Virus record (IMG/VR): IMGVR_UViG_3300017650_000002
Reading direction: 5' to 3' (one strand)
Length of the DNA stretch: 64,000 nt
Source: a virus
Lineage: Duplodnaviria > Heunggongvirae > Uroviricota > Caudoviricetes
Shown: piece after piece, positions 1 to 64,000 of the stretch
Layout of the letters: every line of letters begins with the position of its first letter
How positions within the stretch are numbered: the stretch's first letter is position 1
The notes under the pieces: model-generated
What the model was told of the DNA's origin: nothing
What the model saw: the letters and a program-made list of their open reading frames with translations, nothing else
Databases searched by the model: none
Program-made: the position numbers and the translations under genes

Positions 1-58
1 ATCTTCGTCCGTGATCCGCAAGGGATTATCTGGGAATCTTTCGAGGGAGTGTGGATAA

Positions 59-250
59 ATGCATGAATATGAGGTAGGAGATAAGGTACGGTTTGTAAGT
101 CGTAGCCAGGACGACACGCGAGACTATGTGACTGTTGGAAATGTGTACACGGTAGCAGAAATCGGCTCCCATGGGATGGAGTTGTGGGTTAAGGTTGATC
201 ATCCCGTAAGACTCGCCGGTATGTTTGCTAGTGAAGTCGTCCCGGCTTAA
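59..250 (+). CDS. hypothetical early protein (63 aa)
   Basis: Complete ORF on the dominant + strand of the left arm; compact spacing with neighbours; no recognisable motif. Confidence 0.45.
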   Translation: MHEYEVGDKVRFVSRSQDDTRDYVTVGNVYTVAEIGSHGMELWVKVDHPVRLAGMFASEVVPA

Positions 251-277
251 TTAAACTATTCTACAGGAGAGTAAAAC

Positions 278-481
278 ATGCTTAAGGTGGGCGATAAGGT
301 AAGGATTCTCAAAAAAGGAATTGCTAGTCATTCCATTGAAGTAGGACAGGAGTATGAGGTTGTCTACTCGGATGACGAAACAGTAGAAATTTCCGCCCCC
401 GAGTCTCCCTACTTCTTTCTGTATAGCCCCAATGCATGCTTTAAGTATGTAGAGGGTGTCCACTGGGAGAAGGTGGAATAA
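278..481 (+). CDS. hypothetical early protein (67 aa)
   Basis: ORF preceded by GGAGAG RBS-like sequence ~8 nt upstream; followed by terminator/promoter cassette at 502-536. Confidence 0.45.
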   Translation: MLKVGDKVRILKKGIASHSIEVGQEYEVVYSDDETVEISAPESPYFFLYSPNACFKYVEGVHWEKVE

Positions 482-501
482 GTTACAATGTTTTACATAT
501 A

Positions 502-536
502 GCCCCGTTGACACGGGGCTTTTTGTTGTCTAAAAT
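502..536 (+). promoter_or_regulatory. combined rho-independent terminator hairpin (GCCCCG-TTGACA-CGGGGC + T-tract) with sigma70-like promoter: -35 TTGACA (508-513) sits in the hairpin loop, 17-nt spacer, -10 TAAAAT (531-536)
   Basis: Direct reading: GCCCCGTTGACACGGGGCTTTTTGTTGTCTAAAAT; near-identical copy at 2456-2490. Confidence 0.6.
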
Positions 537-570
537 CTCTTTAACGTAATCAAACACAAAGAGGTAAATC

Positions 571-780
571 ATGAATAAGATTTTTGGGTATGACTGGGAA
601 GATATAAAATTGGCCCAACAAGGGGACATGTCCGGATTGCGCAAACCTGTTGGTGATAGTTCTCCCACCTGGACCGAAGAAGACCAAAAGGTCTTAGACC
701 AGTACAAAACTATAGAAGCTTTGGAGCAAGCGGGGATGTATGGTGTTTTGGACAGAGCCAAGCGGTTAGGGATTATTTAA
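571..780 (+). CDS. hypothetical early protein (69 aa)
   Basis: ORF immediately downstream of promoter cassette; AAAGAGG RBS 8 nt upstream of ATG. Confidence 0.5.
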   Translation: MNKIFGYDWEDIKLAQQGDMSGLRKPVGDSSPTWTEEDQKVLDQYKTIEALEQAGMYGVLDRAKRLGII

Positions 781-815
781 TTCAAACAAATTATGCTACT
801 TAAAAGGATAAAGGT

Positions 816-1061
816 ATGAAGGCAACGATTAGGAAGGGCTGTAGCGCATTCTATGAATGCATGGGTACTTGGGTCCCCTGCAAGGTGGAAAGCGTCTCAA
901 ACGGCCTGATAACGGCCTCTGTGAGCCGTTGTATACCTGGACTGAACTATCAAATAGGGGAGCCCCTGGTGTCCACCCTGAAATTCAACAGGATTTTTCC
1001 TGCCCTGGCTGTAGACCCTGGTAGTATGTATGTCCGTGGGTATGATGTTATAGAAGACTGA
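816..1061 (+). CDS. hypothetical early protein (81 aa, Cys-rich N-terminus)
   Basis: ORF with AAAGGA RBS upstream; same strand as operon. Confidence 0.45.
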   Translation: MKATIRKGCSAFYECMGTWVPCKVESVSNGLITASVSRCIPGLNYQIGEPLVSTLKFNRIFPALAVDPGSMYVRGYDVIED

Positions 1062-1101
1062 TTGACATAAGCAAAAATCTCTGTTTTAATATGTTTTCTT
1101 A

Positions 1102-1320
1102 GTGGAGGGCAGTACAATGATTGGCACCAAGAAGCGTTTCAACTATCCCGACTACGGGCATCCTGATACACACCCGGACTATAGCTTGCACAGGGGGCAG
1201 GTAGTAGAGATTACTGCTGAGGCCCTTCTATTCGAGAAGGGGGCCGATGTCGCTTATTACATTAAAGCAGCAGATGGCTGGGAAGGGCTTGCGTGGGAAA
1301 GTGAACTGGAGGATATCTAA
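1102..1320 (+). CDS. hypothetical early protein (72 aa)
   Basis: ORF with GGAGGG RBS upstream. Confidence 0.45.
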   Translation: MEGSTMIGTKKRFNYPDYGHPDTHPDYSLHRGQVVEITAEALLFEKGADVAYYIKAADGWEGLAWESELEDI

Positions 1321-1321
1321 T

Positions 1322-1528
1322 ATGGTTTCTAACTTTATGAATGCGGGGCATGATATGACTAAGGCGCAGTACATTTCTATCAAGGATGAGTATACATGGT
1401 ACAATGACGGTTACCATTGCTACTATGCAGGAGGAAACCGGGGAGATTGCAAACATCCACTCTTCTCAGATGCCTATGAGTGTTGGCATCAAGGCTATTC
1501 TGCTGCTGAAGATGAGGATAAAGAATAG
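1322..1528 (+). CDS. hypothetical early protein (68 aa)
   Basis: In-frame ATG right after stop of preceding gene (TAATATG), translational coupling; listed ORF 1247-1528 trimmed to this start. Confidence 0.4.
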   Translation: MVSNFMNAGHDMTKAQYISIKDEYTWYNDGYHCYYAGGNRGDCKHPLFSDAYECWHQGYSAAEDEDKE

Positions 1529-1714
1529 TGGCACGTAAGGTAGCCAGAATCCCAAATCTTAGGGCGATGTTTAAGGTAGCAGGGAATAGGTACGAATGGC
1601 ACAGTCCAGTAGGAATGACTGACGAAGAACTTGAAATTTGTGGTATTATGGTTTTTACAGACCATCAGACAGGTACTACCTACTCCCCCATCCTCCTTTA
1701 AGGGAATCTGTGAA

Positions 1715-1918
1715 ATGAAAAATATTCAAAAGACCATCATCCGTAAAATTTCTAACGGTCTTGCTGTAGAGTACGATGTATCTAAGCGTGGAGAGGTTAA
1801 ACTCATCATTGCTGGACAGTCATACATCATAGATCACAATGCAGCAGAGAGTCTTGCTTATGTACTGCAAGAAGCTTACGACGATATACAACTAGAAATA
1901 GACTCTGATGAGGATTGA
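1715..1918 (+). CDS. hypothetical early protein (67 aa)
   Basis: Internal start MKNIQKT of ORF 1631-1918 with AAGGGA RBS; upstream part looks non-coding. Confidence 0.4.
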   Translation: MKNIQKTIIRKISNGLAVEYDVSKRGEVKLIIAGQSYIIDHNAAESLAYVLQEAYDDIQLEIDSDED

Positions 1919-2022
1919 CCATGTTTACAGTTATGTATACTCTTCTTTCTATCTTTTTTTGGAGTAGGAGTAGGATTAGCTATATCCTATGTAATACTTA
2001 AGATGTAATAAGTCTACTTCAG

Positions 2023-2313
2023 ATGAATACATTAAATACATTCTTCGCTTTGGCTCAGAATGTGTTTAGTGTAGCACACGAAATTCGATCTGTCAACCGA
2101 TCTGGTTGCAAAAAGAAACCACTTTTGCCAAAAAGAAACCGCTTTAGGAGAAATAGTCAAATGAAACCCCATAAACACGCAGAAGTTATCAAAAAGTGGG
2201 CAGATGGGCACCCTGTCCAGTGGAGAGAGGGTCCACTTGATGGCTGGAAAGATACAATCGCCCCGTCCTGGGGATTTGCGGTAGAGTTTCGGGTAAGGCC
2301 AGCTACAAAGTGA
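2023..2313 (+). CDS. hypothetical protein (96 aa; alternative start at 2161 giving 50 aa)
   Basis: ORF contains a 12-bp direct repeat CAAAAAGAAACC x2 (2109-2140); no clear RBS at 2023, so start uncertain. Confidence 0.35.
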   Translation: MNTLNTFFALAQNVFSVAHEIRSVNRSGCKKKPLLPKRNRFRRNSQMKPHKHAEVIKKWADGHPVQWREGPLDGWKDTIAPSWGFAVEFRVRPATK

Positions 2314-2455
2314 TTTGGTCTGGCCAAATCGGGGCCTGTCCCCTATTTCTTTGACAGCCTGGATGATTGCAAGGAGTTTGCCCCTCACTGTCTCAGTTAT
2401 CATTCGATAGAAATTCCTGAGTAGATTTCCTGATACTTACAAAGTTTTACAAATA

Positions 2456-2490
2456 GCCCCGTTGACACGGGGCTTTTTGTCGTCTAAAAT
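2456..2490 (+). promoter_or_regulatory. second copy of terminator-hairpin/promoter cassette (-35 TTGACA 2462-2467 in hairpin loop; -10 TAAAAT 2485-2490)
   Basis: ATAGCCCCGTTGACACGGGGCTTTTTGTCGTCTAAAAT; ~38 bp shared with the copy at 498-536. Confidence 0.6.
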
Positions 2491-2521
2491 CCTTATATCA
2501 ACTCAAACAAAGGGGCTAACA

Positions 2522-2689
2522 ATGGAAATTATCCTGAAGTTTAATGGAAAGCAGGTAACGTCTTTCTATTATGTGGAAATAGGGGTGTTTGAAATTCCTC
2601 TATCCGACGGCCGGCAGGTTCATTTCCGAACTGGGAGTGATATGTATCAATTCCTGAAAGAAAATGCTGATGCCATTGAATACGATTGA
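2522..2689 (+). CDS. hypothetical early protein (55 aa)
   Basis: Start MEIILKF directly downstream of promoter cassette with AAAGGGG RBS; listed ORF 2462-2689 trimmed because its 5' end overlaps the terminator hairpin. Confidence 0.45.
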   Translation: MEIILKFNGKQVTSFYYVEIGVFEIPLSDGRQVHFRTGSDMYQFLKENADAIEYD

Positions 2690-2757
2690 GAAATAACTTG
2701 CATAGATTTTAAGATCATGCTGTAATAGAGTCACTGAAAATACATCAAGGAAACGAC

Positions 2758-2964
2758 ATGCAAAAGATTAACATTGAAGACGTAAAAAGCTTTGGCTTCC
2801 TGTTCATTAAGATTTTTGCCTTGATTTTCTTGGCAGTTAATGCTATCGTCCTTACGTCGCCTGGGGTTTCCCTGGTGGCTGAGGTAGTGAAGCTTTTTAA
2901 CCCGGAACAAATGGCCGTCCTGGCTGCCTCTTTGACGGCCTACCACAAGATTATCAAAAGCTGA
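2758..2964 (+). CDS. small membrane protein (68 aa, one hydrophobic helix)
   Basis: ORF with AAGGAAA RBS; central stretch FGFLFIKIFALIFLAVNAIVL is a predicted TM helix. Confidence 0.45.
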   Translation: MQKINIEDVKSFGFLFIKIFALIFLAVNAIVLTSPGVSLVAEVVKLFNPEQMAVLAASLTAYHKIIKS

Positions 2965-3130
2965 TACAATGTATAAACTTGCCCAATACCTGAACCCAGA
3001 GACTAACCGCCACCAATGGGGAGCCGTACACACTGGCACAGGGGTGTGGTATTTCGCTAAACGTTATGGAAAACATGAGGCCAACTGCCTTGTTCGCATC
3101 CTGAATCAACAAGTTAAATAGAGGACAGAC

Positions 3131-3511
3131 ATGATTATCGCTGAAATGCTCAAGAAAGGTAAATCTTTGATTCTGAACAAGGAAAATTGGAACCAAGATG
3201 GTGCATATGTAGCTGATATGCCGCTGACCTATGCCCACATGCTTTCAGACAAGTCTAATCTGTGCATGTGTGGAGTAGGAGCCGTAGTGGTAGCAGTTGA
3301 TACCCAAAACTTCTACTTGAACGACCTGCTGAGCATCGGCGATTGGATGAGTAGTAAGGTAAGAAAGATTACCAAAGGTAAGTTTATCTCCTTTTTTGAA
3401 TTCAATGATAGCGACAAGACCACTCATCAAGACGTACTCGATATGTTTGATAGGCTCATTGCAATAGCAGAGGTCGAAAAAGCCACCCTCCAACTCAACA
3501 AGAAGGCGTAA
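3131..3511 (+). CDS. hypothetical protein (126 aa)
   Basis: ORF with GAGGA RBS; + strand operon context. Confidence 0.5.
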   Translation: MIIAEMLKKGKSLILNKENWNQDGAYVADMPLTYAHMLSDKSNLCMCGVGAVVVAVDTQNFYLNDLLSIGDWMSSKVRKITKGKFISFFEFNDSDKTTHQDVLDMFDRLIAIAEVEKATLQLNKKA

Positions 3512-3514
3512 ACC

Positions 3515-3778
3515 ATGAAAATCCTTAGTATTGACGCCTGGAAAACCGAAGGTGGTTGGACTTGGAATAATTGGTATGCGCACGGGGTGATTACGAAAGC
3601 TGACTTCGAGAAACTTGACAGTAACCGCAAGGTGTTGTCTTGGCTACGTGAAGAAGGCTACCTTTCGGAGTATTCAAAGGGGCGTGTCGCTATTGAGGAT
3701 GACCAATACAATCTTGTGATTGTAGACAAAAACACAAAAGAACCCCTGTATGCAATCGAGTATGGACCGGAGTACTAA
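3515..3778 (+). CDS. hypothetical protein (87 aa)
   Basis: ORF starts 4 nt after previous stop (coupled). Confidence 0.5.
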   Translation: MKILSIDAWKTEGGWTWNNWYAHGVITKADFEKLDSNRKVLSWLREEGYLSEYSKGRVAIEDDQYNLVIVDKNTKEPLYAIEYGPEY

Positions 3779-3887
3779 ACGTGAAAACTGTACAGCAAAT
3801 CTTTGACGTAGTGATTCAAGCAGGATTCTACGGCCCTCGTAATGGGGCTACAATGAATATTATCTCCATCGGAGGGGCTACCAATAT

Positions 3888-4109
3888 GTGTACATGTCCA
3901 GTTGGATGTGTGGGTCTTTAGGGGACGCCTATAGGACGGTCGTTATCACGTACGATGAATATACGGTTGCAAAGCGTGCCATCGAAGAGTACATAGGCAA
4001 AGGTAACTTTTTAGGGACAGAGTTATCTAGAGCGGGGCACGATTCGGATTTTGATGCAAGACTAGCCATTTATTCCAATTGGGCCAATCGGCCTAAGCTG
4101 GAATTGTAA
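3888..4109 (+). CDS. hypothetical protein (73 aa)
   Basis: Complete ORF, same strand. Confidence 0.4.
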   Translation: MYMSSWMCGSLGDAYRTVVITYDEYTVAKRAIEEYIGKGNFLGTELSRAGHDSDFDARLAIYSNWANRPKLEL

Positions 4110-4603
4110 AAGATTGTAAAATGGGCAAAATACGCTTGACTTAGGTTTTTGACCATGTTGTAATACGTACATGGCAAGCAATACAGCAAGCCAACAAACA
4201 CAAGGCAGACAGACATGGAATTCAGCGCAAAAATTTTCGTAGTCCCGGCTTTCGAGTTTCGGGGTGAGCGTTATGTCCCTCAAGTGGTTATGTCTGATGG
4301 TGCTTTGCAGTGGTCGGGAAGCCAAATGACCTGCAAAGAAGAGGCTCAGAAGGTTGCCACTGCTAAGGCAAAGTCCTACAACGAAGTGTGAGCAAATGGG
4401 GCTTCGGCCCCTAAGGAATTACAACGATGCGAATGTACGCCCATTTTGAAACCCTGCCGGTGTCGACCATCTTTCACCAGAACGGAAACACCTATCGTAA
4501 GCAATCTAGCCGCACGGCAAAGCTTTTGGAGTATGATCGGGTGTTTTACTTCAGCAAGAAAGAGTATTGCGTAGTTGGCCCCTACTCCCTTCTGTGAAAT
4601 ATC

Positions 4604-5152
4604 ATGAAATACAATCACACGGCAACGTCCTACAAAGTTAACGTTCTTCGCATGAAATTTGCCTCCATGCCTGAGAATCAAGGGGTAGATTTCGATAATT
4701 GGGTACGTAACCAAATTGGCATGAGTAGTGAAGAGTATGACCAATATCTGGCGCATGGGCTGGATGTTGACACTATTGTCAAACACTTCCTGATTGCCGC
4801 CATCTGGGCTGATGCCCCAGAGGGGACAAACCCACGGGTCACAAAGGAGGCCAGGGATTGGGCTACGTCTTTCGTTCAAAACTTCATAGGGTCGTACACC
4901 TACACTGTGAGAGAAGTTTTGGGAATGCCTGGGTATGGTAATCATCCCGACATTGGTAGCCCTGAAGCTGCATTCGGACATGATCTATACCTTACGTGTG
5001 CTGGACATGGTGTAGGTTTTCAGGACAGGAAGGAGCTAGATCAGGGACATGACCGGTTGCACCTGGGCGAATACCTATACAATGAGATACGTCAATCCCA
5101 TCAGGAGTGGCATATAGAGCCTCAGTTTTACCGTGGCTGGATGTACCTATAA
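4604..5152 (+). CDS. hypothetical protein (182 aa)
   Basis: Longest ORF in early block on the operon strand; the overlapping antisense ORF 4376-4981 is treated as spurious. Confidence 0.5.
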   Translation: MKYNHTATSYKVNVLRMKFASMPENQGVDFDNWVRNQIGMSSEEYDQYLAHGLDVDTIVKHFLIAAIWADAPEGTNPRVTKEARDWATSFVQNFIGSYTYTVREVLGMPGYGNHPDIGSPEAAFGHDLYLTCAGHGVGFQDRKELDQGHDRLHLGEYLYNEIRQSHQEWHIEPQFYRGWMYL

Positions 5153-5170
5153 GTAGCACATTTACAGGAG

Positions 5171-5395
5171 ATGGAAGTGAATCTTTATATCGCACGTCGT
5201 AAGTATAAGGGATGGGATGGAGAGATTAAGTTTCAATACTACGGTTTTAGTCGCCGCCATCCGCGCCGCTTTTCTGAGACTAATAGCCCATTTGATGGGG
5301 AGTGGCTGTATGGTTCTGCCCTCACCCTGACAGGGGATGAATTTCTTTTGGTGAAAGAAGAGTATCCAGAGGCAGAAGCTGTACAAGTGGGATAA
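5171..5395 (+). CDS. hypothetical protein (74 aa)
   Basis: ORF with GGAGATGG RBS-like sequence; followed by hairpin GCCCCttttGGGGC at 5415-5428. Confidence 0.4.
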   Translation: MEVNLYIARRKYKGWDGEIKFQYYGFSRRHPRRFSETNSPFDGEWLYGSALTLTGDEFLLVKEEYPEAEAVQVG

Positions 5396-5414
5396 ATGTA
5401 AAAGTCTGTAAATA

Positions 5415-5434
5415 GCCCCTTTTGGGGCTGTTCC
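5415..5434 (+). terminator. putative weak intrinsic terminator hairpin GCCCC-TTTT-GGGGC
   Basis: Read directly; T-tract after the stem is short (TGTTCC), hence low confidence. Confidence 0.35.
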
Positions 5435-5516
5435 CGCTTGCATTCCATTTTCAGATGGTCTAATATCTTTACATGGACGAAGCAATCAAGCTTCCCACAA
5501 CGAAGAGAGAAGAGAA

Positions 5517-5723
5517 ATGATTTATCTTTACTATGTTTCTAGAGGCTTAGCCAGTTTGCACAAGATGTATTCTAACGGCAACGATGTTAACCAAAAACCT
5601 GTTAAGATTGGAAAGTATTCCTCTGACAAAGAGGCAAAAGAGGCTTGCATAGATCACCACAAGAAAGCTTGTAAAATGGCAGACGCCGCAGGCCGTGAAC
5701 GCCCTGAAATTCGATTCTTTTAA
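5517..5723 (+). CDS. hypothetical protein (68 aa)
   Basis: ORF with GAGAAGAGAAATG RBS region. Confidence 0.4.
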   Translation: MIYLYYVSRGLASLHKMYSNGNDVNQKPVKIGKYSSDKEAKEACIDHHKKACKMADAAGRERPEIRFF

Positions 5724-5734
5724 GGAATACAACC

Positions 5735-5947
5735 ATGAAAACCTGGAATATCTGCACCGATGGTAAGCCATACAGCCGTGTCACAACGGGCAACAAGGCA
5801 ACTCCTGAAATGGCCCTAGCAGCTTGGGAAGCTGAGGCTCCGTGGCTTCGTAGTGCCCTAGAGGGATGCTTTCCTGGTGTGGTAATCACTGCTACGCCCT
5901 ACATATCCTCAGGTTTGGATAACTACGGCACTCGTCGCGGCGGGTAA
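5735..5947 (+). CDS. hypothetical protein (70 aa)
   Basis: ORF 12 nt downstream of previous stop. Confidence 0.4.
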   Translation: MKTWNICTDGKPYSRVTTGNKATPEMALAAWEAEAPWLRSALEGCFPGVVITATPYISSGLDNYGTRRGG

Positions 5948-6082
5948 GAGATATCAAAATGTAGTAGGAAATACCTATTAGGCCCATAGCTAAATTCAAT
6001 AGCCATGGGCTTGCATTCGTTCCTAGTTCCTGTAGAATTCTGTTCATGCACTAACGCATACACATACAGAGAGAGAGAAATC

Positions 6083-6253
6083 ATGAAAATCACAAAAAAT
6101 CTTTGGTCAAAGCGTTACAGCGTAGCTCGCGGATGGTACTGGAAATATGAAAGGGATGTAACTGACTTTAGTGCTGACGGATGGGTAGAAATTTATGAAA
6201 AAGATGAACCTAACGTTGAATTTAGGGTATCTGTGCAGAAACCTAGAACGTAG
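6083..6253 (+). CDS. hypothetical protein (56 aa)
   Basis: Internal start MKITKNLW with purine-rich RBS (AGAGAGAGAGAAATC); followed by strong terminator. Confidence 0.4.
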   Translation: MKITKNLWSKRYSVARGWYWKYERDVTDFSADGWVEIYEKDEPNVEFRVSVQKPRT

Positions 6254-6268
6254 CAAATAAGCAACATA

Positions 6269-6296
6269 AGCCCCTTAATCGGGGCTTTTCTTATTT
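6269..6296 (+). terminator. rho-independent terminator AGCCCC-TTAATC-GGGGCT + TTTTCTTATTT
   Basis: Perfect 6-bp GC stem followed by T-run; ends the left early operon. Confidence 0.7.
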
Positions 6297-6842
6297 CAAT
6301 AACAGACTAAGTATCAGACAGCTATCAGCAGGAAAGAAGAGAAAGAAAAGAGAAATAGACCCTCTAAAACAGCTTCTGAGGCTTCAAAAGGAGATTGGCA
6401 ATACCAAACCTAGTCTAAACAAGAAAATCGCTTAAAAGGGCTTATAGCAATTCTCTAAGACTATTGTAGGGCAAGGCTTGTATGCTATAAGCCTGCCCTA
6501 TATAACAGCCCATTAAGGGGGACATGGCACGTTAGGGCTATGGACCCATACACTAATCAATAGAGAATATCTAATACCTATATAAATCAATACTTAGGAG
6601 CTATCAGAGGGGGACACTAAGTAGAAAAATGTGCATGCCGCGCCGCGCATGCTTCTAAGATATAAAGGTCGGACGTTAGGTACTAACGGGTACTGTAGGG
6701 TCGGGCCTGCCCTACTCTGTCCCCCTTAAATGTCAACCAGATTTACAATTTATTACATTTCACGCCTGGAAATGTTGTATTCCTGCACTGTTACACAATA
6801 TTATTGCTTGTTGTATCTTGTTACATTTACATTCTTGCGGGC

Positions 6843-6866
6843 AAAAGAAAAGGCCCCGAAGGGCCT
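6843..6866 (-). terminator. terminator for reverse-strand gene 6956-7552 (GGCCC-CGAA-GGGCC hairpin with A-tract on + strand = T-tract on - strand)
   Basis: GCAAAAGAAAAGGCCCCGAAGGGCC read on + strand. Confidence 0.55.
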
Positions 6867-6955
6867 GTTGAGTCTACTTAAATAGGTAGCATAGGGTAGA
6901 CCCCAGCCCAATGCCAGCCAGGACAGCCGCCAGATAAAACAACCAGAGAGGAACT

Positions 6956-7552
6956 TCAATCATACTGGCCTCCTACGTTTTCCAGGTAGGAAATACACAT
7001 GTCCACCAGCTTGTAACGACCCAGGCCCATACGGCTTTCCTTGTCCCAGTTGTGAACTCCCTGAAGGGGCAAGTGACTTTGTTCTGGCATTGTTTCAATA
7101 ATCTCGTATACAGGGTAAGTGCAGTTATGGAGACCGGCAGCATAAGCTACATTGCTCACCAGAGTATACCCGCAGGCGGATTCGCTTTCGGGATGGACCA
7201 GTTCCGTGACGTTAAAGCATACACCGTATGTTGGGTGTTGGGGGCCGTTGTCACGAAGGGAATAGAGGGCCAGCAGCATAGCTTGTACTTCATCGTCATC
7301 AGATTGTCCGATATCTTGCATATCCTTTTCCTCACGCTCGTATTGAACAGATTGGTTGACACCCAGCATTAGGTTTTCCAACGCTGTCATGTCATACATA
7401 GTGCCAACGAAGGGGTAGCACTTATCACCCTTTTCATTATACCAGGGGGTATAAGCCTTACTCATTAGCAGGTCTGCCTCAGGTGTGAGGGAATATGCAC
7501 GCATGCCACATCCAACATCCATTACTACCTTTAGCCCTACAGTCTTGCTCAT
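6956..7552 (-). CDS. hypothetical protein (198 aa), isolated reverse-strand gene inside the + strand early region
   Basis: Strong RBS (AAGGAGATACCTTAATG on - strand), own terminator, and ~700/800 bp ORF-free flanks; no recognisable domain. Confidence 0.6.
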   Translation of the reverse strand: MSKTVGLKVVMDVGCGMRAYSLTPEADLLMSKAYTPWYNEKGDKCYPFVGTMYDMTALENLMLGVNQSVQYEREEKDMQDIGQSDDDEVQAMLLALYSLRDNGPQHPTYGVCFNVTELVHPESESACGYTLVSNVAYAAGLHNCTYPVYEIIETMPEQSHLPLQGVHNWDKESRMGLGRYKLVDMCISYLENVGGQYD

Positions 7553-7771
7553 TAAGGTATCTCCTTGTGTTTATACAGCCTATACGATAACCCAAATAAC
7601 AACTAGGGCCTAATTGATTGTCTTGATGATGTTTGCATGCCCTATAGTCTCTGCCTACAAGGGGGCCAAATGTAACTAGACTCTACTTATTGTAAGAGTA
7701 TGATGATTTCCCTAGACATAGCTTGCCCCATATGATAGCCATTCCTGTTACACTCTTTTACACTTTAGTTC

Positions 7772-7801
7772 TTGACATCGTGGATATTTCTAGATTATAA
7801 T
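7772..7801 (+). promoter_or_regulatory. consensus sigma70 promoter: -35 TTGACA (7772-7777), 18-nt spacer, -10 TATAAT (7796-7801)
   Basis: Read directly in an ORF-free region; followed by a ~180-nt leader containing three GCACCT(T/C) repeats and a GGTGCTCAGCACC palindrome. Confidence 0.6.
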
Positions 7802-7981
7802 GAATAGGGGTAACGTGGGGAGGGAGGGTGCTCAGCACCTCAGATCAATGTCTGGCCCTCAGATGTATAGAGGCAGTTTATGGAAGCACCTTGGATGGTT
7901 AGCGGGTCAATAAGAAGCACCTTAACTAAGTAGACAAAGATATTTAGGTGTGCTACAGTAGGATATTTAAAGGAGGGGTAC

Positions 7982-8080
7982 ATGGAGTTTTGGAGTGTTT
8001 TTATGTGGCCTATTTGTGTGGTAGTTTTGATAGCATTTGTAGCTAATCTAGGATCTATTGAGGATTGGGTAGATGAATAG
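7982..8080 (+). CDS. putative small hydrophobic peptide (32 aa: MEFWSVFMWPICVVVLIAFVANLGSIEDWVDE)
   Basis: Strong SD AAGGAGG 4 nt upstream of ATG; downstream of promoter 7772-7801; below the ORF-track size cut-off. Confidence 0.3.
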   Translation: MEFWSVFMWPICVVVLIAFVANLGSIEDWVDE

Positions 8081-8094
8081 ATACAAATATTTGA

Positions 8095-8123
8095 TTGACA
8101 GGGATACTGCCCTAGGATACAAT
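8095..8123 (+). promoter_or_regulatory. sigma70-like promoter: -35 TTGACA (8095-8100), 17-nt spacer, -10 TACAAT (8118-8123)
   Basis: Read directly. Confidence 0.5.
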
Positions 8124-8354
8124 GGGTGCTGTCTTTTCTACAGGGGGTTTGGAAAATGAGCAAGCTTGACATGTTGATTGTACTAGGCTCCTCTGTGGGG
8201 GTATAAGCCAATTTAGGGGTTTGAGACACGACTGGGTAATCTTAGATAGCCTCTACGAAGATGTCCAAGATTTAGCTGAATTGATGAGAGAGAAGCAAGA
8301 GAAGGCTCAGAAGAACTATTTATCTATCATGCCGAAATACAACGGGAGGAAGAA

Positions 8355-8621
8355 ATGAAATTTGAAAAATGGATGATTGGAGAGAAAGTAGAGGAGATTA
8401 GCACAGGGGATTGTGGTGTGGTGGTTGACAACTGCTCCCAAGAGGGATGTGCGTATGTCAGTTGGTCTTCTGGGTATCACAAAGGATATACCCTATGGAT
8501 TGACCTGGAGAAGGTTAGGTTTGTTCGGGAGGACATAAAAGAACACCGAAAGGCTGAAGTCATCAAGGAGAGCTTGGGTAAAATTGAAGAGCTTCTATCT
8601 AAAATCAAAGAGATGATCTAG
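8355..8621 (+). CDS. hypothetical protein (88 aa)
   Basis: ORF with GGGAGGAAGAAATG RBS. Confidence 0.45.
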   Translation: MKFEKWMIGEKVEEISTGDCGVVVDNCSQEGCAYVSWSSGYHKGYTLWIDLEKVRFVREDIKEHRKAEVIKESLGKIEELLSKIKEMI

Positions 8622-8751
8622 GAGGAAAGGAAGATGACCGAGAAAGATCAAGCTTGCCTCCAGGCTAACTGGTTTGCCTTTTCTTTTCTGATGCCGGGGG
8701 GTTTAAGGTGGACAACCTGCATGAACAGGACTTGTTAGTGGTTTCGGGCTG

Positions 8752-9066
8752 GTGTTAACTTATACAGTAGGAGGGATGATGGAAAAATATGAGTGGCTTG
8801 ATGTGTTGAAGGGAGCCTACCGTGTGGCTAAGGAAGTTGTTCCCATCACACGTACAGGACATATGGATTTTGATAACGAGTTTGCCTACCTCGTGCATGA
8901 GATTGAAACTTTTGCAAGTGGAGGAAAACATGAGCTTTCATTTATGTTCAGTAGATTCACTTCTGATGAGTATGCCATGGCTGCCTTATGGAAGCTGGAG
9001 GCAGAGTATGGTTTGAATGTCAAGATTTACAAAGACTACGCCACTGTATCGGGGTGGGCAGTATGA
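8752..9066 (+). CDS. hypothetical protein (104 aa)
   Basis: ORF with AGGAGG RBS. Confidence 0.45.
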   Translation: MLTYTVGGMMEKYEWLDVLKGAYRVAKEVVPITRTGHMDFDNEFAYLVHEIETFASGGKHELSFMFSRFTSDEYAMAALWKLEAEYGLNVKIYKDYATVSGWAV

Positions 9067-9230
9067 GTAAGTTCTCAGAGTTGATTAGAAGGTCACGACA
9101 ATTGAAACAGGAACATCTGAAGAAGGTTAAGAGATGGGTAGAGCTTGAAGAGCTAAACCCAGTATATGGAACTGAAGCTTGGTGGGAGAAGTACCACCTC
9201 AGCGAAAGACTATTCAAGGAGGTTCGATGA
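9063..9230 (+). CDS. hypothetical protein (55 aa)
   Basis: ATGA start/stop overlap with the upstream gene (translational coupling). Confidence 0.35.
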   Translation: MSKFSELIRRSRQLKQEHLKKVKRWVELEELNPVYGTEAWWEKYHLSERLFKEVR

Positions 9231-9409
9231 AATGTTTTTGGTGGGGCCATGATTGGTATGTCCTGTCTAAAGGCTGGTTCACCACGGTCTACGAAGATAG
9301 ACTGGTTTATGGTATAAGTCTGAGGTGTAAAATCTGTGACAAGCAACACTTCAGCACATGGGACAGGTCTATCAGCGATGAACGTGCAAAACACTTAGCA
9401 AGGGGGTAG
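9227..9409 (+). CDS. hypothetical Cys-rich protein (60 aa)
   Basis: GGAGG RBS, ATGA overlap with the previous gene; C..C...C..C spacing suggests a small Zn-binding protein. Confidence 0.35.
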   Translation: MKCFWWGHDWYVLSKGWFTTVYEDRLVYGISLRCKICDKQHFSTWDRSISDERAKHLARG

Positions 9410-9410
9410 T

Positions 9411-9677
9411 ATGAGCTTTGAGCTTTGGTGTAAAGAAAATGAGGTACGTTGGAGGGAGAAAAGTTCACAAGATATCTATCTGGCCCCACAACATAAGTTA
9501 GTCCTGAAGTCATACATCTTAGACGGCCCTCTGTTCGTCTTTTCGGATGATCTGGGACACTCGACTGAACGTACGATTTGGGAGACTGAAGAACTATACT
9601 CCCTAATCAGGCCATACCTGTCCAAGAGGATGTGTATGGAACTAATTAAGCTGGTCCAAGAGGATATTGAAGGATGA
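9411..9677 (+). CDS. hypothetical protein (88 aa)
   Basis: ORF 2 nt after previous stop. Confidence 0.45.
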   Translation: MSFELWCKENEVRWREKSSQDIYLAPQHKLVLKSYILDGPLFVFSDDLGHSTERTIWETEELYSLIRPYLSKRMCMELIKLVQEDIEG

Positions 9678-9856
9678 TTTCATTTTACAGTTTATGGTAT
9701 CTATCTTGGTTCGGTTATGCATTTCTGGTTGGGCTGGGCCTTGGTGTTTTTGTTCCATGGGTGCCTTTACAGATTTTAATGCTAATACTCTTTTGTATGC
9801 TGTTTCTAGTGTGTGAGGCGGCTATGTGCCACCTCTTAAGACAGGACAAGGAATAA
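9674..9856 (+). CDS. small membrane protein (60 aa, 2 TM)
   Basis: Overlapping start; hydrophobic throughout. Confidence 0.4.
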   Translation: MISFYSLWYLSWFGYAFLVGLGLGVFVPWVPLQILMLILFCMLFLVCEAAMCHLLRQDKE

Positions 9857-9860
9857 AATA

Positions 9861-9896
9861 AGCCCCTAGGGATTTCTCCTTAGGGGCTTTTTCTTT
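9861..9896. terminator. bidirectional intrinsic terminator at the convergence of the + early arm and the - metabolic arm (AGCCCCTAGG...CCTAGGGGCT flanked by A- and T-runs)
   Basis: 10-bp stem, T-tract TTTTTCTTT downstream and AAAATAA upstream. Confidence 0.7.
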
Positions 9897-9935
9897 ACTT
9901 CAGTATCTTCTTAGCCAACTTATTCTTGTAGGCTT

Positions 9936-10691
9936 TCATGTAAGACCTAGGAGGCTCTTGTAAGACGTATAGCAATCCTCAACAACTTGTGAGATATTGG
10001 TGAGCAACCTTGGGATGTATCCGCCCTGATAGGTGCCTGGAATGGGCAGCATATTGTCCCCAATTATGTCTGCACCTGGGAGGGAAGCAACATCCCTGTA
10101 CCAAGTCTCTACGTACTGGCCGTCCACTTTACCCAACTCCACAAGCAGGTGAAACCCTCCCCTGGTGGTTACAACGGATAAGCAGCCTGGATTGATCTTA
10201 CCACGTAGGCGTGCCAATGTGTGCCCCAGAACTACTCCATCAAAGTCAATATCTACAAACACCTTCCTGGACATAGCCTTGTGCAGTGCTGTCAAGCTTT
10301 CCTGATAGACATTAGGATTATCCTCTCCATCTGCCACAACATCAGCCAGACGCTTGAGGGCCAGCTTCGCTGCCTTTACATGACTACGTGGGTTTACTGT
10401 CACATAGGCTGCCAGGGCCTCCTGTGGCACTTCAAGCCCCTTAACTGCGTAGGATCCGATGGGACTTTCCGTCTGAAGCAGCTTTAATAGCATACGATCC
10501 TTCCCAGCTACCCAACGTGCACATTGGTGCTTGTCAGATTTCATCGTGCCAATCCCTAGGTCCCTCATGTACTTATTTCTAGCCAACAAGGAGAAGTAGT
10601 AAGTCTCTCCCTTCTTTGTATCTGGCAGCCAACCGATAAACTTGTCTAGTTCATCCTGGTCCATAACCACCATGTATGTTTCTTTCATCAT
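9936..10691 (-). CDS. hypothetical protein (251 aa); weak resemblance to the catalytic motifs of archaeo-eukaryotic primase/primase-polymerase proteins
   Basis: Contains hhhDhD (VFVDIDFDGV) followed ~35 aa later by TTRGGFHLLVEL (sGxGxH-like); inference only. Confidence 0.55.
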   Translation of the reverse strand: MMKETYMVVMDQDELDKFIGWLPDTKKGETYYFSLLARNKYMRDLGIGTMKSDKHQCARWVAGKDRMLLKLLQTESPIGSYAVKGLEVPQEALAAYVTVNPRSHVKAAKLALKRLADVVADGEDNPNVYQESLTALHKAMSRKVFVDIDFDGVVLGHTLARLRGKINPGCLSVVTTRGGFHLLVELGKVDGQYVETWYRDVASLPGADIIGDNMLPIPGTYQGGYIPRLLTNISQVVEDCYTSYKSLLGLT

Positions 10692-10759
10692 TCCTCCTCA
10701 TGTACAAATAAATACGAAAAATCGACACATCCTAGGGACATGTCGATTCTATAAGCATA

Positions 10760-11047
10760 TCATAACTTTTGATGCCGCCTTCCGTAGCTGGTCCTAAGAT
10801 CCTGTAATGTTTCCTTTCTAACCGCTTCAGCCCTTTCGTCATACTTTTTAACAACCCAGGCCAATAGGAACCAAAATGGTGGGAACACCGGAAGGATTAT
10901 GTGTACTAGGAGTTGAGCAACATAGTACAGAAAACCCTTAATAGCAGACCAGAGGTCGATTAGCACTTCTGGTAGCCTACCCCATGCTTTCAGGCAATCC
11001 ACCGAGACGGCTTTTAGGTATTGAAAGTAGGTCATAGCTTGCTCCAA
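10760..11047 (-). CDS. membrane protein (95 aa, 2 TM)
   Basis: ORF on the - arm; hydrophobic segments. Confidence 0.45.
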   Translation of the reverse strand: MEQAMTYFQYLKAVSVDCLKAWGRLPEVLIDLWSAIKGFLYYVAQLLVHIILPVFPPFWFLLAWVVKKYDERAEAVRKETLQDLRTSYGRRHQKL

Positions 11048-11271
11048 ATATTATAGTTGTCCCTCATAAACTTTCTACCCCTACTGGTTGGAAGTTTATT
11101 CTTTCCGATTAGTTTCATTCGGATCATAATCATATCCAGGGTATGTCCCACATAATACCCAGCGGATTTATGTACAACCCCCTCCACTAGAATCTCTAGG
11201 TGGTTAGAATTGGATCCAAAATTAGTACCCTCAAACTCACTTTCGATTTCTTCAAGTGTTACTGACTTCAT
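11032..11271 (-). CDS. hypothetical protein (79 aa)
   Basis: ORF on the - arm overlapping the next gene by 16 nt. Confidence 0.4.
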   Translation of the reverse strand: MKSVTLEEIESEFEGTNFGSNSNHLEILVEGVVHKSAGYYVGHTLDMIMIRMKLIGKNKLPTSRGRKFMRDNYNIWSKL

Positions 11272-11454
11272 ATATCCTCCCCTCTTGCCAGTATCCGTAT
11301 TTGGTGCATAACTGAATCTGGATTAGTCCTGAAGTAGTGTGACAAGGATTGCACAAGCACATCAGTCCTTGGATCACCCTTCCCAGACATGTACAGGAAA
11401 TCTAGAGCCATCTCTTCCAGCTCACTTACTGTATATTTCACATGCCCTCCAATG

Positions 11455-11480
11455 CAAACAGGGGCCGAAGCCCCTGAATT
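11455..11480 (-). terminator. putative terminator hairpin GGGGC-CGAA-GCCCC downstream of gene 11482-12639
   Basis: The same hairpin sequence recurs at 20510-20523. Confidence 0.4.
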
Positions 11481-11481
11481 C

Positions 11482-12639
11482 TTACTCGTAAACTGTGATT
11501 GTTTGCTTCTTTGGTGTTACCTTTTGGACTGTAGCATAGTCCAGCTCATAGCCGTAGTGGCTATAGTAGCTGTAAAGCACTTTGTAGAACACTCCGTCAA
11601 TGTTGAAAACTGTGTAGCAGTCTTCTGCTCCACCTTCTCCACCACCGTCCTGTTCTACGAACACACCCTCTTCCAAGAAGTCACCGTCTGCCAGAATGGA
11701 ACTGAATTCATCCATGGCTGCTTCTCGTGCCTCTGCCACAGCCTCCGCATCGCTCATATCCACATTACGGAAGTAATAGCTTTCAGTGTCTACCTTGGTT
11801 GACAGCAGTTCCTTCAGGGTTTCTAGACTAATGGTCTTTGACATATAAATCTCCTTTAAATTAAGTTTCTCCAACACATTCATCATCTCTGTGTGGAGTG
11901 GTTTTAGAAAATGTTCCAGGTTCAGAATGATAAACTCTGAAGCCCACCCCTTTGTAAGGACTGTCACAGTTTTGTGCAGACTCTTATTCCAGGCTTGTTG
12001 TATTGTAATTGACTGTCCCTTATTTGTCAACTGAGGGATTAGCCACCGCTCCAGTGCAATAACAGCTATCTCCTCTTTGAACATCCGTATTTGGCTGTAC
12101 ATAGGAAGATTGTTGAACTTATTACGATCAATAAACACTTCGTGTCCATCTTTCAAACAAGTAGTGTACACTGGTTTCTCTGGATATGCAACCATCTCAT
12201 GCAAAAGATCATGTTCGTGTTGCTTTGGCACAAAGTCATCAAAGAATTCATCCTTAGTCTTGTATAAGGAAAGGAAGTCTTTGTTGCCATGCTCCACCTT
12301 CCAGTGTTCTTTCAAAGTGTTGTAGAGGATTCGGTTATACCTACCACTAGTCCTCTGACTCAGCACCAAAACATCCTGCACATGCTTCCACCAGAAGATG
12401 TCATAAGTTAGGTGGGACAATTTAATAGCTAATAGGTCCCTATTTACAGCCACTCCCCAGATTTGACTTTCGTAGGAAAAGTCGAACATCACTTCCCCCG
12501 GCATTACGCAGACATCCTCCCTACCATCAGGTAGGTAGTCCCTGCTATCTGTCCAAACATCTAAGTCTGTAGGTCTATCAGACTTCCTATGAATAGACCA
12601 AGTATTCATAGCCTTCCTTCCAACAACAATCTTACCCAT
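11482..12639 (-). CDS. hypothetical protein (386 aa)
   Basis: Long ORF; start trimmed to MGKIVVGRK because the 5' extension runs into the high-GC neighbour; no recognisable motif. Confidence 0.55.
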   Translation of the reverse strand: MGKIVVGRKAMNTWSIHRKSDRPTDLDVWTDSRDYLPDGREDVCVMPGEVMFDFSYESQIWGVAVNRDLLAIKLSHLTYDIFWWKHVQDVLVLSQRTSGRYNRILYNTLKEHWKVEHGNKDFLSLYKTKDEFFDDFVPKQHEHDLLHEMVAYPEKPVYTTCLKDGHEVFIDRNKFNNLPMYSQIRMFKEEIAVIALERWLIPQLTNKGQSITIQQAWNKSLHKTVTVLTKGWASEFIILNLEHFLKPLHTEMMNVLEKLNLKEIYMSKTISLETLKELLSTKVDTESYYFRNVDMSDAEAVAEAREAAMDEFSSILADGDFLEEGVFVEQDGGGEGGAEDCYTVFNIDGVFYKVLYSYYSHYGYELDYATVQKVTPKKQTITVYE

Positions 12640-13282
12640 TTGCCACACCCTCGTAGGTGTCCGCAAACTTGGGCTTGCCAGTCTGGGGTGTGGCATAGAG
12701 GTAGCTATTGAACGGTGCATCGGAAGTCAGCCAGGTTAGGTTGCCGAAACCGTCGATCCTGGCGACCGGCTTCACCTCGCTGGCCTGGGGCGCGGCAAAG
12801 AGCGGCATTTCGTCATGCTCCGCGACATGGCCAGCCGGACGCCAGTACACCCAAGCGTCGCTGCCTTCGTCGCGCACGCTTTCCAGCACATCTTTCTCGA
12901 TCCAGCAGACTGGCTGCGCCTCCCCGGCTACAGGGGCGCTTGCCATGTCATGGGCGATCTTCGCCGCGTCGGTTGCGCATCGCTCAAAGTTGTCGCGTGA
13001 AATGCCGAACCCCAGCGCGGTTTCGTAGTGGCTTGCGGCCACATCGCGCAGACGTTCAGCTAGCACCTCCGGATCAAACGCCGCCCGCTCATCGGCTACA
13101 GGGGCGCGCAGCTTGGATAGCAAGGCGGCCTGCACGGCAGCGCACGCCATCAACAGGCCATCTGGCGAATACGCTTCCTTGGAATTCGTTTCCCATGCTG
13201 CGGTAGCGATAGCCAGCAACTGGTCATCGCTGAACCCGATTTCTTGCCCTGCCGCCTGGGTAATGTTGTTCTGGTTAGTCAT
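12632..13282 (-). CDS. hypothetical protein (216 aa), compositional outlier (~62% GC vs ~42% background); paralog of 58799-59581
   Basis: GGAGGA RBS and TAAATG coupling to the upstream gene; shares the N-terminus MTNQN and motifs ASAPVAGEA and AAPQASEV with the 58.8 kb ORF. Confidence 0.55.
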   Translation of the reverse strand: MTNQNNITQAAGQEIGFSDDQLLAIATAAWETNSKEAYSPDGLLMACAAVQAALLSKLRAPVADERAAFDPEVLAERLRDVAASHYETALGFGISRDNFERCATDAAKIAHDMASAPVAGEAQPVCWIEKDVLESVRDEGSDAWVYWRPAGHVAEHDEMPLFAAPQASEVKPVARIDGFGNLTWLTSDAPFNSYLYATPQTGKPKFADTYEGVANG

Positions 13283-13524
13283 TTAGTCCTCCAATAATCC
13301 CCATTAAGTATATCCTGTGCATGTTCCTTGAAGTTTTCACACTGAGAACAAGAGCACCAATAGTCAGGTTTTGAGTCGTAAGCATCAGCCACTTCCACTG
13401 CAAGCTTCATCAAAGCGTGCACACGTTTGAGTATAACTTCGTTGTCAGGATCACAAACCAACTTAATTGAAAGGTCCTCCAGAAACGTGGAGTAGTCGTT
13501 TTGGATGTTAGTGCCTATTTCCAT
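13279..13524 (-). CDS. hypothetical protein (81 aa, Cys-rich)
   Basis: ORF on the - arm. Confidence 0.4.
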   Translation of the reverse strand: MEIGTNIQNDYSTFLEDLSIKLVCDPDNEVILKRVHALMKLAVEVADAYDSKPDYWCSCSQCENFKEHAQDILNGDYWRTK

Positions 13525-13814
13525 GATACCTCCATCGGTCCAGGTCGTCCATAGAAATCCGTTCCAACAGAAACTTGGTAATCAAGAAGTCCAAGTTCAT
13601 GAGAGATATCACTAAGGATGTCTCTGGCTTGTTCATCTGTCAGTTCTGCTGAGTAGTGACAGCTTACGAGTACACTACTGCAGTTTTCCGTAGGATCTTT
13701 CCAGACTGAACTGAGGCAATGGGTGATCCTCTCCACAATATCTTCGTAGTATTTCATCTCCAATCCAGTCTTGGATGTACGGAATCGCATCTCTTCTGCA
13801 TTCTTGATCCTCAT
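13515..13814 (-). CDS. hypothetical protein (99 aa)
   Basis: ORF on the - arm. Confidence 0.4.
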   Translation of the reverse strand: MRIKNAEEMRFRTSKTGLEMKYYEDIVERITHCLSSVWKDPTENCSSVLVSCHYSAELTDEQARDILSDISHELGLLDYQVSVGTDFYGRPGPMEVSWK

Positions 13815-13823
13815 AGGCCCTCC

Positions 13824-14138
13824 TTAAGTATGTTCCACATATCGAATTCCTGCAACCTTAATGGCCTCTTCACAAATTTGACAAGGCTTTGCATTCATCG
13901 GTTTACCTTGGTTATTATATCTGAAAACCAGAATCTTGTGTGCTTTTGACAAATCTTTACATTTGACAATGGCAGCAACTTCAGCATGAAGAAAAATTTT
14001 GTGCTCATTTCCCGATTTCTTGGCGTACATAGCCTGAAGCGGGTGAGTCTTCTCATAGGAGTTCTGCCCTATGGACAACACCCTTCCACGTTTGTCCTGA
14101 ATAATTGCCGTCATGCTCTGTTTGGTAGTCATTTCCAC
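13824..14138 (-). CDS. small cytidine/deoxycytidylate-deaminase-fold protein (104 aa)
   Basis: Zinc-binding CDA signature H-A-E (HAEVAAI) ... PCxxC (PCQICEEAI). Confidence 0.5.
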   Translation of the reverse strand: MEMTTKQSMTAIIQDKRGRVLSIGQNSYEKTHPLQAMYAKKSGNEHKIFLHAEVAAIVKCKDLSKAHKILVFRYNNQGKPMNAKPCQICEEAIKVAGIRYVEHT

Positions 14139-14176
14139 ATTCCAAGTTAAAAACGTAGTCTATCACACCTCTGGAC

Positions 14177-14202
14177 AAAAGAAAAGCCCCAAAAGGGGCT
14201 TT
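14177..14202 (-). terminator. intrinsic terminator GCCCC-AAAA-GGGGC with flanking A/T runs
   Basis: AAAAGAAAAGCCCCAAAAGGGGCTTTGTCTT; downstream of - gene 14270-14641. Confidence 0.5.
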
Positions 14203-14269
14203 GTCTTAAATCCTACACAACCAAACGGACATGTTAAGCCAGCTCATCGCCAGCATGATATCGGGGAGG

Positions 14270-14641
14270 TTAACAAAGATCGTCATTTTCTTTCCTAAAC
14301 CGACGAATACGATCATTAACCTTGTTCAAGGCTGCGCGCATTTCGAAATACTCTGTGCTCCAAGCCTCTGTTGCTACGGATAGGGCATATACCAATCCTC
14401 CCAGTCCCTTTACGTTCTCAAGAGGAAACATAAGGCCTTGGTTATTAAGCTTTGCCCGTCGAATACCTTCCTTACGGTCAAAATTTACGTCGTGACACAC
14501 CGACCAGCTTGCCGATACATACTTATCCTCGTAGTCAATTGTAAATACTACGGTAATTCCATGCATATTACTTACGTCAGCAGGATACCAGCCACCAACG
14601 TGGTGACGAATGTGACGTACAACTTCCACTGTGTTGTTCAT
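14270..14641 (-). CDS. hypothetical protein (123 aa)
   Basis: ORF on the - arm. Confidence 0.45.
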   Translation of the reverse strand: MNNTVEVVRHIRHHVGGWYPADVSNMHGITVVFTIDYEDKYVSASWSVCHDVNFDRKEGIRRAKLNNQGLMFPLENVKGLGGLVYALSVATEAWSTEYFEMRAALNKVNDRIRRFRKENDDLC

Positions 14642-14650
14642 TATTACTCC

Positions 14651-15043
14651 TTATAGATATTTTTCCACATATTCAACAACCTTCTCGTACCCGTCTACAC
14701 CTTTGTAGACTCTATCGTTTACATACATGATACTGCTGTGTCGGGTAAAGTGAATATTGTTGACTTCAGGCAGACCAGCCCAGGCCAATACCTTGTTTGG
14801 GATCTTGTCTGGCTCTTCCTCATAATCTGGGAAGAGTACATTCCAAGATTTCTTCTTTTCCTTTGCGTATAGATCCATAATCACACCACCAGCGCAGAAA
14901 CAGTTCACCATTTTATCGCCACCTTGGTCATCCCAAAGTGCCTCTTTGAGACTGCCCTCAGTCTTTTTGTACTTACCTGAAGTAAGTGCATCCAGGAACT
15001 TCCTCTTGATTTCAGGCTTCATCTTACCAAATTTCTTACTCAT
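14651..15043 (-). CDS. hypothetical protein (130 aa)
   Basis: ORF on the - arm. Confidence 0.45.
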   Translation of the reverse strand: MSKKFGKMKPEIKRKFLDALTSGKYKKTEGSLKEALWDDQGGDKMVNCFCAGGVIMDLYAKEKKKSWNVLFPDYEEEPDKIPNKVLAWAGLPEVNNIHFTRHSSIMYVNDRVYKGVDGYEKVVEYVEKYL

Positions 15044-15068
15044 AATTCCTCCTTTGTTCAGTGTAGGA

Positions 15069-16211
15069 TTATTCTAGCACAACCCACTTACCATTGTCAA
15101 CACGTACATTCCGAAGTTTTATGCCTACGGGTTTTGTTGGAATTCCGGCATCAGAGTATTCCTCAAACTCGACGGTAATGAAACTTCCGATTAGCTTCTC
15201 TGCGTTAACGCAGAGACGATAGTTCACGTCAGGGTCAGCTTCTTTGAGCATCAGGCACTCCACTTGAACTCCGTTTTCCAACTCACACAACAGCACACCC
15301 TGTTGATTTTTATCCTCCTCCACACTAACTACACGAGCTTCTGTCTCCTGCCTTGGCTTACGCTTAATTACATCATAGCTTCGCTTACCAAATTCGTATT
15401 GACCGTACACGTTCCTCCAGACACTGCCTTCATAGCCAGCTTTTACATAGTTGTCATGTACACTGTCGTAGATTTCCTTGGTGTACACATAGGAGGTATC
15501 TACAACCTTAAACAGGTATTCCAAGTCCAGGTTTATAATGTCCGTTGACAGAGAGTCCATCAGACGTGTACGAAGTTCAAACCCGACATTAGAAGCCGGA
15601 ATGTCATAGATCCACAGTTGGAGCTTATCAGTGTTCTCATTTGGCTTTCGGAACGCAGACACAATCTGCTGCAAGCTCAGCCCACCTTCAGACTCCAGTC
15701 CAGCATAGGCTTCACAGTCCAATCCAAGTGGAATTGCATTGTTAAGGGCCAGCTTGTTTATGCCGTCTTGTAGGTGCTTCGGAAGGGAGTATGGCTCCCC
15801 AGCTTTACTCCATGCTTGCCCGTCCCTGTCAATCATAACACGAATACCATTCAGCTTTGGCTGAACGTATCCTGGATACACAACTTTGTGCGGATAATGC
15901 TTGTAGTCCTGGCACTTCATAGGGGTGAATTCTTGGAAATTCAGGGCCTCTTCTTGGGTTTCAAAGTATCCCGATTTCTTCTGCTTAACCCACTTGGCCT
16001 CTGCCTCGATATCTGCCTGCTGTTCTGGTGTAGTCTCATTTGACTTGCCAATGTTCTTTGCAGTTGCCTTTGTCACCTTGGTTTGAATTTTTCCACCAAC
16101 CTTACCGTGCTTAACGTGGATTTCATCCCCACGAGTAAACACAGCCCAATACTTCAAACCTCCCTTGCTGTCTTTTCCATAAAGCTCTAGCATCACTTCT
16201 CCTTTATCCAC
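15069..16211 (-). CDS. ATP-dependent DNA ligase (minimal Chlorella-virus-like adenylation + OB domains with N-terminal extension)
   Basis: Motif I PKLNGIR (KxDGxR-like), motif IV/V YEGSVWRN...YEFGKRSYDVIKRK; architecture parallels the PBCV-1 ligase. Confidence 0.6.
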   Translation of the reverse strand: MDKGEVMLELYGKDSKGGLKYWAVFTRGDEIHVKHGKVGGKIQTKVTKATAKNIGKSNETTPEQQADIEAEAKWVKQKKSGYFETQEEALNFQEFTPMKCQDYKHYPHKVVYPGYVQPKLNGIRVMIDRDGQAWSKAGEPYSLPKHLQDGINKLALNNAIPLGLDCEAYAGLESEGGLSLQQIVSAFRKPNENTDKLQLWIYDIPASNVGFELRTRLMDSLSTDIINLDLEYLFKVVDTSYVYTKEIYDSVHDNYVKAGYEGSVWRNVYGQYEFGKRSYDVIKRKPRQETEARVVSVEEDKNQQGVLLCELENGVQVECLMLKEADPDVNYRLCVNAEKLIGSFITVEFEEYSDAGIPTKPVGIKLRNVRVDNGKWVVLE

Positions 16212-16384
16212 TCATCGAATGTCATCCGCTTAGACTCAAATGGATCTGAGTCTAGATACTCCATATACCTGTAGAAATCCATTCTAAACCTAAGCTCAGA
16301 TGCAAGCATCTTTGTGATGCTACGCATCTCACGGAGACATCCCATGAACATACACAGCCTCTCGTACTCACTTAGAGAGTTCAT
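16193..16384 (-). CDS. hypothetical protein (63 aa)
   Basis: Small ORF overlapping its neighbours. Confidence 0.35.
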   Translation of the reverse strand: MNSLSEYERLCMFMGCLREMRSITKMLASELRFRMDFYRYMEYLDSDPFESKRMTFDEWIKEK

Positions 16385-16580
16385 TGATCTTCCTGGACAA
16401 ATCTACGTTGTTTTCAATCAAAAACCACTTCTCTTGTAAGATTCTATTGAGTACAGACTTCATGAAGGACTCAAATTGAACTTCTTGCAGATTTGGATTT
16501 GACATGATGAAGGATTGAATAGTTCCATCCCTCTTGTTTGGATCTAAAGATTTTACATACTCAATCTGGGATGGTGTCAT
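16368..16580 (-). CDS. hypothetical protein (70 aa)
   Basis: Small ORF in the operon. Confidence 0.35.
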   Translation of the reverse strand: MTPSQIEYVKSLDPNKRDGTIQSFIMSNPNLQEVQFESFMKSVLNRILQEKWFLIENNVDLSRKINELSK

Positions 16581-16810
16581 TGATCTTCCACATAGCAGTA
16601 GACCAGCTTACTTAGGCACACTTCCTCTAATGTAGATTCGTCCATCACTTCAAGGGCATCCTCGGGGTAATCTGTGCAATCTAGCAGGGCTGCAATAAGG
16701 CAGCCCCTCCAAGTGGTCCAAGACCCGTTTAAATCTCCACTCTTGTATAGATCAATCTCCCAGCCTGGAATTGTACTATAGAACTCTCGCGTGAACATGT
16801 AAGTTTTCAT
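16577..16810 (-). CDS. hypothetical protein (77 aa)
   Basis: Small ORF in the operon. Confidence 0.35.
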   Translation of the reverse strand: MKTYMFTREFYSTIPGWEIDLYKSGDLNGSWTTWRGCLIAALLDCTDYPEDALEVMDESTLEEVCLSKLVYCYVEDQ

Positions 16811-16812
16811 AT

Positions 16813-17355
16813 CTACTCCCTTAAATACTCGATTGCTGATTCCAGGAATTTTATGGAATCTTTAAAATGCCCCAAGCCTATGTTGCAACTTTGACATAAG
16901 AGACCCCTTACCTTTTTCGTATCGTGGCAGTGGTCCACATGAAAATCTCCCTTTCCGCCTGGATTGTCTGTACGACATATAGCACACAAACCAAGCTGTG
17001 ATTTTAAAAGGTCGTCGTATTTCTCTAAGGAAATTCCATACGTCCTTTTCATATAGTGGCCTCTTGACTTCCTTCGCTCCGCTAGTTTTCTCTCTTCACT
17101 CCAAGACTCCCTCCTAGCTCTAGCTTTCTCAGTTTTTAGGATGTTGTAGTTAGGGTTATCTTTAGTATACTGAGACTGTCGAGAAGACCAGCAGCTTGTA
17201 CAAATCAGCCTCCTTGTCCTTACCAGATACTCACTCCTATTGTCTGTTGACAATAGTATTCCACAATCGGAACAGTCCCTACTCTTTCCAGACCTCCTGA
17301 CACGTCCTGCTCTATGCCCATTAGAAGCGTTTGCCACCTGGCTTCTTCCTTTCAT
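16813..17355 (-). CDS. recombination endonuclease VII (T4 gp49 family, His-Me finger)
   Basis: CxxC ... HVDHCH ... GLLCQSCN zinc/His-Me motifs typical of Endo VII. Confidence 0.6.
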   Translation of the reverse strand: MKGRSQVANASNGHRAGRVRRSGKSRDCSDCGILLSTDNRSEYLVRTRRLICTSCWSSRQSQYTKDNPNYNILKTEKARARRESWSEERKLAERRKSRGHYMKRTYGISLEKYDDLLKSQLGLCAICRTDNPGGKGDFHVDHCHDTKKVRGLLCQSCNIGLGHFKDSIKFLESAIEYLRE

Positions 17356-17746
17356 CTGGACGATGATCAGTTCTTCGTTCGTTATACTTCATTTTATCCA
17401 CAAGGATCTTACCTGGGTCGATGCTGCTATCGTCATCCTGATAACGGCCAAGTGTATCACCGCTCCGAACCAGAACATCGATAAGTTCTGTCAATACACC
17501 CTTATATTGAGGTAGATGGTTGTCATTTGAATCCACACGAATAGCCTCTTGTGCCTCAAACACCTCATTAGCGATCAGTGTGACCTTTGTGTTTTGCTTG
17601 TGAACATCACTCCAATCATAACCATCCCACCAGCCACTCTCCAGTGCTGCCCTGTGTGTAAAGTACACAAGCGTATTTACAGCCTCACGAAGATCCTCAT
17701 AATCAAATTCGTCCATAAAGAACTTACCGTTCCCATCAATTGCCAT
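17321..17746 (-). CDS. MazG-like nucleoside triphosphate pyrophosphohydrolase (putative)
   Basis: All-alpha NTP-PPase-like pattern TLIANEVFEAQEAIR ... LTELIDVLV; start trimmed to MAIDG. Confidence 0.4.
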   Translation of the reverse strand: MAIDGNGKFFMDEFDYEDLREAVNTLVYFTHRAALESGWWDGYDWSDVHKQNTKVTLIANEVFEAQEAIRVDSNDNHLPQYKGVLTELIDVLVRSGDTLGRYQDDDSSIDPGKILVDKMKYNERRTDHRPDERKKPGGKRF

Positions 17747-18170
17747 ACATTTTCCTCCAAAATTTTTCAACAACTTCTTTTCCAACAGACATCTTACCAC
17801 GAATCAGATCCCTTCGGATGCATTCTTCAAGAGAGACTTGCATATAAATAGTATGCACCTTGTATCCCAAGCTTTCCAACTTACCAATCAGACTTGATGT
17901 CTTATTAGGGTCGCAGTAGGAAGCATCAGTAAAGATTAAATCATAACCCATCTTGACACACTCGTCAAAGTACTTCTTCCACAAGGACGTGACCATCTTT
18001 TCGTCCTTACTGTTATGGCTCCAAGTAGCCCAAGAGCCCCCTGGTTGAACAACTCCAAACCTAAAATTGTCTCGATTGATTTCTCGGACGGATTTGTACT
18101 CATTCATCACTTCTCGGGCATAAGTGGACTTACCACTGCCAGGAGGTCCAACAACAATCACAGCATCCAT
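17736..18170 (-). CDS. polynucleotide 5'-kinase-like P-loop kinase (T4 Pnk kinase-domain-like, no phosphatase domain)
   Basis: VVGPPGSGKSTYAREV ... INRDNFR matches T4 Pnk GCPGSGKSTWARE ... INRDDYR. Confidence 0.55.
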   Translation of the reverse strand: MDAVIVVGPPGSGKSTYAREVMNEYKSVREINRDNFRFGVVQPGGSWATWSHNSKDEKMVTSLWKKYFDECVKMGYDLIFTDASYCDPNKTSSLIGKLESLGYKVHTIYMQVSLEECIRRDLIRGKMSVGKEVVEKFWRKMYGN

Positions 18171-18355
18171 CACTCCTCCCACCCAAAATGATATTTCCAA
18201 CCTTGTGTTCCAAAGTAGTCATCTTGATCAGTCTCATCAAGCATAACTAGCAGTGCAAGGATCAAATGTCTAAACTCTTCACCTTTTGACCCATACTCAG
18301 ATGAAATCTTTCCAGTAAACATCAAAAATTCAGTGTAGTTCATATTATACCTCAA
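18170..18355 (-). CDS. hypothetical protein (61 aa)
   Basis: Small ORF. Confidence 0.3.
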   Translation of the reverse strand: MRYNMNYTEFLMFTGKISSEYGSKGEEFRHLILALLVMLDETDQDDYFGTQGWKYHFGWEE

Positions 18356-18392
18356 TTAATGGTTTCAGTGTCAACAACTTCACAGATATTTT

Positions 18393-18854
18393 TCAATCTT
18401 TCCTCACCTTTCCGTAAAACTTAAGTTCAGCAGATTCCCTGGCCGAAACAGCACAGTCAAAACTTTCAAACAACCCTAGGTGATGTTGCCTACCTTTGTA
18501 TGTTATTGAAGCTGCCCATTTACTAGCTCCTTTGTGCCAGTATACACCTGTTCTACCACTTGTGTTCTTATCTGACTTTCTTTTATTATAAAGTTGATCA
18601 GTTTGGTTAGACCATTTGCAATTCTCTTTGCAATAGTCACCATCCACGTCAACCCTATCTAAAGACATACCCTCTGGCCGATCTCCCATATCGTTGTGGA
18701 AATTTATAAAATCTCTCCATTCTTCACAAACTTTTATACCACGTCCACCATATCTGAAATATCCATCAAAGTTGGGATTGGTGCATCTCTGTATCATCAT
18801 TTCCCAACTTTTATAGGATGGTGTATCCGTTTTGAGATGTCTTACCCAACTCAA
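18393..18854 (-). CDS. homing-endonuclease-like protein (HNH_3-like N-domain + AP2 DNA-binding domain)
   Basis: YKSWEMMIQRCTNP...YGGRGIKVCEEW...RVDVDGDYCKENCKW plus AP2-like GRTGVYWHKGASKWAASITYKGRQHHLGLFESFDCAVSA; three paralogs in the window. Confidence 0.55.
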   Translation of the reverse strand: MSWVRHLKTDTPSYKSWEMMIQRCTNPNFDGYFRYGGRGIKVCEEWRDFINFHNDMGDRPEGMSLDRVDVDGDYCKENCKWSNQTDQLYNKRKSDKNTSGRTGVYWHKGASKWAASITYKGRQHHLGLFESFDCAVSARESAELKFYGKVRKD

Positions 18855-20158
18855 GATATAGTCTCCGTATCTATAGTTTCACAAATACCTTCAAGCACTT
18901 TGAAGGCGTAGCTCTTATTCTTCAAGAACCTAGTCTTTCCGTCATGCTCAATACGGATGATAATACCTTCCGAAATTTGAGTAGGGTTGATTAGGTCTTC
19001 AGTTAGAGAAGCTGGTCGTTCAGTTAGATTGTGCACCAAAGTGGTCAGAAAGTCTTGATCACCATTGTACACAATTTTATTAAAAACTTCCAGAGGACCA
19101 AGCAATCCACGTTGATTACACCAAGCATCCAACTCTTGTTGAGACATTTCCACAGTCTCTCCACCAACCGTCAGGCGAGTGATACGGTAAATATGGAAAC
19201 GATATTCATGCTCCTTACAACCATAGCTATAAGTCACAGTGTTTCCATACTTCTTAGTATACTCCTTATCCTTTAGGGCTGAAACATCGTGGTCAGGCAT
19301 AATAGGCTTCCCATTAGCATACCCAGCAATCTCACCATAAATGGTCATACCATATTCCATATGAGGCTTTAGAGATTCCAAAACTTCAAAACGGAAAGCT
19401 TCTGATCCATGATATCCTTCCTTGTTTGCATCACCAAGAATTACGTTTCGAGTACCTACAACATAGCTCTTCTTAGTTTCTGGAAAGATTGGAACAATTT
19501 TATTTACAAGCTTCTGGAATGCGTTAAGTTGTACAACCTCCGGCAGATAACCAACACGGAAAGAAGTGCCATGAACCTTGTGGTGGAATGACAGAATTGC
19601 ACCTTCAGGGATGGTCTGAACATAATGCTTAAATTGCTCTGAGTCCACATGCTTTGCAAAATCAGGAAACAGGTTAGCTTTACGAGATTTGTTCTGTCCA
19701 TTTGCAGCAGCAATCTGTTTCTTTGCAGCTTCTGAAATGTATTTCTGGCAAATCAGCTTCCCATTAAGTTCGGTAAACTGGTAACCAATGTCAAGCACAA
19801 AGCTTCCGACATATCCAATAGAATCAATCGACGAAAAGAATCCAGTTGACTTTACACCAAGAAATGGTTGTGCCCGGACACGACGTGAAGGTTCAAAGAA
19901 ACCCTTCTTAGTATTGTCCTTGTTGTCTTGTGAAGACCGGAACAAGTTATTCTCGCGGCAAAACTCCTCAGACAGCTGTAGGTCAACAGGAAATAGAATG
20001 CCGATATAACCAACACCCCAGTCCTTGCTTACAACAACTTGCTCACCCAGAACAGTGGCCAGATGGATACTATCTGCGGGATTCATTTCTCCAGTAGTCT
20101 TGTCCTTTACCATAATTGGGCTAACTGCGTCAATCTTTGCTACGATTGCTTGATGCAT
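18851..20158 (-). CDS. RNA ligase, Rnl2-like nucleotidyltransferase with N-terminal extension
   Basis: Motif I HHKVHGTSFRVG (cf. T4 Rnl2 EKIHGTNFSL), later EGIIIRIEHDGKTRFLKNKSYAFK (motif IV/V). Confidence 0.5.
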   Translation of the reverse strand: MHQAIVAKIDAVSPIMVKDKTTGEMNPADSIHLATVLGEQVVVSKDWGVGYIGILFPVDLQLSEEFCRENNLFRSSQDNKDNTKKGFFEPSRRVRAQPFLGVKSTGFFSSIDSIGYVGSFVLDIGYQFTELNGKLICQKYISEAAKKQIAAANGQNKSRKANLFPDFAKHVDSEQFKHYVQTIPEGAILSFHHKVHGTSFRVGYLPEVVQLNAFQKLVNKIVPIFPETKKSYVVGTRNVILGDANKEGYHGSEAFRFEVLESLKPHMEYGMTIYGEIAGYANGKPIMPDHDVSALKDKEYTKKYGNTVTYSYGCKEHEYRFHIYRITRLTVGGETVEMSQQELDAWCNQRGLLGPLEVFNKIVYNGDQDFLTTLVHNLTERPASLTEDLINPTQISEGIIIRIEHDGKTRFLKNKSYAFKVLEGICETIDTETIS

Positions 20159-20160
20159 AG

Positions 20161-20490
20161 TTATTTCCTCCAGTCCACAAGATCATCAAAATGTTTCTTC
20201 CTTTCGTCCCTGTTTTCTTCACTCATGATGCTTTCTGTTGGGACGATTGGCTTAACTTGTTCGTATTTAACCACAGGGTTACTGCCTCTGTCAACTGTTC
20301 TAAATGTAAGTCTTTGATACTGACCTACCCCTGAAAATACTAACGAGAAAGCAACTACAGTAATAAGTCCAAACTGTTCCGCGATGTGATTGAATTTACC
20401 AGTCTTCTTACACAGCCACAAGATAGCCATCAGAACTGCAAAGGGGGCAATTGCACCGACTAAGGTGTTGATAATGAAAGCTTCCAACAT
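20161..20490 (-). CDS. small membrane protein (109 aa, 2 TM + charged C-tail), possible NfeD-like partner of the SPFH protein
   Basis: Hydrophobic N-half; immediately downstream of the SPFH lipoprotein gene. Confidence 0.45.
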   Translation of the reverse strand: MLEAFIINTLVGAIAPFAVLMAILWLCKKTGKFNHIAEQFGLITVVAFSLVFSGVGQYQRLTFRTVDRGSNPVVKYEQVKPIVPTESIMSEENRDERKKHFDDLVDWRK

Positions 20491-20500
20491 CTATTTCTCC

Positions 20501-20532
20501 AAAAGAAAAGGGGCCGAAGCCCCTTGTTTTAT
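20501..20532. terminator. bidirectional intrinsic terminator AAAAGAAAA-GGGGC-CGAA-GCCCC-TTGTTTTAT
   Basis: Read directly. Confidence 0.6.
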
Positions 20533-21416
20533 CGTACTTGCATCTGACCTGCGATGGTGTCCAGCATCTTCATGGGCAAGAAGACCTTGTTGTCGCTTTC
20601 AGCGACCTTCTTCATGATTTCAAGTTCTTGATACTTGACGTATTGAGGGGTAATTGATTCACCCAAAATACGATTCACCTGTGCATCAGCTTCAGCCTTT
20701 TCAACGTCAACCTTACGCTGCATTCGAGTTTCCTGTAGGGTACGTTCCAGCTGAGTCTTGGATAGTTCAAGCTGAGCTTGCTCCGTACGAATCATCTCTG
20801 CACGCTTTGCTGCATTCTCCTGTGACTCCACAATAATCTTTGGATACTGTAGGTTAGACAGGCCAATGAACCGGACAGAGAATGGCGTCTTCTCTTGGAT
20901 GCTCTTTGCCAACTTAGCTGACAATTGCTGGTTTACAGACTCTAGATTTGACGCAATATCATTAATCTGATATTGAGACAGGAATTCTCGTGCCTCAGCC
21001 AAAATAATTTGCTTCGCATAAGTCTTGTAAATGGTTGAGGTTGGAATCCAACGTAGGCCATTCTCATGCTGAGGAGTGATACGAGCATACATCTCATCGT
21101 ACTTGTCCTCTCGCAGGGTTAGAGTGGCTTGCAGTGAGAAGGTCATGTTCAGACGATCCTTTGGCATGAATAGGGTCATCTCTTCTGTCACAGCCGAATC
21201 TGCTACGGACAATAGAACAACTTCCTCACAAACCTGACCAGGGAATCCACAAAAATCTAGTCGGAACTTAGAAGTTTGCTTGAAACCATCCTCATACCCA
21301 TGCTTGGTCATGATCTTGCCAACGTATGCGCTTGGGATTTCTACTTGCTTACCGCAAGCAGCCAAACCAACAGCCATAGCAGCTACGGCCAGGAACTTAA
21401 AAACACGTTTAAACAT
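20529..21416 (-). CDS. SPFH (band-7/prohibitin/HflC-like) domain lipoprotein
   Basis: Signal peptide with lipobox LAAC; coiled SPFH-like core (RTEQAQLELSKTQLERTLQETRMQRKVDVEKAEADAQVNRILGESI). Confidence 0.55.
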   Translation of the reverse strand: MFKRVFKFLAVAAMAVGLAACGKQVEIPSAYVGKIMTKHGYEDGFKQTSKFRLDFCGFPGQVCEEVVLLSVADSAVTEEMTLFMPKDRLNMTFSLQATLTLREDKYDEMYARITPQHENGLRWIPTSTIYKTYAKQIILAEAREFLSQYQINDIASNLESVNQQLSAKLAKSIQEKTPFSVRFIGLSNLQYPKIIVESQENAAKRAEMIRTEQAQLELSKTQLERTLQETRMQRKVDVEKAEADAQVNRILGESITPQYVKYQELEIMKKVAESDNKVFLPMKMLDTIAGQMQVR

Positions 21417-21460
21417 TAATTTCTCTCCTTCTGTTAAAAGACTATAAACCTACAGACAAC

Positions 21461-21724
21461 CTATTCTGTATCTTTATATAAATTCAAATTGGACTTGAGC
21501 CAGATAAGGTCTGTGCACTCAACAAAAGTTTCAATATCAACTGCATGAAACCTACGTCCCGCTAGACGTTCAAAAATTTCATCTCTGCCAATAAACATAA
21601 CCTGATGAGATTTCAAGTCTACAACACTCTCCACAAGCCTAAAAACTCCATTGTTTAGCTTGGCGTAGTCTCCCGCTCTAGACCTTGCAACATGTCTGTT
21701 TTCGTAAATCTTAACGACTAACAT
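21461..21724 (-). CDS. hypothetical protein (87 aa)
   Basis: ORF on the - arm. Confidence 0.4.
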   Translation of the reverse strand: MLVVKIYENRHVARSRAGDYAKLNNGVFRLVESVVDLKSHQVMFIGRDEIFERLAGRRFHAVDIETFVECTDLIWLKSNLNLYKDTE

Positions 21725-21824
21725 TTAGTCCTCCTGATCGTGATGCGTCATCATACCACGACTACTTACAAAAGACAATACTTCGTCTAAGTGCCATGGC
21801 TCCATCTTGTCATCCATTCTGGCG

Positions 21825-22370
21825 TCAATCTTTATGATATTTGCCATAAGATTCACCAAGGTTTTCTAGTTTATCTATTAAACTATCCCTAAAAATTGAA
21901 GCCATTTTAAATGCCTCTGATTCCCCATATTTTTCTATGGAGAACCACTTTGTGGTTCTTCCACCACTCGGGGATTTAGCAGAAGCTACGTAGTGAGTTA
22001 GCACACCATTAGTCCTCCCTAAATGCACCCCAACCTTTCCAGTGGAATTATCTTTCCTCTTTCTGGTATTTCTACTTTGGGCTTCCTTCAAGATCCAGCA
22101 ACAGTTGCCTTTACAGTAGTCGTCATCTACGTTAATCCTCTCAAGAGTTGCACCTTCAAAGTATTCTGCACCCATCTGCTCTAAAAATCCTTGGAATTTT
22201 TCCCACTTTGGGTCATAGGATATACCTCTCCCTCCATAGTTACAGTAGTACTTACTGTTTTTGTTGTTGCATCTCTTCTTCATATCGGCCCAGCTTTCGT
22301 AGATCTTACTACCTCTGAGTCCGTGCCTAAAGTTTGGGTTATTTGACCCATTTTGATTTAAATTTGTCAT
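21825..22370 (-). CDS. homing-endonuclease-like protein (HNH_3-like + AP2 domain), paralog of 18393 and 31383
   Basis: IYESWADMKKRCNN...YGGRGI...ERINVDDDYCKGNCCW and C-terminal AP2-like segment. Confidence 0.5.
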   Translation of the reverse strand: MTNLNQNGSNNPNFRHGLRGSKIYESWADMKKRCNNKNSKYYCNYGGRGISYDPKWEKFQGFLEQMGAEYFEGATLERINVDDDYCKGNCCWILKEAQSRNTRKRKDNSTGKVGVHLGRTNGVLTHYVASAKSPSGGRTTKWFSIEKYGESEAFKMASIFRDSLIDKLENLGESYGKYHKD

Positions 22371-22373
22371 ACT

Positions 22374-22940
22374 CTACCTATGATGGTCCCTCTCTACGAA
22401 ACTTCTGGTCTTCATATATTCTTCAATCTCCTCTAGGCTAAATGGTAGCATATGATTGTCTTTTCTGTTATCAATACCACAGTCAAAAATTTTTCCGCCA
22501 AGGTCAATTAACGACCCGTGGCAGTGTCCGTGTAGCATCCAACTTCCTTTGTCCATCCTATTCCAAGATAGCAGGGGAAAATGGCACATAATAATCTCTT
22601 GTTTGATGCCATTGCTAAGAGTTACTGAGATTTGCTTTAAATCTGAGATTGATTGGAAGACTTCTTTATGGTGTTGTTTTCTAAGTTGTGTGTGATTCCC
22701 CTTAATTAAATGTTTCTGACCATTAAGTCTGCTTATGTTGCTATAACCAACTTCTCTATCACCTAAACATTCGTCCCCAAGGATATATACTACATCGCCC
22801 TTACTAACAACTGTGTTCCAAGCTTCTATCAGAAGCTCGTCATGTTCTTGAATAGTTTCTCCACTACGGGTTTCTCTGCAAAATTCTAAAAGTCTTGCGT
22901 GCCCTAGGTGTAGATCCGATGAAAACCAAGTATTACTCAT
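22374..22940 (-). CDS. calcineurin-like metallophosphoesterase (Ser/Thr or nucleic-acid phosphatase)
   Basis: WFSSDLHLGH, GDxxxxG, GNH and GHxH motifs; start trimmed to MSNTWF. Confidence 0.6.
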   Translation of the reverse strand: MSNTWFSSDLHLGHARLLEFCRETRSGETIQEHDELLIEAWNTVVSKGDVVYILGDECLGDREVGYSNISRLNGQKHLIKGNHTQLRKQHHKEVFQSISDLKQISVTLSNGIKQEIIMCHFPLLSWNRMDKGSWMLHGHCHGSLIDLGGKIFDCGIDNRKDNHMLPFSLEEIEEYMKTRSFVERDHHR

Positions 22941-23096
22941 TATACCTCCAAAAGAATTGCATCCTCCAGTACCTGAAGTGCCCACACGGGGTCCTCAAAT
23001 ACACCCCCAGTACTCACTAACAGTTTAAATGAGTCAACATCATAACCCTTTTCTCTTAGGGCGTCAACCACCTCCAGAAGGTCTTTTACCTTAAGC

Positions 23097-24782
23097 TCAC
23101 GCATAATTTCCTCCAAAAGCAGAAAGAAGTCTCAAACTTCCGTCGACATTGTGTGAATTCTCATACTCATCGTCAAATGGTGACATTAGGTCCATTTGTT
23201 CTTGTGCTGCCACGGCATGGTCTGAAGAGTTTAACAGATCACTGACAACATTTGATTCAAACCCAGGCTCCAAATGAAAGATATTAACATTTGACAGAGT
23301 ATATCCTTTGACCCCAATAATTGGGGAATTAATCTTCAAACTCTTCTTGGCACGAGTAGCGGCGACATACAACAGATTCTGTTCTTGCCCCACAAAGCCA
23401 GCCCAGTTTCCACGCTCATCAGTCTCATGTGGTAGGAAGTCCTCAGCAAGTTCCACATTATCAAACTCAAGGCCCTTAGATCCATGGGCTGTAATCAACC
23501 TTACATCAGGATTCTTAGATGGACGATATCCTTCCAAGGCGTTCATGATTTCGTCGTAACGGCCATCCTTGATAAACTTCACCACACGTTTAAGCTCCTG
23601 ATCAGAGCTTGCATCAACTTCAGACAGAAGCTCGGACCAGTTCACATAGGGAACCAAGGACTGATGCTTCACACTCTTCATGTCTCCACGGCTTAAGGCC
23701 AGGGTAGAAGACATCATGGCCTTGAAGTCAGACACGTCAATCGACATGTTAACATTCTTACCTTCCAAGATCAAAGTCAGTGCCGTTTCAATAAGCAAAG
23801 CATTTGTCCTGAAAATAATAGTGTACGGGCTTCCGTCTATCTTGTCAACAATCTTTGTGGAGATGTCTTCATTTCCAAAGAACTTGAGTGTGCGATTGCC
23901 AGAACTATCCAAAAGGATATCCTTTGCAACCTCAGCAATTTCTTGCCCAAATCGGAAAGACTTTGACAAAGAATACTCAGGCCAGTCACAAATCTGCATC
24001 GCGTTTAAACTGCCACGCCACCCATAAATACTCTGATGGTCGTCACCAACACCAACAACCTTACCTTTGTGATTCAGAATAACATCCAGTAGGCACCCAT
24101 TCATATCCTGAAACTCATCCACATAGACAATCTCGTACTGGTCAAAGTTTGGCTTCGATAGCTGCCAAAGCTTGAGATAGGTGTCATGAGTGATTTTGAT
24201 ATCACTCTTTGGATCCTTTCTTAGGTCCCAAAGCTGTCGAGCATACTTCAGGACACGCTGTGCGTACGTCTTTCGGTCAAAACTGTCAAGCTTAAGGACT
24301 TTTTCAGCTTCTCGGAAGGAGACATGCTTCTCCTTAATCTCCATATCGCCAGAATACTCAAAATTTGACACGGTAGATAGAATGGCATAACCCATGGCAG
24401 CGGATGTCACGCTACGTGAGTCGGTAACGACGAACGGAGCCACCTTGAAGTAACGAGCCACCTCAGACCCAGTACCGCAAACGTTATTGTACTTACCACC
24501 AACACCAGGAATACGAACAAGCTTGTGCTTGATGCTATCCGCATGGCTACGATAGGCATAGCTGTGTGCAGTCCTAACCTCTACGTGGGCAGGAAACTTA
24601 CTACGTGCCTCGTCTGCCATATGCTTGTTGTACGCAATGTACAAGCTTGGAACCTTGTAGGCATTTGCAGCAAGAGTTAGTGTAGTAGTTTTTGCAGCAC
24701 CAGCACGGGCTGAAACCTTAACCTTTTGAGTTGATCCGATGGCTTCAACGATTTCAACCTGCTCTTGTGTTGGGGTAAACAA
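23097..24782 (-). CDS. UvrD/Rep-family SF1 DNA helicase
   Basis: Walker A ARAGAAKTTTL, motif II VYVDEFQD, motif VI TAHGSKGLEFDNV. Confidence 0.65.
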   Translation of the reverse strand: MFTPTQEQVEIVEAIGSTQKVKVSARAGAAKTTTLTLAANAYKVPSLYIAYNKHMADEARSKFPAHVEVRTAHSYAYRSHADSIKHKLVRIPGVGGKYNNVCGTGSEVARYFKVAPFVVTDSRSVTSAAMGYAILSTVSNFEYSGDMEIKEKHVSFREAEKVLKLDSFDRKTYAQRVLKYARQLWDLRKDPKSDIKITHDTYLKLWQLSKPNFDQYEIVYVDEFQDMNGCLLDVILNHKGKVVGVGDDHQSIYGWRGSLNAMQICDWPEYSLSKSFRFGQEIAEVAKDILLDSSGNRTLKFFGNEDISTKIVDKIDGSPYTIIFRTNALLIETALTLILEGKNVNMSIDVSDFKAMMSSTLALSRGDMKSVKHQSLVPYVNWSELLSEVDASSDQELKRVVKFIKDGRYDEIMNALEGYRPSKNPDVRLITAHGSKGLEFDNVELAEDFLPHETDERGNWAGFVGQEQNLLYVAATRAKKSLKINSPIIGVKGYTLSNVNIFHLEPGFESNVVSDLLNSSDHAVAAQEQMDLMSPFDDEYENSHNVDGSLRLLSAFGGNYA

Positions 24783-24792
24783 TTATCTCTCC

Positions 24793-24984
24793 TTAAAAGT
24801 CTGGGTATTCGGTCGATTCGGATACAACTTCGTCCCTAAGCATCAGCTTTATTTTCACGAAGCTTGTATCGTAGTATGCATATGCTTTGTGGAATTCTAG
24901 TTGTACAGAAAGATTTTCTCGAATAAAATCTTCGATCAAATCTCTAACTTCATTCTCAAGATCATGTCCTAGACTTTCCATCAC
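24793..24984 (-). CDS. hypothetical protein (63 aa)
   Basis: Small acidic ORF. Confidence 0.35.
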   Translation of the reverse strand: MMESLGHDLENEVRDLIEDFIRENLSVQLEFHKAYAYYDTSFVKIKLMLRDEVVSESTEYPDF

Positions 24985-25550
24985 CCCTCCTTGTAAAATA
25001 TGTGACCGCCGATGATTTTAACCACTTCCAAGTCTTTTGTCCACTTTGGAGGCTTTATCCTGTCTGAATGATACCACTTAGCCCCTGGCACAGGATTTTC
25101 AGAAATCCCGAAAACAGCATCATACGCCTCTTTATAAGCTAAGTCAAAGTCTTTCTTCGTAGGCTCTGACTGTTTGTGCTTATCCTGTCGGTAGGAAAAT
25201 TGGTACTTCTGTTCAACCACTCCACGGATAGTATTCGGCCAGCCCTTGTCCTTAACCCGTTCAAGGATTACATAAGCCACGGCACGCATCCCAATAGGTC
25301 CCTCCCCACGAGCTTCATACACTAAAGCTTCAGCAAGCCCTCCACACCACCGATGCTCGAACACACAGTTATGATAAGGAGGGTCTAAATTCAGTATGGA
25401 GCCTAGCTTCTGTGGATTTATCTGAAATACCTTGACATCTGAGTCTTTAACCCTCCAATCTGTGTAAGGAGTCCAGAAAGAAAATACAACAATCAGTGTT
25501 ATGAGTATTACAGCAGTGTAAGCTCCAAGCTTATCAATCAATTTTCTCAA
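24981..25550 (-). CDS. SleB-like cell-wall hydrolase with N-terminal membrane anchor
   Basis: Hydrolase_2-like core LAEALVYEARGEGPIGMRAVAYVILERV preceded by a TM helix. Confidence 0.5.
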   Translation of the reverse strand: MRKLIDKLGAYTAVILITLIVVFSFWTPYTDWRVKDSDVKVFQINPQKLGSILNLDPPYHNCVFEHRWCGGLAEALVYEARGEGPIGMRAVAYVILERVKDKGWPNTIRGVVEQKYQFSYRQDKHKQSEPTKKDFDLAYKEAYDAVFGISENPVPGAKWYHSDRIKPPKWTKDLEVVKIIGGHIFYKEG

Positions 25551-25944
25551 TCTCTACTCCTTTTGATTGCAGATAGTCTAAGCCATCTGTTTTTCTGTAA
25601 GAATAGCGATAGTACACCTTTTCGATATCGAAATCAACTAATTTTTTTGCACACTCTAGACATGGGGCGTGAGACACATACATCTCTGGATGCACGATGT
25701 AGAAGTCTGCATAGGCAAGCTTGTCAAGGGCGGCAATCTCTGCATGACGTACTGTCGGAAGGGTTGTATTGAACACAGACTCACAAACCTCTGTAGGCCA
25801 TCCTGGGGGCTGTCCATTACATCCCTGCGCTATGATATGACCACCATCGACAATCATGGCCCCAACCTTCAGCCTCTTAGCTTCGCTTGTCTGCCCGAAC
25901 CGTTCAGCCATGTCCATAAAAGCTTCAACGTATTTACGCTTCAT
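25534..25944 (-). CDS. dCMP deaminase
   Basis: HAEIAAL ... PCLECAK zinc motif and overall dCMP-deaminase length/pattern; start trimmed to MKRKYVEAF. Confidence 0.6.
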   Translation of the reverse strand: MKRKYVEAFMDMAERFGQTSEAKRLKVGAMIVDGGHIIAQGCNGQPPGWPTEVCESVFNTTLPTVRHAEIAALDKLAYADFYIVHPEMYVSHAPCLECAKKLVDFDIEKVYYRYSYRKTDGLDYLQSKGVEIEKID

Positions 25945-26132
25945 TTCCACCTCCAAACAACCCACACATACAAACCAAACTTCATAGGCTTTCCGGTAGA
26001 TGGGTCAAGTACGTGTAGATAGCCATTTTCCATCCTTCCGAAGTAGGACTTCTTTGCACAGATACTGTCCAGGCAAGTATCTGTATCCACAGGTAGACCC
26101 TTTGGCTTGATCTTCATTTTTCGCATTTTCAC
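25941..26132 (-). CDS. hypothetical protein (63 aa)
   Basis: Small ORF. Confidence 0.3.
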   Translation of the reverse strand: MKMRKMKIKPKGLPVDTDTCLDSICAKKSYFGRMENGYLHVLDPSTGKPMKFGLYVWVVWRWK

Positions 26133-26398
26133 TTTTTACAATCCTCCTTTTTAGACTTCCAGTTTGGATTATGGCAGTGTTGATGAGCAACACCAATCCC
26201 CAGTCCTATTACACGAAGTACAAAACTCCTGTGCCACTGCCAACCATTCTTTGGCCTTCTATATAGAAGTTGAGTTGGTGCGGAGATATGAACGATATCC
26301 TGACCCTCTCCACCAAACTTCCATTCAACTTTAGGAGTCAAGAGCATAATCGTGTAGTCACCAAAATGAAATGTGTACTCCCCTTTAATAAGTTCCAT
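26129..26398 (-). CDS. hypothetical protein (89 aa)
   Basis: ORF on the - arm. Confidence 0.4.
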   Translation of the reverse strand: MELIKGEYTFHFGDYTIMLLTPKVEWKFGGEGQDIVHISAPTQLLYRRPKNGWQWHRSFVLRVIGLGIGVAHQHCHNPNWKSKKEDCKK

Positions 26399-26783
26399 TT
26401 CCCCTGCCTCCTTCTAAATAAGACTTTACACGTCTCACCACTTCTTCGTGGTACATATTGAAACAAGGAACACCAAACATCTTAGCCACTTCCCAAGCAG
26501 TCCTAGTCCCGCCAGATATAGAGCTTCCGGACGGCTTTGAGTAGCACAACAGGAATTTGGATGGAGTTTCCAAGTCCTGACCCAAAACTTGGAACACGTT
26601 GCGAGTGTGCAGTGCACGAAGGCCACGGGTTAGTTTGTCCCACGCTGGGTGAATCTCAGAAGCAATTTTTACTGCCTCGTTGTACAAATTCCCTGGCTTA
26701 GGTAAGTACATTCCTGATTTTGGATTGTGTACGTGTCCATTGAAACCATTCCAAGGTAGAAATATCTCAAATTTATCCTCCAC
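26385..26783 (-). CDS. hypothetical protein (132 aa) with LOG/SLOG-like glycine motif (SGGTRTAWEVAK)
   Basis: Motif resemblance only. Confidence 0.4.
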   Translation of the reverse strand: MEDKFEIFLPWNGFNGHVHNPKSGMYLPKPGNLYNEAVKIASEIHPAWDKLTRGLRALHTRNVFQVLGQDLETPSKFLLCYSKPSGSSISGGTRTAWEVAKMFGVPCFNMYHEEVVRRVKSYLEGGRGNGTY

Positions 26784-27065
26784 TATTCTGACACCACCCC
26801 AAAACGCAGTGTCAGCACCATCAGCGCCACCAGACCTAAGAGTCCACCCCTTGTCGTGTAGTCTAGTCGCAACTCTCCATCAGACTTAAAATCTCTTTTG
26901 GGGTTTCCCTTGCGCCAACTCCTGTGTAGTATTTCATGCCAGTAATGCCACAGAAGCTACAACTGTAATCAGAATCAGCCAGAACCACGGACCCCGAGGG
27001 TTGTATTCACCAGCCATAGGATCACCAATGTAATTTGGCGTAATCATACAAAACATATTTCCTCC

Positions 27066-27308
27066 TTATCGGACAGCAGCCTTCATGGCTTTTTTGACAA
27101 TGTAAAAGTTTTTACCGTACAGCATATCAGACCACTCCTGGGCTTTAGCCCTGTTCCTTGTTCTGAAGTATACGTTCTCATCCATAGCGTTTTTCACATA
27201 GTAGTTTGTAGGATCCTTGAACTCATCTTCACTCCACTCGTGGTATGGCACAAAGACTAAATTTTCACCAATTTGATCCAAAATTTCATCATACTTACTT
27301 TTTGACAT
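27066..27308 (-). CDS. hypothetical protein (80 aa)
   Basis: Start trimmed to MSKSKYDEIL with GGAGG RBS. Confidence 0.4.
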   Translation of the reverse strand: MSKSKYDEILDQIGENLVFVPYHEWSEDEFKDPTNYYVKNAMDENVYFRTRNRAKAQEWSDMLYGKNFYIVKKAMKAAVR

Positions 27309-27390
27309 TCTACCTCCTGTGATTGACGTGCACATCATAGCACAAAAACTTTTCATGGGCAACAAAAAGCCCGCGCAAGGCGGGCATGGG

Positions 27391-27585
27391 TTACGTAAGG
27401 TTACGAACCTTCTCAAGGGCTTCCTGGGCGTCCTCAATGAGGGTTAGAAGGGCATCCTCAGCGTCGTGGTAATGTACCAGTCCTAGGTCAACCCCAGTCA
27501 CTGTTGTTCCGGCGTCTACGACCACGCCAAATTCTACAAAATTACCCTCTACGTCCTTAGACTTCTTAATTACTAGGTTGATCAT
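27391..27585 (-). CDS. hypothetical protein (64 aa)
   Basis: Start trimmed to MINLVIKK. Confidence 0.35.
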   Translation of the reverse strand: MINLVIKKSKDVEGNFVEFGVVVDAGTTVTGVDLGLVHYHDAEDALLTLIEDAQEALEKVRNLT

Positions 27586-28207
27586 CTTGACTTCCTTTTT
27601 GTTTAGTACGTGGCTTGCGAGTTGCTTTAGCCTTTTGTTCTGGATTTGCCATAGCCTTAAGTCGAGATACAATCTCTTCCTCCATCAGGTCTAGGTCGAA
27701 GTTTTCATTTAGCAGCTTATTGATTTCCTCTTCGCTCAGGAAACCGCTGTAGACATCTCTGAATAGCTTTGAGATATATTTGTCGTTAAATTCTGTCCAA
27801 GACTTAACGCTACTCATGTGTCCGCCAGCGCCATAAGATGCACCATGTACCATCATGGATGAGTTTGGCATGACAACAAACTGTTTGTTGGCTAGAAACA
27901 GCATTGTGGCTGCACTAGCAGAATATGATTCGAGAATTCCTACAGTTTCTGCTGGGGTATTCTTAATGGCATTGTAAATTGGAAGAGCTACATCAAGTCT
28001 TCCTCCTGGACATCCAATAAACCGGAATAGAAAGATGTCGTCTTCCGAGGACGTTTGAAGCAACGACAGCAGACCAGTGTAATCCCTTGCATTAATTATC
28101 GCACTGTCGAAATACACTGTGTAGGTGTTGCTGACGTTTTGTTCTTTTGAAATCATGATTGGATCAGACATCCTCTCATCCTCTGTATCGTCACTGACTC
28201 TTTTCAT
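27566..28207 (-). CDS. ClpP-family serine peptidase
   Basis: ClpP-like core GGRLDVALPIYNAI...ESYSASAATMLFLA...MMVHGAS; AGGAGGA RBS before MKRVSDD. Confidence 0.5.
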   Translation of the reverse strand: MKRVSDDTEDERMSDPIMISKEQNVSNTYTVYFDSAIINARDYTGLLSLLQTSSEDDIFLFRFIGCPGGRLDVALPIYNAIKNTPAETVGILESYSASAATMLFLANKQFVVMPNSSMMVHGASYGAGGHMSSVKSWTEFNDKYISKLFRDVYSGFLSEEEINKLLNENFDLDLMEEEIVSRLKAMANPEQKAKATRKPRTKQKGSQDDQPSN

Positions 28208-28958
28208 TCTTATCCTCCTGCTCAAAAGCTTTAATCCACTCACGGACAATACCATGACGGACAATATCACTGTATTCATCAAAATCTACATATCCAGCAC
28301 CGATACTTGGATGTGATTGTGAGATTTCAATCAGTTTTCTCAGCCCGCTGCCAGCCTCTAGCTCGCTCTGAGTAATATCCCCGCACAACACCATTGTTGA
28401 ATTCTTTCCTTGACGGGTTACGAGCTTCTTAGCATCCTTGAAGTTTAGGTCTTCAGCTTCATCGCAGATGATGAAGGCATCAGATAGGGAATAACCCTTG
28501 ATAACTTCCATAGGTACAAATTCGATAACACCCGATTCAATGTAGAGTTCCGTAACATTCTTTCCGAGATATTCATACATGACACTCAGCACAGGACCTA
28601 GCCAAGGTTGCATCTTTTCGACTAAAGTACCCTTAAAAGCCCCTAGGGACTTCGTGTTTGACACGTTAGGCCTTGTCAGGTATATCTTCTTAATTTCCCC
28701 CATCCTGAGCTTTCGGCACGCGATAGCTGTTGGAATGTAAGTCTTTGACGTACCTGCATACCCCGTAGCAAACACCAAATCTTTGGTATTTACCAAATTA
28801 ATGTAGGCTTTCTGCTTTGGTGTCATAGCCTGTAGCACAGGTAGGTTACTCTCCCTATTCTCCATGTGTTTTCCAGAAACAACAGGAGAAGACTTGTCCT
28901 TTCTGTTCCTCGTAGTACGTTCTTCCATGAACTGCCTCTTACCATTTCTACGTGCCAT
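28191..28958 (-). CDS. phoH: PhoH-like ATPase
   Basis: Walker A GYAGTSKTY, Walker B ICDEAEDL, LCGDITQ motif; GAGGAGGAAG RBS. Confidence 0.65.
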   Translation of the reverse strand: MARRNGKRQFMEERTTRNRKDKSSPVVSGKHMENRESNLPVLQAMTPKQKAYINLVNTKDLVFATGYAGTSKTYIPTAIACRKLRMGEIKKIYLTRPNVSNTKSLGAFKGTLVEKMQPWLGPVLSVMYEYLGKNVTELYIESGVIEFVPMEVIKGYSLSDAFIICDEAEDLNFKDAKKLVTRQGKNSTMVLCGDITQSELEAGSGLRKLIEISQSHPSIGAGYVDFDEYSDIVRHGIVREWIKAFEQEDKNEKSQ

Positions 28959-29101
28959 ACTTCCTCCTCTTGAGCAACTTATACCTAAGTATACCATGGC
29001 ACACAAGCAACGTCAATACCTGTGAAATATTACGTAAGTATATGAAATAAAAGGAAATAAATAGGAAAGGGAAAGAAAAGAAAAATAATTGTTTTACCCT
29101 A

Positions 29102-29130
29102 TTGACAAATGGAGAAACTAGTGTATAATT
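29102..29130 (+). promoter_or_regulatory. strong sigma70 promoter: -35 TTGACA, 16-nt spacer, extended -10 TGTATAAT
   Basis: Read directly. Confidence 0.6.
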
Positions 29131-29143
29131 AATCTTTAATATT

Positions 29144-29183
29144 TAATATATACTAATATATACTAATATATACTAATATATAC
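29144..29183. repeat. tandem repeat (TAATATATAC)x4
   Basis: Four perfect 10-bp units. Confidence 0.9.
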
Positions 29184-29315
29184 TAGTATTTCTTTTATTT
29201 ATTAAGCTCTATTATGTTTTTATATACATAGATAGTATTACTTAAGAAATAATATCTATGCATTAAGATTGTTTTATTCTTATGTAACAGTTTCTCATAA
29301 GAAAGATGTAAGGTG

Positions 29316-29344
29316 TTGACAAACTGTCCTACACATGATATACT
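29316..29344 (+). promoter_or_regulatory. sigma70 promoter: -35 TTGACA, 17-nt spacer, -10 TATACT, directly upstream of gene 29368
   Basis: Read directly; AAGGAAA RBS follows. Confidence 0.55.
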
Positions 29345-29367
29345 TATCCCATAAGTAAGGAAATACT

Positions 29368-30192
29368 ATGCCTTTGATAGTGCTAGATACCCAGGATTGG
29401 GTAGATGTTGCAGAATTTACAGGAATTCCTCTGACCCAGGATATGGTGCTAAGGAATTACGGAAGTCAATCAATCCTCGTTAAGGTTTCATCATCTAAGC
29501 CAACAACACAGGATGGCTACCCAGTTATGTCTGGTGAGGTTGTCTCAGTGCGGAACCTTCAAGTGAAGGTGTGGGCAAAGGGAACTACTGGAGTTAAGGT
29601 CTGGGTTGAAGATCAAGATTCAAATCCAATTTCCCAGTACAACATGGTAGGCTTGCAGACAGACCTTATCACAGGGTCTGGTGAGGACGTACTAGGTACG
29701 AAGAGGATTAGAGTTGACCAGGGACAAACATCCTTCTGGCAGGGAAGGCAATTCCGTACTTTTCAGGAGTTGAATATACCAGCAGGGACTAGTCATACGA
29801 TTCGGATAACAGTAGGGGTAAATACAATCCTTAAGTTTTTATCCTTAAACGTGTTGACAGGAGATGCAAAACTATCCATAATAGGTTCTGGGGTTTCTGG
29901 TGGTACATATTCTACTATATTACCTGTCATAAGAAAAAATTCAATGACAGTAACTCCGAATGTACTATCGCAGAATATGATAGTATCAGGAGGTACAGTT
30001 ACAGGAGGGACTTTGCTGGACGTTATACGAGTTGTCGCAGCAGAGGGGCAAGGAAATAGAAAAGAGGCTTCAGTTGGGGATGTGCAGGATGATGAAAGGG
30101 CTGTTGGCCCTGGAATCTTTTTCTACAAGATTGAAGTCATAGGCTCAGTTCCGGTAACAGGGGTTATAAACCTCTTCTGGGAAGAGCGATGA
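29368..30192 (+). CDS. hypothetical protein (274 aa), Gly/Thr/Val-rich, possibly virion-associated
   Basis: First gene of the rightward arm; beta-rich composition; no recognisable motif. Confidence 0.5.
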   Translation: MPLIVLDTQDWVDVAEFTGIPLTQDMVLRNYGSQSILVKVSSSKPTTQDGYPVMSGEVVSVRNLQVKVWAKGTTGVKVWVEDQDSNPISQYNMVGLQTDLITGSGEDVLGTKRIRVDQGQTSFWQGRQFRTFQELNIPAGTSHTIRITVGVNTILKFLSLNVLTGDAKLSIIGSGVSGGTYSTILPVIRKNSMTVTPNVLSQNMIVSGGTVTGGTLLDVIRVVAAEGQGNRKEASVGDVQDDERAVGPGIFFYKIEVIGSVPVTGVINLFWEER

Positions 30193-30287
30193 TTTGGGTG
30201 CTGGTGGTTCTCCTCCTTTCCATCGGCATCCTCCTAACTCGGGGTTAGTCGCCCAAGAGTGGACACCGAGGTACAGAGGTATAGGGA

Positions 30288-30316
30288 GTGACTTCCCAGG
30301 AAGTATGTGCTATAAT
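30288..30316 (+). promoter_or_regulatory. sigma70-like promoter: -35 GTGACT, 17-nt spacer, -10 TATAAT, upstream of the tRNA/HNH block
   Basis: Read directly. Confidence 0.45.
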
Positions 30317-30469
30317 GGTCGTAAGTAAAGTTCACTAGTCAGATAGTCTACCAAAGCTGACACAATTCCTTGGTAGCCAAGTTGGTAAGGCAGCACACTG
30401 TTAATGTGCCTACGCGCTAGTTTGGTCCTGGACCAAGATGGAATCTTTAATCAAACCTGGGGGCTATAG

Positions 30470-30856
30470 TTGTCAAAAAGTAAAAAGGACCTCCAACTTG
30501 GAATGAGTGTAAGTACAGCGCAGTCTAGGCTCCTAAGGGATATATTGTGGTCCCTAGTCGTGGAGACTGGTAGAAATTACTGCTGCAAGTGCAAAGAAGT
30601 TATGGATAGGAATACGTTTTCTATTGAGCATATAAAGCCGTGGCTGGACAGTGAGGATCCAGTTGGTTTATTTTACGACCTAGAAAATATATCGTTCTCC
30701 CACTTAACCTGCAACATATCCAATGCCAGAAGGGTTGTGGTATACAGAAAAGGCCAGGAAAGAGACAATAGAACAAAAGAACTAAACAGGTTGAGTAAGA
30801 GAAGAAACTACTGTCCAGACAAGAGAAGAGAAAAATATCTCCTGACGGGTAAGTAA
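30470..30856 (+). CDS. small HNH endonuclease
   Basis: CCKCKEV ... SIEHIKP ... SFSHLTCN (HNH Cys/His/Asn pattern). Confidence 0.5.
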   Translation: MSKSKKDLQLGMSVSTAQSRLLRDILWSLVVETGRNYCCKCKEVMDRNTFSIEHIKPWLDSEDPVGLFYDLENISFSHLTCNISNARRVVVYRKGQERDNRTKELNRLSKRRNYCPDKRREKYLLTGK

Positions 30857-30881
30857 ATCTAGCCCAGGGAGCCAAAATTAA

Positions 30882-30957
30882 TGCGGGAGGGAGGCAAGGT
30901 GTTCTCACGACTCTCATAAGGTCGCCTAGCTGGGTTCGATTCCCAGTCCCGCAACCA
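30882..30957 (+). tRNA. tRNA-Met/Ile2 (anticodon CAU)
   Basis: Manual cloverleaf: acceptor TGCGGGA/TCCCGCA, D GAGG/TCTC, anticodon stem CGACT/GGTCG with loop CTCATAA, T-arm CTGGG-TTCGATT-CCCAG, encoded CCA. Confidence 0.6.
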
Positions 30958-31211
30958 GCGTTGCTCTGGGAAATCCCATCCGGGTTAGTACAATCGTCAG
31001 AGCTAGGAAATCAGCAAACACCGGTAGTGCTGAGGACGACAATAGCTTCCGGGAAGCTCTAGTAATGCCGATTTGTCTTAGTGGCGTTCCTGCTTCACTT
31101 TGAACGACAGTACTAGAGTTAGGGCAGGGTCTTTAAGGCACAGGATCAGTGCTAAAGCCCTCTTCCTCCAGGATAGAGCCTAATAGGCCCCCGGAATAGG
31201 GGCAAGAATTT

Positions 31212-31285
31212 GCAGGTAAGCACAAGGTGTGCCGCAGGCCTTCCAAGCCTCGCAGAGTACGGTTCGATTCCGTCTACCCGCTCCA
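31212..31285 (+). tRNA. tRNA-like sequence, possibly tRNA-Gly(UCC), with non-canonical short D-arm (may be degenerate)
   Basis: Good T-arm (GGTTCGATTCC) and CCA; anticodon loop CTTCCAA; acceptor 6/7 paired; D-loop only 3 nt. Confidence 0.3.
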
Positions 31286-31292
31286 TTTTAAA

Positions 31293-31368
31293 GCTGTTGT
31301 AGCTCAGTTGGCAGAGCGCTTCACTTGTAATGAAGATGTCGTGAGTTCGATTCTTACCAACAGCACCA
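31293..31368 (+). tRNA. tRNA-Thr (anticodon UGU)
   Basis: Perfect cloverleaf: acceptor GCTGTTG/CAACAGC, D GCTC-AGTTGGCA-GAGC, anticodon stem CTTCA/TGAAG with loop CTTGTAA, T-arm GTGAG-TTCGATT-CTTAC, CCA. Confidence 0.85.
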
Positions 31369-31382
31369 GATAAGGAACTACA

Positions 31383-32039
31383 ATGGCTAAGCCAAAAAAT
31401 AAGTGGGAAGAAGGCCAGATGTTGGAGCTTATTGGGTTTGACCATTTTTACGTAAAACCTTCTGATGGCAAGAAGGAAAAACGGTTTAAATTCCTGTGCC
31501 ATTGTGGAAATACTGTGGTGACTTCAAAGAGAAAGGTTGAGACAGGTCACACAAAATCATGCGGATGCCTTAAGGTGACTCATGGTATGAAGAGCCATGA
31601 ACTGTATAATGTGTGGAACCTTATGCATCAAAGGTGCAAAAATACTAAATTTAGTAAGTACAAGAACTATGGAGGCCGTGGCATACGTGTGTGCGACGAG
31701 TGGAGTAATCCAATAACAGGATTTAGTTCATTCCTTTCCCACGTAGGAGAAAGGCCAGGGGATGAATATACACTGGAACGTGTCGATGTTGACGGGGACT
31801 ACTGTCCTGGAAATGTGGCGTGGACAAATGATAACTCCTTACAAGTCTTTAATCAGACTGTTAGGGAAAATAACACCTCAGGTAAAACTGGGGTGAGTTA
31901 CGACAAGTCTTGCGGTAAGTGGTGTGCCACAATTAGCAAGGGAGGTATCTCAAAGAAGCGTAAGTTTTCTACTTTCGATCTTGCCTCTGAACAGAGGGAT
32001 GCCTGGGAAATCGAATTTTATGGATTTTTAAAGAAATGA
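31383..32039 (+). CDS. homing-endonuclease-like protein (Zn-finger N-term + HNH_3-like + AP2 domain)
   Basis: LYNVWNLMHQRCKN...YGGRGIRVCDEW...ERVDVDGDYCPGNVAWTN and AP2-like GKTGVSYDKSCGKWCATISKGG...FSTFDLASEQRDAW; starts 15 nt after tRNA-Thr. Confidence 0.6.
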   Translation: MAKPKNKWEEGQMLELIGFDHFYVKPSDGKKEKRFKFLCHCGNTVVTSKRKVETGHTKSCGCLKVTHGMKSHELYNVWNLMHQRCKNTKFSKYKNYGGRGIRVCDEWSNPITGFSSFLSHVGERPGDEYTLERVDVDGDYCPGNVAWTNDNSLQVFNQTVRENNTSGKTGVSYDKSCGKWCATISKGGISKKRKFSTFDLASEQRDAWEIEFYGFLKK

Positions 32040-32455
32040 CACAACAGAATTCATCGTGGGTAAAGGGAGGAGGGTCCCCAAATCCTTCAGGAAGGCCTCC
32101 AGGCCAAATTAGTAAGCCTATTTCTCCTCTCCGTAAGACTTTGAACAAGCTGAAGGAGCTAGAAGATCAGGCCCTAGAGAATATCTCTGCTGTAGTGAAT
32201 GGGACAAAAATTGTCCTGGATGGCAAGGAAGAGGAAGTGGATAAGCAGAAGCTTGAAACTTCTAAGTGGGTAGTAGGCTCAATTGCCTCCCTAACTCGTG
32301 CTGCACTACAAGATGAGGAACTACGTCTGAAGATCAAGATGGGAAATCTGGAACCAAGCCCAGATAGTCCAACATCAAAACAAGAGGACGAGGATGAAGG
32401 AAAAGAAGTTAAGGCTTCATTCTCCCTGTCTCTTGTAAAAGACACGAAAGAGTAA
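32036..32455 (+). CDS. DUF5681-like protein (possible small terminase-like subunit), low-complexity acidic C-terminus
   Basis: N-terminal WVKGGGSPNPSGRP resembles the WxxGQSGNPxGRP signature of DUF5681 proteins that accompany large terminases; ATGA overlap with the upstream endonuclease gene. Confidence 0.4.
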   Translation: MTQQNSSWVKGGGSPNPSGRPPGQISKPISPLRKTLNKLKELEDQALENISAVVNGTKIVLDGKEEEVDKQKLETSKWVVGSIASLTRAALQDEELRLKIKMGNLEPSPDSPTSKQEDEDEGKEVKASFSLSLVKDTKE

Positions 32456-32532
32456 CTATCCGTAGGAAAGTCAGGTAATCCACTTCATTTGGAATGAAGA
32501 GACCGCTGGATCGAAGCCAGCCGGGTAGACCA
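32456..32532 (+). tRNA. tRNA-Pro (anticodon UGG)
   Basis: Acceptor CTATCCG/CGGGTAG, U8A9, anticodon stem CTTCA/TGAAG with loop TTTGGAA, T-arm GCTGG-ATCGAAG-CCAGC (A at position 54 is unusual), CCA. Confidence 0.6.
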
Positions 32533-32537
32533 TATAT

Positions 32538-32620
32538 GGGCGAGTGGTGTAATGGTAGCCACGGTGGTCTTAGAAGCCACTGCTTTTAGCGTGTCAGTTC
32601 GAGTCTGACCTTGCCCACCA
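32538..32620 (+). tRNA. tRNA-Leu (anticodon UAG), class II with long variable arm
   Basis: Acceptor GGGCGAG/CTTGCCC, anticodon stem GTGGT/GCCAC with loop CTTAGAA, 12-nt variable arm with GCT/AGC stem, T-arm GTCAG-TTCGAGT-CTGAC, CCA. Confidence 0.75.
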
Positions 32621-32626
32621 AAATAA

Positions 32627-32702
32627 GTTGCTATCGTCTAAAGGTTAGGACTACAGGTTTTCAACCTGTCAATCGCGGGTTCAAGTCCCCGTGGCAACTC
32701 CA
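32627..32702 (+). tRNA. tRNA-Glu (anticodon UUC)
   Basis: Acceptor GTTGCTA/TGGCAAC, D GTCT/GGAC, anticodon stem ACAGG/CCTGT with loop TTTTCAA, CCA; the T-stem has only 3 clean pairs (GCGGG/CCCCG). Confidence 0.55.
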
Positions 32703-33095
32703 AATATAGCTTCAGAGTGTTAAAGGACACACGCATACCTGTCACGTATGAATGAGGGGATCGTTACCCCTTGAGGCTGCCAAGATATCCGGCTTTAGTC
32801 CGGTTGAATTCACCTGGACCGTTATAGCTGCGGCTATTTCCAGGCGAGACAGATGATTCGCTACCGTCTGTCTCACTGCTAGGCCCGTTGGGACTCTTCC
32901 CTTATTGGGCCATCCGCTACCTGAGAGTAGCAGCCTCGTGCAATGCGAGGCTTAACACGAAGCTGGTAATCGTGGTGTGGAGAGGATGTCACTTTATGGA
33001 CATCGGCGGCTAGGGCAGGCAGAGTGGCCCTAGCCTAATACAACACGGTGGAGGAATCCTTAGGGATGTCCTCCATTCTTTATTTGAGGATCAAT

Positions 33096-33437
33096 ATGAA
33101 AGTTTACGAGATTTCAACGGTGCAGGCAGTAGAGTTTGCAGATGCACTCCTACAGTTCGGTAAGGTTGGTGCTAAACTGGAAGTGGCCTACAAGGGACAA
33201 CTTCTACGTGCAAGGGTTGCTGTTGAAGATGATGCTGAGGTTCCAAGCCTTCGTTGCATTCGACTTGCAGCAGGACAGCCTGTGGAAGAAAAGAAGAATA
33301 CATTCCAAACTACTCTTGTTGATGAGAAACTGACACGAGAGCAGCTAGAAGTTATGAGCCTGGGTGAGGTACGGAAGGCTACAGGTATTTCCAAGGGCGG
33401 AAAGGAAGAAGTTATTAAGCAATACCTAGGAGAGTAA
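33096..33437 (+). CDS. hypothetical protein (113 aa) upstream of the large terminase; possible DNA-binding/small-terminase-like
   Basis: Start MKVYEIST with GAGGA RBS; C-terminal helix-extension-helix-like segment (LTREQLEVMSLGEVRKATGISKGGKEEVIKQY). Confidence 0.4.
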   Translation: MKVYEISTVQAVEFADALLQFGKVGAKLEVAYKGQLLRARVAVEDDAEVPSLRCIRLAAGQPVEEKKNTFQTTLVDEKLTREQLEVMSLGEVRKATGISKGGKEEVIKQYLGE

Positions 33438-33438
33438 C

Positions 33439-34818
33439 ATGATTATCGGGCCTAGATCAGAATTCCAGGCCAGATACCTAAATTCTGATGCAGACATCAT
33501 TATTGCTGGAGGTGCGGCAGGAAGCTCTAAATCTTATGTAGGGCTGATGAGGCACATCAGGTGGTTTGAAGATCCATACTATCGTGGGTTCTGTATTCGG
33601 AAAAACTCCACTGCTATTATGAAGGAAGGCGGACTGTTTGATGAAGCTGTAGAGCTTTACAGACAGGTTGAGCCTAAGATTCAAATTAAGTTAAAAGACC
33701 AAAAGATTGTATTCCCATCAAGGGCTTCCGTATCATTCACACACTATGAGAATGACGCAGCAGGAAATACATTCCAAGGGTTGCAACTGTCAAGTGTCTT
33801 CTATGATGAAGCCACGCATGCTGCTGAGAAACACATTTGGTGGCTTGTGTCTCGTTTACGCTCCAAAGCTGCGATGAACCCATGCATCTGGTTGACATGT
33901 AACCCAGATCCAGACTCATACCTAAGGGAATGGGTGGATCCATGGTTATTCCCAGAAGGTCATGAGAAGGCAGGACTTCCAAACCCTGAAAAGAATGGAA
34001 GCGCCAAGTATATCATACGACAAGATGGTGATCTACGTTGGGCGGACACAAAAGAAGAGCTAATCGACCTTTATGGAAAAAACTGGCTTCCAATCGATCA
34101 CAAAGAACAGATTCAGCCAAAGAAGATCGAAGTGCACCTAGGGACCATCTATGATAACCCAACTCTTATGGAAACAAATCCAGGCTACCTATCAAGCCTA
34201 GAGGCTCTTCCAGAGGTTGAGAAGCAGAGGTTGCTACTAGGTAACTGGAACGTCCGTGAACAAGCTAGCTCCTATTTTAGCAGGAACTGGTGTGAGGAAG
34301 TTTCATACATCAATCCAAATGAAATACAGTCCACTGTTAGGACATTTGACTTCGCTATGACATTGAAGTCAGATCTTAACACTTCCCCTGACTACACAGT
34401 TTCAACCTTGATGCACAAGCTGAAGGATGGTACTTATGCTGTAGCTAGTGTAACAAGACATAGAATGCTTTCTGGGGATTGGATTAATTTCATTATAGAA
34501 ATTAGTAAGGATGACCCAAAAGGGACTTCATACTACCTCCCATTAGATCCTGGTCCTATGGCTAAACGTGCACACATAATCCTGAAGAGGGATCTTGCGG
34601 AGCTTGGATTAGCCTGTCAGACAATTAACACAAACAGTTCAAAGCTAGACAGGTTTAGGCCTTTCTCTGCATTTGCTCAAACCGGTGGTGTTAAGTTTGT
34701 AAAGGGCTGTGGGGTTGATTTGGAAAACAAAATCAACAACGAAAACAAGTTTATCTATAATGAGCTTGAAGCCTTTACTGGCGAAAGAAAGAAAGGAGAG
34801 AATGGGCACGACGATTAA
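33439..34818 (+). CDS. terL: terminase large subunit
   Basis: Walker A IIAGGAAGSSKSY, Walker B/coupling VFYDEATH, C-terminal nuclease-domain-sized region. Confidence 0.8.
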   Translation: MIIGPRSEFQARYLNSDADIIIAGGAAGSSKSYVGLMRHIRWFEDPYYRGFCIRKNSTAIMKEGGLFDEAVELYRQVEPKIQIKLKDQKIVFPSRASVSFTHYENDAAGNTFQGLQLSSVFYDEATHAAEKHIWWLVSRLRSKAAMNPCIWLTCNPDPDSYLREWVDPWLFPEGHEKAGLPNPEKNGSAKYIIRQDGDLRWADTKEELIDLYGKNWLPIDHKEQIQPKKIEVHLGTIYDNPTLMETNPGYLSSLEALPEVEKQRLLLGNWNVREQASSYFSRNWCEEVSYINPNEIQSTVRTFDFAMTLKSDLNTSPDYTVSTLMHKLKDGTYAVASVTRHRMLSGDWINFIIEISKDDPKGTSYYLPLDPGPMAKRAHIILKRDLAELGLACQTINTNSSKLDRFRPFSAFAQTGGVKFVKGCGVDLENKINNENKFIYNELEAFTGERKKGENGHDD

Positions 34819-34915
34819 CAAATAGGTCGTCTTTAAATCTATTGAAAACGGTGAAAACCCTCGTAAGAATTTACCTGGACAATACCGTGCGAAGCCTGGC
34901 AACAGGAACGTGTAA

Positions 34916-34954
34916 CGACTATCCCTTCGGGGAGTACACCCAAGTGGGTGGAAG
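34916..34954 (+). repeat. 39-bp intergenic element CGACTATCCCTTCGGGGAGTACACCCAAGTGGGTGGAAG (two hairpins), copy A
   Basis: Identical 39-mer recurs at 47807-47845; both copies are followed ~25-30 bp later by a GATATAGTC motif. Confidence 0.85.
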
Positions 34955-35031
34955 CGGTAGACACACAAAAGTGTGATGATATAGTCTAATCTGCATAGTA
35001 ATATGCAGCAGCCTTAACATGGAGAATTTCT

Positions 35032-35769
35032 ATGGCACATTTAAAAACAAGCATTCAGTATAAAGAATTTTACGAGTCTAACCTTTGGGGAACTATGCAG
35101 GTTGTCGATAGAAAACCTGGAAAGTTGAAGGTTAGGTTTACAGAGACAGGGTATGAGACTTGGGCTTACACCTACAACGTGTTGAACGGAAAAGTTGAAG
35201 ATAAAGTTGCTAGAGAGTCTTCAAAAACTAGGTGGAAACCCTACCATAAAGAGTTTTTGTCAAACTCTGGACATAGGTTCACGGCTTATGAGAAGTTAGG
35301 GAATAAGCTTAGGATTATCTTCCCTGTCACAGGATATTCAACAGTTGTGTACCAGAACAATGCAATTTCGGGTAAGGTTTCAGACCCTTACGAAATTTCT
35401 GTCCTTGGCGTAGGCTTTATTGGGGAATTTGACAAGTCAGTCCCTTATTGGAAACAGGCTAAGCAACTTTGGAATAATATGATGAAACGGTGTTATAACC
35501 CAAATGACACACGTGGATATTTTGGTGAATGCTTTGTTAGTGAAAGTTGGAAATGTTTTTCAAACTTCTTGAATGATATAAAACGATTGGAAGGATTCCA
35601 AGAGTGGTTGTCAGGAAAAATCCCGTATGATCTTGACAAAGATTCAAAGGTACTTGGGAACAAAGTTTATTCTTTTCCAGCTTGTAGATTTCTCCCTAGG
35701 ACTGAGAATAGATCACTAGGGGCAATCAATGCAAGAAAGGCTGGGCCTGTACTAACGACACAGGCTTAA
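35032..35769 (+). CDS. homing-endonuclease-like protein (N-terminal DNA-binding repeats + HNH_3-like core related to 18393/21825/31383)
   Basis: LWNNMMKRCYNP ... DLDKDSKVLGNKVYSFPAC pattern shared with the paralogs; free-standing between terminase and portal. Confidence 0.45.
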   Translation: MAHLKTSIQYKEFYESNLWGTMQVVDRKPGKLKVRFTETGYETWAYTYNVLNGKVEDKVARESSKTRWKPYHKEFLSNSGHRFTAYEKLGNKLRIIFPVTGYSTVVYQNNAISGKVSDPYEISVLGVGFIGEFDKSVPYWKQAKQLWNNMMKRCYNPNDTRGYFGECFVSESWKCFSNFLNDIKRLEGFQEWLSGKIPYDLDKDSKVLGNKVYSFPACRFLPRTENRSLGAINARKAGPVLTTQA

Positions 35770-35889
35770 TACAATGATTGTTGACACAATATCCGATGGA
35801 TTCTATGTGCTTGCCCGTAATAAGAGCATCCCAAGTTTCCACAGTTCGGCTACGAGTTTGATGCAACAAGTTAAATAACTGGAGGGCAA

Positions 35890-37356
35890 ATGGCCTTAGA
35901 AGAAAAACTTGAAGAAGGGCCTTTTCCTGCCCTACGCATGGCTAAGGGTCAAAGGTCTTTCAATGGACTCCAAGTTATTGGTGGAAAGATCCTTGAAGAA
36001 TGTAATCGAGACTTAAGGTGGCCCCAGTGTATGGTGACATACAAGGCCATGTTTAAGGACGCTACAATTGCTCCTGCCTTAGCCTTGATGGAAATGAATA
36101 TCTCAAAGGTGAAGTGGACGGTAAAGATTCCAGAAGGATATGATGAGCAGCTTTCTGAAAAAGCTGATTTCCTTCGTTCTGTGATGAACGATATGGATCA
36201 CTCCTTTGAAGACTTTATTAACTCGGTGTCAACATTCAATCGTTTTGGATTTGGTCTGAACGAGAAAGTATACCGTAGGCGTCTTAAATCGAAGGGTAGT
36301 AAGTATGATGACAATCTGTATGGAATTGCAAGCCTTCCTATAATCTCTCAAGACACTATAGCTTCTTGGGAATGGGATGCAGATGGCAGAAAGCTTACAG
36401 GGATTAAGCAATGGGTTAATAAGCCTCACGGGCAAGATGGAATTGTATCCTCCATCGAAGCCAGCCCAGTGGCTATTCCAAGACATAAATTCCTTATGTT
36501 CAGGGCAGATCCACTGAAGAATAACCCAGAAGGTCTAAGCCCACTTAACGGTGTGTATATGGCCTGGAGGTTTAAGACTGAGCTAGAGCGGTTTGAGTCT
36601 ATGGGTGTGTCCCAGGACCTACGTGGCCTGAAGGTTCTTAAGATTCCTGCACGGTATATGTCTGAAGAGGCCAGTGAAGACGAAAAGGCCACTTATGAAA
36701 TGTTTACCAAGGCGATGGCCTTGCTTCACAAAGGTGAGCAGTCTGCAATAATTATCCCTTCAGATGTTTCTGAAGAGAAGGTGCCGCTATTCGACTTTAA
36801 GCTTGAATCTGTTATGGGACAATCAACCCATAACATTCATGAAATCATAGGACGTTACAGAAAAGAAATAATTACTGGACTTCTGTGTCAGCAACTTATT
36901 CTAGGACAAGATGGGAGTGGTTCTTTCGCCCTATCAGAGTCTCTAGAGGGAGCAACAGATACAGTAATTGATGCCCGTCTTAGGGAAATTCGTAATCAAC
37001 TAAACCATGATCTTGTACCACAACTTTTCGCTTTGAATGGTTGGGACACAGATATTCTTCCGTACTTCGATTTTGAAGAAGTCAAGAAGAGCAGCATGGA
37101 TGATTTCTCCAAGTCTATCCAACGTATTGCATCTGTTGGTGGGCTAGTTCTTAATGCTGAAACTATTAATACTATTCACGAGAAGCTTGGACTTCCAGTT
37201 CCATTTGACCAAACAGATATTGATATCGAGGAAGTTAGGGAAATGACAACTCCTGATATCAGTAATGCCGGAGAAGGAATGCAAACTGGGTCTGGGAACG
37301 GAACATCTAGTTCCGCTGCCGGTAGAGATAATTCAGCTTCAAATTTGGAGAATTAA
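35890..37356 (+). CDS. portal protein
   Basis: 488-aa protein immediately after the terminase module and before protease/scaffold/capsid; acidic disordered C-tail. Confidence 0.55.
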   Translation: MALEEKLEEGPFPALRMAKGQRSFNGLQVIGGKILEECNRDLRWPQCMVTYKAMFKDATIAPALALMEMNISKVKWTVKIPEGYDEQLSEKADFLRSVMNDMDHSFEDFINSVSTFNRFGFGLNEKVYRRRLKSKGSKYDDNLYGIASLPIISQDTIASWEWDADGRKLTGIKQWVNKPHGQDGIVSSIEASPVAIPRHKFLMFRADPLKNNPEGLSPLNGVYMAWRFKTELERFESMGVSQDLRGLKVLKIPARYMSEEASEDEKATYEMFTKAMALLHKGEQSAIIIPSDVSEEKVPLFDFKLESVMGQSTHNIHEIIGRYRKEIITGLLCQQLILGQDGSGSFALSESLEGATDTVIDARLREIRNQLNHDLVPQLFALNGWDTDILPYFDFEEVKKSSMDDFSKSIQRIASVGGLVLNAETINTIHEKLGLPVPFDQTDIDIEEVREMTTPDISNAGEGMQTGSGNGTSSSAAGRDNSASNLEN

Positions 37357-37815
37357 ATGAGTGATAGTCTGTTATCCAAAATTTGTTCAAGACTTGGCAT
37401 TGTAAAAGCCAAGGAGGACAAAGAAGAGGAGATGATTAGCTACGAAGTTGTCTACGAACCAAACACTAAAGACGCCCACAATCAATGGATGAGTGAAGAC
37501 ACTATCCGTAAGGGTTGTGAAAACTTTAATGCTAATCTTGCTAAGGGAGTGGTTAAACCAAACCTATTCCACATGAAAGACACCGATCAGTTTGAAATCG
37601 TAAAAACCTGGATTAACGAAGAGCTTGATGTAAAGGTACAAGGTACTGAAGAGGCCATTTCAAAGGGATCCTGGGTGGCAATGATCAAGTACAACGACAG
37701 TAACCTGTGGGAGCTTAGAAAGGCGAACATTGTACAGGGAGTTTCTATTGGATGCCTTGGCACTGTCAATGATGAAACCGGGGAGATTACCAATCTCTCT
37801 TTTGACGGAGAGTAA
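37357..37815 (+). CDS. putative prohead protease / head maturation protein
   Basis: Position between portal and scaffold; 152 aa; no confident motif. Confidence 0.35.
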   Translation: MSDSLLSKICSRLGIVKAKEDKEEEMISYEVVYEPNTKDAHNQWMSEDTIRKGCENFNANLAKGVVKPNLFHMKDTDQFEIVKTWINEELDVKVQGTEEAISKGSWVAMIKYNDSNLWELRKANIVQGVSIGCLGTVNDETGEITNLSFDGE

Positions 37816-37816
37816 T

Positions 37817-38773
37817 ATGCTGGTAATCAAGAATAGGGATGAGGAGAAGGAGAAGAGTTCTCCCCATCTCGCACTTACGCATGAAGCTCAGGGAGGGCCT
37901 GCAAATGGCCGACGTGCTGCGCTTCTGCTTAAGAATGTTGAAGATATGACTACAGATGACAAGTTATTTCTGGAGACATTCTTGAAGTCCCAAGACCCTA
38001 AGGATGAGATTGAGAAATCGTCTTATCAGTCTTTATATCGCAAGCTAGATGTTGCTGTATCTAGTTATGTGAAGGACAAGATTGATCGCTGGGGATGGGC
38101 CTACGTTAGAGATTTTGACGATAAGACAGTTATTTTCTCTGGCAACGGTGGGGTATATGCTATCTCCTACTCTGTTGATTCCTCTTCTGAGGTTTCACTT
38201 GGTGAAGAAGCTACCCTTGTGAATGAAGTCCTATCTTGGGAAGACAGCGAAGGAAAGATTGTTGTTTCTCAAAGTGACTCCATTCCTGGCGATGTTTCAC
38301 AACTGGTAGCTAAATCATTCATGGAGCCTCGTGCTGATGATGAGAAAGTTGCTACGATTTTTAAATCTATCTATGAAGAAGGTAAGCAAATGGATGAACT
38401 AAAGGTTCAAAATGAAGCCCTTACTCAAGAAGTAGCCACTCTTAAGGCTGACCTTGAAAAGGCCCTAAAAACCCTAAATGAAGCTGCTGAAGCTAAAGCC
38501 CTAGAGAAGGCTGAAAAGCGTCTAGAAGTTATTAAGGGATTTGCCATCGATGGTGAAGTTGAGGCTCTACACAAGTCTCTAGCCTCTCTTGATGATGAGT
38601 CTTTTGATACAGTCACCAAGTCAATGGCTGCTGCTGTTAAGGCTAAGGAAGAAGGCTCAGAACTGTTTAAGACAGTCTCAAGCGCAACTGCCCCAGTAAC
38701 ACAAAGTCAAGTCGAAAAGACATCAGGTCAGATGCTAGTTGAAGCTATGTCTGCCCTAAACAAGAATAAGTAA
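37817..38773 (+). CDS. scaffolding protein
   Basis: Acidic, Ala/Glu/Lys-rich coiled-coil sequence located just before the decoration and major capsid genes. Confidence 0.5.
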   Translation: MLVIKNRDEEKEKSSPHLALTHEAQGGPANGRRAALLLKNVEDMTTDDKLFLETFLKSQDPKDEIEKSSYQSLYRKLDVAVSSYVKDKIDRWGWAYVRDFDDKTVIFSGNGGVYAISYSVDSSSEVSLGEEATLVNEVLSWEDSEGKIVVSQSDSIPGDVSQLVAKSFMEPRADDEKVATIFKSIYEEGKQMDELKVQNEALTQEVATLKADLEKALKTLNEAAEAKALEKAEKRLEVIKGFAIDGEVEALHKSLASLDDESFDTVTKSMAAAVKAKEEGSELFKTVSSATAPVTQSQVEKTSGQMLVEAMSALNKNK

Positions 38774-38792
38774 TAAACCCAAAGGAAAAGAA

Positions 38793-39257
38793 ATGGCTCT
38801 ACAAACCTTTAAGCAAGACATCCTGACAGACCTAGTTGCTCACGAAGACAGCCCATATGACGGTTATGCCCGTCGAGTTGTAAACGTCACCCTAGGTGCT
38901 AATGCTATTGTTAAGATGGGTACTGTTGTATTCCGCACAGCTTCAATTGATCAGACCCTTCCATACGCCCCAGTTACCCCAGCTAATGCTGCCACAGCCC
39001 TGGTTGATGGCAATGAACTAGCTGTCGTTTTTGGCGACAAGTTTGGTGCAAAGACTGAGTTCACAAACGTCACTGCCGGTAATGCCCCATGTGTATCCTT
39101 CGTTCGCGGTGAAGTTCAGCTAAAGGATCATCTCCTAATGGACAACTGTGGTATTACCAGCCGCACTTCAGCCGAATACAAGGCTCTGAAGGGAATTCTG
39201 GAACTACAGGGTGTAATCATCGAAACAACCCTAGGACACGTTCCAGCTGGTCTGTAA
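38793..39257 (+). CDS. head decoration protein (lambda gpD-like placement)
   Basis: 154-aa beta-rich protein directly upstream of a lambda-E-like capsid gene. Confidence 0.4.
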   Translation: MALQTFKQDILTDLVAHEDSPYDGYARRVVNVTLGANAIVKMGTVVFRTASIDQTLPYAPVTPANAATALVDGNELAVVFGDKFGAKTEFTNVTAGNAPCVSFVRGEVQLKDHLLMDNCGITSRTSAEYKALKGILELQGVIIETTLGHVPAGL

Positions 39258-39282
39258 TACAACAAGAATAACGGAGAATTAA

Positions 39283-40356
39283 ATGACTGATCAAGTTCAA
39301 CTAAGCAAGGCTATTGGTAACATCTTTGTTCCAGGCAAGCGTATCGATATTACCCCTACCGTTGAGGTGGTTGGTAATACCTGGGGTCTGATGAACGCCC
39401 TAGGCCTGTTTGAAAATGAAATGAAGTCCCAGAAGCTAGTACAGATCAACACTGTAGAAGATGTTGATACCCTACTAACTGACCGTAACTGGGATGAGCG
39501 TAAGAACACAATGAAGCGTGGTGAGCGTAAGTACACCACAGTTGCTATTCCCCACTTCCCAGTGCAGGACGCTGTTCTTCCTAACGACCTAGACGGTAAC
39601 ACCGATATCGACGCTCTGTTTGCAGGACGTATCGACATGCCACTGACACTACAAAGCGTAATGTCAAAGAAGCTGCTGGCTATGCGTAAGGCTGCTGCCC
39701 TTTCACTAGAGTATGCACGTATGCAGCTAATCAAGGACGGAAGCGTCTATGCTCCTAACGGCACCGTAGTTACCAACTTCTACACAGAGTTTGGTGTCAC
39801 ACGTCAGACCATCCCTCTAGATCTAGCTTCAACAACAGATAACCCAATCGGTAAGATGGGTGGTGTTTACGCTCAGGTTCAAGATAGCGTCCTGTCAGGT
39901 GACACTGTAACTGATATCGTAGCTCTGTGTTCACCAGAGTTCTTCGAGGCCCTAATCACTAACCCATTCGTTACTGAATCATATCAGTATTTCAATCAAG
40001 CTCAGGGTCCACAAATCCTGAACCAACGTCTAGCTACTCGCGCTCCTCTGGACGCTCGCTATCGTGTGTTTGATTATGGTGGTATCACATTCATCGAAGT
40101 ACGTGGTGGTGTTGGTGGTGTCCGTTACGTTGAAGCAGGCAAGGCTTATGTATTCCCACGCGGTACAGATTCCTTCCGTACTTTCTTCGCTCCAGCGAAT
40201 AAGTTTGCTTCAATCAACCAGACTGCACAAGAAGTCTACGCGTTCACATACGCAAACGAGGAGGATGACATCATCGAACTCGAAACAGAAACTAACTTCC
40301 TGAACGCCCTAGTGCGTCCTCAGATTGTTATGACTCTGGACATGGCTGCTGCTTAA
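39283..40356 (+). CDS. major capsid protein (lambda gpE-like family)
   Basis: 357 aa, compositionally biased and highly expressed-looking, followed by a strong terminator; lambda-E-like pattern. Confidence 0.65.
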   Translation: MTDQVQLSKAIGNIFVPGKRIDITPTVEVVGNTWGLMNALGLFENEMKSQKLVQINTVEDVDTLLTDRNWDERKNTMKRGERKYTTVAIPHFPVQDAVLPNDLDGNTDIDALFAGRIDMPLTLQSVMSKKLLAMRKAAALSLEYARMQLIKDGSVYAPNGTVVTNFYTEFGVTRQTIPLDLASTTDNPIGKMGGVYAQVQDSVLSGDTVTDIVALCSPEFFEALITNPFVTESYQYFNQAQGPQILNQRLATRAPLDARYRVFDYGGITFIEVRGGVGGVRYVEAGKAYVFPRGTDSFRTFFAPANKFASINQTAQEVYAFTYANEEDDIIELETETNFLNALVRPQIVMTLDMAAA

Positions 40357-40371
40357 TAGGCAGCATCGAAA

Positions 40372-40400
40372 GGGGGAGGCTTGTCCTCCCTCTTTTTGTT
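40372..40400 (+). terminator. intrinsic terminator GGGGGAGG-CTTGT-CCTCCC + TCTTTTTGTTT after the capsid gene
   Basis: Read directly. Confidence 0.65.
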
Positions 40401-40423
40401 TATACATATATTGGAGCTATTAC

Positions 40424-40900
40424 ATGGCAATTACTCCTGAACAACAGGCTAAGATTGATTTGGTGAGGTTGCTGGTTGGTGACACTCCAGAAAGTATTTT
40501 CTACCCAATGCTCACAGATGAGCAATATTTTGCAATCTTAGAGCTTGAGAATTGGAATGTAATGAGGGCAGCCAGACGTGCAGCCATTTCTATTGCATTT
40601 CAACTCGCTAGGACAAACTCCAGGGAAAGAACTGGAGATATTGAAGTCTGGAACAACTCGTACTCAGAGTATAGAAAAGTTCTGGAGCTACTTATTAATG
40701 ATTCTGGGGCTTTCAACCTGCCCGCAGGATTAAGGCCTTATGCTGGAGGGATCAGCAAAGAGGAGATGTGTAAGCTGCTTAGCGACCCCGATGTGGTACG
40801 TAGCCCTCTTACACAGATATCCCCATGTGTAGCGTGGTGGACAAGACTTGACAGAGATTGTTGTTACCCCAACGGATCAAAATTTGGAGTTAGGTTATGA
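40424..40900 (+). CDS. head-tail connector / head completion protein (putative)
   Basis: Position after the capsid gene; 158 aa. Confidence 0.4.
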   Translation: MAITPEQQAKIDLVRLLVGDTPESIFYPMLTDEQYFAILELENWNVMRAARRAAISIAFQLARTNSRERTGDIEVWNNSYSEYRKVLELLINDSGAFNLPAGLRPYAGGISKEEMCKLLSDPDVVRSPLTQISPCVAWWTRLDRDCCYPNGSKFGVRL

Positions 40901-41214
40901 AATTTCCCAATAACGCAGCGAGATTAGATTATCTCGCAAAGCAGGAATTAGGTGAAGCCCCAACTTGGGACACTATAGAAGGTAAACCGGCTGTTCTGGC
41001 AGAAGGACAGACACAGGAAGAGGCAAGGTCAGCAATTGGCGCTGGCACATCAGACTTATCGTTAGGCTCAACTTCCAGTGAAGCAGCCCCTGGTAATCAT
41101 GACCATGCCATAGCAGCAGATGTAGCAAGTGGGCTTGCTTCGGCAGCAGATCTACAATCAGCATTTATAGCTCTGTCTATTAGAATTAAAGCTCTTGAAG
41201 ACGCAACACCATAA
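40897..41214 (+). CDS. hypothetical structural protein (105 aa)
   Basis: Overlapping start; Ala/Ser-rich. Confidence 0.4.
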   Translation: MKFPNNAARLDYLAKQELGEAPTWDTIEGKPAVLAEGQTQEEARSAIGAGTSDLSLGSTSSEAAPGNHDHAIAADVASGLASAADLQSAFIALSIRIKALEDATP

Positions 41215-41312
41215 CGGGGTTTTAAGTGAAGTATATGAGTTCATAGTGCTATTTTCTAATAATAGTCCTGAAGATTGTTTTATAAAATACAGTAGGTGGT
41301 AAGGAGATAATA

Positions 41313-41699
41313 ATGGCAATCACACAAAGAACTTTCCCCACCTTCTCCCTTACCAATAAGGTTAGTGTGACTGTCAGGAGAAAGGGGAAAGGTGATTGGG
41401 TTGATGGAGAGTGGATCACTTCCCCTGATACCCTAGTCACAATAGAAGCTAACGTCCAGCCAGTACAATTTAAAGAAATCATGATGATGTCTGAGTCTGA
41501 AAGGACAAAAGAATGGATCAAGCTGTATTCTGTAGATGAGCTTCGTGCAGGCATGGAAGGTCCTGGCGGATGGGAGGCTGATATAGTTGTATGGGAAGGT
41601 CTTACATATCGAGTCATGAAATCTAGAAAGTATGTGATGGGAGTTTTGGACCATTATCATGCCATGGCCGCTAGAGAGCCTGTTTCTGCCAAGGATTGA
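41313..41699 (+). CDS. head-tail joining protein (putative)
   Basis: Position; 128 aa. Confidence 0.4.
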   Translation: MAITQRTFPTFSLTNKVSVTVRRKGKGDWVDGEWITSPDTLVTIEANVQPVQFKEIMMMSESERTKEWIKLYSVDELRAGMEGPGGWEADIVVWEGLTYRVMKSRKYVMGVLDHYHAMAAREPVSAKD

Positions 41700-41700
41700 C

Positions 41701-42198
41701 ATGCTGAAGATCAAGACTTACGCAAAGGTAGAAGTTGATAACAGGATGTGGGAGAAGATGAAGGGGAACCTTCTGAAGGGTGGAGACAAAACAGTTCAGG
41801 TGGGATGGTGGGCAGACTATCACCCATCTGGACCCCCTACCGCTCAGATTGCAGCTTGGAACGAAGAGGGCCATGTAAACATGGGAATGTTTGCAGGAAC
41901 TATCACTCCAGCCCGTCCCTTTATTCGTAAAGGGTTTGTCCCAGAGTCTAAGAAAATAATCCCTAAGTTTTATAAGGATATACACCTAATAGCTATTGGC
42001 AAGAAATCTTGGACGAGTTTTTACAGAGAATTCGGGACAAAACTTCTTAAGATCATGCAAGAGACTATACACAAGTGGGACACCCCACCTAATAGTCCGG
42101 CTACAGTTGGCTTGAAGGGATTCAATAATCCACTTATAGAAACTGGGTACATGCAATCCTCTGTTAAATACAGAATAGTTAGTAAGGGTGGAAAATGA
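41701..42198 (+). CDS. tail completion / neck protein (putative)
   Basis: Start trimmed to MLKIKTYAK; position between head completion and sheath. Confidence 0.4.
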   Translation: MLKIKTYAKVEVDNRMWEKMKGNLLKGGDKTVQVGWWADYHPSGPPTAQIAAWNEEGHVNMGMFAGTITPARPFIRKGFVPESKKIIPKFYKDIHLIAIGKKSWTSFYREFGTKLLKIMQETIHKWDTPPNSPATVGLKGFNNPLIETGYMQSSVKYRIVSKGGK

Positions 42199-42707
42199 GT
42201 ATTGTAAAACAGATAAGACCAAAATTAAATAATGCCCTTAAAGATATTCTTGACACGATTGGGTACACAGATACAAAGGTAATCTATTCCGATCAGAACG
42301 GATTGGAGCCAGATAACACTTATGGGGTTGTAAATATACTTAACATATCTCAGGTTGGCTTCAGAGATGAAAGTACTTTAATTTACGCTCAGCCGGATAA
42401 TCTAGAGTTTGTAACACATCATACTATATCTACACAGATAAGTTTTGTCGGTACAGAAGCTGGAAGTGTTGCCTACGATTTTAGGCAAAATATGGTCAAT
42501 AACAGAAGATGCTTCGAGATTCTTATGAGGTCAAATTTTGGTATTGCAAGCAGAGGGGATGTTAGGCGCATTCCACAAAAAAGAGAAAGTGCGTGGGTGG
42601 AAGCCTACAACATGGATATTGACTTTACATTCTCAGTGTTCTCTCGTGAATCTTACGATTGGGTTGAGGATGCAGTAGTTAATGAAGAGTTAATAATTGG
42701 TGATTAA
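42195..42707 (+). CDS. tail terminator / sheath stabiliser (putative)
   Basis: Overlapping start; position immediately upstream of the sheath gene. Confidence 0.4.
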   Translation: MSIVKQIRPKLNNALKDILDTIGYTDTKVIYSDQNGLEPDNTYGVVNILNISQVGFRDESTLIYAQPDNLEFVTHHTISTQISFVGTEAGSVAYDFRQNMVNNRRCFEILMRSNFGIASRGDVRRIPQKRESAWVEAYNMDIDFTFSVFSRESYDWVEDAVVNEELIIGD

Positions 42708-42722
42708 ATTAAGGAATAAATA

Positions 42723-44069
42723 ATGTCACAAATCGATAATATTGTTCAGGTAAACATCAGCCGCAATACCACACAAATTGATATTGCTGCTTTTGATATC
42801 CCCCTGATCCTGGTTGCAATGACAGACTCAGATGCAGGATTTACTGATAGGGTTAGGACTTATACGGACCTAGAAGGGGTTGCAGCCGACCTTGGTGTAA
42901 ACCATAATGGATATAAGATTGCACAAAAGCTTCTAGGTGGACAGCTTCGCCCAGCCACATTTAAGATTGGTAAGGTAAATAAGCAGTCTGGGTCAGAAGA
43001 AACTTACGCCGAAGGTCTGCTGGCAGTTACAGAGTTTGACGACACATGGTATGTTCTGATCACAGACACACATCTGGACGAGGATATTGACGAAGTAGCA
43101 AACACCATCCAGGCTATGAGGAAGATCTATGCCACATCCACCTCATCCCAGCTTGCATACCAGCAGACTCAAACTGTAGAGTACACAGCCACAGTTAAGT
43201 TTGACCTAACTGGCGCAGCTGACGGGGATAAGATTTCTGTGCTGATTGCAGGAGAGAAGTATCAATCCACAATGGCAACAGGGGATTGGGGCACATTCAC
43301 TTACGTGGGGTCTGGCTCAGGAACATTTGCAGGGACCTTCACTCTTGACGATCTTACTGGAATCCTAACAGTTGAAAACTCAATTGCTTACACAGTTACC
43401 CGAGCAGATCAGGTAATCGCAGCTGGATTTACAGGTCAAGTTCCACAAGAGGATGTCTCACTGACTGACCCCGTTGGTATGGACATTGCCCAAAGACTAC
43501 AGTTCAAGGGCATGGATCGTACATTTATCATGTTCTCCAACACAGCAGACTCTGAATGGCCTGAAGCTGCATGGGTAGGACCACAGATTGTAGAAGTTCC
43601 AGGTAGCAACACTTGGGAATATAAGGCTCTGGCCGGTGTTACAGTTTCAACACTAACCTCAAGCCAGATCACAATCCTGGAAAGCCGTGGGTATAACTAC
43701 TATATCAGGGTGAAGGGAGCCAATATCTCCAGGCGTGGTAAGGTTGCTCAAGGGGAGTGGATCGACGTAATGATTCTTGTGGACTGGCTACACGCCAGAA
43801 TCCAAGAGCAAATCTTCTTCCGTCTGATCAACTCAAGAAAGATCCCTTACACAGATGCTGGTGCTGTTATCATCGAAAACGAAATTCGTTCTGTTCTATC
43901 ACAAGCACAAGCTAATGGTGGTATCGATCAGTACACAGTAGTATCTCCTCGTGTCCTGTCAATTCCAGAAATGCAAAGGGCTGCCCGTGTTATGGGTGAC
44001 TTCACCTTCGACGCTAGGCTGGCTGGCGCTGTTTCTGTGGTTGTCATTCGTGGTGTTGTGCATGCTTAA
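42723..44069 (+). CDS. tail sheath protein (DUF3383-like)
   Basis: 448-aa protein preceding tube-like genes in a contractile-tail module. Confidence 0.5.
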   Translation: MSQIDNIVQVNISRNTTQIDIAAFDIPLILVAMTDSDAGFTDRVRTYTDLEGVAADLGVNHNGYKIAQKLLGGQLRPATFKIGKVNKQSGSEETYAEGLLAVTEFDDTWYVLITDTHLDEDIDEVANTIQAMRKIYATSTSSQLAYQQTQTVEYTATVKFDLTGAADGDKISVLIAGEKYQSTMATGDWGTFTYVGSGSGTFAGTFTLDDLTGILTVENSIAYTVTRADQVIAAGFTGQVPQEDVSLTDPVGMDIAQRLQFKGMDRTFIMFSNTADSEWPEAAWVGPQIVEVPGSNTWEYKALAGVTVSTLTSSQITILESRGYNYYIRVKGANISRRGKVAQGEWIDVMILVDWLHARIQEQIFFRLINSRKIPYTDAGAVIIENEIRSVLSQAQANGGIDQYTVVSPRVLSIPEMQRAARVMGDFTFDARLAGAVSVVVIRGVVHA

Positions 44070-44158
44070 TGCATGATATAGACCAGACATAACTTGACAA
44101 AAATAACAGCCCGTGTTACAATTTATTGTAATTGGGCTGTTGTACTAAAGGAAAAGAA

Positions 44159-44686
44159 ATGGCAGTAAATCAACAAATTCTAGCGTCATACAGCCCTGAG
44201 TCTGTAGTAGTAGTTATTAGCAACGATAAGATGCAACACGTAATTACAGGTATGGCAGAAGGATCATTCCTGAATATCTCAAGGGTGATTCCTCATGCAA
44301 CACTGTACACAGGGGCTGACGGATCTAACGTTCGTGTAACTCGAAACGTAAAGAACTGCGACATCACTCTAACCCTACACCAAGGGTCTGAGTCAAATGA
44401 CGTTCTGTCTCAACTTCTGATTATGGATGAAGAGTCACGTAACCTAGACAATATCTTCAATATCACTATTAGGGACACATCAGGACGTTCAGTGTTTACA
44501 TCCCCAAGTGCTTTTATCGGTACTGTCCCTGACTCAGGGTTCGCAGCTGAAGCTTCAGAAAGGGAGTGGATCCTGCACGCAGTTGGAATGGATACTGTGA
44601 TCGGTGGGAACGGTAAATTCACAGCATCAACACAAACCACTCTAGAAGAACTTGGTGTTCAAGTAGACGACTACTGGAAGATGTAA
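44159..44686 (+). CDS. tail tube protein (paralog 1 of 3)
   Basis: Start MAVNQQ with AAGGAAAAG RBS; shares the YSPESV ... AEGSF ... core with the next two genes; followed by a terminator. Confidence 0.5.
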   Translation: MAVNQQILASYSPESVVVVISNDKMQHVITGMAEGSFLNISRVIPHATLYTGADGSNVRVTRNVKNCDITLTLHQGSESNDVLSQLLIMDEESRNLDNIFNITIRDTSGRSVFTSPSAFIGTVPDSGFAAEASEREWILHAVGMDTVIGGNGKFTASTQTTLEELGVQVDDYWKM

Positions 44687-44700
44687 AGCTCGTTAGAGAG

Positions 44701-44728
44701 AAGGGGGCTTAGGCCCCCTTTCTATTTG
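44701..44728 (+). terminator. intrinsic terminator GGGGGC-TTAG-GCCCCC + TTTCTATTT after the first tube gene
   Basis: Read directly. Confidence 0.65.
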
Positions 44729-44738
44729 GAGAAAGGAA

Positions 44739-45239
44739 ATGAGTAAAAAATTAGCAAACTACTCCCCAGAGTCTGTCATTATTCTGGTAGCAGGGTTGCA
44801 CACAGTGACAGGGTATGCGGAAGGTTCCTTTATCTCTATAGAGAAAGTTACCCCAACGTCCTCAGCTAGAGAGTCTGCGGATGGAGTTGTGTCAAGAGTT
44901 ATACGTAATAGCTCCCTATATAATGTCAGGCTGACGTTAGCCCAATCTTCTGATAGTAACGGTGTTCTGTCTATCTTCCATAACGTAGATAGACTCACAA
45001 ATGGGAGGGCTAAATTTCCATTTATTATGAAAGATAAGAGGGGCAGCAGTGTAATGTTTGCTGCTGAAGCCTGGATAAGCAGTGTTCCAGAGTCCACATT
45101 TTCAAGTGGTGTGGAGGGGCGGACGTGGGAGATTGTCTGCGCAGGTGCCACAAATAATGTGGGCGGTAATTATGACGAAAGCTCAATTGTTGAGGATGTT
45201 CTTGGTGTCGGTGCTGGTCTTTTAGGGGGTGTACTATGA
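44739..45239 (+). CDS. tail tube-like protein (paralog 2; tube or tube-initiator)
   Basis: Homologous to 44159-44686 (NYSPESVIILVAGLHTVTGYAEGSF...). Confidence 0.45.
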   Translation: MSKKLANYSPESVIILVAGLHTVTGYAEGSFISIEKVTPTSSARESADGVVSRVIRNSSLYNVRLTLAQSSDSNGVLSIFHNVDRLTNGRAKFPFIMKDKRGSSVMFAAEAWISSVPESTFSSGVEGRTWEIVCAGATNNVGGNYDESSIVEDVLGVGAGLLGGVL

Positions 45240-45682
45240 GTGTGAGAAGCTACTCACCTAATGATGTCACTCTAACCTTTGGTGGATATGTCCTTACAAA
45301 CTGGGACAGTATTGAGGTTAAGAGGCTACAACCAAGCTTCAAGATGGTTAGGGGGATCAGAGGAAAGAACACAAGAATTAGGACCCAGAACACAGCAGCA
45401 GAGATAACGATAACAGTTCCTACCACCAGCATAACTAATGTTGTGCTAAGTGAGATAGTTGAACAGGATGAAATCCTGGGGACAGGCAGGATCATTGTAT
45501 CAATCAAGGATGTGTCAGGAATGGAAGTGTTTAACACACCTGATGCATTTATAGAGGGACAGGCTGTAAGATCATATTCTTCAGACATGTCAACAAGAGT
45601 GTGGACTTTGCAGTGTATGACATCAGTAATCACTCAGTCCGAATCAGTCGGGATCGAGAGTATCTTTGACTCAATATTTTAA
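45236..45682 (+). CDS. tail tube-like protein (paralog 3, more diverged)
   Basis: SYSPNDVTLTFGGYVL ... pattern aligned with the two upstream paralogs; overlapping start. Confidence 0.4.
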   Translation: MSVRSYSPNDVTLTFGGYVLTNWDSIEVKRLQPSFKMVRGIRGKNTRIRTQNTAAEITITVPTTSITNVVLSEIVEQDEILGTGRIIVSIKDVSGMEVFNTPDAFIEGQAVRSYSSDMSTRVWTLQCMTSVITQSESVGIESIFDSIF

Positions 45683-45692
45683 GGAGAAATAA

Positions 45693-46013
45693 ATGACAGT
45701 CGCAATTAAAGAACAGCATACAGTGGATATTGGTCAGAATACTTATATCATCACTGCGCTAGGAACTTCAGCTGGGTTTGAAACTATGAAGGTCCTCCGG
45801 GAAGTTGGGGATGAGGGCATCCCTGATCCACTATTCATCCGTAAGCTGATCGTAGGTAGTGTTACAGTCAATAATATGCCTGTTACGGTTGAGAAGTATG
45901 AGCAGATGTTTAGTCGTAAGTTTCACGAGGCTATCGAACTGTTCCAAGCCATCGTTAAGTTTAACTTTGGTGTTGAAGACCCAAACGTTCAGGGCGATAC
46001 GTCAGAGACTTAA
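45693..46013 (+). CDS. tail assembly chaperone (putative)
   Basis: Position between the tube genes and the tape measure gene; 106 aa. Confidence 0.4.
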   Translation: MTVAIKEQHTVDIGQNTYIITALGTSAGFETMKVLREVGDEGIPDPLFIRKLIVGSVTVNNMPVTVEKYEQMFSRKFHEAIELFQAIVKFNFGVEDPNVQGDTSET

Positions 46014-46063
46014 AACCAGACGTATCGCAAGGCAGTAAGAAAACTACGGCCGAATACAAAAAG

Positions 46064-46252
46064 ATGCTAAAAGAGTTTCAGGGTGATTGGAGAATCATGA
46101 AGATTTGTATGGCCTCTAGTGATCCAATTGAAACTCTTCACAAGATCAGGACTGACCAGTATTCAATACGGACAGTTCTGGATATCTTGGAGATGTTGGA
46201 TGTAAGGGAAACTATCAGAGAAGATTTATCCAAGAACCCTGCACAACAATAA
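46064..46252 (+). CDS. hypothetical protein (62 aa), possible second tail chaperone ORF
   Basis: Position. Confidence 0.3.
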   Translation: MLKEFQGDWRIMKICMASSDPIETLHKIRTDQYSIRTVLDILEMLDVRETIREDLSKNPAQQ

Positions 46253-46266
46253 TTAAGGAATAAGTT

Positions 46267-47082
46267 ATGACTGCAATTAGTAGCTATTATGCCAACGTTG
46301 GTGTAAGGATAGATAAGTCATCTTTATCTCAAGTTTCTAGATATCTAAGGTCTGTAGAAAACCAAGTCAGAAGGTTTCAAGCTAATATAACAAAGAACTC
46401 TCAGATAAATCTGAAGTTAAATTTGAACAACAAGGCCTTGCTTGGAAATATTAGATCTTTATTTAATAAATCCTCGTCTACATTTAAAATAAACGCAACA
46501 CTGTCTCCTCAGAGTTTAAATCACATGAGGGCACAAATTAGAAGTGCGATTAGCGGTATTACTGTCTCCCCAAGGATTAGACCTAACGTAGTGGCTCCAA
46601 GAAGCCAGCCAGGGTCTTCGGGGGGTAGGCAAACAGGACCAAGCCGTAACCCTACTAGCAGGCCTACAAGCCCATTCCACAACCCTATGATGGTAGGGGG
46701 AGGGGTTGGTGCCTTTATGAGGTATGGCGCATTCTCACTACCATTTGTTGCAGGTTCTTTTGGTTTGAATGCCCTTTCTAACAGGGCCGCAGTATTGCAA
46801 AACCAGGACATGATGATGGACGTGTCCATTGGTGCCCTAGGCTCTGCCGGAGAGTCAGAGAGATACAAGAAGTTTCTTAATGACCTCGGAGATAGGCTAG
46901 GAAGGACAACAGAATCAATGACCCCGTTCTTCTCTCAGATGCTCTCAGGAGCTAAGGGGACGGAACTAGAACCTCACCTCCAAGAGGGATTTGCATCTCT
47001 TATGGAATTTGGTTCAGTGATGGGGCTTGGTACTGAGTCTATGAAGGGAACAATTAAAGCCTTCACCCAAATGATTTTGTAA
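46267..47082 (+). CDS. tape measure protein, N-terminal segment (putative)
   Basis: Low-complexity Ser/Gly/Pro/Asn-rich protein with a Gly-rich hydrophobic patch, followed by an HNH gene and a second TMP-like ORF. Confidence 0.45.
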   Translation: MTAISSYYANVGVRIDKSSLSQVSRYLRSVENQVRRFQANITKNSQINLKLNLNNKALLGNIRSLFNKSSSTFKINATLSPQSLNHMRAQIRSAISGITVSPRIRPNVVAPRSQPGSSGGRQTGPSRNPTSRPTSPFHNPMMVGGGVGAFMRYGAFSLPFVAGSFGLNALSNRAAVLQNQDMMMDVSIGALGSAGESERYKKFLNDLGDRLGRTTESMTPFFSQMLSGAKGTELEPHLQEGFASLMEFGSVMGLGTESMKGTIKAFTQMIL

Positions 47083-47179
47083 TAAAGATCGCTTACAGGG
47101 AAACTTGTAAGGCAATATCTCTTGAAATGCTGGAAACTCCTAAAGATCACACACTACAAAGTAGTCTTAACAGACAAGC

Positions 47180-47207
47180 TTGAATGTTTGAAAAGTTGTG
47201 GTATAAT
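47180..47207 (+). promoter_or_regulatory. sigma70 promoter: -35 TTGAAT, 16-nt spacer, extended -10 TGGTATAAT, driving the HNH gene
   Basis: Read directly. Confidence 0.5.
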
Positions 47208-47231
47208 GAATCCTTTTAGGAGGATTCTGAA

Positions 47232-47795
47232 ATGGACAATCAGCAGGGAAGATTCAAAACTAAAGTAAGACAATATAAAGATTTGCCCTTGTATGTCGCA
47301 GAGGACGGAATTATGTTCAATGCTAAGGGCGAACAGAGGTCTACCCACTTACATCGAAGCGGATATCTTCGAGTTGAGGTAATGGTAAACCGAGTAAGAC
47401 ACATACTGCCAGTTCACAGAACTGTAGCTGAACTCTATCTAGACCCTCCAAGTGAGGGGCTTGTTGATAAGTGTTCCAGAGAGCATTGGGGTAAAGTTCT
47501 AGTGTGTCACAAAGATAATAATGTGTTGAATAACCACTACACAAACCTGTACTGGGGAAGTTTGGACGATAATACAAAACAAGCCTTTAAAGATAAGCTT
47601 GTGTCCAACAGCCCAGGGGAAAGAAACGGACAGGCAAAAATGACCAATGAACTGGTCCATGAAATCTGTAGGTTCTACCAGAATGGTGGTTCTAGAAAGT
47701 CTGCGGAGATTAAGTTTAATATCTCCAGGCATCAGGCTTATTCTATATACACTAGAAGAAAATGGCTAGACATAAGCCAACATTATAAGTTTTGA
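47232..47795 (+). CDS. HNH homing endonuclease (classical HNH_3 type)
   Basis: VCHKDNNVLNNHYTNLYWGS (H-N-N core) and AGGAG RBS; inserted between the two tape-measure-like ORFs. Confidence 0.65.
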   Translation: MDNQQGRFKTKVRQYKDLPLYVAEDGIMFNAKGEQRSTHLHRSGYLRVEVMVNRVRHILPVHRTVAELYLDPPSEGLVDKCSREHWGKVLVCHKDNNVLNNHYTNLYWGSLDDNTKQAFKDKLVSNSPGERNGQAKMTNELVHEICRFYQNGGSRKSAEIKFNISRHQAYSIYTRRKWLDISQHYKF

Positions 47796-47806
47796 ATAAC
47801 CCTCAT

Positions 47807-47845
47807 CGACTATCCCTTCGGGGAGTACACCCAAGTGGGTGGAAG
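47807..47845 (+). repeat. 39-bp intergenic element, copy B (identical to 34916-34954)
   Basis: Exact 39/39 identity. Confidence 0.85.
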
Positions 47846-47975
47846 TGGGAGAGTCCGTAACAGCTAGGCTGATGGATAAGATATAGTCAAGACTTCAAGG
47901 AAACTTGAAGCTGCGTGTAATGACGCGGGGAGTGATTAACGACCATTCCTGAATAAATCGGGTAAACAACAAATT

Positions 47976-49178
47976 ATGGCTGAAGAACTGCGGGGTCAGG
48001 CTGCTGAACACCTACCCCCTGTTGTACGTATGATGGCTGAGGCTGTCACAGGTGGAGACGTGAAGGCACTGAACAAGATGATGGAGAAGGGGGAGTTAGA
48101 CCCCAACAAGCATCTTCCACTATTGTTCAAGGCTATGAGGGCTAATGCCCAGCCATTCATGGAGCAGTATTTTAAAACAATCACATTCTGGCAAGGAAAG
48201 GCTCAGAAAAGCCAGGAGGACTGGCTTAAGAAGTTTCTAGGATCAGGTGGTACTCAAGCTCTAGCTGGCTTCTATAAAACCTGGAATCAGGTCATTGGAG
48301 ATTCCATCCCAATGGCTGAGAAGCTAGGTGGGATATTCAAGAGTATGGTCCACTACTTCAACGCTGCCCTCCTTGCTCCGGGTGAGATTATGGATTGGTT
48401 TAACGGGACAGCCAGAGGTGATAACTTCATGAAGGCTATCTTCGGGGACAGCGCAGACCAATCCTTGGCAGATATTCGTGAAATGTTCTCCACAATTGCA
48501 TCTTCATTCAAGAGTATGATAGATAGCATGACTGGGGATATGACAGGTCTTAGCACTCTGATGGGTGCTGTAGGGGATCTAGTGGGTATGGTTGCGAATG
48601 CCGTTAAAAATCTTATCAGGGTACTGGATGCCTATACAACTGGTGGGTTTTCAGGTATCCAACACGAACTCAAGAGGCAGGACGTAGAAAGATACTACGA
48701 CGGAGTTGCTAGGAGGGAACTGGCAGCTTCTGGCATGGACTACGATGAGAGGGATGTCAGAAAGGTAAGAGAAGGGTATATGATGGATTGGGACAGTAAA
48801 TATTCTGCCCCAAGTGCCCCTCCAGATCAGTCTGCCTCAGCAAGCTTCGGTGGGATGTTATCACAAGGTTATCAAGAGACAAAGGATCTTGTGAACTCCG
48901 GAAACTTCTCTATGGGTGCCCTCTGGGACATTCTAAATAAAGACCGGTCTTCAGGGATTGTTGGTAATGTTCCATCAAACACACCTTCCATAATGTCAGG
49001 ACCATCAGACAGTACAGTTACTGTTAGAGTTATCCAGGATCCATTGCAAGTTAATGCGGTAGTGGAGGCTCGTACAGATGCAGAGGCTGTAGCCCAAGAG
49101 GTTAAAGCCAGAATAGAGGAAAACGACAGGAGAGTTACACAAGGGTTACTATCCAACTTTCCTATGACAGCGCAGTAA
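47976..49178 (+). CDS. tape measure protein, C-terminal segment (putative)
   Basis: 400-aa alpha-helical, Ala/Met/Gly-rich protein immediately upstream of the baseplate genes. Confidence 0.45.
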   Translation: MAEELRGQAAEHLPPVVRMMAEAVTGGDVKALNKMMEKGELDPNKHLPLLFKAMRANAQPFMEQYFKTITFWQGKAQKSQEDWLKKFLGSGGTQALAGFYKTWNQVIGDSIPMAEKLGGIFKSMVHYFNAALLAPGEIMDWFNGTARGDNFMKAIFGDSADQSLADIREMFSTIASSFKSMIDSMTGDMTGLSTLMGAVGDLVGMVANAVKNLIRVLDAYTTGGFSGIQHELKRQDVERYYDGVARRELAASGMDYDERDVRKVREGYMMDWDSKYSAPSAPPDQSASASFGGMLSQGYQETKDLVNSGNFSMGALWDILNKDRSSGIVGNVPSNTPSIMSGPSDSTVTVRVIQDPLQVNAVVEARTDAEAVAQEVKARIEENDRRVTQGLLSNFPMTAQ

Positions 49179-49187
49179 GGAGTTTAT

Positions 49188-49976
49188 ATGTCTTTAGCAA
49201 TTAAGTTTGGAAGTTCTACAGACCCAGCTGTGCTATCAGGTGCTATCTATTTTGACGCAGTTACTAAGTACAGCAAGGATTTTAGTGGTAGGGTTACAGA
49301 ACACCCCCTGGAGGCAGGGGCTTCTATATCAGACCACTATATCTCATCTAATCCTAAGTATTCAATATCTGGGGTGATATCAAGTGTAGATATCTCAAAC
49401 ATCCCAAGTATGATTAAGATTGATGACCAAGAGGTCATGAATAATAGTGAAGAGCCTCTTCCAGTTTCTGTAGAGGATACCAGCGGTCTTAGAAAGTTTC
49501 TACCCGGTGTGTTAGATCAATTCTTTGGGCAAGTCAAACCTACAGTTAGGCTAGATGACTCCGAGAGAATGAACTATAAGATGAGTTTTGAGAATTTCTT
49601 TGAACTCCTTATGAGTGGTCTGGCCTATAACGAGAAGAGAAAGAAATGGGAAAACAGGATGACAACAGCAACTCTATATGAGATGCAAGGTTTCACCCCT
49701 GTTAAGCCTATCCCAAATCTCGTTGTAACATCTATTAAGTTGGACGAAGACGAGGAGTCTGGAGATGCACTATTCGTATCTATGACACTGGAACATGTCA
49801 ACTTTGTAACTCTGGAGAAGGCTGAAGCACCTAAGCCTCAGAAGAACACATCCACAGAGAGGGGAGCTTCTGAGAAGACACAGATGGGTAACAAACCTGG
49901 GACTGTGGATGATGTTAAAAATCCTCCTAACGACAGGACATCAGTTCAAGGTGAGCTTGAACAGGCAAGGAGATAA
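49188..49976 (+). CDS. tail/baseplate protein (Mu gp43-like position, DNA circulation protein?)
   Basis: Position after the tape measure genes. Confidence 0.4.
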   Translation: MSLAIKFGSSTDPAVLSGAIYFDAVTKYSKDFSGRVTEHPLEAGASISDHYISSNPKYSISGVISSVDISNIPSMIKIDDQEVMNNSEEPLPVSVEDTSGLRKFLPGVLDQFFGQVKPTVRLDDSERMNYKMSFENFFELLMSGLAYNEKRKKWENRMTTATLYEMQGFTPVKPIPNLVVTSIKLDEDEESGDALFVSMTLEHVNFVTLEKAEAPKPQKNTSTERGASEKTQMGNKPGTVDDVKNPPNDRTSVQGELEQARR

Positions 49977-49979
49977 CCT

Positions 49980-50306
49980 ATGGCACTACATTACGTTAAC
50001 CTACCTCTATATCAGAATCCAGACTACGAGTATTCTATAGCCTTGGAGAGAGTGTCTTATAAACTAAGATTCTACTACGTGGAGAGGGTTCAACAGTGGT
50101 CTATTGACCTTAGGTATGCAAATAACGACCCCATAGTCCTGGGCGCTTGTCTGGTTCCAGATTTCCCACTGTTTTTAGACTACGATATAGAGGACTTATC
50201 TGGGACGTTTTGGTTAGAACCAATAGGCCCTCTAGACAATGAAACAGTAATCAATCCATACGAACTGAATGAGTACTACAAACTGTATTATTTTTATGAG
50301 GATTAA
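49980..50306 (+). CDS. hypothetical baseplate-associated protein (108 aa)
   Basis: Position. Confidence 0.4.
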   Translation: MALHYVNLPLYQNPDYEYSIALERVSYKLRFYYVERVQQWSIDLRYANNDPIVLGACLVPDFPLFLDYDIEDLSGTFWLEPIGPLDNETVINPYELNEYYKLYYFYED

Positions 50307-50309
50307 GTT

Positions 50310-51230
50310 ATGGCGTCACCCTACCAGAGAGGAAGGGTTTACTCTCTAATCGTAGGCACAGCCGAAGACGCTGTTGAAATAAACAACCTACAGATTAAAT
50401 TCAAAGTAGAGAAATCCAGCAGCAACAAAGATAAGAAAAATACAGCTTATGTTGAAATTTATAACCTGTCAGAGGACAGAAGGAAAAGACTGGAAGAGGA
50501 CTATGTCCAAGTATCCCTATCAGTTGGATACGTTGATACAGAAATTCTTCCACTCTTCCAGGGACAAGTCACAAATATAACTACATCAAAATTGGATAGC
50601 TTTTTGACTAGAAGGCAGGGCACTGATTTAGTGACCAAACTCCAACTTGATGAGCTATATACAGAGATGAACAGTAAGGTTTTATCGGCTTTTGTTCCAG
50701 CTGGTAGTACCGTTGGTTCTGTCGTCAGGCGTGTCATAAAAGATATGCCTGAAGTGACAAGACAGGAGATGGGGGGTAGTGGTGTAAACACTCTGCTTCC
50801 AAATGGGTATCCTGTATCAGGAACTCCAAGACAGGTGTTAGATCGTCTTAGTAACGACTATGACATAGAGTGGCAGATAGACGGTGGGGTTCTGTATGTA
50901 TCAGACTCTGACGGAACTTTCTCAAACAATAATGAGTTTGTACTGTCAATAGGTCAGCAGTCTGGACTTATTGATAGACCAGAATATGTCAACGAAGAAG
51001 CTAAGAGGTTACGTAGACAGGCTCAAGGAAGGAAGACAAAGAAAGAGCCTAAGAAGAATGCTATAAAATTTAAAATGCTCCTAAATGCTTCTGTTGTGGC
51101 AGGTAGTGTAATCTATCTTGATTTTGAGGACCTTACGGGGTACTACAAGGTTGATGAGGTAATACACGAGGGAGAGTATAGGGGTAACAACTGGTACTCC
51201 CTGCTAACTTGTACAGAGAGGGTGGAATAA
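50310..51230 (+). CDS. baseplate hub protein (Mu gp44 / P2 gpD-like position)
   Basis: 306 aa, precedes the spike gene. Confidence 0.4.
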   Translation: MASPYQRGRVYSLIVGTAEDAVEINNLQIKFKVEKSSSNKDKKNTAYVEIYNLSEDRRKRLEEDYVQVSLSVGYVDTEILPLFQGQVTNITTSKLDSFLTRRQGTDLVTKLQLDELYTEMNSKVLSAFVPAGSTVGSVVRRVIKDMPEVTRQEMGGSGVNTLLPNGYPVSGTPRQVLDRLSNDYDIEWQIDGGVLYVSDSDGTFSNNNEFVLSIGQQSGLIDRPEYVNEEAKRLRRQAQGRKTKKEPKKNAIKFKMLLNASVVAGSVIYLDFEDLTGYYKVDEVIHEGEYRGNNWYSLLTCTERVE

Positions 51231-52021
51231 TGTCTCAGAGAGAGCCAGGACTGCAAGAAGTCTTGAATGCACAGTTCGACTACCTTATGGGTGGAATTTA
51301 TACATCGATTCCTGGAATTGTAGTTTCAGTTTCACACTTAGGTGAAAACAGGATTGTTGTGCAACCTAGCTTGAATATGGTAACTAAGGATTTGATGGAG
51401 GTGACTGAGAGGCCAGTGTCCATTAATGTACCCTTCCATCAGCCACAGACGAAGCAGGGTGGGCTATCCATACCAATTCAAACTGGGGATCCTGTATTCC
51501 TCATCTTCTCTATGAGAGGTTTAGACAGTTGGAAGTCAGGGAATGGGTACCCAGTAACACCAACAGATAGGCGAAAATTTGATGCCAGGGACTGCATGGC
51601 TATCCCTGGTGTTTTTCCTTTCAGTCAGTCACCTAACAGGCCAGATAGACATACATTAAGTCATGACCCTAACGATGTTGTTCTTGTCCACAACCTAGGG
51701 ACAGGGGTAGAGGTTGAAGTCAGATTAAAAGCAGGTGGAGGCTTACAGATAAATGCCCCTGGACAAACAGTGGAAGTTAATTGTGAAAATTCACAGGTGG
51801 TGGCTACCAAGAAGGTGAGCTACAGTGCCATGGATTATGAAATAACATGCACAAACTACAAACTTACCACAGGAAATTATCAAGTTGATGTTGAGGCAGG
51901 TGGCTCTAACGTGTCTAACGGAAACTTCAGAATGAATGGAAGCTTCATCCTAAATAGCATTCCAATGGAAGGACACAGGCACCAAGAAACTGGATCTATC
52001 ACAAATGGACCACAGGTTTAA
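51230..52021 (+). CDS. baseplate spike / assembly protein V-like
   Basis: Start MSQREPG overlapping the previous stop by 1 nt; gpV-like size (263 aa) and beta-rich C-terminus. Confidence 0.45.
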   Translation: MSQREPGLQEVLNAQFDYLMGGIYTSIPGIVVSVSHLGENRIVVQPSLNMVTKDLMEVTERPVSINVPFHQPQTKQGGLSIPIQTGDPVFLIFSMRGLDSWKSGNGYPVTPTDRRKFDARDCMAIPGVFPFSQSPNRPDRHTLSHDPNDVVLVHNLGTGVEVEVRLKAGGGLQINAPGQTVEVNCENSQVVATKKVSYSAMDYEITCTNYKLTTGNYQVDVEAGGSNVSNGNFRMNGSFILNSIPMEGHRHQETGSITNGPQV

Positions 52022-52030
52022 GGAGAAGTT

Positions 52031-52393
52031 ATGGACCTATTGATGAATAGGGACGGTAGTGTACATGACCTGATTTTTATTAATGGGGAATGTCCTACTA
52101 CCGGAGATTTAATTGATGTCGTAACCCAGAGGTTATATATACGTCTACGAACATTCCTAGGGGAATGGTTTTTAAACGTAGAGTACGGAATCCCATGGCT
52201 AGAAGAGATTCTAGGGCATAAAGTACCAAAGAGCAGGGTGGATATGATATTACAGGATCAAATCCTTGCTGAAACCGGTGTTAGACAGATTACAGAATTT
52301 AAATCCACTTTGGACAATTTATCCCGTACATACACATGCTCATTCAGAGTTATGATTGAGAGTGGAGAAGAGTCACAAGTAATCACAATTTAA
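52031..52393 (+). CDS. baseplate wedge protein W/gp25-like
   Basis: 120 aa; position between the V-like and J-like genes. Confidence 0.4.
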   Translation: MDLLMNRDGSVHDLIFINGECPTTGDLIDVVTQRLYIRLRTFLGEWFLNVEYGIPWLEEILGHKVPKSRVDMILQDQILAETGVRQITEFKSTLDNLSRTYTCSFRVMIESGEESQVITI

Positions 52394-52403
52394 AGGATAG
52401 ATT

Positions 52404-53852
52404 ATGGCAGGAATGACAGAAGCTGGTCTAGAGATTAAACGACTTGGAGAAGTAATTACAGACCTGAAGACAGATGCTGTACCTATCTTTCAAGATTTAG
52501 TCCCACCAGGAGATAATGTAGACGTAGGGGACAGTTCAACTATTGGCAGGCTAATTGGCCTAGTGTCTCCAGGGTATTCAGATCTTTGGGAAGCTATCTT
52601 ACAGATTTATTGGGCGTTTGACCCTAACGCAGCTTCAGGTATCGCCTTAGATAACTTGGTTATGTATGGCGGGCTGACAAGAAACTCAGCCTCCGCTACA
52701 CAGGCCACAGTCTTGGTGTGGGGAGACGAGAATACTTTAATTCCTAACACGGCTCAAGTTAGGAGTACAGACAACAATCTTTATAACGTAGCCATCCCAG
52801 TGTCTCTAACAAAGGGACAATGTAATGGATTCGAGATTTCGATCCCAACTGTCACTGACGGAACTACATACGGATTTAACTTAACCTTAGGATCGTCATC
52901 TGTAGTTATTCAGTATACAGCTGGACCGTCAGACACAACTACTACAGTAGTTGATAATCTTCTATCAGAGGTGGGACTTTACTCATGGCTACAAGGGTCA
53001 AGAGAGGGATCAAATCTGAGGGTAGTGTCAACCAACGTATTTGACTACATCTCGTTTAATACCATCTCCTCAAGCACAGTTGTCAGGAAGATCAGGAATA
53101 GGACTGAGGTTGTAAATACGGTGACAGGTAGAATTCCTCAATCTGCCAATACAATCAATAGCATCGCCACTCCAATTCTAGGTTGGGATAGCGTAAATAA
53201 CCCATTTGATGCAGTAGAGGGTAAGGACACTGAATCTGATGAAGAGCTTAGATCCAGGTTTAGGGATAGTAAGTTCATCAGGGCACAGAATATCACAGAT
53301 TCGCTCTACTCAGCTGTCCTTGATGTTGATGGTGTTGTGAACTGCGGAGTGTTTGAGAATGATACAGATGTTTATGATCCTGTTTTTGATCTAACTCCTC
53401 ATAGTTTTAAGGTGGTGGTACTGGGAGGTAATCCTAATGAAATCGCAGAAGCAATCTGGAAAAACATTCCAACGGGCATCGGGGCCTTAGGTAACACTTC
53501 AGCCCAAATCATAGACGCACAGGGAATAGCCCGAGATGTTAAGTTTGAGAGGCCTGTTAGTGTCCAAACTTACATCACTATGGAACTAAAGGCAGAGACT
53601 GGACAATTCCCTGCTAATGGTGCTGACTTGATCAGATCTAGCCTTATTACATATTTCCAGAATAATTTTGAAATTGGGGACGAGGTTGTCTACAGTAGAC
53701 TGTACACTCCAATCAACTCAGTTCCAGGTCATCAGGTTAATAGTCTGTTTATCGGAACTTCCCCGTCGCCAACAGGTACGGCAAATATACCAATTCCTTA
53801 CAACGGTATTGCTTCTATCATGGCGTCGGACATAGTAATTACGGTGGTGTAA
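52404..53852 (+). CDS. baseplate J-like protein
   Basis: 482 aa; position and size in a Mu/P2-type baseplate cluster. Confidence 0.55.
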   Translation: MAGMTEAGLEIKRLGEVITDLKTDAVPIFQDLVPPGDNVDVGDSSTIGRLIGLVSPGYSDLWEAILQIYWAFDPNAASGIALDNLVMYGGLTRNSASATQATVLVWGDENTLIPNTAQVRSTDNNLYNVAIPVSLTKGQCNGFEISIPTVTDGTTYGFNLTLGSSSVVIQYTAGPSDTTTTVVDNLLSEVGLYSWLQGSREGSNLRVVSTNVFDYISFNTISSSTVVRKIRNRTEVVNTVTGRIPQSANTINSIATPILGWDSVNNPFDAVEGKDTESDEELRSRFRDSKFIRAQNITDSLYSAVLDVDGVVNCGVFENDTDVYDPVFDLTPHSFKVVVLGGNPNEIAEAIWKNIPTGIGALGNTSAQIIDAQGIARDVKFERPVSVQTYITMELKAETGQFPANGADLIRSSLITYFQNNFEIGDEVVYSRLYTPINSVPGHQVNSLFIGTSPSPTGTANIPIPYNGIASIMASDIVITVV

Positions 53853-54587
53853 ATGATTATACCATTCGAGATTAAAGACTATCTAGCGCAGGCTAGGGAT
53901 ATGGTGACGTTTGCATTTGAAGAGTCCCCTGTTTTCGATAAGTATTTACAGCTTCTAACCCAACCCTCCTTAGAGATTCAAGAAGTCCTAAGACAGCTGA
54001 TGCAAGAGAGAAGCATTGATACAGCGGTTGGTGCACAGCTTGACATCATAGGTAGAATTGTAGGTCAAGACAGGACACTGATTGACTCAGACTTGATACC
54101 ATTCTTTGGATATGAGGGTAATCCTGCCTCTAACAGTTATGGAGATTTATCCGTAGGCTCTTCAGGTGGATACTACTGGGATTATAATAAACCATTATCT
54201 GGCAATGTAACCCTAAGTGACGAGCAATACAGGCTATTCATCAAGGCAAAGATTCTAAAGAATATCACTAGGTCCACACCAGATGAAGTGATTGAATTCA
54301 TTAAGTTTGTTTTTGGTGCTGAGGTGGTTAACATCTCTTACAGTCAAAATGCTTATGCTGTTATTTTGGTCAGCAATGACTTAAACCAGTTTGAAAAAAC
54401 TCTTCTTCAGTACGTTACTACCAAAGGTTTTAGATCCTACTTCATCCCTAAGACAATTGGGGTTAGGTACGAATTTGGTGAGTTCAATGTTGACAATCAC
54501 TTTTCATATGCAGGAGTTCCATCTGGAAATGGCTACGGCTCGGTTGGCAACCCCTCTGTTGGCGGTTTTTACGCAACATTATTTTAA
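53853..54587 (+). CDS. tail protein I-like (DUF2313-type)
   Basis: 244 aa directly after the J-like gene (ATG overlaps the stop). Confidence 0.5.
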   Translation: MIIPFEIKDYLAQARDMVTFAFEESPVFDKYLQLLTQPSLEIQEVLRQLMQERSIDTAVGAQLDIIGRIVGQDRTLIDSDLIPFFGYEGNPASNSYGDLSVGSSGGYYWDYNKPLSGNVTLSDEQYRLFIKAKILKNITRSTPDEVIEFIKFVFGAEVVNISYSQNAYAVILVSNDLNQFEKTLLQYVTTKGFRSYFIPKTIGVRYEFGEFNVDNHFSYAGVPSGNGYGSVGNPSVGGFYATLF

Positions 54588-54605
54588 ACGAGTAAAGGAA
54601 ATACA

Positions 54606-55304
54606 ATGGCAGAAATTCTTAAGCCTGACATGACAAATCTGTGGGCGTCTGGTGGTGCTTCAATAGCCCCTTCAGAATCTAAGATTCAAATTGGGTGGAC
54701 ACCAGAAATTCCCCCACATCAATGGCAAAATTGGTGGCAATTTAGGGTCGATAGTGGAATTGGGTACATGTTTCAACATGGTATCCCAGAGTGGGATGCA
54801 GCTACGGAATACTTCTCTGGTAAGAGTTTTGTACAACACAATGGTGAGATTTATAAATGCATATTAGGAAACATAAATCAGCAACCAGATACCAATCCCA
54901 CTTACTGGGAAATTCTTTTGGGGGACGCAAGTACCTCTGCGAAAGGGTTGATCAAACTTGCTACAACTTCACAAGCTCAGAGTCTAACTGACGACGCCAC
55001 TGCCATCACCCCGAAGAAGTTGTCGGATGCGTTCAAGGGGTCCAACCAATTGCTTGGGGCAAGCGGCTACCAAAAACTCCCCGGTGGGTTGATCCTCCAA
55101 TGGGGTCAGGGGATTTCTGCCACATCGGGGTACAGCACACACACTTTCCCTATTGCATTCCCGAATGCACCTCGGGTATTGGTGGCTTCTGCCTCAGGGC
55201 TGTCATTTGTAACGACAAACGGATTTGTGGGGAAAACGGGCTGTTCTCTGGGAACGTCCCCATCGGGGGGCGTCACGCTAAATTATCTTGTTATTGGAGA
55301 TTGA
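54606..55304 (+). CDS. tail fibre protein (short)
   Basis: Gly/Ser/Thr-rich C-terminus; followed by an Tfa-like chaperone gene. Confidence 0.5.
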   Translation: MAEILKPDMTNLWASGGASIAPSESKIQIGWTPEIPPHQWQNWWQFRVDSGIGYMFQHGIPEWDAATEYFSGKSFVQHNGEIYKCILGNINQQPDTNPTYWEILLGDASTSAKGLIKLATTSQAQSLTDDATAITPKKLSDAFKGSNQLLGASGYQKLPGGLILQWGQGISATSGYSTHTFPIAFPNAPRVLVASASGLSFVTTNGFVGKTGCSLGTSPSGGVTLNYLVIGD

Positions 55305-55313
55305 GACTAAATC

Positions 55314-55784
55314 ATGAAAATTTATTTTTCTGCAAGCGAAAACGGATTCTACACCGAAGAAATCCACGGAAATATTATCCCAGAGGATGCTGTAGAGATA
55401 TCAGAATCTAACTATGCAAGTCTGATGCAAGGACAAGAATCAGGTGGTATCATAACGTCTGACGATAGTGGAAGTCCAATTCTGGCTGACCCCCCACCAC
55501 TAACTGCGGAACAGATACAAGAGTACAAGGTTTCACTGGTTCAGTCACACATGGACAACGCTGCTCGTTGTCTGCGTTATGACAGTATAGCAAATGCTAT
55601 CACTTACGCAGAAGAACCATCAGTGCCAAAATTTCAAAAAGAAGGTCAGGCATTTCGTGCTTGGAGGAGTTTAGTGTGGGAGAAGTGCTATGAAATTTTG
55701 GGGGAAGTCGAATCCGGGCAGCGTGCTGTCCCAACGGACGATGAACTCTTGGCAGAGCTTCCAAAACTAATACTTCCAGGATAA
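55314..55784 (+). CDS. tail fibre assembly chaperone (Tfa-like)
   Basis: Characteristic N-terminus MKIYFSASENGFY. Confidence 0.55.
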   Translation: MKIYFSASENGFYTEEIHGNIIPEDAVEISESNYASLMQGQESGGIITSDDSGSPILADPPPLTAEQIQEYKVSLVQSHMDNAARCLRYDSIANAITYAEEPSVPKFQKEGQAFRAWRSLVWEKCYEILGEVESGQRAVPTDDELLAELPKLILPG

Positions 55785-55811
55785 ATATAGAAGCCTACAG
55801 GCTTCTTTCTA

Positions 55812-56411
55812 ATGGAGATACCCATGGATAAATCAACTTTAGCCAAATGGCTTGCTGCGGGCACCATAAGTATTGGTGGAGCTCTCTCCGTGGGGAGTCT
55901 TATTGAACCTCACGAAGGGTCTGTTAAAAACAAACAAGGAATGCACATAGCATATTTAGATGCTGTAGGCATTCCTACAGTTTGCTATGGTCAGACTGGA
56001 AAAGACTTATATGAAAGAACTATCAGAATAGGGATGCCACCTTTCTCAGAGCAAGAATGCACAGAGATGCTTCTGAAGACTGTAGTTAAGCTTGAGAGAG
56101 AAATCGACAGGCTGGTGAAGATAGACTACAAAAGTGACTACCAGAAAGCAGCTTTGATTTCTTTTGTCTATAACGTTGGGGTTGGCAATTTCTCTTCATC
56201 TACCCTCCTTAAAGATCTTAACAGGGGGGAGCATGATCTTGCATGTGATCGACTTTCTGATTGGGTTTATGCCAAAAAGAAGAAGCTTGGGGGCCTTGTG
56301 AAGAGAAGGGAGGAGGAAAGACAAATGTGTCTAGGCAATGTTCCCCAAGATGTGAGGATGACATATACAGAGATTGTTAACTTGGTTAAAGAAACTGCGG
56401 AGAAGAAATGA
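55812..56411 (+). CDS. SAR endolysin (GH24 lysozyme with N-terminal signal-arrest-release helix)
   Basis: Gly/Ala-rich weakly hydrophobic N-helix (LAKWLAAGTISIGGALSVGSLI) followed by EG...YLD.VGIPT.CYGQTG lysozyme catalytic region. Confidence 0.65.
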   Translation: MEIPMDKSTLAKWLAAGTISIGGALSVGSLIEPHEGSVKNKQGMHIAYLDAVGIPTVCYGQTGKDLYERTIRIGMPPFSEQECTEMLLKTVVKLEREIDRLVKIDYKSDYQKAALISFVYNVGVGNFSSSTLLKDLNRGEHDLACDRLSDWVYAKKKKLGGLVKRREEERQMCLGNVPQDVRMTYTEIVNLVKETAEKK

Positions 56412-56809
56412 CTGTAGCCGTGAGAAATATTCTTCTATCACTGATAGTGTCTCTGAGTTTACTTAGCCTAGTTCTGTATGTTGCCAATCTAAGGCAAGAC
56501 AGGGACATAGTTAGTTTTAAGAGCAGAGTGTCAGAACTTTCCCAAGAAAACTCCATCCTCAACAGCAGGGTAGCCACATTAAAAATGATGTGGTTTGCTA
56601 CTAATGTAGCCTCTAAAGAACAGCAAGAGGGTTTGAGTAAGAAAGAGCAGACTGAAAGAGAAACTATGGCGGAGTTGGAAAACCTGCCAAAAAACTTAGG
56701 AGCTAGTGATGCTAAAGATGATCAGTCTGATGTTCTTCCTGCTGATGTTGTCAGGGTGCTACAGCGGCACTGTGATCAGATACGTGGAAAAACCTGTGAC
56801 AATCCCTGA
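56408..56809 (+). CDS. i-spanin (Rz-like)
   Basis: N-terminal TM helix + coiled-coil periplasmic domain; overlaps the endolysin stop. Confidence 0.5.
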   Translation: MTVAVRNILLSLIVSLSLLSLVLYVANLRQDRDIVSFKSRVSELSQENSILNSRVATLKMMWFATNVASKEQQEGLSKKEQTERETMAELENLPKNLGASDAKDDQSDVLPADVVRVLQRHCDQIRGKTCDNP

Positions 56810-56999
56810 ACATCTCATGAGGGATCCTTGTGAAGTGGTGGGTCCAGGCAAGACAGTTACATCATTGAAAAGGGGGTATGTCAAAAATACTTCTTGTGCA
56901 GGTAAATACGCAGAGGTTTTAAATGGGATTCGTACTTACAATAGGAAAGTATCTGACGAAAATACTGAGTTGGTTGAAGGTGAAGATAATGCAAGATGA
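56706..56999 (+). CDS. o-spanin (Rz1-like lipoprotein), overlapping i-spanin in another frame
   Basis: Signal peptide with lipobox LSGC; Pro/Cys-containing short periplasmic domain; genetic architecture typical of overlapped spanins. Confidence 0.5.
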   Translation: MMLKMISLMFFLLMLSGCYSGTVIRYVEKPVTIPEHLMRDPCEVVGPGKTVTSLKRGYVKNTSCAGKYAEVLNGIRTYNRKVSDENTELVEGEDNAR

Positions 57000-57345
57000 A
57001 GTCAGGCCTAAGGATAGTAAGTGGGATAGGATCCTCCTAAACCTGCTGGGATATGCTCTTGCTTTCTTGGTCATGTTTGGGTATTTCGGGTGGAAAGACA
57101 TCAAAGATAGGCAGCAAGCTCAAGAAGAGAAGATATCCTACCTATACCAGGACAAAGTATCTCGTGCAGAGTTCAGGGAAGAAATCAATAACATGAGATT
57201 TCAGATTGAAGGCACAAAGACTGACCTAATCGCAAGGACAGAGTCTTCTAGGTCCGACATCATAAATAGACAAGATACTATGAAGTCTGACATTCTTGCT
57301 AGGATTGACCTTCTGATACCACACTTGACATCAAAAGGTAAATAA
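56989..57345 (+). CDS. holin/antiholin-like membrane protein (1 TM)
   Basis: Start trimmed to MQDEV; single TM (ILLNLLGYALAFLVMFGYFGW) + charged coiled C-terminus. Confidence 0.4.
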   Translation: MQDEVRPKDSKWDRILLNLLGYALAFLVMFGYFGWKDIKDRQQAQEEKISYLYQDKVSRAEFREEINNMRFQIEGTKTDLIARTESSRSDIINRQDTMKSDILARIDLLIPHLTSKGK

Positions 57346-57687
57346 ATGACTTTTGGAAGAGGAGCCTTGATCGTTGCCGTCATAATTGGATTCCTCTTCC
57401 TAGGTATATTTTTATTCCGGGCCTCCGACTACCAAAGTGATATTCTTAGATTAAATAGGGAGTATCTGGTAATAGAGGAGCGGATGAGTACGAAGGCTGG
57501 AAACTGGATAAACTACCTTGAGTCCAGAGTGAACCGTGTGGCACAATCACAGGATGAATACCAAGCCTCTACATCAAGTAGAATAGACTTCCTTGAAGAA
57601 AGAATAAAGAGGCTAGAAGCTACAGTACAAAAACAAGAGGAGCAAATAAGCTCCCTAAATAAGAGGGTTAACCAAAGCCCCAAATAA
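57346..57687 (+). CDS. lysis-associated membrane protein (1 TM + coiled coil)
   Basis: N-terminal TM (ALIVAVIIGFLFLGIFLF), remainder coiled-coil; last gene of the lysis cassette. Confidence 0.4.
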   Translation: MTFGRGALIVAVIIGFLFLGIFLFRASDYQSDILRLNREYLVIEERMSTKAGNWINYLESRVNRVAQSQDEYQASTSSRIDFLEERIKRLEATVQKQEEQISSLNKRVNQSPK

Positions 57688-57688
57688 T

Positions 57689-57727
57689 AAGCCCCGGCCT
57701 AGAGATAGGTGCGGGGCTTTTCTTTAC
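57689..57727. terminator. bidirectional intrinsic terminator AAGCCCCG-...-CGGGGCTTTTCTTT at the convergence of the lysis cassette and - gene 57724-58308
   Basis: Read directly. Confidence 0.7.
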
Positions 57728-58308
57728 TTGTAGGAAATCATCTGGTATCCCCAGAAGGTGTCCAGTTCAGTCCAAAATAGATCCAGACTTCCCTGATTTT
57801 TCACATTGAAGTAGTTGTAAATGGGGATATCTGGATGATCAATCCAGTTCCTACTGTCTCCGGTGAAGTCTCTGCCTGGACGGTGAATACGTAGAATATA
57901 GATGTTCTCAGAACCAAATGTACTGATCAGAGGACCAAGCTCTTCGTTGAACCCACCATCGCTGCAAGCTGCAACAATTGATCCCTGGTCAGCTAAGGCC
58001 TTCAGCTTGACAGCTTCCGCTCGTCCAAAGTAATCTTTGCCGAAATTGGGCTTAACGATCATCTCTGAGACTCGAATTAGGGCTTGTCTGCAAGATACAC
58101 CACCTAGCTCAGCCCTGGGTAGCTCCTTGCCTTCGCGAGTGTACCAAGAGTTCCATAGAGCCTCTGAAATGCAATACAGCTTCAGGGTGAGGGCTATTAG
58201 CTCAGTCTTGAAGCTGAAAGAGTGGGTGCCATACTTGCGCTTGAAGTAGGCGATTGCCTCGTCCTTGCCTGCGTCTGCTGGTGCATTGGCAATGATGATT
58301 TTAGTCAT
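57724..58308 (-). CDS. P-loop kinase, T4 gp1-like deoxynucleoside monophosphate kinase (putative)
   Basis: N-terminus MTKIIIANAPADAGKDEAIAYF resembles MKLIFLSGVKRSGKDTTADFI of T4 dNMP kinase; size 194 aa. Confidence 0.4.
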   Translation of the reverse strand: MTKIIIANAPADAGKDEAIAYFKRKYGTHSFSFKTELIALTLKLYCISEALWNSWYTREGKELPRAELGGVSCRQALIRVSEMIVKPNFGKDYFGRAEAVKLKALADQGSIVAACSDGGFNEELGPLISTFGSENIYILRIHRPGRDFTGDSRNWIDHPDIPIYNYFNVKNQGSLDLFWTELDTFWGYQMISYK

Positions 58309-58370
58309 TGTTTCTCCTTATAAAAGATGAACTCCCATTGTACCACAGAAACATGCAACGTCAATGAGAC

Positions 58371-58399
58371 TTGACAACCAGAAAAATCTGGGCTAAGAT
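58371..58399 (+). promoter_or_regulatory. sigma70 promoter: -35 TTGACA, 17-nt spacer, -10 TAAGAT, heading the replication module
   Basis: Read directly. Confidence 0.5.
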
Positions 58400-58429
58400 G
58401 GAGGCCTCAGTCAAACAAAGGAGAAAGAT

Positions 58430-58786
58430 ATGGAAGCAACTGAAGTTATGACGCATCTGTATGGAAAGACTTATGCAGAAGTAGTTGAATCCTTGAGTGT
58501 TCAAGACGATCAGGGGGATTGTTGCGGTTGGGCAGACTGTGAAATAACAGATGAGATTTATCATCTAGATGGGTCTGATGAAGCTGTGTTGGTTAAAGTC
58601 ATTCAGTATGACTATTCCAGTGATTGTAGTGATAGATGTGTGGTAAACTTCATCTTTGATCTAGGTGATAGCAAAGGCTTGATCTTAGGGTATGACCTGA
58701 GTGCGGGGTCAGGGTCTGGTTGGAGCTATGGAGCCTTTGTATCATTGAGTTACAATAAAGAGATAGTTGCTTCTGTCAGCTATTAA
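58430..58786 (+). CDS. hypothetical acidic Cys-rich protein (118 aa)
   Basis: AAGGAGAAAG RBS. Confidence 0.45.
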   Translation: MEATEVMTHLYGKTYAEVVESLSVQDDQGDCCGWADCEITDEIYHLDGSDEAVLVKVIQYDYSSDCSDRCVVNFIFDLGDSKGLILGYDLSAGSGSGWSYGAFVSLSYNKEIVASVSY

Positions 58787-58798
58787 TAAGGAGGTTAA

Positions 58799-59581
58799 AT
58801 GACTAACCAGAACAGAACCGAACAGGCGGGCGAGCCTGTAGCCGAAATCTGTATCGGCGTAAGCACTACCGGGCAAGAAGCAACCATCTGCATTATGCAG
58901 CCGCATAATGACGGCACCACCACGGTGATCTATTCCCAAACGCACCCGCTCGGCGACAGCATGGGCCGCGCCTCGCTGGCAAGCGCACCTGTAGCCGGGA
59001 AAACCAGGGAGGCCGTGGATTACGTTCGCGGCGGCGCGCTGAACTTTGACGCACACCCAGATGGCGCCCCTGTAGCCGATGAGCTGGCGGCCGTAGACCC
59101 GTGCGGGTATGTCGCCGTCAAGGTGTCGGCGGTCGATTGGCTCAAGGATAAATTCCCGGCGCTGACGATCAAGGCCGGACTCTGCGAGCGCATCGGCGGA
59201 CGGCTCTATACCATCACTCGCCTGATGCGCGACCATGACGCCGCCCTGGCAAGCGCCCCTGTAGCGGGGGAGGCGGTGGCCGCCATGCTCCGCAATCGCC
59301 GGCATCTCGGGAGTGGCGACAACGGAAAGCAGTTTTACTCCGATTTTTCCGAATGGTTCCCCGCCACGGTTGGCCATGCCAGGGCTGTTACGTCGCCCAA
59401 CCGTAACGAGCTGGGAACTTGGGAGGTTCGTTGGCTGGTGGACGCCGCACCCCAGGCCAGCGAGGTAGACGTCATCGAAGAAATCGCCAAGCAATGGGAC
59501 GGTTGCATCTACGACGCCGGGCCGGGAGGCGATATAGATATTGGTCAGGCTATTCGTGGTGCAGCGAATAAGAGGAGTTAG
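58799..59581 (+). CDS. hypothetical protein (260 aa), compositional outlier (~65% GC); paralog of 12632-13282
   Basis: AAGGAGG RBS; first 16 nt ATGACTAACCAGAACA identical to the 13282 paralog; internal repeat LASAPVAG(K/E) x2; shared AAPQASEV. Confidence 0.55.
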   Translation: MTNQNRTEQAGEPVAEICIGVSTTGQEATICIMQPHNDGTTTVIYSQTHPLGDSMGRASLASAPVAGKTREAVDYVRGGALNFDAHPDGAPVADELAAVDPCGYVAVKVSAVDWLKDKFPALTIKAGLCERIGGRLYTITRLMRDHDAALASAPVAGEAVAAMLRNRRHLGSGDNGKQFYSDFSEWFPATVGHARAVTSPNRNELGTWEVRWLVDAAPQASEVDVIEEIAKQWDGCIYDAGPGGDIDIGQAIRGAANKRS

Positions 59582-59583
59582 GA

Positions 59584-59886
59584 ATGAGTTACAAAATGTT
59601 TCTTGATGACGAACGTTACCCTACAACACCAGATTGGCTAGTAGCACGAAGCAGTTTCGATGCTGTTCATTTTGTAAGTAACTTCGGAATGCCGAAGGAG
59701 ATTGCCTTTGACCATGACTTGGGTGGGGCTGACACCTCCATGGTATTTCTCAGGTGGCTAGAAGAGGAGTTGATACAAGGTAGGGTTGAATTTCCTGAAA
59801 ATTTCAGCTACACTGTGCACAGTCAGAACCCGGTCGGGGCTACAAACATCATGTGTCATATGGAGTCTCTACTAAAATATTTCTAG
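59584..59886 (+). CDS. hypothetical protein (100 aa)
   Basis: ORF starting 2 nt after the previous stop. Confidence 0.45.
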   Translation: MSYKMFLDDERYPTTPDWLVARSSFDAVHFVSNFGMPKEIAFDHDLGGADTSMVFLRWLEEELIQGRVEFPENFSYTVHSQNPVGATNIMCHMESLLKYF

Positions 59887-59899
59887 GAGGAACGTTGTA

Positions 59900-60184
59900 A
59901 TGAATGTAAAATTCATTCTGGCTTTGGCGCAGAAGATCCGGGAGGTTGATGGGGACAATAGCCTTGGGGCGAGCGCCTTAGCTGAGGAGCTAACCCCTTT
60001 CCTCGAAGAAATCCTTATGAAGGAATTTCTTGACCCATACATCGAGGCTTTGGCGGATTGTCGTGACTCATTTCCAGAGCCACAGGTTTCAAGCAGTCTG
60101 GAGCATTTTTGGGCTGAAGCTATGTCAGACCCACTAGCGGTTCCTGCTTACATAGAGGCTTGGTTGATGGAGTTACAAACATAA
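59900..60184 (+). CDS. hypothetical acidic protein (94 aa)
   Basis: GGAGG RBS. Confidence 0.45.
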   Translation: MNVKFILALAQKIREVDGDNSLGASALAEELTPFLEEILMKEFLDPYIEALADCRDSFPEPQVSSSLEHFWAEAMSDPLAVPAYIEAWLMELQT

Positions 60185-60199
60185 GTTGTAAGGAGAGGT

Positions 60200-61978
60200 A
60201 TGTCGTATATTGTAGAGCGTATGGGCCTAAGTATTGACTTAGCCCTAGAGGGTAAGGTTGCATGCCCTCGTTGTGTCAGTAAGGGGAAGGATAGGAGTGG
60301 AGATAACTTACAGGTGTACGGGCTAGATAATGATGGGCGTCCTAGAGGCGCTCATTGTTTTTCTTGTGAGTACACAATTGCTTCCGAAGAGTGGAAGGAA
60401 GAGAACGGGTATGTTGAAGAAAAGGAGTATGTGACAGTGGGTAAAGAATTCAATGACGAGGTGAGGAAGATCATTTTCAAAAGTACGGGAAATGATCCGA
60501 AGGGTTATCGTGGTATTAGGAAGGATGTCTCAGAGTTTTACGGAGTTCGCTACCGGTATAGCGAAGAGACGGGCGAGGTAGTGGAGACACTGTACCCCAC
60601 TACAATGGAGTACAAGCCAGCAGGGTATAAGGTACGAAAGCATCCAAAGGATTTTTCTGGCCCCTGGGGTGACACAGGGAAAGACTGTGAGCTATTTGGT
60701 CAGGTAAGGTTTCAGACGCAGACAGGCTTTTGTCTCATTGTTGGAGGGGAGCACGATGTTTTAGCAGCCTATCAGATCCTAAAGGATAATCAGAAGACAT
60801 CGAAGTTTGATCCTCCAGCTGTAGTATCTGCCACTATTGGCGAGTCAGGTGCTGTTAAGCAGATTCAGGCAAACTATCAATGGTTTAATCAGTTTAAGCA
60901 AGTTATCATTTGCATGGATAACGACACAGTGGGGAAGGCTTCAGCTGAGAAGATTGCCAGGGTACTGCCACGGGGCAAGGTCAAGATCATGAAGATGCGG
61001 TATAAGGATCCTAACAAGTACCTTGAACTTAAAAAGGATTCCGAATTTGTCTCAGACTTTTTCGGTGCTGGTACGTGGACTCCAGCCGGTGTTCACGGGT
61101 CTGGCAGTTTGTACGAAGCAGCATTGAACTATGCAGAGTTGAAGCAGCTATCTTTACCACCATTCCTGCCAAAGTCTAGGGAGATGTTTGGTGGAGAGGG
61201 TTTGGTCAAGGGAGAAATCTCTGTAATCTTTGCAAAGACCTCTGTAGGTAAGAGTAGCTTCGTAGATGCCTTTACGATCAACTGGGCGCTTTTTGAGCCT
61301 GAGGAAGTGGTTGGTGTTCTGTCCCTAGAAGCTACAGTGGACAAGTACTCAACAAACTTGTTTTCTAACTATTTAGGTGTTAAACTGATTCGGATGGCAA
61401 ATGCTCAAGAGCGTGTAGCCTATCTAAAGCAGCCTGACGTTAAAGCCAAGATTGACTACTTAACCAAGACAGAAGATGGCACAGATAGGTTTTTTGTGTT
61501 TGATGACCGTGGCGGTGATTTGGAAACTGTCAAGGAGAAGATCCTTGAAATGATTATTCAGTGTGGTGTTACAATTCTGATTGTTGACCCATTCTCAGAC
61601 CTTATGGCTGGTATGGATTTAAATTCTCAGGAAGAGTTTGTAGCTTGGATCAAGAAGCTTCTTAAGGAGTATCCTCAGGTTTCTCTGGTGCTGGTTTGCC
61701 ACACCAAGAAGAGCCAAACTAAGGAGGGTAATTTGGTGGAAGAGGACATCATTGGCACATCAACCATTATGAAGTCTGCCGCACAAACCATCTCGTTGGA
61801 GCGTGATAAGCTGAATCCCAATGATATCTTGAAGAACGTGACGGTTGTTACAATCCACAAGAATCGGCATTATTCATCAACTGGAGTGGCTGATAAGGTG
61901 TACTATGACTTCAAGACAGCACAGCTTATCAATTTTGAAGAATGGCTAAAGGATAACCCTAATGCCTTGGAACTATAA
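60200..61978 (+). CDS. bifunctional DNA primase/helicase (T7 gp4-like)
   Basis: N-terminal Zn ribbon CPRC...CFSC, TOPRIM-like LIVGGEHDVLAAYQ, DnaB-type Walker A GEISVIFAKTSVGKSSFV and Walker B LILIVDPFS. Confidence 0.8.
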   Translation: MSYIVERMGLSIDLALEGKVACPRCVSKGKDRSGDNLQVYGLDNDGRPRGAHCFSCEYTIASEEWKEENGYVEEKEYVTVGKEFNDEVRKIIFKSTGNDPKGYRGIRKDVSEFYGVRYRYSEETGEVVETLYPTTMEYKPAGYKVRKHPKDFSGPWGDTGKDCELFGQVRFQTQTGFCLIVGGEHDVLAAYQILKDNQKTSKFDPPAVVSATIGESGAVKQIQANYQWFNQFKQVIICMDNDTVGKASAEKIARVLPRGKVKIMKMRYKDPNKYLELKKDSEFVSDFFGAGTWTPAGVHGSGSLYEAALNYAELKQLSLPPFLPKSREMFGGEGLVKGEISVIFAKTSVGKSSFVDAFTINWALFEPEEVVGVLSLEATVDKYSTNLFSNYLGVKLIRMANAQERVAYLKQPDVKAKIDYLTKTEDGTDRFFVFDDRGGDLETVKEKILEMIIQCGVTILIVDPFSDLMAGMDLNSQEEFVAWIKKLLKEYPQVSLVLVCHTKKSQTKEGNLVEEDIIGTSTIMKSAAQTISLERDKLNPNDILKNVTVVTIHKNRHYSSTGVADKVYYDFKTAQLINFEEWLKDNPNALEL

Positions 61979-61987
61979 GGAGTAGAT

Positions 61988-62164
61988 ATGAGCGATATGA
62001 TTACTATTAGAGTCTATGCATCAACCAAAATGGTTGGGTCAAAAGTTTACGATGAGTTTAAAGTAGAGCGAGAGGTTTGGGAGTCTCTAACTGAGGAGCA
62101 ACAAGAAGAGTGGAGAATGGATGCCTTTTGGAATCTGGTAAGTTGTTGGTCTGAAGAGTTGTAA
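61988..62164 (+). CDS. hypothetical protein (58 aa)
   Basis: Small ORF with GGAG RBS between the primase-helicase and downstream genes; below the ORF-track size cut-off. Confidence 0.3.
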   Translation: MSDMITIRVYASTKMVGSKVYDEFKVEREVWESLTEEQQEEWRMDAFWNLVSCWSEEL

Positions 62165-62409
62165 TAAGGTAGTAGGTGTGATAGAATGGGGTATTCTCTT
62201 AGGGGAGTACCCCATTTACGTTTAAGGAGGGACAATGATCAGTTGGATATGGAGTTTGTTGTTTACAGGCCACATACATAAGTGGAAATCAGACGGCTAT
62301 GTCTCTGGTACATACGTCCGCTATCGAAGGCCTTACATCATCAACAAGATGAGATGTAAAAAGTGTGGTATTATCAAGCTTGTAGAAAGCACTGTCTAAG
62401 GAGATAATT

Positions 62410-62664
62410 ATGATTGTGATTATGCAGATTGAAGAAGACACTCCATATGAAGGATACTACACCCATTATTACACGCTGAAGTGTGATAGTGTAGAGGCAG
62501 CAAAAGAGTCTTGGAATAATGCTGTTGAATCTGGCAGGAAAGAGAATTTGGGTAGGTTCAAATTCCACGGTCTACTTTGCACAACAAGGGAGCTTGACTG
62601 CTATTGGGTAGTTGACTTCATGACAGTTGAAGAGTGGGTTGAAGCTAGGAAGTTGGAGGCATGA
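62410..62664 (+). CDS. hypothetical protein (84 aa)
   Basis: AAGGAGA RBS. Confidence 0.45.
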   Translation: MIVIMQIEEDTPYEGYYTHYYTLKCDSVEAAKESWNNAVESGRKENLGRFKFHGLLCTTRELDCYWVVDFMTVEEWVEARKLEA

Positions 62665-62771
62665 TGACATTCTGGGATTTTGCAACTTTTTGTATTTTGG
62701 TTTACTACCGAAAGAACATTGGCAGGTTCATCCTCACTGCGTGGGAAGCTAGTAAGAAATAAGGAGTAAGT

Positions 62772-64000
62772 ATGAAACCAATTTTCAATTGGGATAAGGC
62801 CACAGTCTTCGACATCGAAGGGGATGGTCTTCTAGATGAAATTACAAAGATGCACGTCCTTTCCTTTCAAATGCAAGGAAAGGATGACGTATCCAGTATC
62901 GATCCGCGAGACGGGATGGAACGTGTGGAGAAGATGTTCAAGTGGCACATTGACAATCAGGTGCCCGTAATTGCCCACTATGGTATCTTGTTCGACATTC
63001 CAGCCTTGGAAAAGTTGTTTGGATTTGATCTTTCAGAGTTGATGGTGATCGATACTGTAGCTGTCTCTTGGTATCTGAACACAGACCGAAAGCTTCACGG
63101 TCTGGACAGCTTTCATGAGGACTACGGCATTAAGAAGCCTGAGATTGATGACTGGAAGAACTTGACATACGAAGAGTACCGTCATCGTTGTGAAGAGGAC
63201 GTTAAGATTAACAAGGCCCTCTGGGAGGACTTGAAGGGTAGGCTGATTGAGATGTACACCCTAGCCCAGGCTGAGATTGATGCAGGAAATGTGGGCGGAA
63301 CCCGTATGTCTGCGGATGAAGAAATCTTCCTAGACCAGTTTAAGGGGGATTCTGTAGAGAATGCTATCAACCGTATCTTGACATTTCTAATGTTTAAGAT
63401 GGATTGCGCACGGCTACAGGAAAAGACCGAGTGGGACTTGGACATGGACTTCTTGAATGAGTCCTTGGAAGGCATGTACGAGAAGCTTGAAAAGGCCAAG
63501 GGTGAGCTTGAAAGCGTTATGCCTAAGATTCCTAAGTACTCTGATAAGAAGAAGCCTGCAAAGCCCTTTAAGGCCAATGGTGAGAAATCTGCCGCTGGGC
63601 TATCCTGGGATGCTGTGCTAAAGGACTACCAGGAGAAAACTGTGGACGAGTTTGGTACACGTCTGGTTATCGACAGCGATAAGGAAGACTGCCTTAGGGT
63701 TCTGAAGAAGTACGAGGAGCCCAACGCAGGAAGTAGCGATCAGATCAAAGCTTTGTTGTTTTCAAAGGGCTGGATTCCCCAGACATTTAAATATGTCAAG
63801 GATGAGGAAGCATTCAACCTCTGGATCGCCAGCAAGCCTACAGAGGGTAGCCCAAGGTTTATGTGGACTCACTGGAAGGAATCCAAACCCAAGGAACGTG
63901 CCATTCCACAGGTTACTAAGGCAGGAGAGGACGGCAGAGAGCTTTGTGAGTCTGTAGAGGACTTGGCAGAGGAAGTACCTGAAATTCGTCTGTACAGCAC
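62772..64000 (+). CDS. DNA polymerase I family (family A) with N-terminal 3'-5' exonuclease domain, truncated by window end
   Basis: Exo I motif VFDIEGDGL, Exo II-like HYGILFDIPAL; AAGGAG RBS; reading frame open to the window end. Confidence 0.7.
   Translation, partial: MKPIFNWDKATVFDIEGDGLLDEITKMHVLSFQMQGKDDVSSIDPRDGMERVEKMFKWHIDNQVPVIAHYGILFDIPALEKLFGFDLSELMVIDTVAVSWYLNTDRKLHGLDSFHEDYGIKKPEIDDWKNLTYEEYRHRCEEDVKINKALWEDLKGRLIEMYTLAQAEIDAGNVGGTRMSADEEIFLDQFKGDSVENAINRILTFLMFKMDCARLQEKTEWDLDMDFLNESLEGMYEKLEKAKGELESVMPKIPKYSDKKKPAKPFKANGEKSAAGLSWDAVLKDYQEKTVDEFGTRLVIDSDKEDCLRVLKKYEEPNAGSSDQIKALLFSKGWIPQTFKYVKDEEAFNLWIASKPTEGSPRFMWTHWKESKPKERAIPQVTKAGEDGRELCESVEDLAEEVPEIRLYS

Follow-up and report, generated by a model that had tools for sequence, protein, structure and literature searches.

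The 39-nt element that occurs twice in the window (the whole 64,000-nt stretch of viral DNA analyzed here) is part of a ribozyme core and not a free-standing regulatory element, and very probably represents the 5′ strand of P7 together with hairpins P7.1 and P7.2 of two subgroup IA2 group I introns. In agreement with the initial annotation, CGACTATCCCTTCGGGGAGTACACCCAAGTGGGTGGAAG is present in exactly two copies identical at 39/39 positions, copy A at 34916-34954 and copy B at 47807-47845, both on the + strand as are all features described below, and the search of the 64,000-nt window gave no third copy at ≤3 mismatches. The chance expectation, taken from 100 dinucleotide-preserving shuffles, was 0 matches. 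In copy A, C34916 is followed by the P7 5′ strand GACUAU (34917-34922), P7.1 as CCC-UUCG-GGG (34923-34932), the linker AGUA (34933-34936), P7.2 as CACCC-AAGU-GGGUG (34937-34950), and GAAG (34951-34954). The same elements of copy B are the P7 5′ strand at 47808-47813, P7.1 at 47814-47823, AGUA at 47824-47827, P7.2 at 47828-47841, and GAAG at 47842-47845. P7 is the guanosine-binding helix of group I introns. The published hallmark of subgroup IA2 is a pair of domain-7 hairpins (P7.1 and P7.2, between P7 and the P3 3′ strand) joined by G-U-A (PMC3428280, PMC4227781), and both copies carry it as CCC-UUCG-GGG, the A-GUA linker, and CACCC-AAGU-GGGUG. A downstream extension, GAT(G/A)ATATAGTC, had also been ascribed to both copies; it fits copy A, but copy B reads GATAAGATATAGTC, and the motif that is truly shared is the 9-mer GATATAGTC at 34978-34986 and 47880-47888. 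A third GATATAGTC at 18855 was rejected as a chance match, being antisense to the local genes and having no intron features.

Intron A (34816-35776; 961 nt, subgroup IA2, without P2) was located in the large terminase gene (terL). Exon 1 of terL (33439-34815) comprises 459 codons ending in ...GENGHDD and matches Pfam Terminase_6N and Terminase_6C as well as phrog_979 (E 2.7e-142). Rfam RF00028 matched positions 34743-35008 with 72 bits (E 2.5e-16; gathering score 50); in this alignment GACUA of copy A is P7, the hairpins are an insertion between P7 and the P3 3′ strand, and GAUAUAGUC is placed at J8/7-P7′. The Rfam boundaries of the intron were dropped because the Rfam P1 (34743-34771) lies inside conserved coding sequence and exon 1 reaches 34815, and the boundaries were re-set from the protein junction, the P1 pairing, and the orthologous introns. 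With these boundaries, the intron begins with UAA... after U34815, and its last base is G35776. In P1 (34810-34831), exon GACGAU (34810-34815) and U34816 face the internal guide GGUCGUC (34825-34831), the 5′ splice site is marked by the wobble pair U34815-G34826, and this helix was predicted by an unconstrained fold too. The free-energy fold of the ORF-deleted intron gave P1, P3, P4, P5, P6, P7.1, P7.2, P8, P9, and P9.2. The P3 3′ strand (CGGUAGA, 34955-34961) with P8 (CACAC/GUGUG, 34962-34975), and the P7 3′ strand (AUAGUC, 34981-34986) with P9 (CUGCAUA/UAUGCAG, 34991-35008), were assigned from the Rfam alignment, the fold, and pair counts. Hairpin P9.2 (35744-35766, GGCCUGU-ACUAACGAC-ACAGGCU), assigned from the fold, is followed by the tail UAAUACAAUG and then by the 3′ splice site behind G35776. 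A P9.2-type hairpin with a ...UAACGA... loop before the 3′ splice site is also present in intron B and in family members.

Exon 2 of terL (35777-35878) consists of 33 codons (35777-35875) and a stop codon and encodes IVDTISDGFYVLARNK...QQVK. At the DNA level, the junction joins CACGACGAT to ATTGTTGAC, and the predicted spliced product has 492 aa. A homologue, P0002 (493 aa; 80% identity and 100% coverage to spliced terL), runs unbroken through the junction (GHDDIVDTISDGFYALARGK, GHDDIVDTISDGFY), and intron-less terL homologues go on from ...GHDD into IVDTISDGFY, while many other terL homologues stop right behind GHDD. After splicing in silico, Terminase_6C aligns up to profile position 149 of 155 instead of 143, with 31.7 bits in place of 26.2, and 99% of the spliced terL is matched in one piece by isolated Pseudomonas phages. 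From these alignments, intron A is placed between the GHDD and IVD codons of terL, in a nuclease-domain motif. Copy A, which had been described as lying between terminase and portal, is instead inside the terminase gene, the last 33 codons of which come after the endonuclease ORF.

Intron B (47077-47960; 884 nt, subgroup IA2) begins with UUGUAA... after U47076, ends in G47960, and divides the tape-measure gene into exon 1 (46267-47076; 270 codons ending in ...GTIKAFTQMI) and exon 2 (47961-49178, beginning GKQQIMAEELRGQAAEHLPP). The RF00028 score of this intron, 33.5 bits, is below the gathering score of 50 (E 1.6e-6 locally and 8.7e-5 in the whole window); it is penalized by a 564-nt ORF in P6 and a P5 extension of about 100 nt, and the alignment misplaces the ORF in P8. 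The helices were therefore assigned from a comparative alignment of a version trimmed by hand of its ORF body and P5 extension, since the long P5 extension made MAFFT misalign the 5′ half of the unedited intron. P1 (47073-47090) pairs GAUU and UU on either side of the splice site (47073-47078) with AAGAUC (47085-47090), including a U47076-G47087 wobble at the 5′ splice site, and P2 pairs 47092-47099 with 47104-47111; both agree between sequence, Rfam alignment, and fold. The P3 5′ strand is UCUCUUG (47118-47124), P4 is formed by UGCUGG (47128-47133) and UCAGCA (47240-47245), the long P5 extension occupies 47134-47239, and the P6 5′ strands are GGG (47246-47248) and AUUCAAAAC (47252-47260). Behind the 39-mer follow the P3 3′ strand UGGGAGA (47846-47852), P8 (47853-47858 with 47872-47877), the P7 3′ strand AUAGUC (47883-47888), P9 (47893-47899 with 47904-47910), P9.1 (47911-47916 with 47923-47928), and P9.2 (47929-47934 with 47944-47949). 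The fold of intron B recovers P1, P2, P6, P7.1, P7.2, P8, P9, P9.1, and P9.2; an unconstrained fold of the edited intron mispairs P3 and P4, both of which come from the comparative alignment only. In the family alignment, the intron B pairs of P3, P4, P6, P7, P7.1, P7.2, P8, and P9 are all standard. Read from the sequence by eye, P10 pairing amounts to about 3 bp in intron A and is not clear in intron B. In domain 9, intron A has P9 and P9.2 with the ORF at the expected place of P9.1, and intron B has P9, P9.1, and P9.2.

The tape-measure junction joins CAAATGATT to GGTAAACAA in the DNA and ...FTQMI to GKQQ... in the protein, which gives a predicted spliced product of 675 aa with the junction at residues 270/271. 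Pfam TMP_3 matches this product once, over residues 190-333 and across the junction, with 51.7 bits (cut-off 41), whereas before splicing exon 2 alone reached 20.5 bits and exon 1 was without a match. The uninterrupted homologues P0121, P0122, and P0125 are identical through the junction, reading GTIKAFTQMIGKQQIMAEELRGQAAEHLPP. Considering that the spliced protein matches uninterrupted homologues, the two tape-measure-like ORFs of the initial annotation are two exons of one gene. Introns A and B were the only group I introns found when the whole window was searched with Rfam at E values up to 1.

Both endonuclease-like ORFs lie, as judged from splice sites set by the protein junctions, inside the introns and are not free-standing as had been supposed. 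Their positions relative to the 39-mer were correctly described: copy A is 78 nt upstream of the ATG at 35032, and copy B is 11 nt downstream of the stop at 47795. The intron A ORF (35032-35769; 245 aa) is situated between P9 and P9.2, and its 3′ end overlaps P9.2. It matches phrog_2081 'HNH endonuclease' (E 2.3e-45), with no match in Pfam and no sequence match in PDB. Its conserved motif is Y-x-LDKD-x5-N-x2-YS-x3-C-x-F-x5-N, in which LDKD replaces HxD and there is no obvious catalytic His; the nuclease activity of this ORF is uncertain. Homologous ORFs of 238-243 aa occupy the same position in the terL introns of L055, L056, and L058. The putative HNH endonuclease ORF of intron B (47232-47795; 187 aa) fills the P6 loop and overlaps core strands at both ends: its AUG (47232) is within the P5 3′ strand, the P4 3′ strand corresponds to codons 3-5, and its UGA stop is within the P6 3′ strand GUUUUGAAU (47789-47797). 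This ORF matches phrog_59 'HNH endonuclease' (E 8e-21) and, weakly, Pfam HNH_3 at residues 90-114 (E 0.035), and its translation contains CHKDNNVLNNHYTNLYW with the pattern CHKDNN..NN...NLYW. A PDB sequence search gave nothing significant for it, and a nearly identical ORF is present in L061. A TTGAAT-16-TATAAT site at 47180-47207 in intron B may start a transcript inside the hairpin in which the ribosome-binding site of this ORF is sequestered.

To evaluate the secondary structure, we aligned 20 introns, including A and ORF-deleted B. The P3-P9 structure was paired in 97.8% of cells, compared with 74% in shuffles and 32-40% with partners slid, and changes on both sides were found in 33 of the 46 pairs. 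The covariation score was 0.60 against 0.15, a value reached by none of 500 shuffles, and all pairs of A and B are standard in this alignment. The P7 pairing is that of GACUAU with AUAGUC (6 bp) in A, B, and all 20 introns, so this helix is paired but, being invariant, is without covariation support. The first collection of family members was fetched with a search pattern that left few of the 39 positions free, and the conservation seen inside it, where variation is confined to the P7.1 loop, one P7.2 pair, and one loop base, is thus partly circular. A second collection was made with the module left free in the search pattern. Its 24 distinct modules all read as hairpin - AGUA - hairpin; the stems come in 6 versions for P7.1 and 19 for P7.2, every pair being Watson-Crick or G-U, and the two hairpins that had been noted in the 39-mer are accordingly genuine RNA helices. 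With two degenerate patterns, 49 and 38 viral contigs with introns of this lineage were obtained; the host genes checked among these contigs were terminase and one probable capsid gene, the tape-measure cases having come from protein look-ups. The same module is found in dozens of phage introns that are otherwise divergent. The near-exact core had no match in 185,579 bacterial and archaeal genomes and therefore gives neither a clue to the host nor prophage copies.

Related phages carry both genes with and without the introns. In L054, terL is uninterrupted and adjoins the portal gene, and the intron-less allele reads GGTCACGATGAC followed by ATAGTTGATACC at the insertion site. Introns are present at the same terL site in L055-L058 and L060 and 3 nt upstream in L059, with Rfam scores of 93 bits for L055 and 81 bits for L056. 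The P1 pairing of intron A is found in the terL introns of L055-L058 and L060 as well; in L059, P1 is shifted by 3 nt and the guide sequence is changed to match. An orthologous tape-measure intron occupies the same site in L061 and L062, and that of L061 differs from intron B by two P7.2 bases, a compensatory change from C-G to U-A. For both genes, intron-plus and intron-minus alleles thus coexist among related phages. By sequence comparison, the phage appears to be without a close cultured relative: a megablast of the terL region against 50,697 phage records returned only the intron core of Bacillus phage beta22 and one 45-nt match, and the nearest terL proteins, those of Pseudomonas phages vB_PsaM_M1, vB_PpS_SYP, and phiPMW, are 55-58% identical.

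Collaborative or trans homing is known from phage PhiI and the cyanophage psbA gene, and intron A could by analogy be a short, ORF-less intron ending at about 35008, with the ORF at 35032 as a free-standing homing endonuclease. The full-length Rfam match does stop at 35008, just ahead of the ribosome-binding site of the ORF, and free-standing endonucleases aimed at intron insertion sites are documented (PMC3984707). However, we consider such a short intron highly improbable, because exon 2 follows the ORF: the terminase C-terminus that would be lost (IVDTISDGFYVLARNK...) is encoded at 35777-35875, and a splice at 35008 or 35011 would have ...HDD run into a stop or junk. P9.2 and the conserved 3′ tail ending in G also come after the ORF, P9, P9.1, P9.2, and the 3′ splice site are contiguous in the ORF-less introns of L059 and L060, and the P1 belonging to the Rfam boundaries is within conserved coding sequence. 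There is likewise hardly any probability left for the 39-mer as an autonomous cis element, as the initial annotation had proposed in three forms. Its two stable hairpins, the adjoining endonuclease ORFs, and a weak promoter-like match at 34958-34985, overlapping the region 3′ of copy A, would fit that view; yet each base is placed in the group I core with the backing of covariation and Rfam, and ORF-less introns (L001, L011, and others) contain the module too. A promoter or UP element is inconsistent with a P7/P7.1/P7.2 core segment located 5′ of one ORF and 3′ of the other. The suggested role in RNA processing or stability of late transcripts holds to the extent that the element is structured RNA and processing is loosely true as predicted self-splicing, but the element is not an RNase site. 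Homing endonucleases cut the intron-less exon junction. The 39-mer has no similarity to the exon junctions that such an enzyme would recognize and so is not an endonuclease target or flank, although the element is indeed tied to presumably mobile cassettes with endonuclease genes.

Constraint on the core may not be the whole explanation of the identity between the two copies. Introns A and B agree at 39/39 positions inside the element but at only 44% over the remaining aligned P3-P9 core, which could reflect recent gene conversion between the co-resident introns, with a module bounded by GACUAU and GAAG; we regard this as unlikely. In the same vein, the introns of L055-L058, which are the orthologues closest to intron A (same site, homologous ORF, identity of 59-67% outside the element), have another segment here, UAUGUA with one hairpin, in which only 8-14 of the 28 inner positions match intron A, and the L061 orthologue of intron B departs from it at two P7.2 bases. 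On the other hand, the exact 39-mer is also found in a third, unrelated intron of other phages (L001, L003-L006), beta22 matches it at 38/39 positions, and terL-type introns with the same ORF start (L068, L077, L094), as well as many others, have the canonical two-hairpin module. The gene-conversion reading was downgraded because this wider sample of terL-type introns shows the canonical module to be common in the clade, and the UAUGUA form looks like a derived sub-clade. Furthermore, few positions vary, so that two random family members would be identical about 10% of the time (a hand estimate from variant counts), and the flanking micro-homologies, 7 and 4 nt long, offer very little length for recombination. 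There is thus a small chance that the 28 variable-capable P7.1-P7.2 bases are a short conversion patch from one co-resident intron to the other. If so, phage group I ribozyme cores would evolve as mosaics via module exchange within one genome.

Taking conserved core structure as the preferred reading, we are highly confident that two presumptive subgroup IA2 self-splicing introns, one in terL and one in the tape-measure gene, share a single structural module. What was observed directly is the sequence, the secondary structure with its covariation, the exon junctions, and the intron-less and intron-bearing alleles of relatives, and from these we infer the splicing of both introns as well as endonuclease activity and homing. 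In the proposed mechanism, the intron RNAs would fold after transcription of the late operon, an external guanosine would attack the phosphate behind the U of the P1 U-G pair, and the freed exon end would attack behind the terminal G of the intron, so that the exons are joined and the full-length terminase and tape-measure mRNAs restored. Homing would follow from cleavage of intron-less alleles in co-infecting relatives by the intron-encoded endonucleases, the intron being copied into the cut allele during repair. The 39 bases would be identical because the segment is the most constrained core part of a large intron lineage and not a separate repeat.

The thymidylate synthase intron of Bacillus phage beta22 belongs to the same lineage: it is identical at 38/39 positions of P7-P7.1-P7.2, shows 86.6% identity to the intron A region over 81 nt (megablast), resembles our introns in J6/7, P6, P9, and the P9.2 layout, and carries an intron ORF. 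It differs in its host gene (thy) and Gram-positive host, in P3, P4, P8, and P9, where the changes are compensatory, and in its ORF, which by our own reading of the sequence is apparently in the P8 region and not in P6 or P9.1. In terms of gene arrangement, the closest likeness is Vibrio phage ICP1, the tape-measure and large-terminase genes of which are split by intronic HNH-3 endonuclease genes (Barth et al. 2023, PMC10448857), with spliced transcripts demonstrated by RNA-seq and RT-PCR (PMC10448857). The same two genes of one phage are each split by an insert bearing an HNH gene, although ICP1 is an unrelated phage and splicing in the present window is predicted. Group I introns with an HNH gene inside the large terminase gene are also found in Shewanella phage vB_SspS_KASIA, where splicing was verified by RT-PCR (PMC8541194), and in Lactobacillus phage LL-H and Bacillus phage Moonbeam (PMC4299906), but these terminases are of a different family. 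The T4 td, nrdB, and sunY introns and the Pf-WMP3 DNA polymerase intron share the IA2 architecture, with P7.1/P7.2 joined by G-U-A and an extended P9, but reside in other genes and encode other endonuclease families (GIY-YIG in td). The Pf-WMP3 intron is, like intron A, without P2, and its ORF extends into core helices (PMC3428280). Collaborative homing pairs a free-standing endonuclease with an ORF-less intron (Bonocora & Shub 2009; Zeng et al. 2009); the arrangement supposed in the initial annotation would correspond to it, but it does not apply here, both ORFs being within the intron boundaries. Terminase and tape-measure genes carrying mobile IA2 introns with HNH genes are already documented, and the present pair is nothing new in kind. 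In the position of its ORF, intron B resembles td (P6 loop) and intron A resembles sunY (P9 region).

The compared alleles show two insertion hot spots, the nuclease-motif codons of terL (HDD/IVD) and the most conserved stretch of the tape-measure protein; in each, introns have entered at two or more different sites that lie only a few bases from one another. The 39-base module can serve as a practical search key for this intron lineage. Gene callers split the terminase to a truncated ORF of 459 aa and the tape-measure gene to ORFs of 271 and 400 aa, while the real products would have 492 and 675 aa, and the public protein clusters P0001 and P0123 consist of exactly those fragments.

The 39-mer CGACTATCCCTTCGGGGAGTACACCCAAGTGGGTGGAAG is present in two exact copies on the + strand, copy A at 34916-34954 and copy B at 47807-47845, as the initial annotation had reported. 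No further copy was found in the 64-kb window at ≤3 mismatches, and none appeared in 100 shuffled sequences. The ORF at 35032-35769 begins 78 nt downstream of copy A, and the one at 47232-47795 ends 11 nt before copy B. The two copies also have the 9-mer GATATAGTC in common downstream (34978 and 47880), while the longer version of this motif proposed earlier fits copy A only. In an Rfam search, the group I intron family RF00028 matched 34743-35008 at 72 bits (gathering score 50). This alignment assigns GACUA of copy A to the 5' strand of P7 and GAUAUAGUC downstream to J8/7 and the 3' strand of P7, with both hairpins inserted between P7 and the P3 3' strand. The region of copy B gave a full-length RF00028 match in a permissive search at 33.5 bits, below the gathering score of 50, with E values of 1.6e-6 locally and 8.7e-5 for the whole window; the Rfam search of all 64 kb returned no group I match besides these two. 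Subgroup IA2 is defined by two domain 7 hairpins linked by G-U-A together with an extended P9 (PMC3428280, PMC4227781), and the core of the thymidylate synthase intron of Bacillus phage beta22 is identical to the 39-mer at 38 of 39 positions.

Copy A belongs to an intron in the large terminase gene (terL). The upstream terL ORF (33439-34818, + strand; Pfam Terminase_6N and Terminase_6C; phrog_979, E 2.7e-142) terminates in ...GENGHDD, and the frame after G35776, past the endonuclease ORF, encodes IVDTISDGFYVLARNK...QQVK before a stop codon. The joined protein of 492 aa was covered at 100% by uninterrupted homologues in the protein collection, the closest of which (P0002, 493 aa, 80% identical) reads ...GENGHDDIVDTISDGFYALARGK... 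without a break. The isolated Pseudomonas phages vB_PsaM_M1, vB_PpS_SYP, and phiPMW are 55-58% identical and match 99% of spliced terL in one piece, and the Terminase_6C match became longer and higher-scoring once the exons were joined. Considering that homologues are continuous across the junction and that exon 2 follows the ORF, intron A spans 34816-35776 on the + strand with the 245-aa ORF inside. Its P1 pairs GACGAU/U (34810-34816, slash at the splice junction) with GGUCGUC (34825-34831), with a U-G wobble at U34815, and the intron opens with an in-frame UAA; an unconstrained fold agrees with the pairing. When the ORF was deleted, the unconstrained fold recovered P1, P3, P4, P5, P6, P7.1, P7.2, P8, P9, and P9.2, the last being a hairpin (35744-35766, + strand) that overlaps the ORF end. 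Intron A is devoid of P2, which the RF00028 alignment deletes, and resembles the IA2 intron of Pf-WMP3 in this respect (PMC3428280). The P1 that Rfam proposed (34743-34771) was wrong, lying about 70 nt too far upstream within the terminase coding sequence, so a high score does not guarantee correct automated boundaries for such introns. As for the encoded protein family, the ORF at 35032-35769 and its alignment contain two N-terminal repeats, GKLKVRFTETGYETWAYTYNVLNGKV and NKLRIIFPVTGYSTVVYQNNAISGKV, and a conserved C-terminal motif, Y-x-LDKD...N..YS...C.F.....N, that resembles the HNH_3 motif minus its usual histidine. The product is possibly a variant nuclease or an inactive one.

Copy B belongs to an intron in the tape-measure gene (TMP). 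The upstream ORF (46267-47082, + strand) ends in ...AFTQMIL, and the downstream ORF (47976-49178, + strand) has a partial Pfam TMP_3 match from profile position 108. Joining 47076 to 47961, after G47960, yields a 675-aa TMP with a single TMP_3 stretch across the junction (residues 190-333, 51.7 bits, cut-off 41); taken separately, exon 2 reaches 20.5 bits and exon 1 gives no match. P0121, P0122, and P0125, uninterrupted homologues at 55-62% identity and 100% coverage, read GTIKAFTQMIGKQQIMAEELRGQAAEHLPP here, which is the same sequence as at the spliced junction. P1 of intron B (+ strand) pairs GAUU/UU (47073-78) with AAGAUC (47085-90), with a wobble at U47076, and P2 comes next. The HNH ORF (phrog_59, E 8e-21; weak Pfam HNH_3) begins in the 3' strand of P5, crosses that of P4 (UCAGCA), occupies the P6 loop (AUUCAAAAC with GUUUUGAAU), and has its stop inside the 3' strand of P6. 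Copy B is followed by the P3 3' strand, P8, the P7 3' strand, P9, P9.1, P9.2, and the terminal G. Both endonuclease ORFs are therefore inside intron boundaries set by protein junctions rather than free-standing, as the initial annotation had described them; its idea of an RNA element associated with endonuclease cassettes was right, while those of a promoter and an endonuclease target site were wrong.

At the site of intron B, an orthologous intron and ORF were found in L061 and L062, contigs from a phage with a TMP exon 2 only 47% identical, and the only difference of their 39-mer from that of the window is a compensatory replacement of a C-G pair by U-A in P7.2. Another contig, L063, contains an unrelated group I intron (150-1290), whose core is different and whose 219-aa ORF is of the NUMOD4/HNH_3 type. 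It interrupts the same conserved TMP stretch (IKA/FTQMIGKQ) 12 nt upstream of the intron B site, so that two or more insertion sites exist there. In the stretch 47180-47234, within the P5 extension of intron B, we also observed a strong sigma-70-like site (TTGAAT-16 nt-TATAAT, TG before the second hexamer, 10/12 matches), directly followed by an 8-bp hairpin (47208-15 with 47220-27) that sequesters AGGAGG, the HNH ORF's ribosome-binding site. If transcription initiated about 7 nt past the -10 hexamer, the RNA would start within the 5' arm of the hairpin and the ribosome-binding site would be freed. The region is nearly identical in L061, and regulation of this kind would be similar to that of I-TevI expression in the T4 td intron.

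A degenerate core pattern retrieved 49 viral contigs. We aligned 20 introns, comprising A, B with its ORF body and P5 extension removed, 14 retrieved by the pattern, and those of the contigs L055-L058, and scored P3, P4, P6, P7, P7.1, P7.2, P8, and P9. Paired cells amounted to 97.8%, compared with 74% in shuffles and 32-40% with partners slid, and both sides changed in 33 of 46 pairs. The covariation score of 0.60 (vs. 0.15) was reached by none of 500 shuffles, and all pairs of A and B were standard. P7 was invariant across the 20 introns and thus has no covariation support. Since the first pattern allowed variation at only a minority of the 39 positions, a second scan was run with the module left free, in which all 24 distinct two-hairpin modules parsed as P7.1, AGUA, and P7.2, with 6 different P7.1 stems and 19 different P7.2 stems, all Watson-Crick or G-U.

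In the protein collection, a large number of terL homologues end right after GHDD, and seven contigs (L054-L060) were fetched for comparison of the terL site. In L054, terL is uninterrupted and abuts the portal gene. L055-L058 have an intron at exactly the site of intron A (Rfam scores of 93 bits for L055 and 81 bits for L056). An ORF of 238-243 aa, homologous to that of intron A and identically placed, is present in L055, L056, and L058; in L057, only the ORF start is visible as the contig ends inside it. Two more distant relatives have ORF-less terL introns, L060 (3790-4070) at the same site and L059 (3880-4125) 3 nt upstream (GHD/DIPD), where the internal guide sequence is altered to match its site, GUCGUGU pairing with ACACGAU. 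As such, relatives without the endonuclease, whose inspection had been suggested initially, either lack the whole intron (L054) or keep it ORF-less (L059, L060). A terL-site sub-clade without P7.1 (L055, 3850-4033; L056, L057, L058, L072, L078, and L087) has UAUGUA or CAUGUA and then a single AAGU-loop hairpin between P7 and GAAG.

Introns A and B are identical at 39/39 positions inside the 39-mer and at 44% over the rest of the aligned core. This disparity, along with the different segment (UAUGUA and a single hairpin) in the closest orthologues of intron A (L055-L058), would fit gene conversion of a short patch between the two introns, which share a genome. However, the exact 39-mer is also part of a third intron, which lacks an ORF and is found in other phages (L001, L003-L006), the beta22 core is nearly the same, terL-type introns with the same ORF start have the canonical module (L068, L077, L094), and few positions vary within the intron lineage. 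We thus regard conversion as unlikely; the identity can be accounted for by constraint, with chance at the few positions free to vary. The third intron (L001, 4195-4485; also L003-L006) differs in P3, P8, and P9, and its host gene is probably the major capsid protein gene of uncultured phages.

The analysis shows the sequence, structure, junctions, and allele distribution of introns A and B; from the known behavior of group I introns (PMC3984707), both would be expected to splice and to home. Their arrangement has close precedents. In Vibrio phage ICP1, the tape-measure and terminase genes are both interrupted by HNH-3 genes within introns, and spliced transcripts have been demonstrated (PMC10448857), and Shewanella phage KASIA has an RT-PCR-verified terL intron carrying an HNH gene (PMC8541194). 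Terminase genes of LL-H and Moonbeam contain group I introns (PMC4299906), and two tail genes of Cluster J mycobacteriophages have identical introns (PMC3706429). The chief value of the present analysis is correct annotation and a search key for the 39-mer intron lineage.

Elsewhere in the window, a tRNA cluster (30367-32782) comprises six tRNAs detected by ARAGORN (Met, Thr, Pro, Leu, Glu, and Asp) and a borderline Rfam match at 30367. Two small ORFs lie among them, 30470-30856 (Pfam HNH, 21.3 bits, cut-off 21.4) and 31383-32039 (weak AP2 domain), and both appear to be truly free-standing homing-endonuclease-like genes. The 153-aa ORF at 18393-18854 on the - strand had no Pfam match. Its motif W..M..RC.NP...Y..YGGRG...W, read by eye from the reverse complement, is also found mid-way in the intron A ORF, and the 153-aa ORF may be another endonuclease-like gene.

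Follow-up and report, generated by a model that had tools for sequence, protein, structure and literature searches.

The DNA-polymerase introns of phages SPO1 and SP82 (cited in PMC3706429) are IA-type group I introns, which encode the HNH nicking endonucleases I-HmuI and I-HmuII and are mobilised by gene conversion. In tape-measure (TMP) genes, group I introns were reported in 2008 from prophages of the Bacillus cereus group (TMP-IVS1, IVS2 and IVS3; Tourasse & Kolsto, PMC2504315). These introns belong to IA1/IA2 and occupy several alternative sites, they are far more conserved than host genes and target the most conserved stretches, and the same prophage may also carry an intron in its large-terminase gene (PMC2504315). 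In the T4 td, nrdB and nrdD introns (I-TevI, I-TevII, I-TevIII), the endonuclease ORF is looped out from a peripheral helix and served by a separate promoter inside the intron, and a hairpin formed only on read-through transcripts conceals its ribosome-binding site (PMC2988022). Free-standing endonuclease genes that split another gene have also been described, namely mobE in nrdA of phage Aeh1 and mobA in T4 gene 39/60 (PMC2988022).

The window, that is, the whole stretch of 64,000 nucleotides that was analysed, comes from an uncultured, myovirus-type phage whose closest cultured relatives are found among the Pseudomonas Ounavirinae-like phages. In an earlier note on this DNA, ORFs at 46267-47082 (271 aa) and 47976-49178 (400 aa) were read as two halves of a tape-measure gene, separated by a 0.9-kb free-standing cassette with an HNH gene at 47232-47795 (187 aa). 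The three ORFs are present at these positions. According to our analysis, however, the two halves very probably form one tape-measure gene, into which a mobile group I intron with an HNH homing-endonuclease gene is inserted at 47077-47960, and after RNA splicing the gene would most likely yield one normal protein of 675 residues. Phage tape-measure and terminase genes with group I introns have been described before, and the present intron is a further case. The interrupted gene is laid out as follows.

46267-47076, + strand: tape-measure protein exon 1, 270 codons, last residues ...KAFTQMI
47077-47960, + strand: predicted group I self-splicing intron, 884 nt, IA2-like architecture with P7.1/P7.2
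47232-47795, + strand: predicted intron-encoded HNH homing endonuclease gene, 187 aa, phrog_59
47961-49178, + strand: tape-measure protein exon 2, 405 codons plus stop, first residues GKQQIMAEEL...

The 884-nt element is slightly offset from the gap between the flanking ORFs (47083-47975); when the exon-1 frame is read on into the intron, only Leu and TAA are added (47077-47082).

As the note had proposed, the two flanking ORFs correspond to contiguous N- and C-segments of one tape-measure protein, and not to two different complete proteins in relatives. In the alignment with the intact homologue P0003, exon 1 covered residues 1-279 and exon 2 residues 280-676. The joined protein (675 aa, close to the length of about 670 estimated in the note) was colinear with intact homologues. 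Furthermore, the Pfam domain TMP_3 (PF20155) was split between the ORFs, with profile positions 20-101 in ORF1 and 108-163 in ORF2, and the separate halves stayed below the cutoff of 41 bits (15.9 and 20.5 bits). In the joined protein, the domain was matched as a single stretch (aa 190-333, profile 20-162) with 51.7 bits. A TAC_15-like gene precedes the tape-measure gene, which is followed by Dit_like, Sheath_initiator and wedge genes both in relatives and in the window's own contigs.

The position of the junction was given by the protein. U47076|G47961 is the only in-frame U/G combination restoring ...AFTQMI|GKQQIMAEEL..., a peptide which is unbroken in the 657-689-aa tape measures of relatives. 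The joined peptide, ...KAFTQMIGKQQIMAEELRGQAAEH..., is identical to that of the intact proteins P0001 and P0003-P0007, and the U/G join 47076|47961 reads ...AFTQMIGKQQIM..., as in intact homologues. The RNA of the ligated exons is predicted to read ...AUGAUU|GGUAAACAA..., and an RT-PCR product spanning them should give ...CAAAUGAUU|GGUAAACAACAA.... A 3' splice site after G47951 was rejected: it would give ...TQMI|NKSGKQQ..., and NKS is absent from the intact homologues. An intein was rejected as well, in view of the in-frame TAA at 47080-82 and of the HNH ORF being in another frame. An intron-less allele was found in the relative L001, which has an intact 676-aa tape-measure protein in the same gene order; its uninterrupted site reads …TTCACTCAGATGATT|GGTAAGCAGCAGATTATGGC…, and a group I match was absent from the 14 kb searched.

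The elements of the ribozyme, all on the + strand, are the following.

47072-47091, + strand: P1 helix, in which 47072-47078 (5' exon end and intron start) pairs with the internal guide sequence 47085-47091
47092-47140, + strand: 5' ribozyme core, with the P2 hairpin and the 5' strands of P3, P4 and P5
47092-99/47104-11, + strand: P2 hairpin, GAAA loop
47118-24 with 47846-52, + strand: P3 and its complement P3'
47128-33 with 47240-45, + strand: P4 and its complement P4'
47138-40 with 47234-36, + strand: P5 and its complement P5'
47252-59/47790-97, + strand: P6, 8/8 paired, with the body of the HNH ORF as its loop
47807-47845, + strand: the 39-bp repeat, comprising the P7 5' strand, P7.1 (UUCG loop) and P7.2
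47813-16/47821-24, + strand: P7.1, UUCG loop
47828-32/47837-41, + strand: P7.2, which covaries
47846-47960, + strand: 3' ribozyme core, with P3', P8, J8/7-P7', P9 (GAAA loop), P9.1, P9.2 and the terminal omega-G 47960

The Rfam model RF00028 was matched over its full length at 47067-47910 (E 1.9e-6 in a 1.4-kb search, E 8.7e-5 in the whole window), with a score of 33.5 bits against a gathering threshold of 50 bits, the model having had to absorb a 530-nt ORF. The covariance model put this ORF in P8 and not in P6, and part of the core was thereby misplaced. This placement was given up in favour of P6 once the ORF-free core of the second intron described below had been compared and the pairings checked. 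When the two intron halves were searched separately, each matched intron regions of phiKZ-like, Kayvirus and SSE121 phages. At the DNA level, no phage relatives were found in the GenBank phage collection, where matches were obtained for the intron halves only, to introns of other phages.

All 13 expected helices were 100% paired both in the window and in the relative L003, and the core helices P3-P9 were fully paired, the P3/P7 pseudoknot included. An unconstrained minimum free energy fold of the ORF-deleted RNA reproduced 67 of the 75 pairs. In P1, which is identical in the window and L003, 7/7 pairs were formed in both, and the wobble U47076.G47087 marks the 5' splice site. The J8/7-P7' segment, AAGAUAUAGUC, aligns to the RF00028 consensus. 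Between the window and L003, compensatory changes were observed in P7.2 and P9.2, while P8 stays paired through a one-sided change from G.U to G:C. P4 is UGCUGG/UCAGCA in the window versus UGCGGG/UCCGCA in the relative L005, and both P3 and P4 covary when the window is compared with the second intron and with L005. In addition, RNAalifold predicted P7, P7.1, P7.2, P8 and P9 from 11 diverse related introns, with compensatory changes in 14 of 27 pairs. For P10, no complementary register between the guide (47079-47086) and the start of exon 2 (GGUAAAC) was seen by inspection; this pairing is common, not universal, in group I introns. The presence of P7.1 and P7.2 between P7 and P3' is the criterion for subgroup IA (IA2-like) phage introns, and with both helices predicted here, the intron is IA2-like.

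The 39-bp repeat, whose presence in the insert had been pointed out in the note, is 100% identical (E 2e-16) to positions 34916-34954, which belong to an intron in the terminase gene terL.

34816-35776, + strand: second HNH-bearing intron, in the terminase gene (Rfam, phrog_2081)

The ORF-free core of this intron (34743-35008) reached 72 bits with Rfam, and its HNH protein matched phrog_2081 (E=2e-45). The spliced TerL, ...GHDD|IVDTISDG..., aligns with ...GHED|IVDALADT... of the TerL of Pseudomonas phage vB_PsaM_M1. From its predicted pairing, the repeat is the conserved P7-P7.2 ribozyme core common to both introns. A 23-nt part of it was exactly invariant in 18/18 IMG/VR contigs, but these had been retrieved with the 23-mer itself, so that the invariance among them follows from the way in which they were chosen. 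Across the repeat core, L011 matched at 41 of 42 nt. A recent recombination between the two introns was considered, and is not needed to explain the 39-nt identity.

The 187-aa protein encoded in the intron matched the PHROG families phrog_59, 'HNH endonuclease' (E=8e-21), and phrog_959 (E=1e-14), in agreement with the HNH gene announced for the insert. The Pfam HNH_3 match was weak (14.2 bits versus a cutoff of 24.8), and the motif HKDNNVLNNHYTNL is visible in the protein. A comparison of its sequence with the PDB gave no meaningful match, I-HmuI included. With 49 synonymous versus 21 non-synonymous codon differences between the window and L003, the ORF appears as a gene that is under purifying selection. 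Its start codon overlaps P5' and its stop codon lies inside P6'. Two further elements precede it.

47180-47207, + strand: promoter-like element in the L5 loop, TTGAAT-16-TGgTATAAT, the presumed promoter of the HNH gene
47208-47227, + strand: 8-bp hairpin (47208-15/47220-27; RNAfold), directly 3' of the -10 box

The note had ascribed an extended -10 promoter to the insert. The site is indeed present and is the best consensus match of the region (10/12; TTGAAT-16 nt-TATAAT with an upstream TG), in a form which may not be the promoter type of the host. The number of promoter-like sites, on the other hand, was not above that of shuffled sequence (6 versus an expectation of 5.3 +/- 2.4), and the site taken alone is not significant. 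Upstream of the HNH gene of the relative L004, which is 43% identical, TGGTATAAT is kept. According to RNAfold, the hairpin covers the HNH Shine-Dalgarno sequence AGGAGG (47218-23). At the same position in L004, the Shine-Dalgarno is likewise covered by a hairpin, whose sequence differs (UCUUCGAU/GUCGGAGA); an extended -10 followed by a sequestering hairpin is thus kept as an architecture and not as a sequence. A T4-like autorepression operator was rejected: among 20-mers, the homing site and the HNH promoter region agreed at no more than 13/20 positions, a value matched by 99 of 300 shuffles.

We infer from these sequence features that splicing, endonuclease activity and homing take place in the present phage. 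The late transcript of the tail operon would fold into the ribozyme, free guanosine would attack the 5' splice site, the exons would be ligated and ribosomes would translate one full-length tape-measure protein. On read-through transcripts, the HNH Shine-Dalgarno would be buried in the hairpin. As the HNH AUG is also part of P5', we propose that the pre-mRNA can either be translated into the endonuclease or fold into the ribozyme, and not both. Transcripts from the promoter-like element would begin within the 5' arm of the hairpin, near 47213-47215.

The intron of L003 has the same length of 884 nt, with zero indels, and is 88.9% identical to that of the window, versus about 59% for the exons. 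In a mixed infection, the endonuclease would cut or nick intron-less tape-measure alleles near the sequence coding for AFTQMI|GKQQ, and repair would then copy the intron in. The locus is an insertion hot spot: in other relatives, different intron/HNH pairs occur -15, -13 and +21 nt from the window site. At least four insertion sites (-15, -13, 0, +21 nt) are mapped to the nucleotide within 36 nt; the mapping of splice junctions leaves out L026/L027 (no close intact homologue). In tape-measure proteins of 30% identity, a fifth site is located further downstream. Two HNH lineages occupy the mapped sites (window/L003 versus L004, 43% identity; L005 versus L007, 51%), and each apparently hopped to a neighbouring site. 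We suggest tentatively, and with rather less than even confidence, that the TMP_3 core motif (…TIKAFTQMIGKQQIMAEELRGQ…) may be an intron landing pad for several lineages. If this is true, it would offer a natural series in which guide sequence and endonuclease specificity shift together to an adjacent target.

The reading in which a free-standing HNH cassette has split the gene, the halves being translated apart, possibly by re-initiation, and assembled as a two-piece tape measure, has known precedents. The division of essential genes by free-standing endonucleases into two working polypeptides is documented (PMC2988022), ORF2 has an ATG start (47976), and public gene callers give it as a separate 400-aa protein, P0002. 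Nevertheless, we hold it to be very improbable. The HNH gene is not free-standing, being enclosed by a complete, covarying group I ribozyme (Rfam match, 13/13 helices); removal of the latter at U47076|G47961 restores the conserved peptide to the residue, and neither half alone reaches the TMP_3 threshold. Moreover, ATG 47976 has no Shine-Dalgarno and corresponds to a conserved internal Met. The five codons 5' of it (GKQQI) are kept as coding, with a synonymous change only relative to L003, and such conservation would be pointless if ORF2 were translated independently, which disfavours this possibility.

Splicing could also be partial or conditional, with a 271-aa N-terminal fragment (exon 1 plus Leu) having its own role, or with control of the timing or dosage of tail assembly. 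The exon-1 frame ends two codons into the intron, so that unspliced RNA would give a defined product, and the overlap of the HNH start codon with P5' implies a competition between translation and splicing. In T4, such competition matters for splicing efficiency. We consider this explanation quite improbable, as no sequence feature requires it, a single protein suffices in intact relatives, and an early stop is the chance expectation for any intron at a codon boundary. As to a dead intron, a pseudogene or an assembly artefact, with a non-functional tape-measure allele, the data are metagenomic and several public contigs end inside the tape-measure intron, at the 39-nt repeat. The length of the repeat, which exceeds k=31, accounts for these breaks, and 5 contigs from several public sources (jgi, lgn, ena) encode the same protein. 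An intron kept at 884 nt without indel in a relative of about 59% exon identity, with compensatory helix changes and an intact HNH ORF under purifying selection, leaves this explanation with almost no probability.

In automatic annotation, the tape-measure protein appears as a pair of unrelated hypothetical proteins and the terminase as a truncated one; no Pfam domain is assigned to the public cluster of ORF2. Recognition of the introns restores two essential genes. The 39-nt core common to both introns breaks k=31 assemblies here, which creates many 'half TMP' entries in metagenome catalogues. The tape-measure intron reveals no new mechanism. With it, a Gram-negative-type, Ounavirinae-like myovirus lineage joins the few phages whose tail and packaging genes contain introns, and the locus is a compact case of several intron/endonuclease pairs competing for one conserved 36-nt target.

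In comparison with the known systems, the stretch 47199-47234 has the same promoter/hairpin layout as the T4 introns. The latter reside in early/middle nucleotide-metabolism genes, whereas the present intron lies in a late structural gene, so that the early/late logic of T4 may not apply. I-TevI and I-TevII belong to the GIY-YIG family and the present enzyme to the HNH family, and no operator-like similarity was found between the homing site and the promoter. With SPO1/SP82, the locus shares an HNH-family endonuclease inside a phage IA-type group I intron, although the I-HmuI structure has no detectable sequence match to the 187-aa protein. As with mobE and mobA, an HNH gene lies between the halves of an essential gene annotated as two ORFs; in those cases a ribozyme is missing and each half is translated into a polypeptide of its own, whereas the present halves flank a ribozyme and have no independent translation signals. 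The Bacillus introns resemble the present one as IA-type group I introns in a phage tape-measure gene, with a second intron possible in the terminase. They are found in Gram-positive, siphovirus-type prophages with tape-measure proteins of more than 1200 aa from another family, at three sites spread along the gene, and several of them are without a complete endonuclease gene; the present intron interrupts the gene of a 675-aa TMP_3 protein in a myovirus-type phage, at one of four nucleotide-mapped sites within 36 nt, and its HNH gene is intact.

The tape-measure protein (TMP) gene of this phage is, with high confidence, interrupted by a mobile group I intron bearing an HNH endonuclease gene. 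The three open reading frames reported in the earlier note were found exactly where it had placed them:

46267-47082, ORF1, 271 aa
47232-47795, middle ORF, HNH endonuclease, 187 aa
47976-49178, ORF2, 400 aa

The Pfam TMP_3 profile was divided cleanly between the flanking frames (ORF1 residues 190-270 on profile positions 20-101, ORF2 residues 2-59 on 108-163). When both were compared with intact TMPs, as the earlier note had suggested, uninterrupted homologues of 657-689 aa (P0001, P0003-P0007, P0009) covered 100% of the joined sequence at ≤61% identity in the protein search, reading ...KAFTQMIGKQQIMAEELRGQAAEH... over the break. All in-frame pairs combining a 5' site after U with a 3' site after G were screened, and only 47076/47961 rebuilt this peptide. 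Thus, the intron is predicted to be excised as 47077-47960 (884 nt), giving a spliced TMP of 675 aa. A 3' site after G47951, considered first, was rejected, since it would add NKS. The joined protein matched TMP_3 without a break (aa 190-333 on profile 20-162) at 51.7 bits, exceeding the 41-bit cutoff, which neither half reached. Upstream of the gene lie two small ORFs, 45693-46013 (tail-assembly-chaperone-like, TAC_15/phrog_1613) and 46064-46252, with 50 nt between them, as in the relative L001.

Rfam RF00028 (group I intron) aligned end to end over 47067-47910 (E 1.9e-6; 33.5 bits, gathering score 50 bits). In the whole-window scan, this was the only significant non-tRNA match besides that to a second group I intron, located in terL (the large terminase gene). 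In a GenBank phage search, each of the two non-coding stretches beside the HNH gene matched known intron-bearing regions of phiKZ-like, Staphylococcus Kayvirus and Salmonella SSE121 phages; among the GenBank phages searched, no DNA-level relative of the phage itself was found. With the ORF-free core of the terL intron as template, the following elements were assigned:

47072-78 / 47085-91, P1, U47076.G47087 at the 5' splice site
47092-99 / 47104-11, P2, GAAA loop
47118-24 / 47846-52, P3
47128-33 / 47240-45, P4
47138-40 / 47234-36, P5
47252-59 / 47790-97, P6
47808-12 / 47884-88, P7
47813-16 / 47821-24, P7.1, UUCG loop
47828-32 / 47837-41, P7.2
47855-58, 47861-64 / 47868-75, P8
47893-99 / 47904-10, P9, GAAA loop
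47911-16 / 47923-28, P9.1
47929-34 / 47944-49, P9.2
47960, omega-G

Pairing was complete in all 13 helices, in the window and in the related locus L003 alike, and folding the ORF-deleted RNA without constraints recovered 67 of the 75 assigned pairs. The HNH ORF forms the P6 loop, with its stop codon within P6'. This replaces the Rfam placement of the ORF in P8, which lowered the score. Since P7.1 and P7.2 are both present, the intron was grouped with the IA-type introns typical of phages. No convincing P10 pairing was found in the TMP intron.

Searching with 23 nt of the P7-P7.1 core brought up 18 IMG/VR contigs. From 11 non-identical 3' domains, RNAalifold predicted P7, P7.1, P7.2, P8 and P9 unaided, with both-sided, pair-keeping changes in 14 of 27 pairs. 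In L003, P7.2 reads CACUC/GAGUG (CACCC/GGGUG in the window), P9.2 reads GGAGUA/UACUCC (GGAGUG/CAUUCC) and one G.U pair of P8 becomes G:C; in the related locus L005, P4 reads UGCGGG/UCCGCA (UGCUGG/UCAGCA).

The 39-bp repeat of the earlier note is real (47807-47845 and 34916-34954) and is the P7-P7.1-P7.2 module of the ribozyme. Its 23-nt part was exact in every contig retrieved with that 23-mer, and the identity of the two copies therefore needs no special explanation. The second copy lies within the terL intron (Rfam 72 bits, 34743-35008). Unspliced TerL appears truncated after ...GHDD, exon 1 ending at position 587 of the 642-position profile. Exon 2 (35777-35878) supplies the C-terminus that is missing, IVDTISDGFYVLARNKSIPSFHSSATSLMQQVK, and spliced TerL, ...GENGHDD/IVDTISDG..., aligns with ...GESGHED/IVDALADT... 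of the intact Pseudomonas phage vB_PsaM_M1 TerL, which places the intron at 34816-35776. It carries an endonuclease gene:

35032-35769, HNH-type endonuclease, 245 aa, 3' of the ribozyme core (phrog_2081, E 2e-45)

Five tRNA genes are clustered upstream of the terminase gene (30367-32699, Rfam). Three independent public contigs (L002, L008, L009) begin at one base inside the repeat, window 47816; the first unique 31-mer ends just beyond the repeat, so that k=31 assemblies break there and yield 'half TMP' entries. The same intron lineage, with an identical 23-nt P7-P7.1 core, was seen in the IMG/VR contigs L011, L016, L019, L021, L022, L026 and L027. There it interrupts family-A DNA polymerase genes, distant TMP_3 genes, an SU10-type major capsid gene, a Terminase_3 gene and, on a weak match, a TMP of PhageMin_Tail type.

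The intron-less allele is found in L001, which comes from a relative's 88-kb contig and has the gene order of the window (sheath, tube-like genes, chaperone, TMP, Dit-like, baseplate), an intact 676-aa TMP and no group I match in 14 kb. In L003, an intron of identical length occupies the identical site; it is 88.9% identical to that of the window (RNA-only parts 94-98%), and the flanking exons are 59-60% identical. The two HNH ORFs differ by 49 synonymous and 21 non-synonymous codons, which indicates that the gene is kept by selection. In other relatives, the same short part of the TMP gene contains group I introns that differ from this one (Rfam E 5e-8 to 4e-3), and their HNH genes differ as well. 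In L005, L007, L003 and L004, one U/G pair per locus rebuilds the conserved peptide (distances from the window's insertion point, site 0, U47076/G47961):

L005, splice pair 224/1268, intron 225-1267, -15 nt
L007, splice pair 1472/2496, intron 1473-2495, -13 nt, within a codon
window, splice pair 47076/47961, site 0
L003, splice pair 814/1699, intron 815-1698, site 0
L002, site 0, contig holding only the intron 3' end and exon 2
L004, splice pair 1762/2625, intron 1763-2624, +21 nt

The four nucleotide-mapped sites lie within 36 nt and are held by two HNH lineages (window/L003 with L004, 43-46% identity; L005 with L007, 51%; 23-30% between lineages). In L026 and L027, whose TMPs are only about 30% identical, the insertion of the same intron core, with a 32% identical HNH gene, falls downstream by about ten profile positions (TMP_3 111/118, placed at profile level). 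Related phages have an intron hot spot in the conserved TMP_3 core, and the locus offers a compact comparative example of one. The site-0 Ile codon (47074-47076) is ATT in the window, L003 and L001, and ATC or ATA in L004, L005 and L007, which therefore lack the U of the site-0 U.G pair; this absence may constitute immunity or incompatibility.

The HNH gene was also recognized by the earlier note; its product matched phrog_59 (PHROGs, E 8e-21; Pfam HNH_3 weakly) and is a predicted endonuclease. Regarding the promoter claimed for the insert, no other site in the region matches the consensus as well as 47180-47207, but such matches are no commoner than chance (6 observed, 5.3 ± 2.4 in shuffled sequence):

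47180-47207, promoter-like site, TTGAAT, 16 nt, TATAAT preceded by TG
47199-47207, -10 element TGGTATAAT, hairpin directly 3'
47208-15 / 47220-27, 8-bp hairpin covering the HNH Shine-Dalgarno AGGAGG

L004, whose endonuclease is 43% identical, has an identical TGGTATAAT followed by a hairpin of other sequence (UCUUCGAU/GUCGGAGA) covering its own Shine-Dalgarno. In read-through pre-mRNA, the HNH Shine-Dalgarno would be hidden in the hairpin; transcripts from the putative intron promoter would start within its 5' arm and leave it free. The HNH AUG (47232-34) overlaps P5', AUG-GA (47232-47236) making up the P5 3' strand, and the coding sequence continues across P4' and the 5' half of P6; an RNA that is being loaded with ribosomes should therefore be unable to fold as a ribozyme, and vice versa. 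No T4-style operator similarity to the promoter was found in the homing site.

The earlier note had proposed a free-standing HNH cassette splitting the TMP into two separately translated pieces, or re-initiation. Such arrangements have genuine precedents in mobE/nrdA and mobA/gene 39-60 (PMC2988022), but the present locus does not match this model: a ribozyme surrounds the HNH gene, no Shine-Dalgarno precedes ATG 47976, which encodes a conserved internal Met, and the five codons 5' of that ATG are conserved as coding sequence. An HNH-bearing group I intron in the TMP gene has not previously been noted in this phage lineage, and the chief value of the finding lies in annotation, because two essential genes are mis-called. 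Group I introns in TMP genes are already known: in Bacillus cereus-group prophages they occupy three sites and are accompanied by introns in the terminase gene of the same prophage (PMC2504315). In Cluster J mycobacteriophages, capsid and tail genes contain introns that are spliced (PMC3706429).

What the first reader, a model, noticed from the sequence alone, without database searches (positions are those of the whole stretch)
58799..59581. Second copy of the high-GC paralog, with an internal duplication
Inside this 260-aa ORF the segment SLASAPVAGKTREAV...(approx aa 60-75) is repeated as ALASAPVAGEAVAAM (approx aa 160-175), with near-identical DNA (CTGGCAAGCGCACCTGTAGCCGGG / CTGGCAAGCGCCCCTGTAGCGGGGG). 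Repeat-mediated expansion inside a foreign-composition gene placed between the lysis and replication modules is unusual. The opposite strand (58742-59494) carries a long spurious ORF purely because of the GC skew, which further marks the segment as an island.
Basis: seen in the sequence. Interest (0 to 1): 0.6.

Follow-up and report, generated by a model that had tools for sequence, protein, structure and literature searches.

The report
Mosaic prophage gene with recombination linkers
The "internal duplication" is two copies of a short junction sequence that joins unrelated mini-domains in a gene this low-GC lytic phage took from prophages of its probable high-GC host (Achromobacter), and the gene's cassettes appear to be swapped at these junctions.

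Summary
The 260-aa + strand ORF (58799-59581) is real. It has 60-66% GC in a 44% GC phage, and it is coding: substitutions against homologues fall mainly on codon position 3.

The repeat is real but is not a duplication. It is a 24-31 nt junction block encoding ALASAPVAG, and the sequences on either side of the two copies are unrelated.

The ORF is a string of five modules separated by junction blocks. Each module has 70-99% identical counterparts in Achromobacter/Bordetella prophage genes, always in different combinations. Module C is 98% identical at DNA level.

The family uses three junction types in a fixed order: APVADE, then ASAPVAGE, then AAPQASE. All are nearly invariant at synonymous sites and use codons (CCT, GTA) that are minor elsewhere in these genes.

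A near-identical phage contig (L187) has the same flanks, head and last module, but a different interior cassette. Both breakpoints lie on junction blocks.

The 12.6-kb ORF belongs to the same family but shares no module with this one.

Protein function is unknown. The most likely role is an early accessory protein for host or phage conflict. No curated family matches.

Verdict: a new variant of a known kind, namely recombination at conserved motifs generating mosaic phage genes.

The parts
58799..59581 (+). ORF2: 260-aa five-module mosaic gene (stop codon included). It is the second gene of a + strand operon that runs into the primase-helicase.
58799..58831 (+). Family head MTNQNRTEQAG. The DNA resembles the conserved family 5' end ATGACCAACCAGAACAACGCCGCCCAGGCGGC.
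58832..58846 (+). Junction 0 (EPVAE, GAGCCTGTAGCCGAA). This is the left breakpoint of the cassette difference to allele L187.
58847..58972 (+). Module A (aa 17-58). Homologues are 55-83% identical and sit in varied positions of Achromobacter proteins.
58973..58999 (+). G-type junction block, first copy (SLASAPVAG). This is repeat copy 1 of the finding.
59000..59059 (+). Module B (aa 68-87, KTREAVDYVRGGALNFDAHP). 98% nt identity to L105.
59060..59083 (+). D-type junction block (DGAPVADE; GCCCCTGTAGCCGATGAG).
59084..59242 (+). Module C (aa 96-148), the commonest module. 98.0% nt identity to Achromobacter prophage genes L006 and L052. AF2 predicts an autonomous small helix-helix-beta-hairpin domain (pLDDT 84).
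59243..59272 (+). G-type junction block, second copy (ALASAPVAGE). This is repeat copy 2 of the finding. 134-172 BLASTN HSPs to other loci pile up here.
59273..59440 (+). Module D (aa 159-214). Homologues are 46-81% identical.
59441..59464 (+). Q-type junction block (DAAPQASE). This is the right breakpoint of the cassette difference to L187.
59465..59578 (+). Module E (aa 223-260). Shared with allele L187. 85% nt identity to L106. Homologues occur in Stenotrophomonas phage C121 and Burkholderia phage BCSR52.
58742..59494 (-). Spurious antisense ORF (250 aa), a by-product of high GC.
12632..13282 (-). ORF1: 216-aa member of the same family. It has the canonical D-G-Q junction order (cores at 13093-13105, 12925-12937, 12778-12790) and a different set of modules.
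58371..58399 (+). Sigma-70-like promoter match (TTGACA-17-TAAGAT, 10/12) upstream of the operon 58430 -> ORF2 -> 59584 -> 59900 -> primase. This is a consensus match only.
59900..60184 (+). Low-GC 94-aa ORF. Its C-terminal 44 aa are 61% identical to a C-terminal module of the family, so it looks like a stand-alone version of a module.

Best explanation
What it is. ORF2 is an expressed + strand gene that an uncultured ~92-kb, 44% GC myovirus acquired from the prophage gene pool of Achromobacter/Bordetella, its probable host. It belongs to an uncurated family of 'beads-on-a-string' proteins.

Family layout. A conserved head (MTNQNNAAQAA) is followed by 2-7 unrelated modules, typically 45-90 aa. 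The modules are joined by three kinds of Ala/Pro-rich junction used in a fixed order:
- D: LSKLRAPVADER
- G: AALASAPVAGEA
- Q: (LY)AAPQASEA

Each junction is a nearly invariant DNA block with a core of about 20 nt and roughly 25-40 nt in all, synonymous sites included.

How it works (shown).
- The blocks are islands of DNA identity between otherwise unrelated module sequences.
- Modules recombine almost freely across the family.
- Ends of homology between family genes cluster on the blocks.
- In a near-identical phage the interior cassette between junction 0 and the Q block is replaced by a different family module.

How it works (inferred).
- The blocks act as in-frame, order-preserving crossover sites for homologous recombination, by RecA or by phage annealing proteins such as the ERF encoded next to some family genes.
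- Recombination occurs between co-resident prophages and infecting phages. This lets even a compositionally alien lytic phage exchange cassettes with resident prophages.

Protein function (inferred, weakest step). It is probably an early-expressed string of small autonomous domains acting as accessory host-takeover, anti-defence or inter-phage-competition modules. This rests on its position in early operons and on family or module-E fusions to a dATP/dGTP pyrophosphohydrolase domain and a gp17 superinfection-exclusion domain.
For: Origin
- 67 protein hits, almost all Achromobacter (one Bordetella), are 46-99% identical but cover only 13-57% of the query in nearly all cases (two weak hits reach 60% and 79%).
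- HSP boundaries cluster at aa 13, 58-69, 90, 145-160 and 213-220.
- DNA identity: 91.6% over 441 nt to an A. xylosoxidans Mu-like prophage gene, 98.0% over 203 nt (module C), and 98% over 101 nt (module B). There is no homology in the flanks.
- A related phage (primase 65% identical) has no GC island at this position.

Junction blocks
- The same codons, GCA AGC GCC CCT GTA GCC GGG GAG, are used in window and prophage genes.
- In 145 family ORFs, 144/172 APVA junctions that were not used for ascertainment read GCC CCT GTA GCC. Outside junctions CCT is 17% of Pro codons and GTA 11.5% of Val codons.
- 111/155 Q junctions are the identical 18-mer.
- Per-position identity is >=90% over about 20 nt and falls to 30-40% in the flanks.
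- In 185,579 species genomes it gives 55 stretches: 38 Achromobacter/Bordetella, 2 other family-bearing MAGs, and 15 scattered singletons without a family ORF.

Shuffling
- 226 proteins yield 947 modules in about 500 clusters, with 220 distinct architectures. Module C has 12 different upstream and 21 different downstream neighbours.
- Junction order is D->G 149 and G->Q 190, against reverse transitions of 5, 6 and 2.
- 61% of 490 internal ends of >=90%-identity HSPs lie within 25 nt of a junction core, against 16% for random positions.

Cassette swap in the phage lineage
- L187 matches window 58632-58844 (98.1%) and 59446-59628 (97.3%). Its interior is a single different family module, 71% aa identical to a module of P0092.

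Coding strand and context
- Codon-position test supports the + frame.
- Homologues lie in prophage early regions: Mu-like after Mor/GemA, and lambdoid between ERF/YqaJ or ParB/SSB/RdgC and xis/int.

Autonomy of modules
- Module C is modelled at pLDDT 84 with a 57-sequence alignment.
- It also occurs as the N-terminal domain of many small stand-alone proteins.
Against: - No experiment shows recombination at the blocks. Block identity could be a consequence of shuffling (hitch-hiking or gene conversion) rather than its cause.
- The locus set was ascertained with the G-block 18-mer. The D and Q statistics avoid this, but they come from the same ORFs.
- HSP-end and neighbour counts are not phylogenetically independent.
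- Only one alternative allele (a 586-bp contig) documents exchange in the lytic lineage, and the direction of that change is unknown.
- Host assignment rests on gene transfer only.
- Protein function has no direct support. There are no Pfam, PHROG, NCBIfam or PADLOC hits for ORF2.
- The full-length AF2 model is unusable (pLDDT 38).
- Module C has no structural match in PDB.
Confidence: 0.8

Rival explanations
1. This is a genuine internal (segmental) duplication or repeat-mediated expansion of a domain within the gene.
For: Two 31-nt copies, 87% identical and 270 nt apart. The G block occurring twice is unusual for the family: GDGQ/DGDGQ orders are rare, about 1 each in 226 proteins.
Against: Similarity is confined to the 24-31 nt block. 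The segments following the two copies (modules B and D) and those preceding them (A and C) are unrelated. Each has its own separate set of homologues in other genes. The same block occurs in hundreds of other genes.
Confidence: 0.03
2. The junction blocks are conserved for a reason at protein or translation level: a flexible Ala/Pro linker, with less-used CCT-GTA codons acting as a translational pause for co-translational folding of each mini-domain. Shuffling happens by illegitimate recombination, and the blocks are simply retained.
For: The junction peptides look like typical Ala/Pro-rich interdomain linkers. CCT and GTA are minor codons in these genes (17% and 11.5%). Modules appear to fold autonomously.
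Against: Invariance covers essentially all synonymous sites over a core of about 20 nt, tapering over roughly 25-40 nt in all, not only the two minor codons. Ends of homology and the L187/window breakpoints coincide with the blocks. Illegitimate recombination would not preserve frame and the D->G->Q order so strictly. The two ideas are not mutually exclusive.
Confidence: 0.1
3. The blocks are targets of a dedicated site-specific machinery, such as a shufflon-type recombinase, a nuclease, or a retroelement-type diversifier.
For: The motif is short, highly conserved, repeated and lineage-specific.
Against: The repeats are direct and in frame, not inverted. The genomic contexts differ (Mu-like prophage, lambdoid prophages, a lytic myovirus) with no gene consistently adjacent. 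There are three different block sequences rather than one site. No reverse transcriptase or template repeat was seen next to the genes inspected, but this was not searched systematically.
Confidence: 0.05
4. The GC-rich ORF is a metagenomic assembly chimera, or a non-functional passenger.
For: There is a sharp compositional discontinuity. The source is metagenomic.
Against: The same gene with the same flanks is on 5 contigs from different runs and collections. An allele with identical junctions to the flanks comes from another sample. The ORF is intact with its own RBS and abuts the next gene's RBS. The substitution pattern indicates purifying selection.
Confidence: 0.02

Closest known systems
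Ea22 / exo-xis region genes of lambdoid phages (PMC10834534, PMC7093339)
   Same: Both are early-transcribed accessory genes lying between the recombination genes and xis/int of temperate phages. Ea22 genes are described as mosaic, with a common N-terminal part and unrelated 'portable' C-terminal domains; one variant carries DUF551, a domain that also occurs in a phage dATP/dGTP pyrophosphohydrolase. Homologues of ORF2 occupy the equivalent position, and 3 of 114 carry the dATP/dGTP pyrophosphohydrolase domain.
   Different: There is no sequence relationship: no Ead_Ea22 or any other Pfam hit for ORF2, and none for Ead_Ea22 in 114 family members. ORF2 has no central coiled coil. Ea22 has not been described with ordered, nucleotide-invariant junction blocks. 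Here the gene also sits in a lytic phage.
Recombination between conserved motifs in T-even tail-fibre adhesin genes (gp37/gp38 conserved motifs; Tetart et al. 1998). Cited from my own knowledge, not checked here.
   Same: Short conserved sequence motifs delimit variable segments inside a coding gene. They serve as crossover points that swap segments in frame between phages.
   Different: Those are receptor-binding proteins, and the variable segments are loops of one fold. Here the swapped units are whole unrelated mini-domains of a non-structural early protein. There are three ordered junction types, and exchange runs between prophages and a lytic phage of very different GC content.
Modular theory of phage evolution with 'linker' or boundary sequences (Susskind & Botstein 1978; boundary sequences in lambdoid phages, Clark et al. 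2001). Cited from my own knowledge.
   Same: Short conserved sequences at module borders are proposed to guide homologous exchange of functional modules.
   Different: Those are classically intergenic, act at the scale of genes or operons, and are rarely as sharply defined. Here they are intragenic and in frame, with a core of about 20 nt (roughly 25-40 nt in all), and there are statistics over hundreds of junctions.
Morons / horizontally acquired accessory genes, and 'polyvalent proteins' of phages and conjugative elements (Iyer et al. 2017). Cited from my own knowledge.
   Same: A compositionally foreign gene is inserted neatly between resident genes. It is a multi-domain protein combining several small conflict-type domains.
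   Different: Morons usually bring their own promoter and terminator, whereas ORF2 is embedded in an operon. Polyvalent proteins are very large and mostly built of recognisable enzymatic domains, whereas here the modules are typically 45-90 aa and almost all uncharacterised.

Membership tests
Achromobacter/Bordetella junction-joined mosaic family (unnamed, uncurated) | Conserved head MT(N/T)QN..AAQ with conserved 5' DNA | tested here: met
   ORF2 reads ATGACTAACCAGAACAGAACCGAACAGGCGGGC and ORF1 reads ATGACTAACCAGAACAACATTACCCAGGCGGCAGGGCAAGAAATC. The family consensus is ATGACCAACCAGAACAACGCCGCCCAGGCGGC....
Achromobacter/Bordetella junction-joined mosaic family (unnamed, uncurated) | D, G and Q junction blocks with the family's exact codons | tested here: met
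   ORF2 has the PVA core 4 times plus one Q block. ORF1 has D, G and Q blocks. Codons are identical or differ by 1 nt from the prophage genes.
Achromobacter/Bordetella junction-joined mosaic family (unnamed, uncurated) | Modules shared with other members in different combinations | tested here: met
   All five ORF2 modules have homologues in other members. Those of A-D have varied neighbours in the clustering, and those of E sit in proteins of differing architecture.
Achromobacter/Bordetella junction-joined mosaic family (unnamed, uncurated) | Canonical junction order D->G->Q | tested here: inconclusive
   ORF1 is canonical DGQ. ORF2 is (D')-G-D-G-Q, a rare doubled order that it shares with its closest relative P0002.
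Achromobacter/Bordetella junction-joined mosaic family (unnamed, uncurated) | Location in a prophage early region of a high-GC Alcaligenaceae genome | tested here: not met
   Homologues do lie there. ORF2 and ORF1 lie in early-type operons of a 44% GC lytic-type myovirus. This makes them captured members rather than resident ones.
Ead/Ea22 (Pfam Ead_Ea22, IPR025153) | Ead_Ea22 coiled-coil signature | tested here: not met
   No Pfam hit for ORF2 or ORF1 at E<=1. No Ead_Ea22 hit among 114 family members.
Ead/Ea22 (Pfam Ead_Ea22, IPR025153) | Position between recombination genes and xis/int; mosaic C-terminal domains | tested here: met
   This holds for the prophage homologues L004, L006 and L007. 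It is an analogy of position and organisation only.
Tandem or internal domain duplication | Similarity extends over the duplicated domain, not only a short motif | tested here: not met
   The repeat is limited to 24-31 nt. The flanking modules fall in different clusters.
Shufflon-type site-specific inversion system | Inverted repeats flanking invertible segments plus a dedicated recombinase | tested here: not met
   The blocks are direct repeats in one reading frame. No recombinase is adjacent in the window (L002 gene list).
Diversity-generating retroelement target | Template repeat, reverse transcriptase, adenine-specific substitutions | not tested
   No systematic search was done. Variation here is replacement of whole modules, not point substitutions.

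The most novel reading that the evidence does not exclude
The three ordered, nucleotide-invariant junction blocks may form a selected 'assembly standard' shared by the phages and prophages of Achromobacter/Bordetella. Because the D, G and Q blocks differ from each other and occur in a fixed order, any crossover between two family genes gives an in-frame, order-preserving chimera. The family would then work as a combinatorial library of hundreds of mini-domains, typically 45-90 aa and presumably aimed at host or rival phages. Every co-infecting element could draw on it, including a lytic phage with 20 points lower GC, which keeps a docking gene (head + junction ... Q block + module E) into which prophage cassettes are swapped during infection.
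Probability: 0.4. Interest if true: 0.8.

Novelty: new variant of a known kind. Interest (0 to 1): 0.62.

Why it matters
- It turns an apparent oddity (a repeat in a GC island) into a clean natural example of intragenic module exchange guided by conserved junctions. That idea goes back to the modular theory of phage evolution but is rarely seen this sharply. Here it rests on junction-level statistics over hundreds of genes and a matched pair of alleles that differ exactly between junctions.
- It shows a lytic phage sampling the prophage gene pool of its host at near-identity (98% nt). This gives a host prediction (Achromobacter) for an uncultured ~92-kb myovirus.
- It points to hundreds of uncharacterised mini-domains (about 500 clusters in this sample) located in early regions, where anti-defence and host-takeover genes are usually found.
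- The junction blocks give a simple handle (an 18-mer) for harvesting the whole library, and a testable system for short-homology recombination.

Tried and rejected
- Near-identity DNA search of 58000-60400 against GenBank phages: no match.
- Pfam, PHROGs, NCBIfam and PADLOC for ORF2: nothing significant.
- PDB sequence searches with ORF2 and with the module C profile: nothing.
- AF2 of the full ORF without an alignment: pLDDT 38, unusable.
- A fragment alignment meant to serve as an MSA was mis-stacked by MAFFT on the junction peptides and was discarded.
- Searches for more alleles of the locus:
  - the flank 27-mer in IMG/VR found only the same phage;
  - a 20-mer in JGI metagenomes found nothing;
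  - neighbours of cREC_REC homologues in viral and metagenome contigs are distant phages with no junction cores or GC island.
- Literature searches found no description of this family.
- Single-linkage clustering of modules at loose coverage collapsed into one giant cluster because of residual junction residues, so it was redone with stricter coverage.
- Considered and rejected: domain duplication, assembly chimera, shufflon-type inversion, and GC skew as the cause of the antisense ORF.
Full report
**1. The observation**

The ORF at 58799..59581 (+) exists. It is 260 aa and has a GGAGG 4 nt upstream of the ATG.

GC rises from about 0.41 to 0.60-0.66 across the ORF and drops again at its 3' end. 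The window averages 0.44 (sd 0.044 for 300-nt windows). The only two stretches above 0.55 are 12551-13300 and 58751-59650.

The reported repeat is real: 58969-58999 against 59239-59269, 31 nt at 87% identity, 270 nt apart. It encodes SLASAPVAG (aa 59-67) and ALASAPVAG (aa 149-157), and similarity ends there.

The core GCNCCTGTAGCNG occurs four times in this ORF and twice in the other GC-rich ORF (12632..13282, - strand), and nowhere else in the window at one mismatch or fewer. That is 6 matches against 0.65 expected, and none of 100 shuffles reached 6.

The two GC-rich ORFs share only the MTNQN start and the junction peptides APVADE..A..DP, ASAPVAGE and AAPQASEV.

GC skew in the island is about zero. 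The 250-aa antisense ORF is therefore a consequence of high GC, not of skew.

**2. Coding strand and reality of the gene**

I aligned ORF2 without gaps to nine homologous DNA segments. The 207 mismatches fall 48/46/113 on codon positions 1/2/3 of the + frame. Synonymous codon changes are common in the + frame (for example 13 of 27 against L001) and rare in the antisense frame (1 of 27).

A promoter-like site (TTGACA-17-TAAGAT) lies at 58371-58399. It sits upstream of a + strand gene string: 118-aa ORF, ORF2, cREC_REC, 94-aa ORF, primase-helicase.

The identical protein is on five contigs from several runs and collections, always with the same neighbours. The gene is not an assembly artefact.

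**3. Where it comes from**

The phage backbone is only distantly related to cultured phages.
- The primase-helicase is 49% identical to those of rV5-like coliphages.
- The portal is 51% identical to that of Pseudomonas phage vB_PsaM_M1.
- The longest contig with the identical ORF2 is 92 kb.

ORF2, in contrast, hits 67 proteins that are almost all from Achromobacter, with one from Bordetella. Identities are 46-99%, but in nearly all cases only 13-57% of the query is covered; two weak hits reach 60% and 79%. HSP boundaries cluster at aa 13, 58-69, 90, 145-160 and 213-220, which defines five modules A-E.

At DNA level:
- 58835-59275 is 91.6% identical to a gene in an A. xylosoxidans Mu-like prophage;
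- module C (59064-59266) is 98.0% identical to Achromobacter prophage genes;
- module B is 98% identical to another locus;
- module E is 85% identical to another locus;
- there is no homology outside the ORF.

Where the window copy differs from its homologues, it tends towards A/T (21 against 10 versus L001). This is weak evidence of amelioration.

A related phage contig (primase 65% identical) has a single unrelated low-GC ORF between the dNMP kinase and the primase.

ORF1 at 12.6 kb gives the same picture with different modules.

In their home genomes the homologues lie in prophage early regions. One is in a Mu-like prophage after Mor/GemA. Others are in lambdoid prophages, between ERF/YqaJ or ParB/SSB/RdgC/methylase and xis/int.

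**4. What the repeat is**

The repeated sequence is an inter-module junction, and it is conserved as DNA.

Window and prophage genes use the same codons:
- GCA AGC GCC CCT GTA GCC GGG GAG for ASAPVAGE;
- GCC CCT GTA GCC GAT GAG for APVADE;
- GCC GCG CCC CAG GCC AGC for AAPQAS.

Of the 120 retrieved, 115 carry a family ORF, and their median GC is 0.63.

In one genome per species of 185,579 species it occurs in 55 stretches:
- 38 in Achromobacter or Bordetella;
- 2 in other MAGs that carry a family ORF;
- 15 scattered singletons without a family ORF, which is roughly the number I estimate by chance for an 18-mer in 596 Gb.

To avoid ascertainment bias I scored junctions other than the searched one, in 145 family ORFs.
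- 144 of 172 APVA junctions read GCC CCT GTA GCC.
- Outside junctions, CCT is 17% of Pro codons and GTA is 11.5% of Val codons.
- 111 of 155 Q junctions are one identical 18-mer.

Per-position identity is at least 90% over a core of about 20 nt and tapers over roughly 25-40 nt in all. It falls to 30-40% in the flanks.

BLASTN of the ORF2 region against all fetched loci gives 134-172 HSPs over 59240-59275 and 45-63 over 58960-59000. It gives only 5-9 over module bodies and none in the flanks.

**5. Shuffling**

In 226 distinct family proteins there are 2-7 junctions each. They contain 947 modules of at least 15 aa (median 58 aa) in about 500 clusters, and they show 220 different architectures. 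Module C (24 copies) has 12 different upstream and 21 different downstream neighbours.

The junction types follow a grammar. DGQ is the commonest order (72 proteins). Forward transitions are D->G 149 and G->Q 190. Reverse transitions are G->D 5, Q->G 6 and Q->D 2.

ORF1 is canonical DGQ. ORF2 is (D')-G-D-G-Q, a rare doubled order shared with its closest relative P0002.

Among 302 high-identity HSPs between distinct family genes, 61% of 490 internal HSP ends lie within 25 nt of a junction core, against 16% for random positions. The median distance is 16 nt against 83 nt. These pairs are not phylogenetically independent.

**6. Exchange inside the lytic phage lineage**

The exhaustive HMMER search returned P0130, a 123-aa protein with the same head and the same last module as ORF2.

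Its 586-bp contig (L187) matches the window at 58632-58844 (98.1%) and at 59446-59628 (97.3%). Between those points it carries one module of about 190 nt, where the window has about 600 nt (modules A-D). That module is itself a family module, 71% aa identical to one in P0092.

The left breakpoint is in GAGCCT(G/A)TAGCCG and the right one is in the AAPQASE block. This is the strongest single piece of evidence that cassettes are replaced between junction blocks, and that this happens in the phage as well as in prophages.

**7. Mechanism, and what is inferred**

Shown:
- nucleotide-invariant junctions;
- free recombination of modules;
- ends of homology concentrated at junctions;
- an allele pair differing exactly between junctions.

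Inferred: the blocks are crossover sites for homologous recombination between co-resident family genes. Several Achromobacter/Bordetella genomes carry more than one hit. Some prophages encode ERF/YqaJ next to the gene. Phages that encode their own recombinases show more gene mosaicism in general (PMC3784561).

Three different blocks in a fixed order would keep every crossover in frame and in order, and would limit self-deletion.

An alternative or additional role is a linker with minor codons that slows translation between domains. This cannot be excluded, but it does not explain invariance at all synonymous sites of the block.

**8. Protein function**

Function is unknown. ORF2 has no hit in Pfam, PHROGs, NCBIfam, PADLOC or PDB sequences.

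Among 114 family members the only recognised domains are:
- dATP/dGTP pyrophosphohydrolase (3 members);
- FtsK-gamma (2 members);
- an HTH domain (1 member).

Module E homologues occur in Stenotrophomonas and Burkholderia phages, and in one protein fused to a gp17 superinfection-exclusion domain.

Module C is predicted with confidence (pLDDT 84; helix, helix, beta-hairpin) as an autonomous mini-domain. It also forms the N-terminus of many small stand-alone proteins, one of them in an ERF/YbcO-type early region. It has no detectable structural relative.

A low-GC 94-aa ORF two genes downstream (59900-60184) is 61% identical over 44 aa to a C-terminal family module. Such modules therefore also exist as separate phage genes.

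Given the early-operon positions in all contexts, my best guess is a string of independent accessory domains acting on the host or on competing phages. Confidence in this step is about 0.4.

**9. Comparison with what is known**

The nearest described analogue is Ea22 of the lambda exo-xis region. It is early, lies between the recombination genes and xis/int, and is mosaic with portable C-terminal domains (PMC10834534, PMC7093339). There is no sequence relationship, and no junction-block system has been described for it.

Mechanistically the closest precedent is recombination between conserved motifs in T-even tail-fibre adhesin genes, together with the 'linker' idea of the modular theory. Both are cited from my own knowledge.

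Three literature searches found no description of this Achromobacter/Bordetella family.

I therefore rate it a new variant of a known kind.

**10. Verdict**

The foreign island and the spurious antisense ORF hold up. The internal duplication and the simple paralogy do not.

Interest is moderate to high. This is not a new principle, but it is an unusually clean and testable case, with a large and unexplored module library behind it.

Noticed in passing
window 59900-60184 (+): A 94-aa ORF of normal phage GC. Its C-terminal 44 aa are 61% identical (E 1e-8) to a C-terminal module of the Achromobacter mosaic family (P0038, L122). It is either a stand-alone resident version of a family module or an older, ameliorated capture.
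   Followed up: partly
window 59584-59886 (+): The gene directly downstream of ORF2 encodes a cREC_REC domain (PF20274, cyclic-phosphate processing receiver domain; E 9e-19; phrog_1479). Homologues in other large phages are 35-49% identical and have no GC island next to them.
   Followed up: partly
window 11482-12720 (-) and 12632-12640: The mechanically listed start of the 412-aa ORF downstream of ORF1 lies inside ORF1's GC-rich end. The PHROG match starts at aa 28. The real start is probably the ATG in AAATGGGTAA, which overlaps ORF1's stop by 8 nt, suggesting translational coupling. ORF1's own start overlaps the upstream gene's stop (ATGA).
   Followed up: partly
window 59084-59242 (module C) and proteins P0144-P0231: Module C is homologous to the N-terminal ~40 aa of many small stand-alone proteins (64-200 aa) from metagenomes. 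Their downstream parts carry other Pro/Ala/Gln-rich linkers (e.g. PPAAQ, QRTWVG). This hints that similar junction-joined families with other linker sequences exist in other bacterial groups. No Pfam or PHROG family covers it.
   Followed up: partly
all PVA junctions, e.g. window 58835-58843, 58988-58996, 59069-59077, 59258-59266: The invariant core CCTGTAGCC contains a TAG stop in the +1 reading frame. Each junction would therefore terminate a frame-shifted product. This may be incidental.
   Followed up: no
L001 (A. xylosoxidans JBMIXB010000057.1), gene at 10001-11134: The closest relative of ORF2 is the last gene of what looks like only the early half of a Mu-like prophage (repressor, transposase, MuB-like ATPase, DUF3164, Mor, GemA). 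It is followed directly by chromosomal genes on the other strand, so it is possibly a truncated prophage.
   Followed up: no
Genome-contig hits L130, L139, L147, L152, L157 (Bordetella trematum LMG 13506): One genome carries the G-block 18-mer on five different contigs. Several family genes therefore coexist in one cell and could serve as recombination partners.
   Followed up: no
window 57724-58308 (-) and 58337-58399: The dNMP kinase gene (phrog_139) is transcribed divergently from the ORF2 operon. Promoter-like hexamers lie on both strands in the 120-nt gap.
   Followed up: no
window 13800-29000 (- strand): ORF1 lies in a - strand array of nucleotide and DNA metabolism genes (dCMP deaminase, ATP-dependent DNA ligase, RNA ligase, helicase, ClpP-like protease, PhoH-like). 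Both captured genes therefore sit in early or metabolic gene arrays, not among structural genes.
   Followed up: partly
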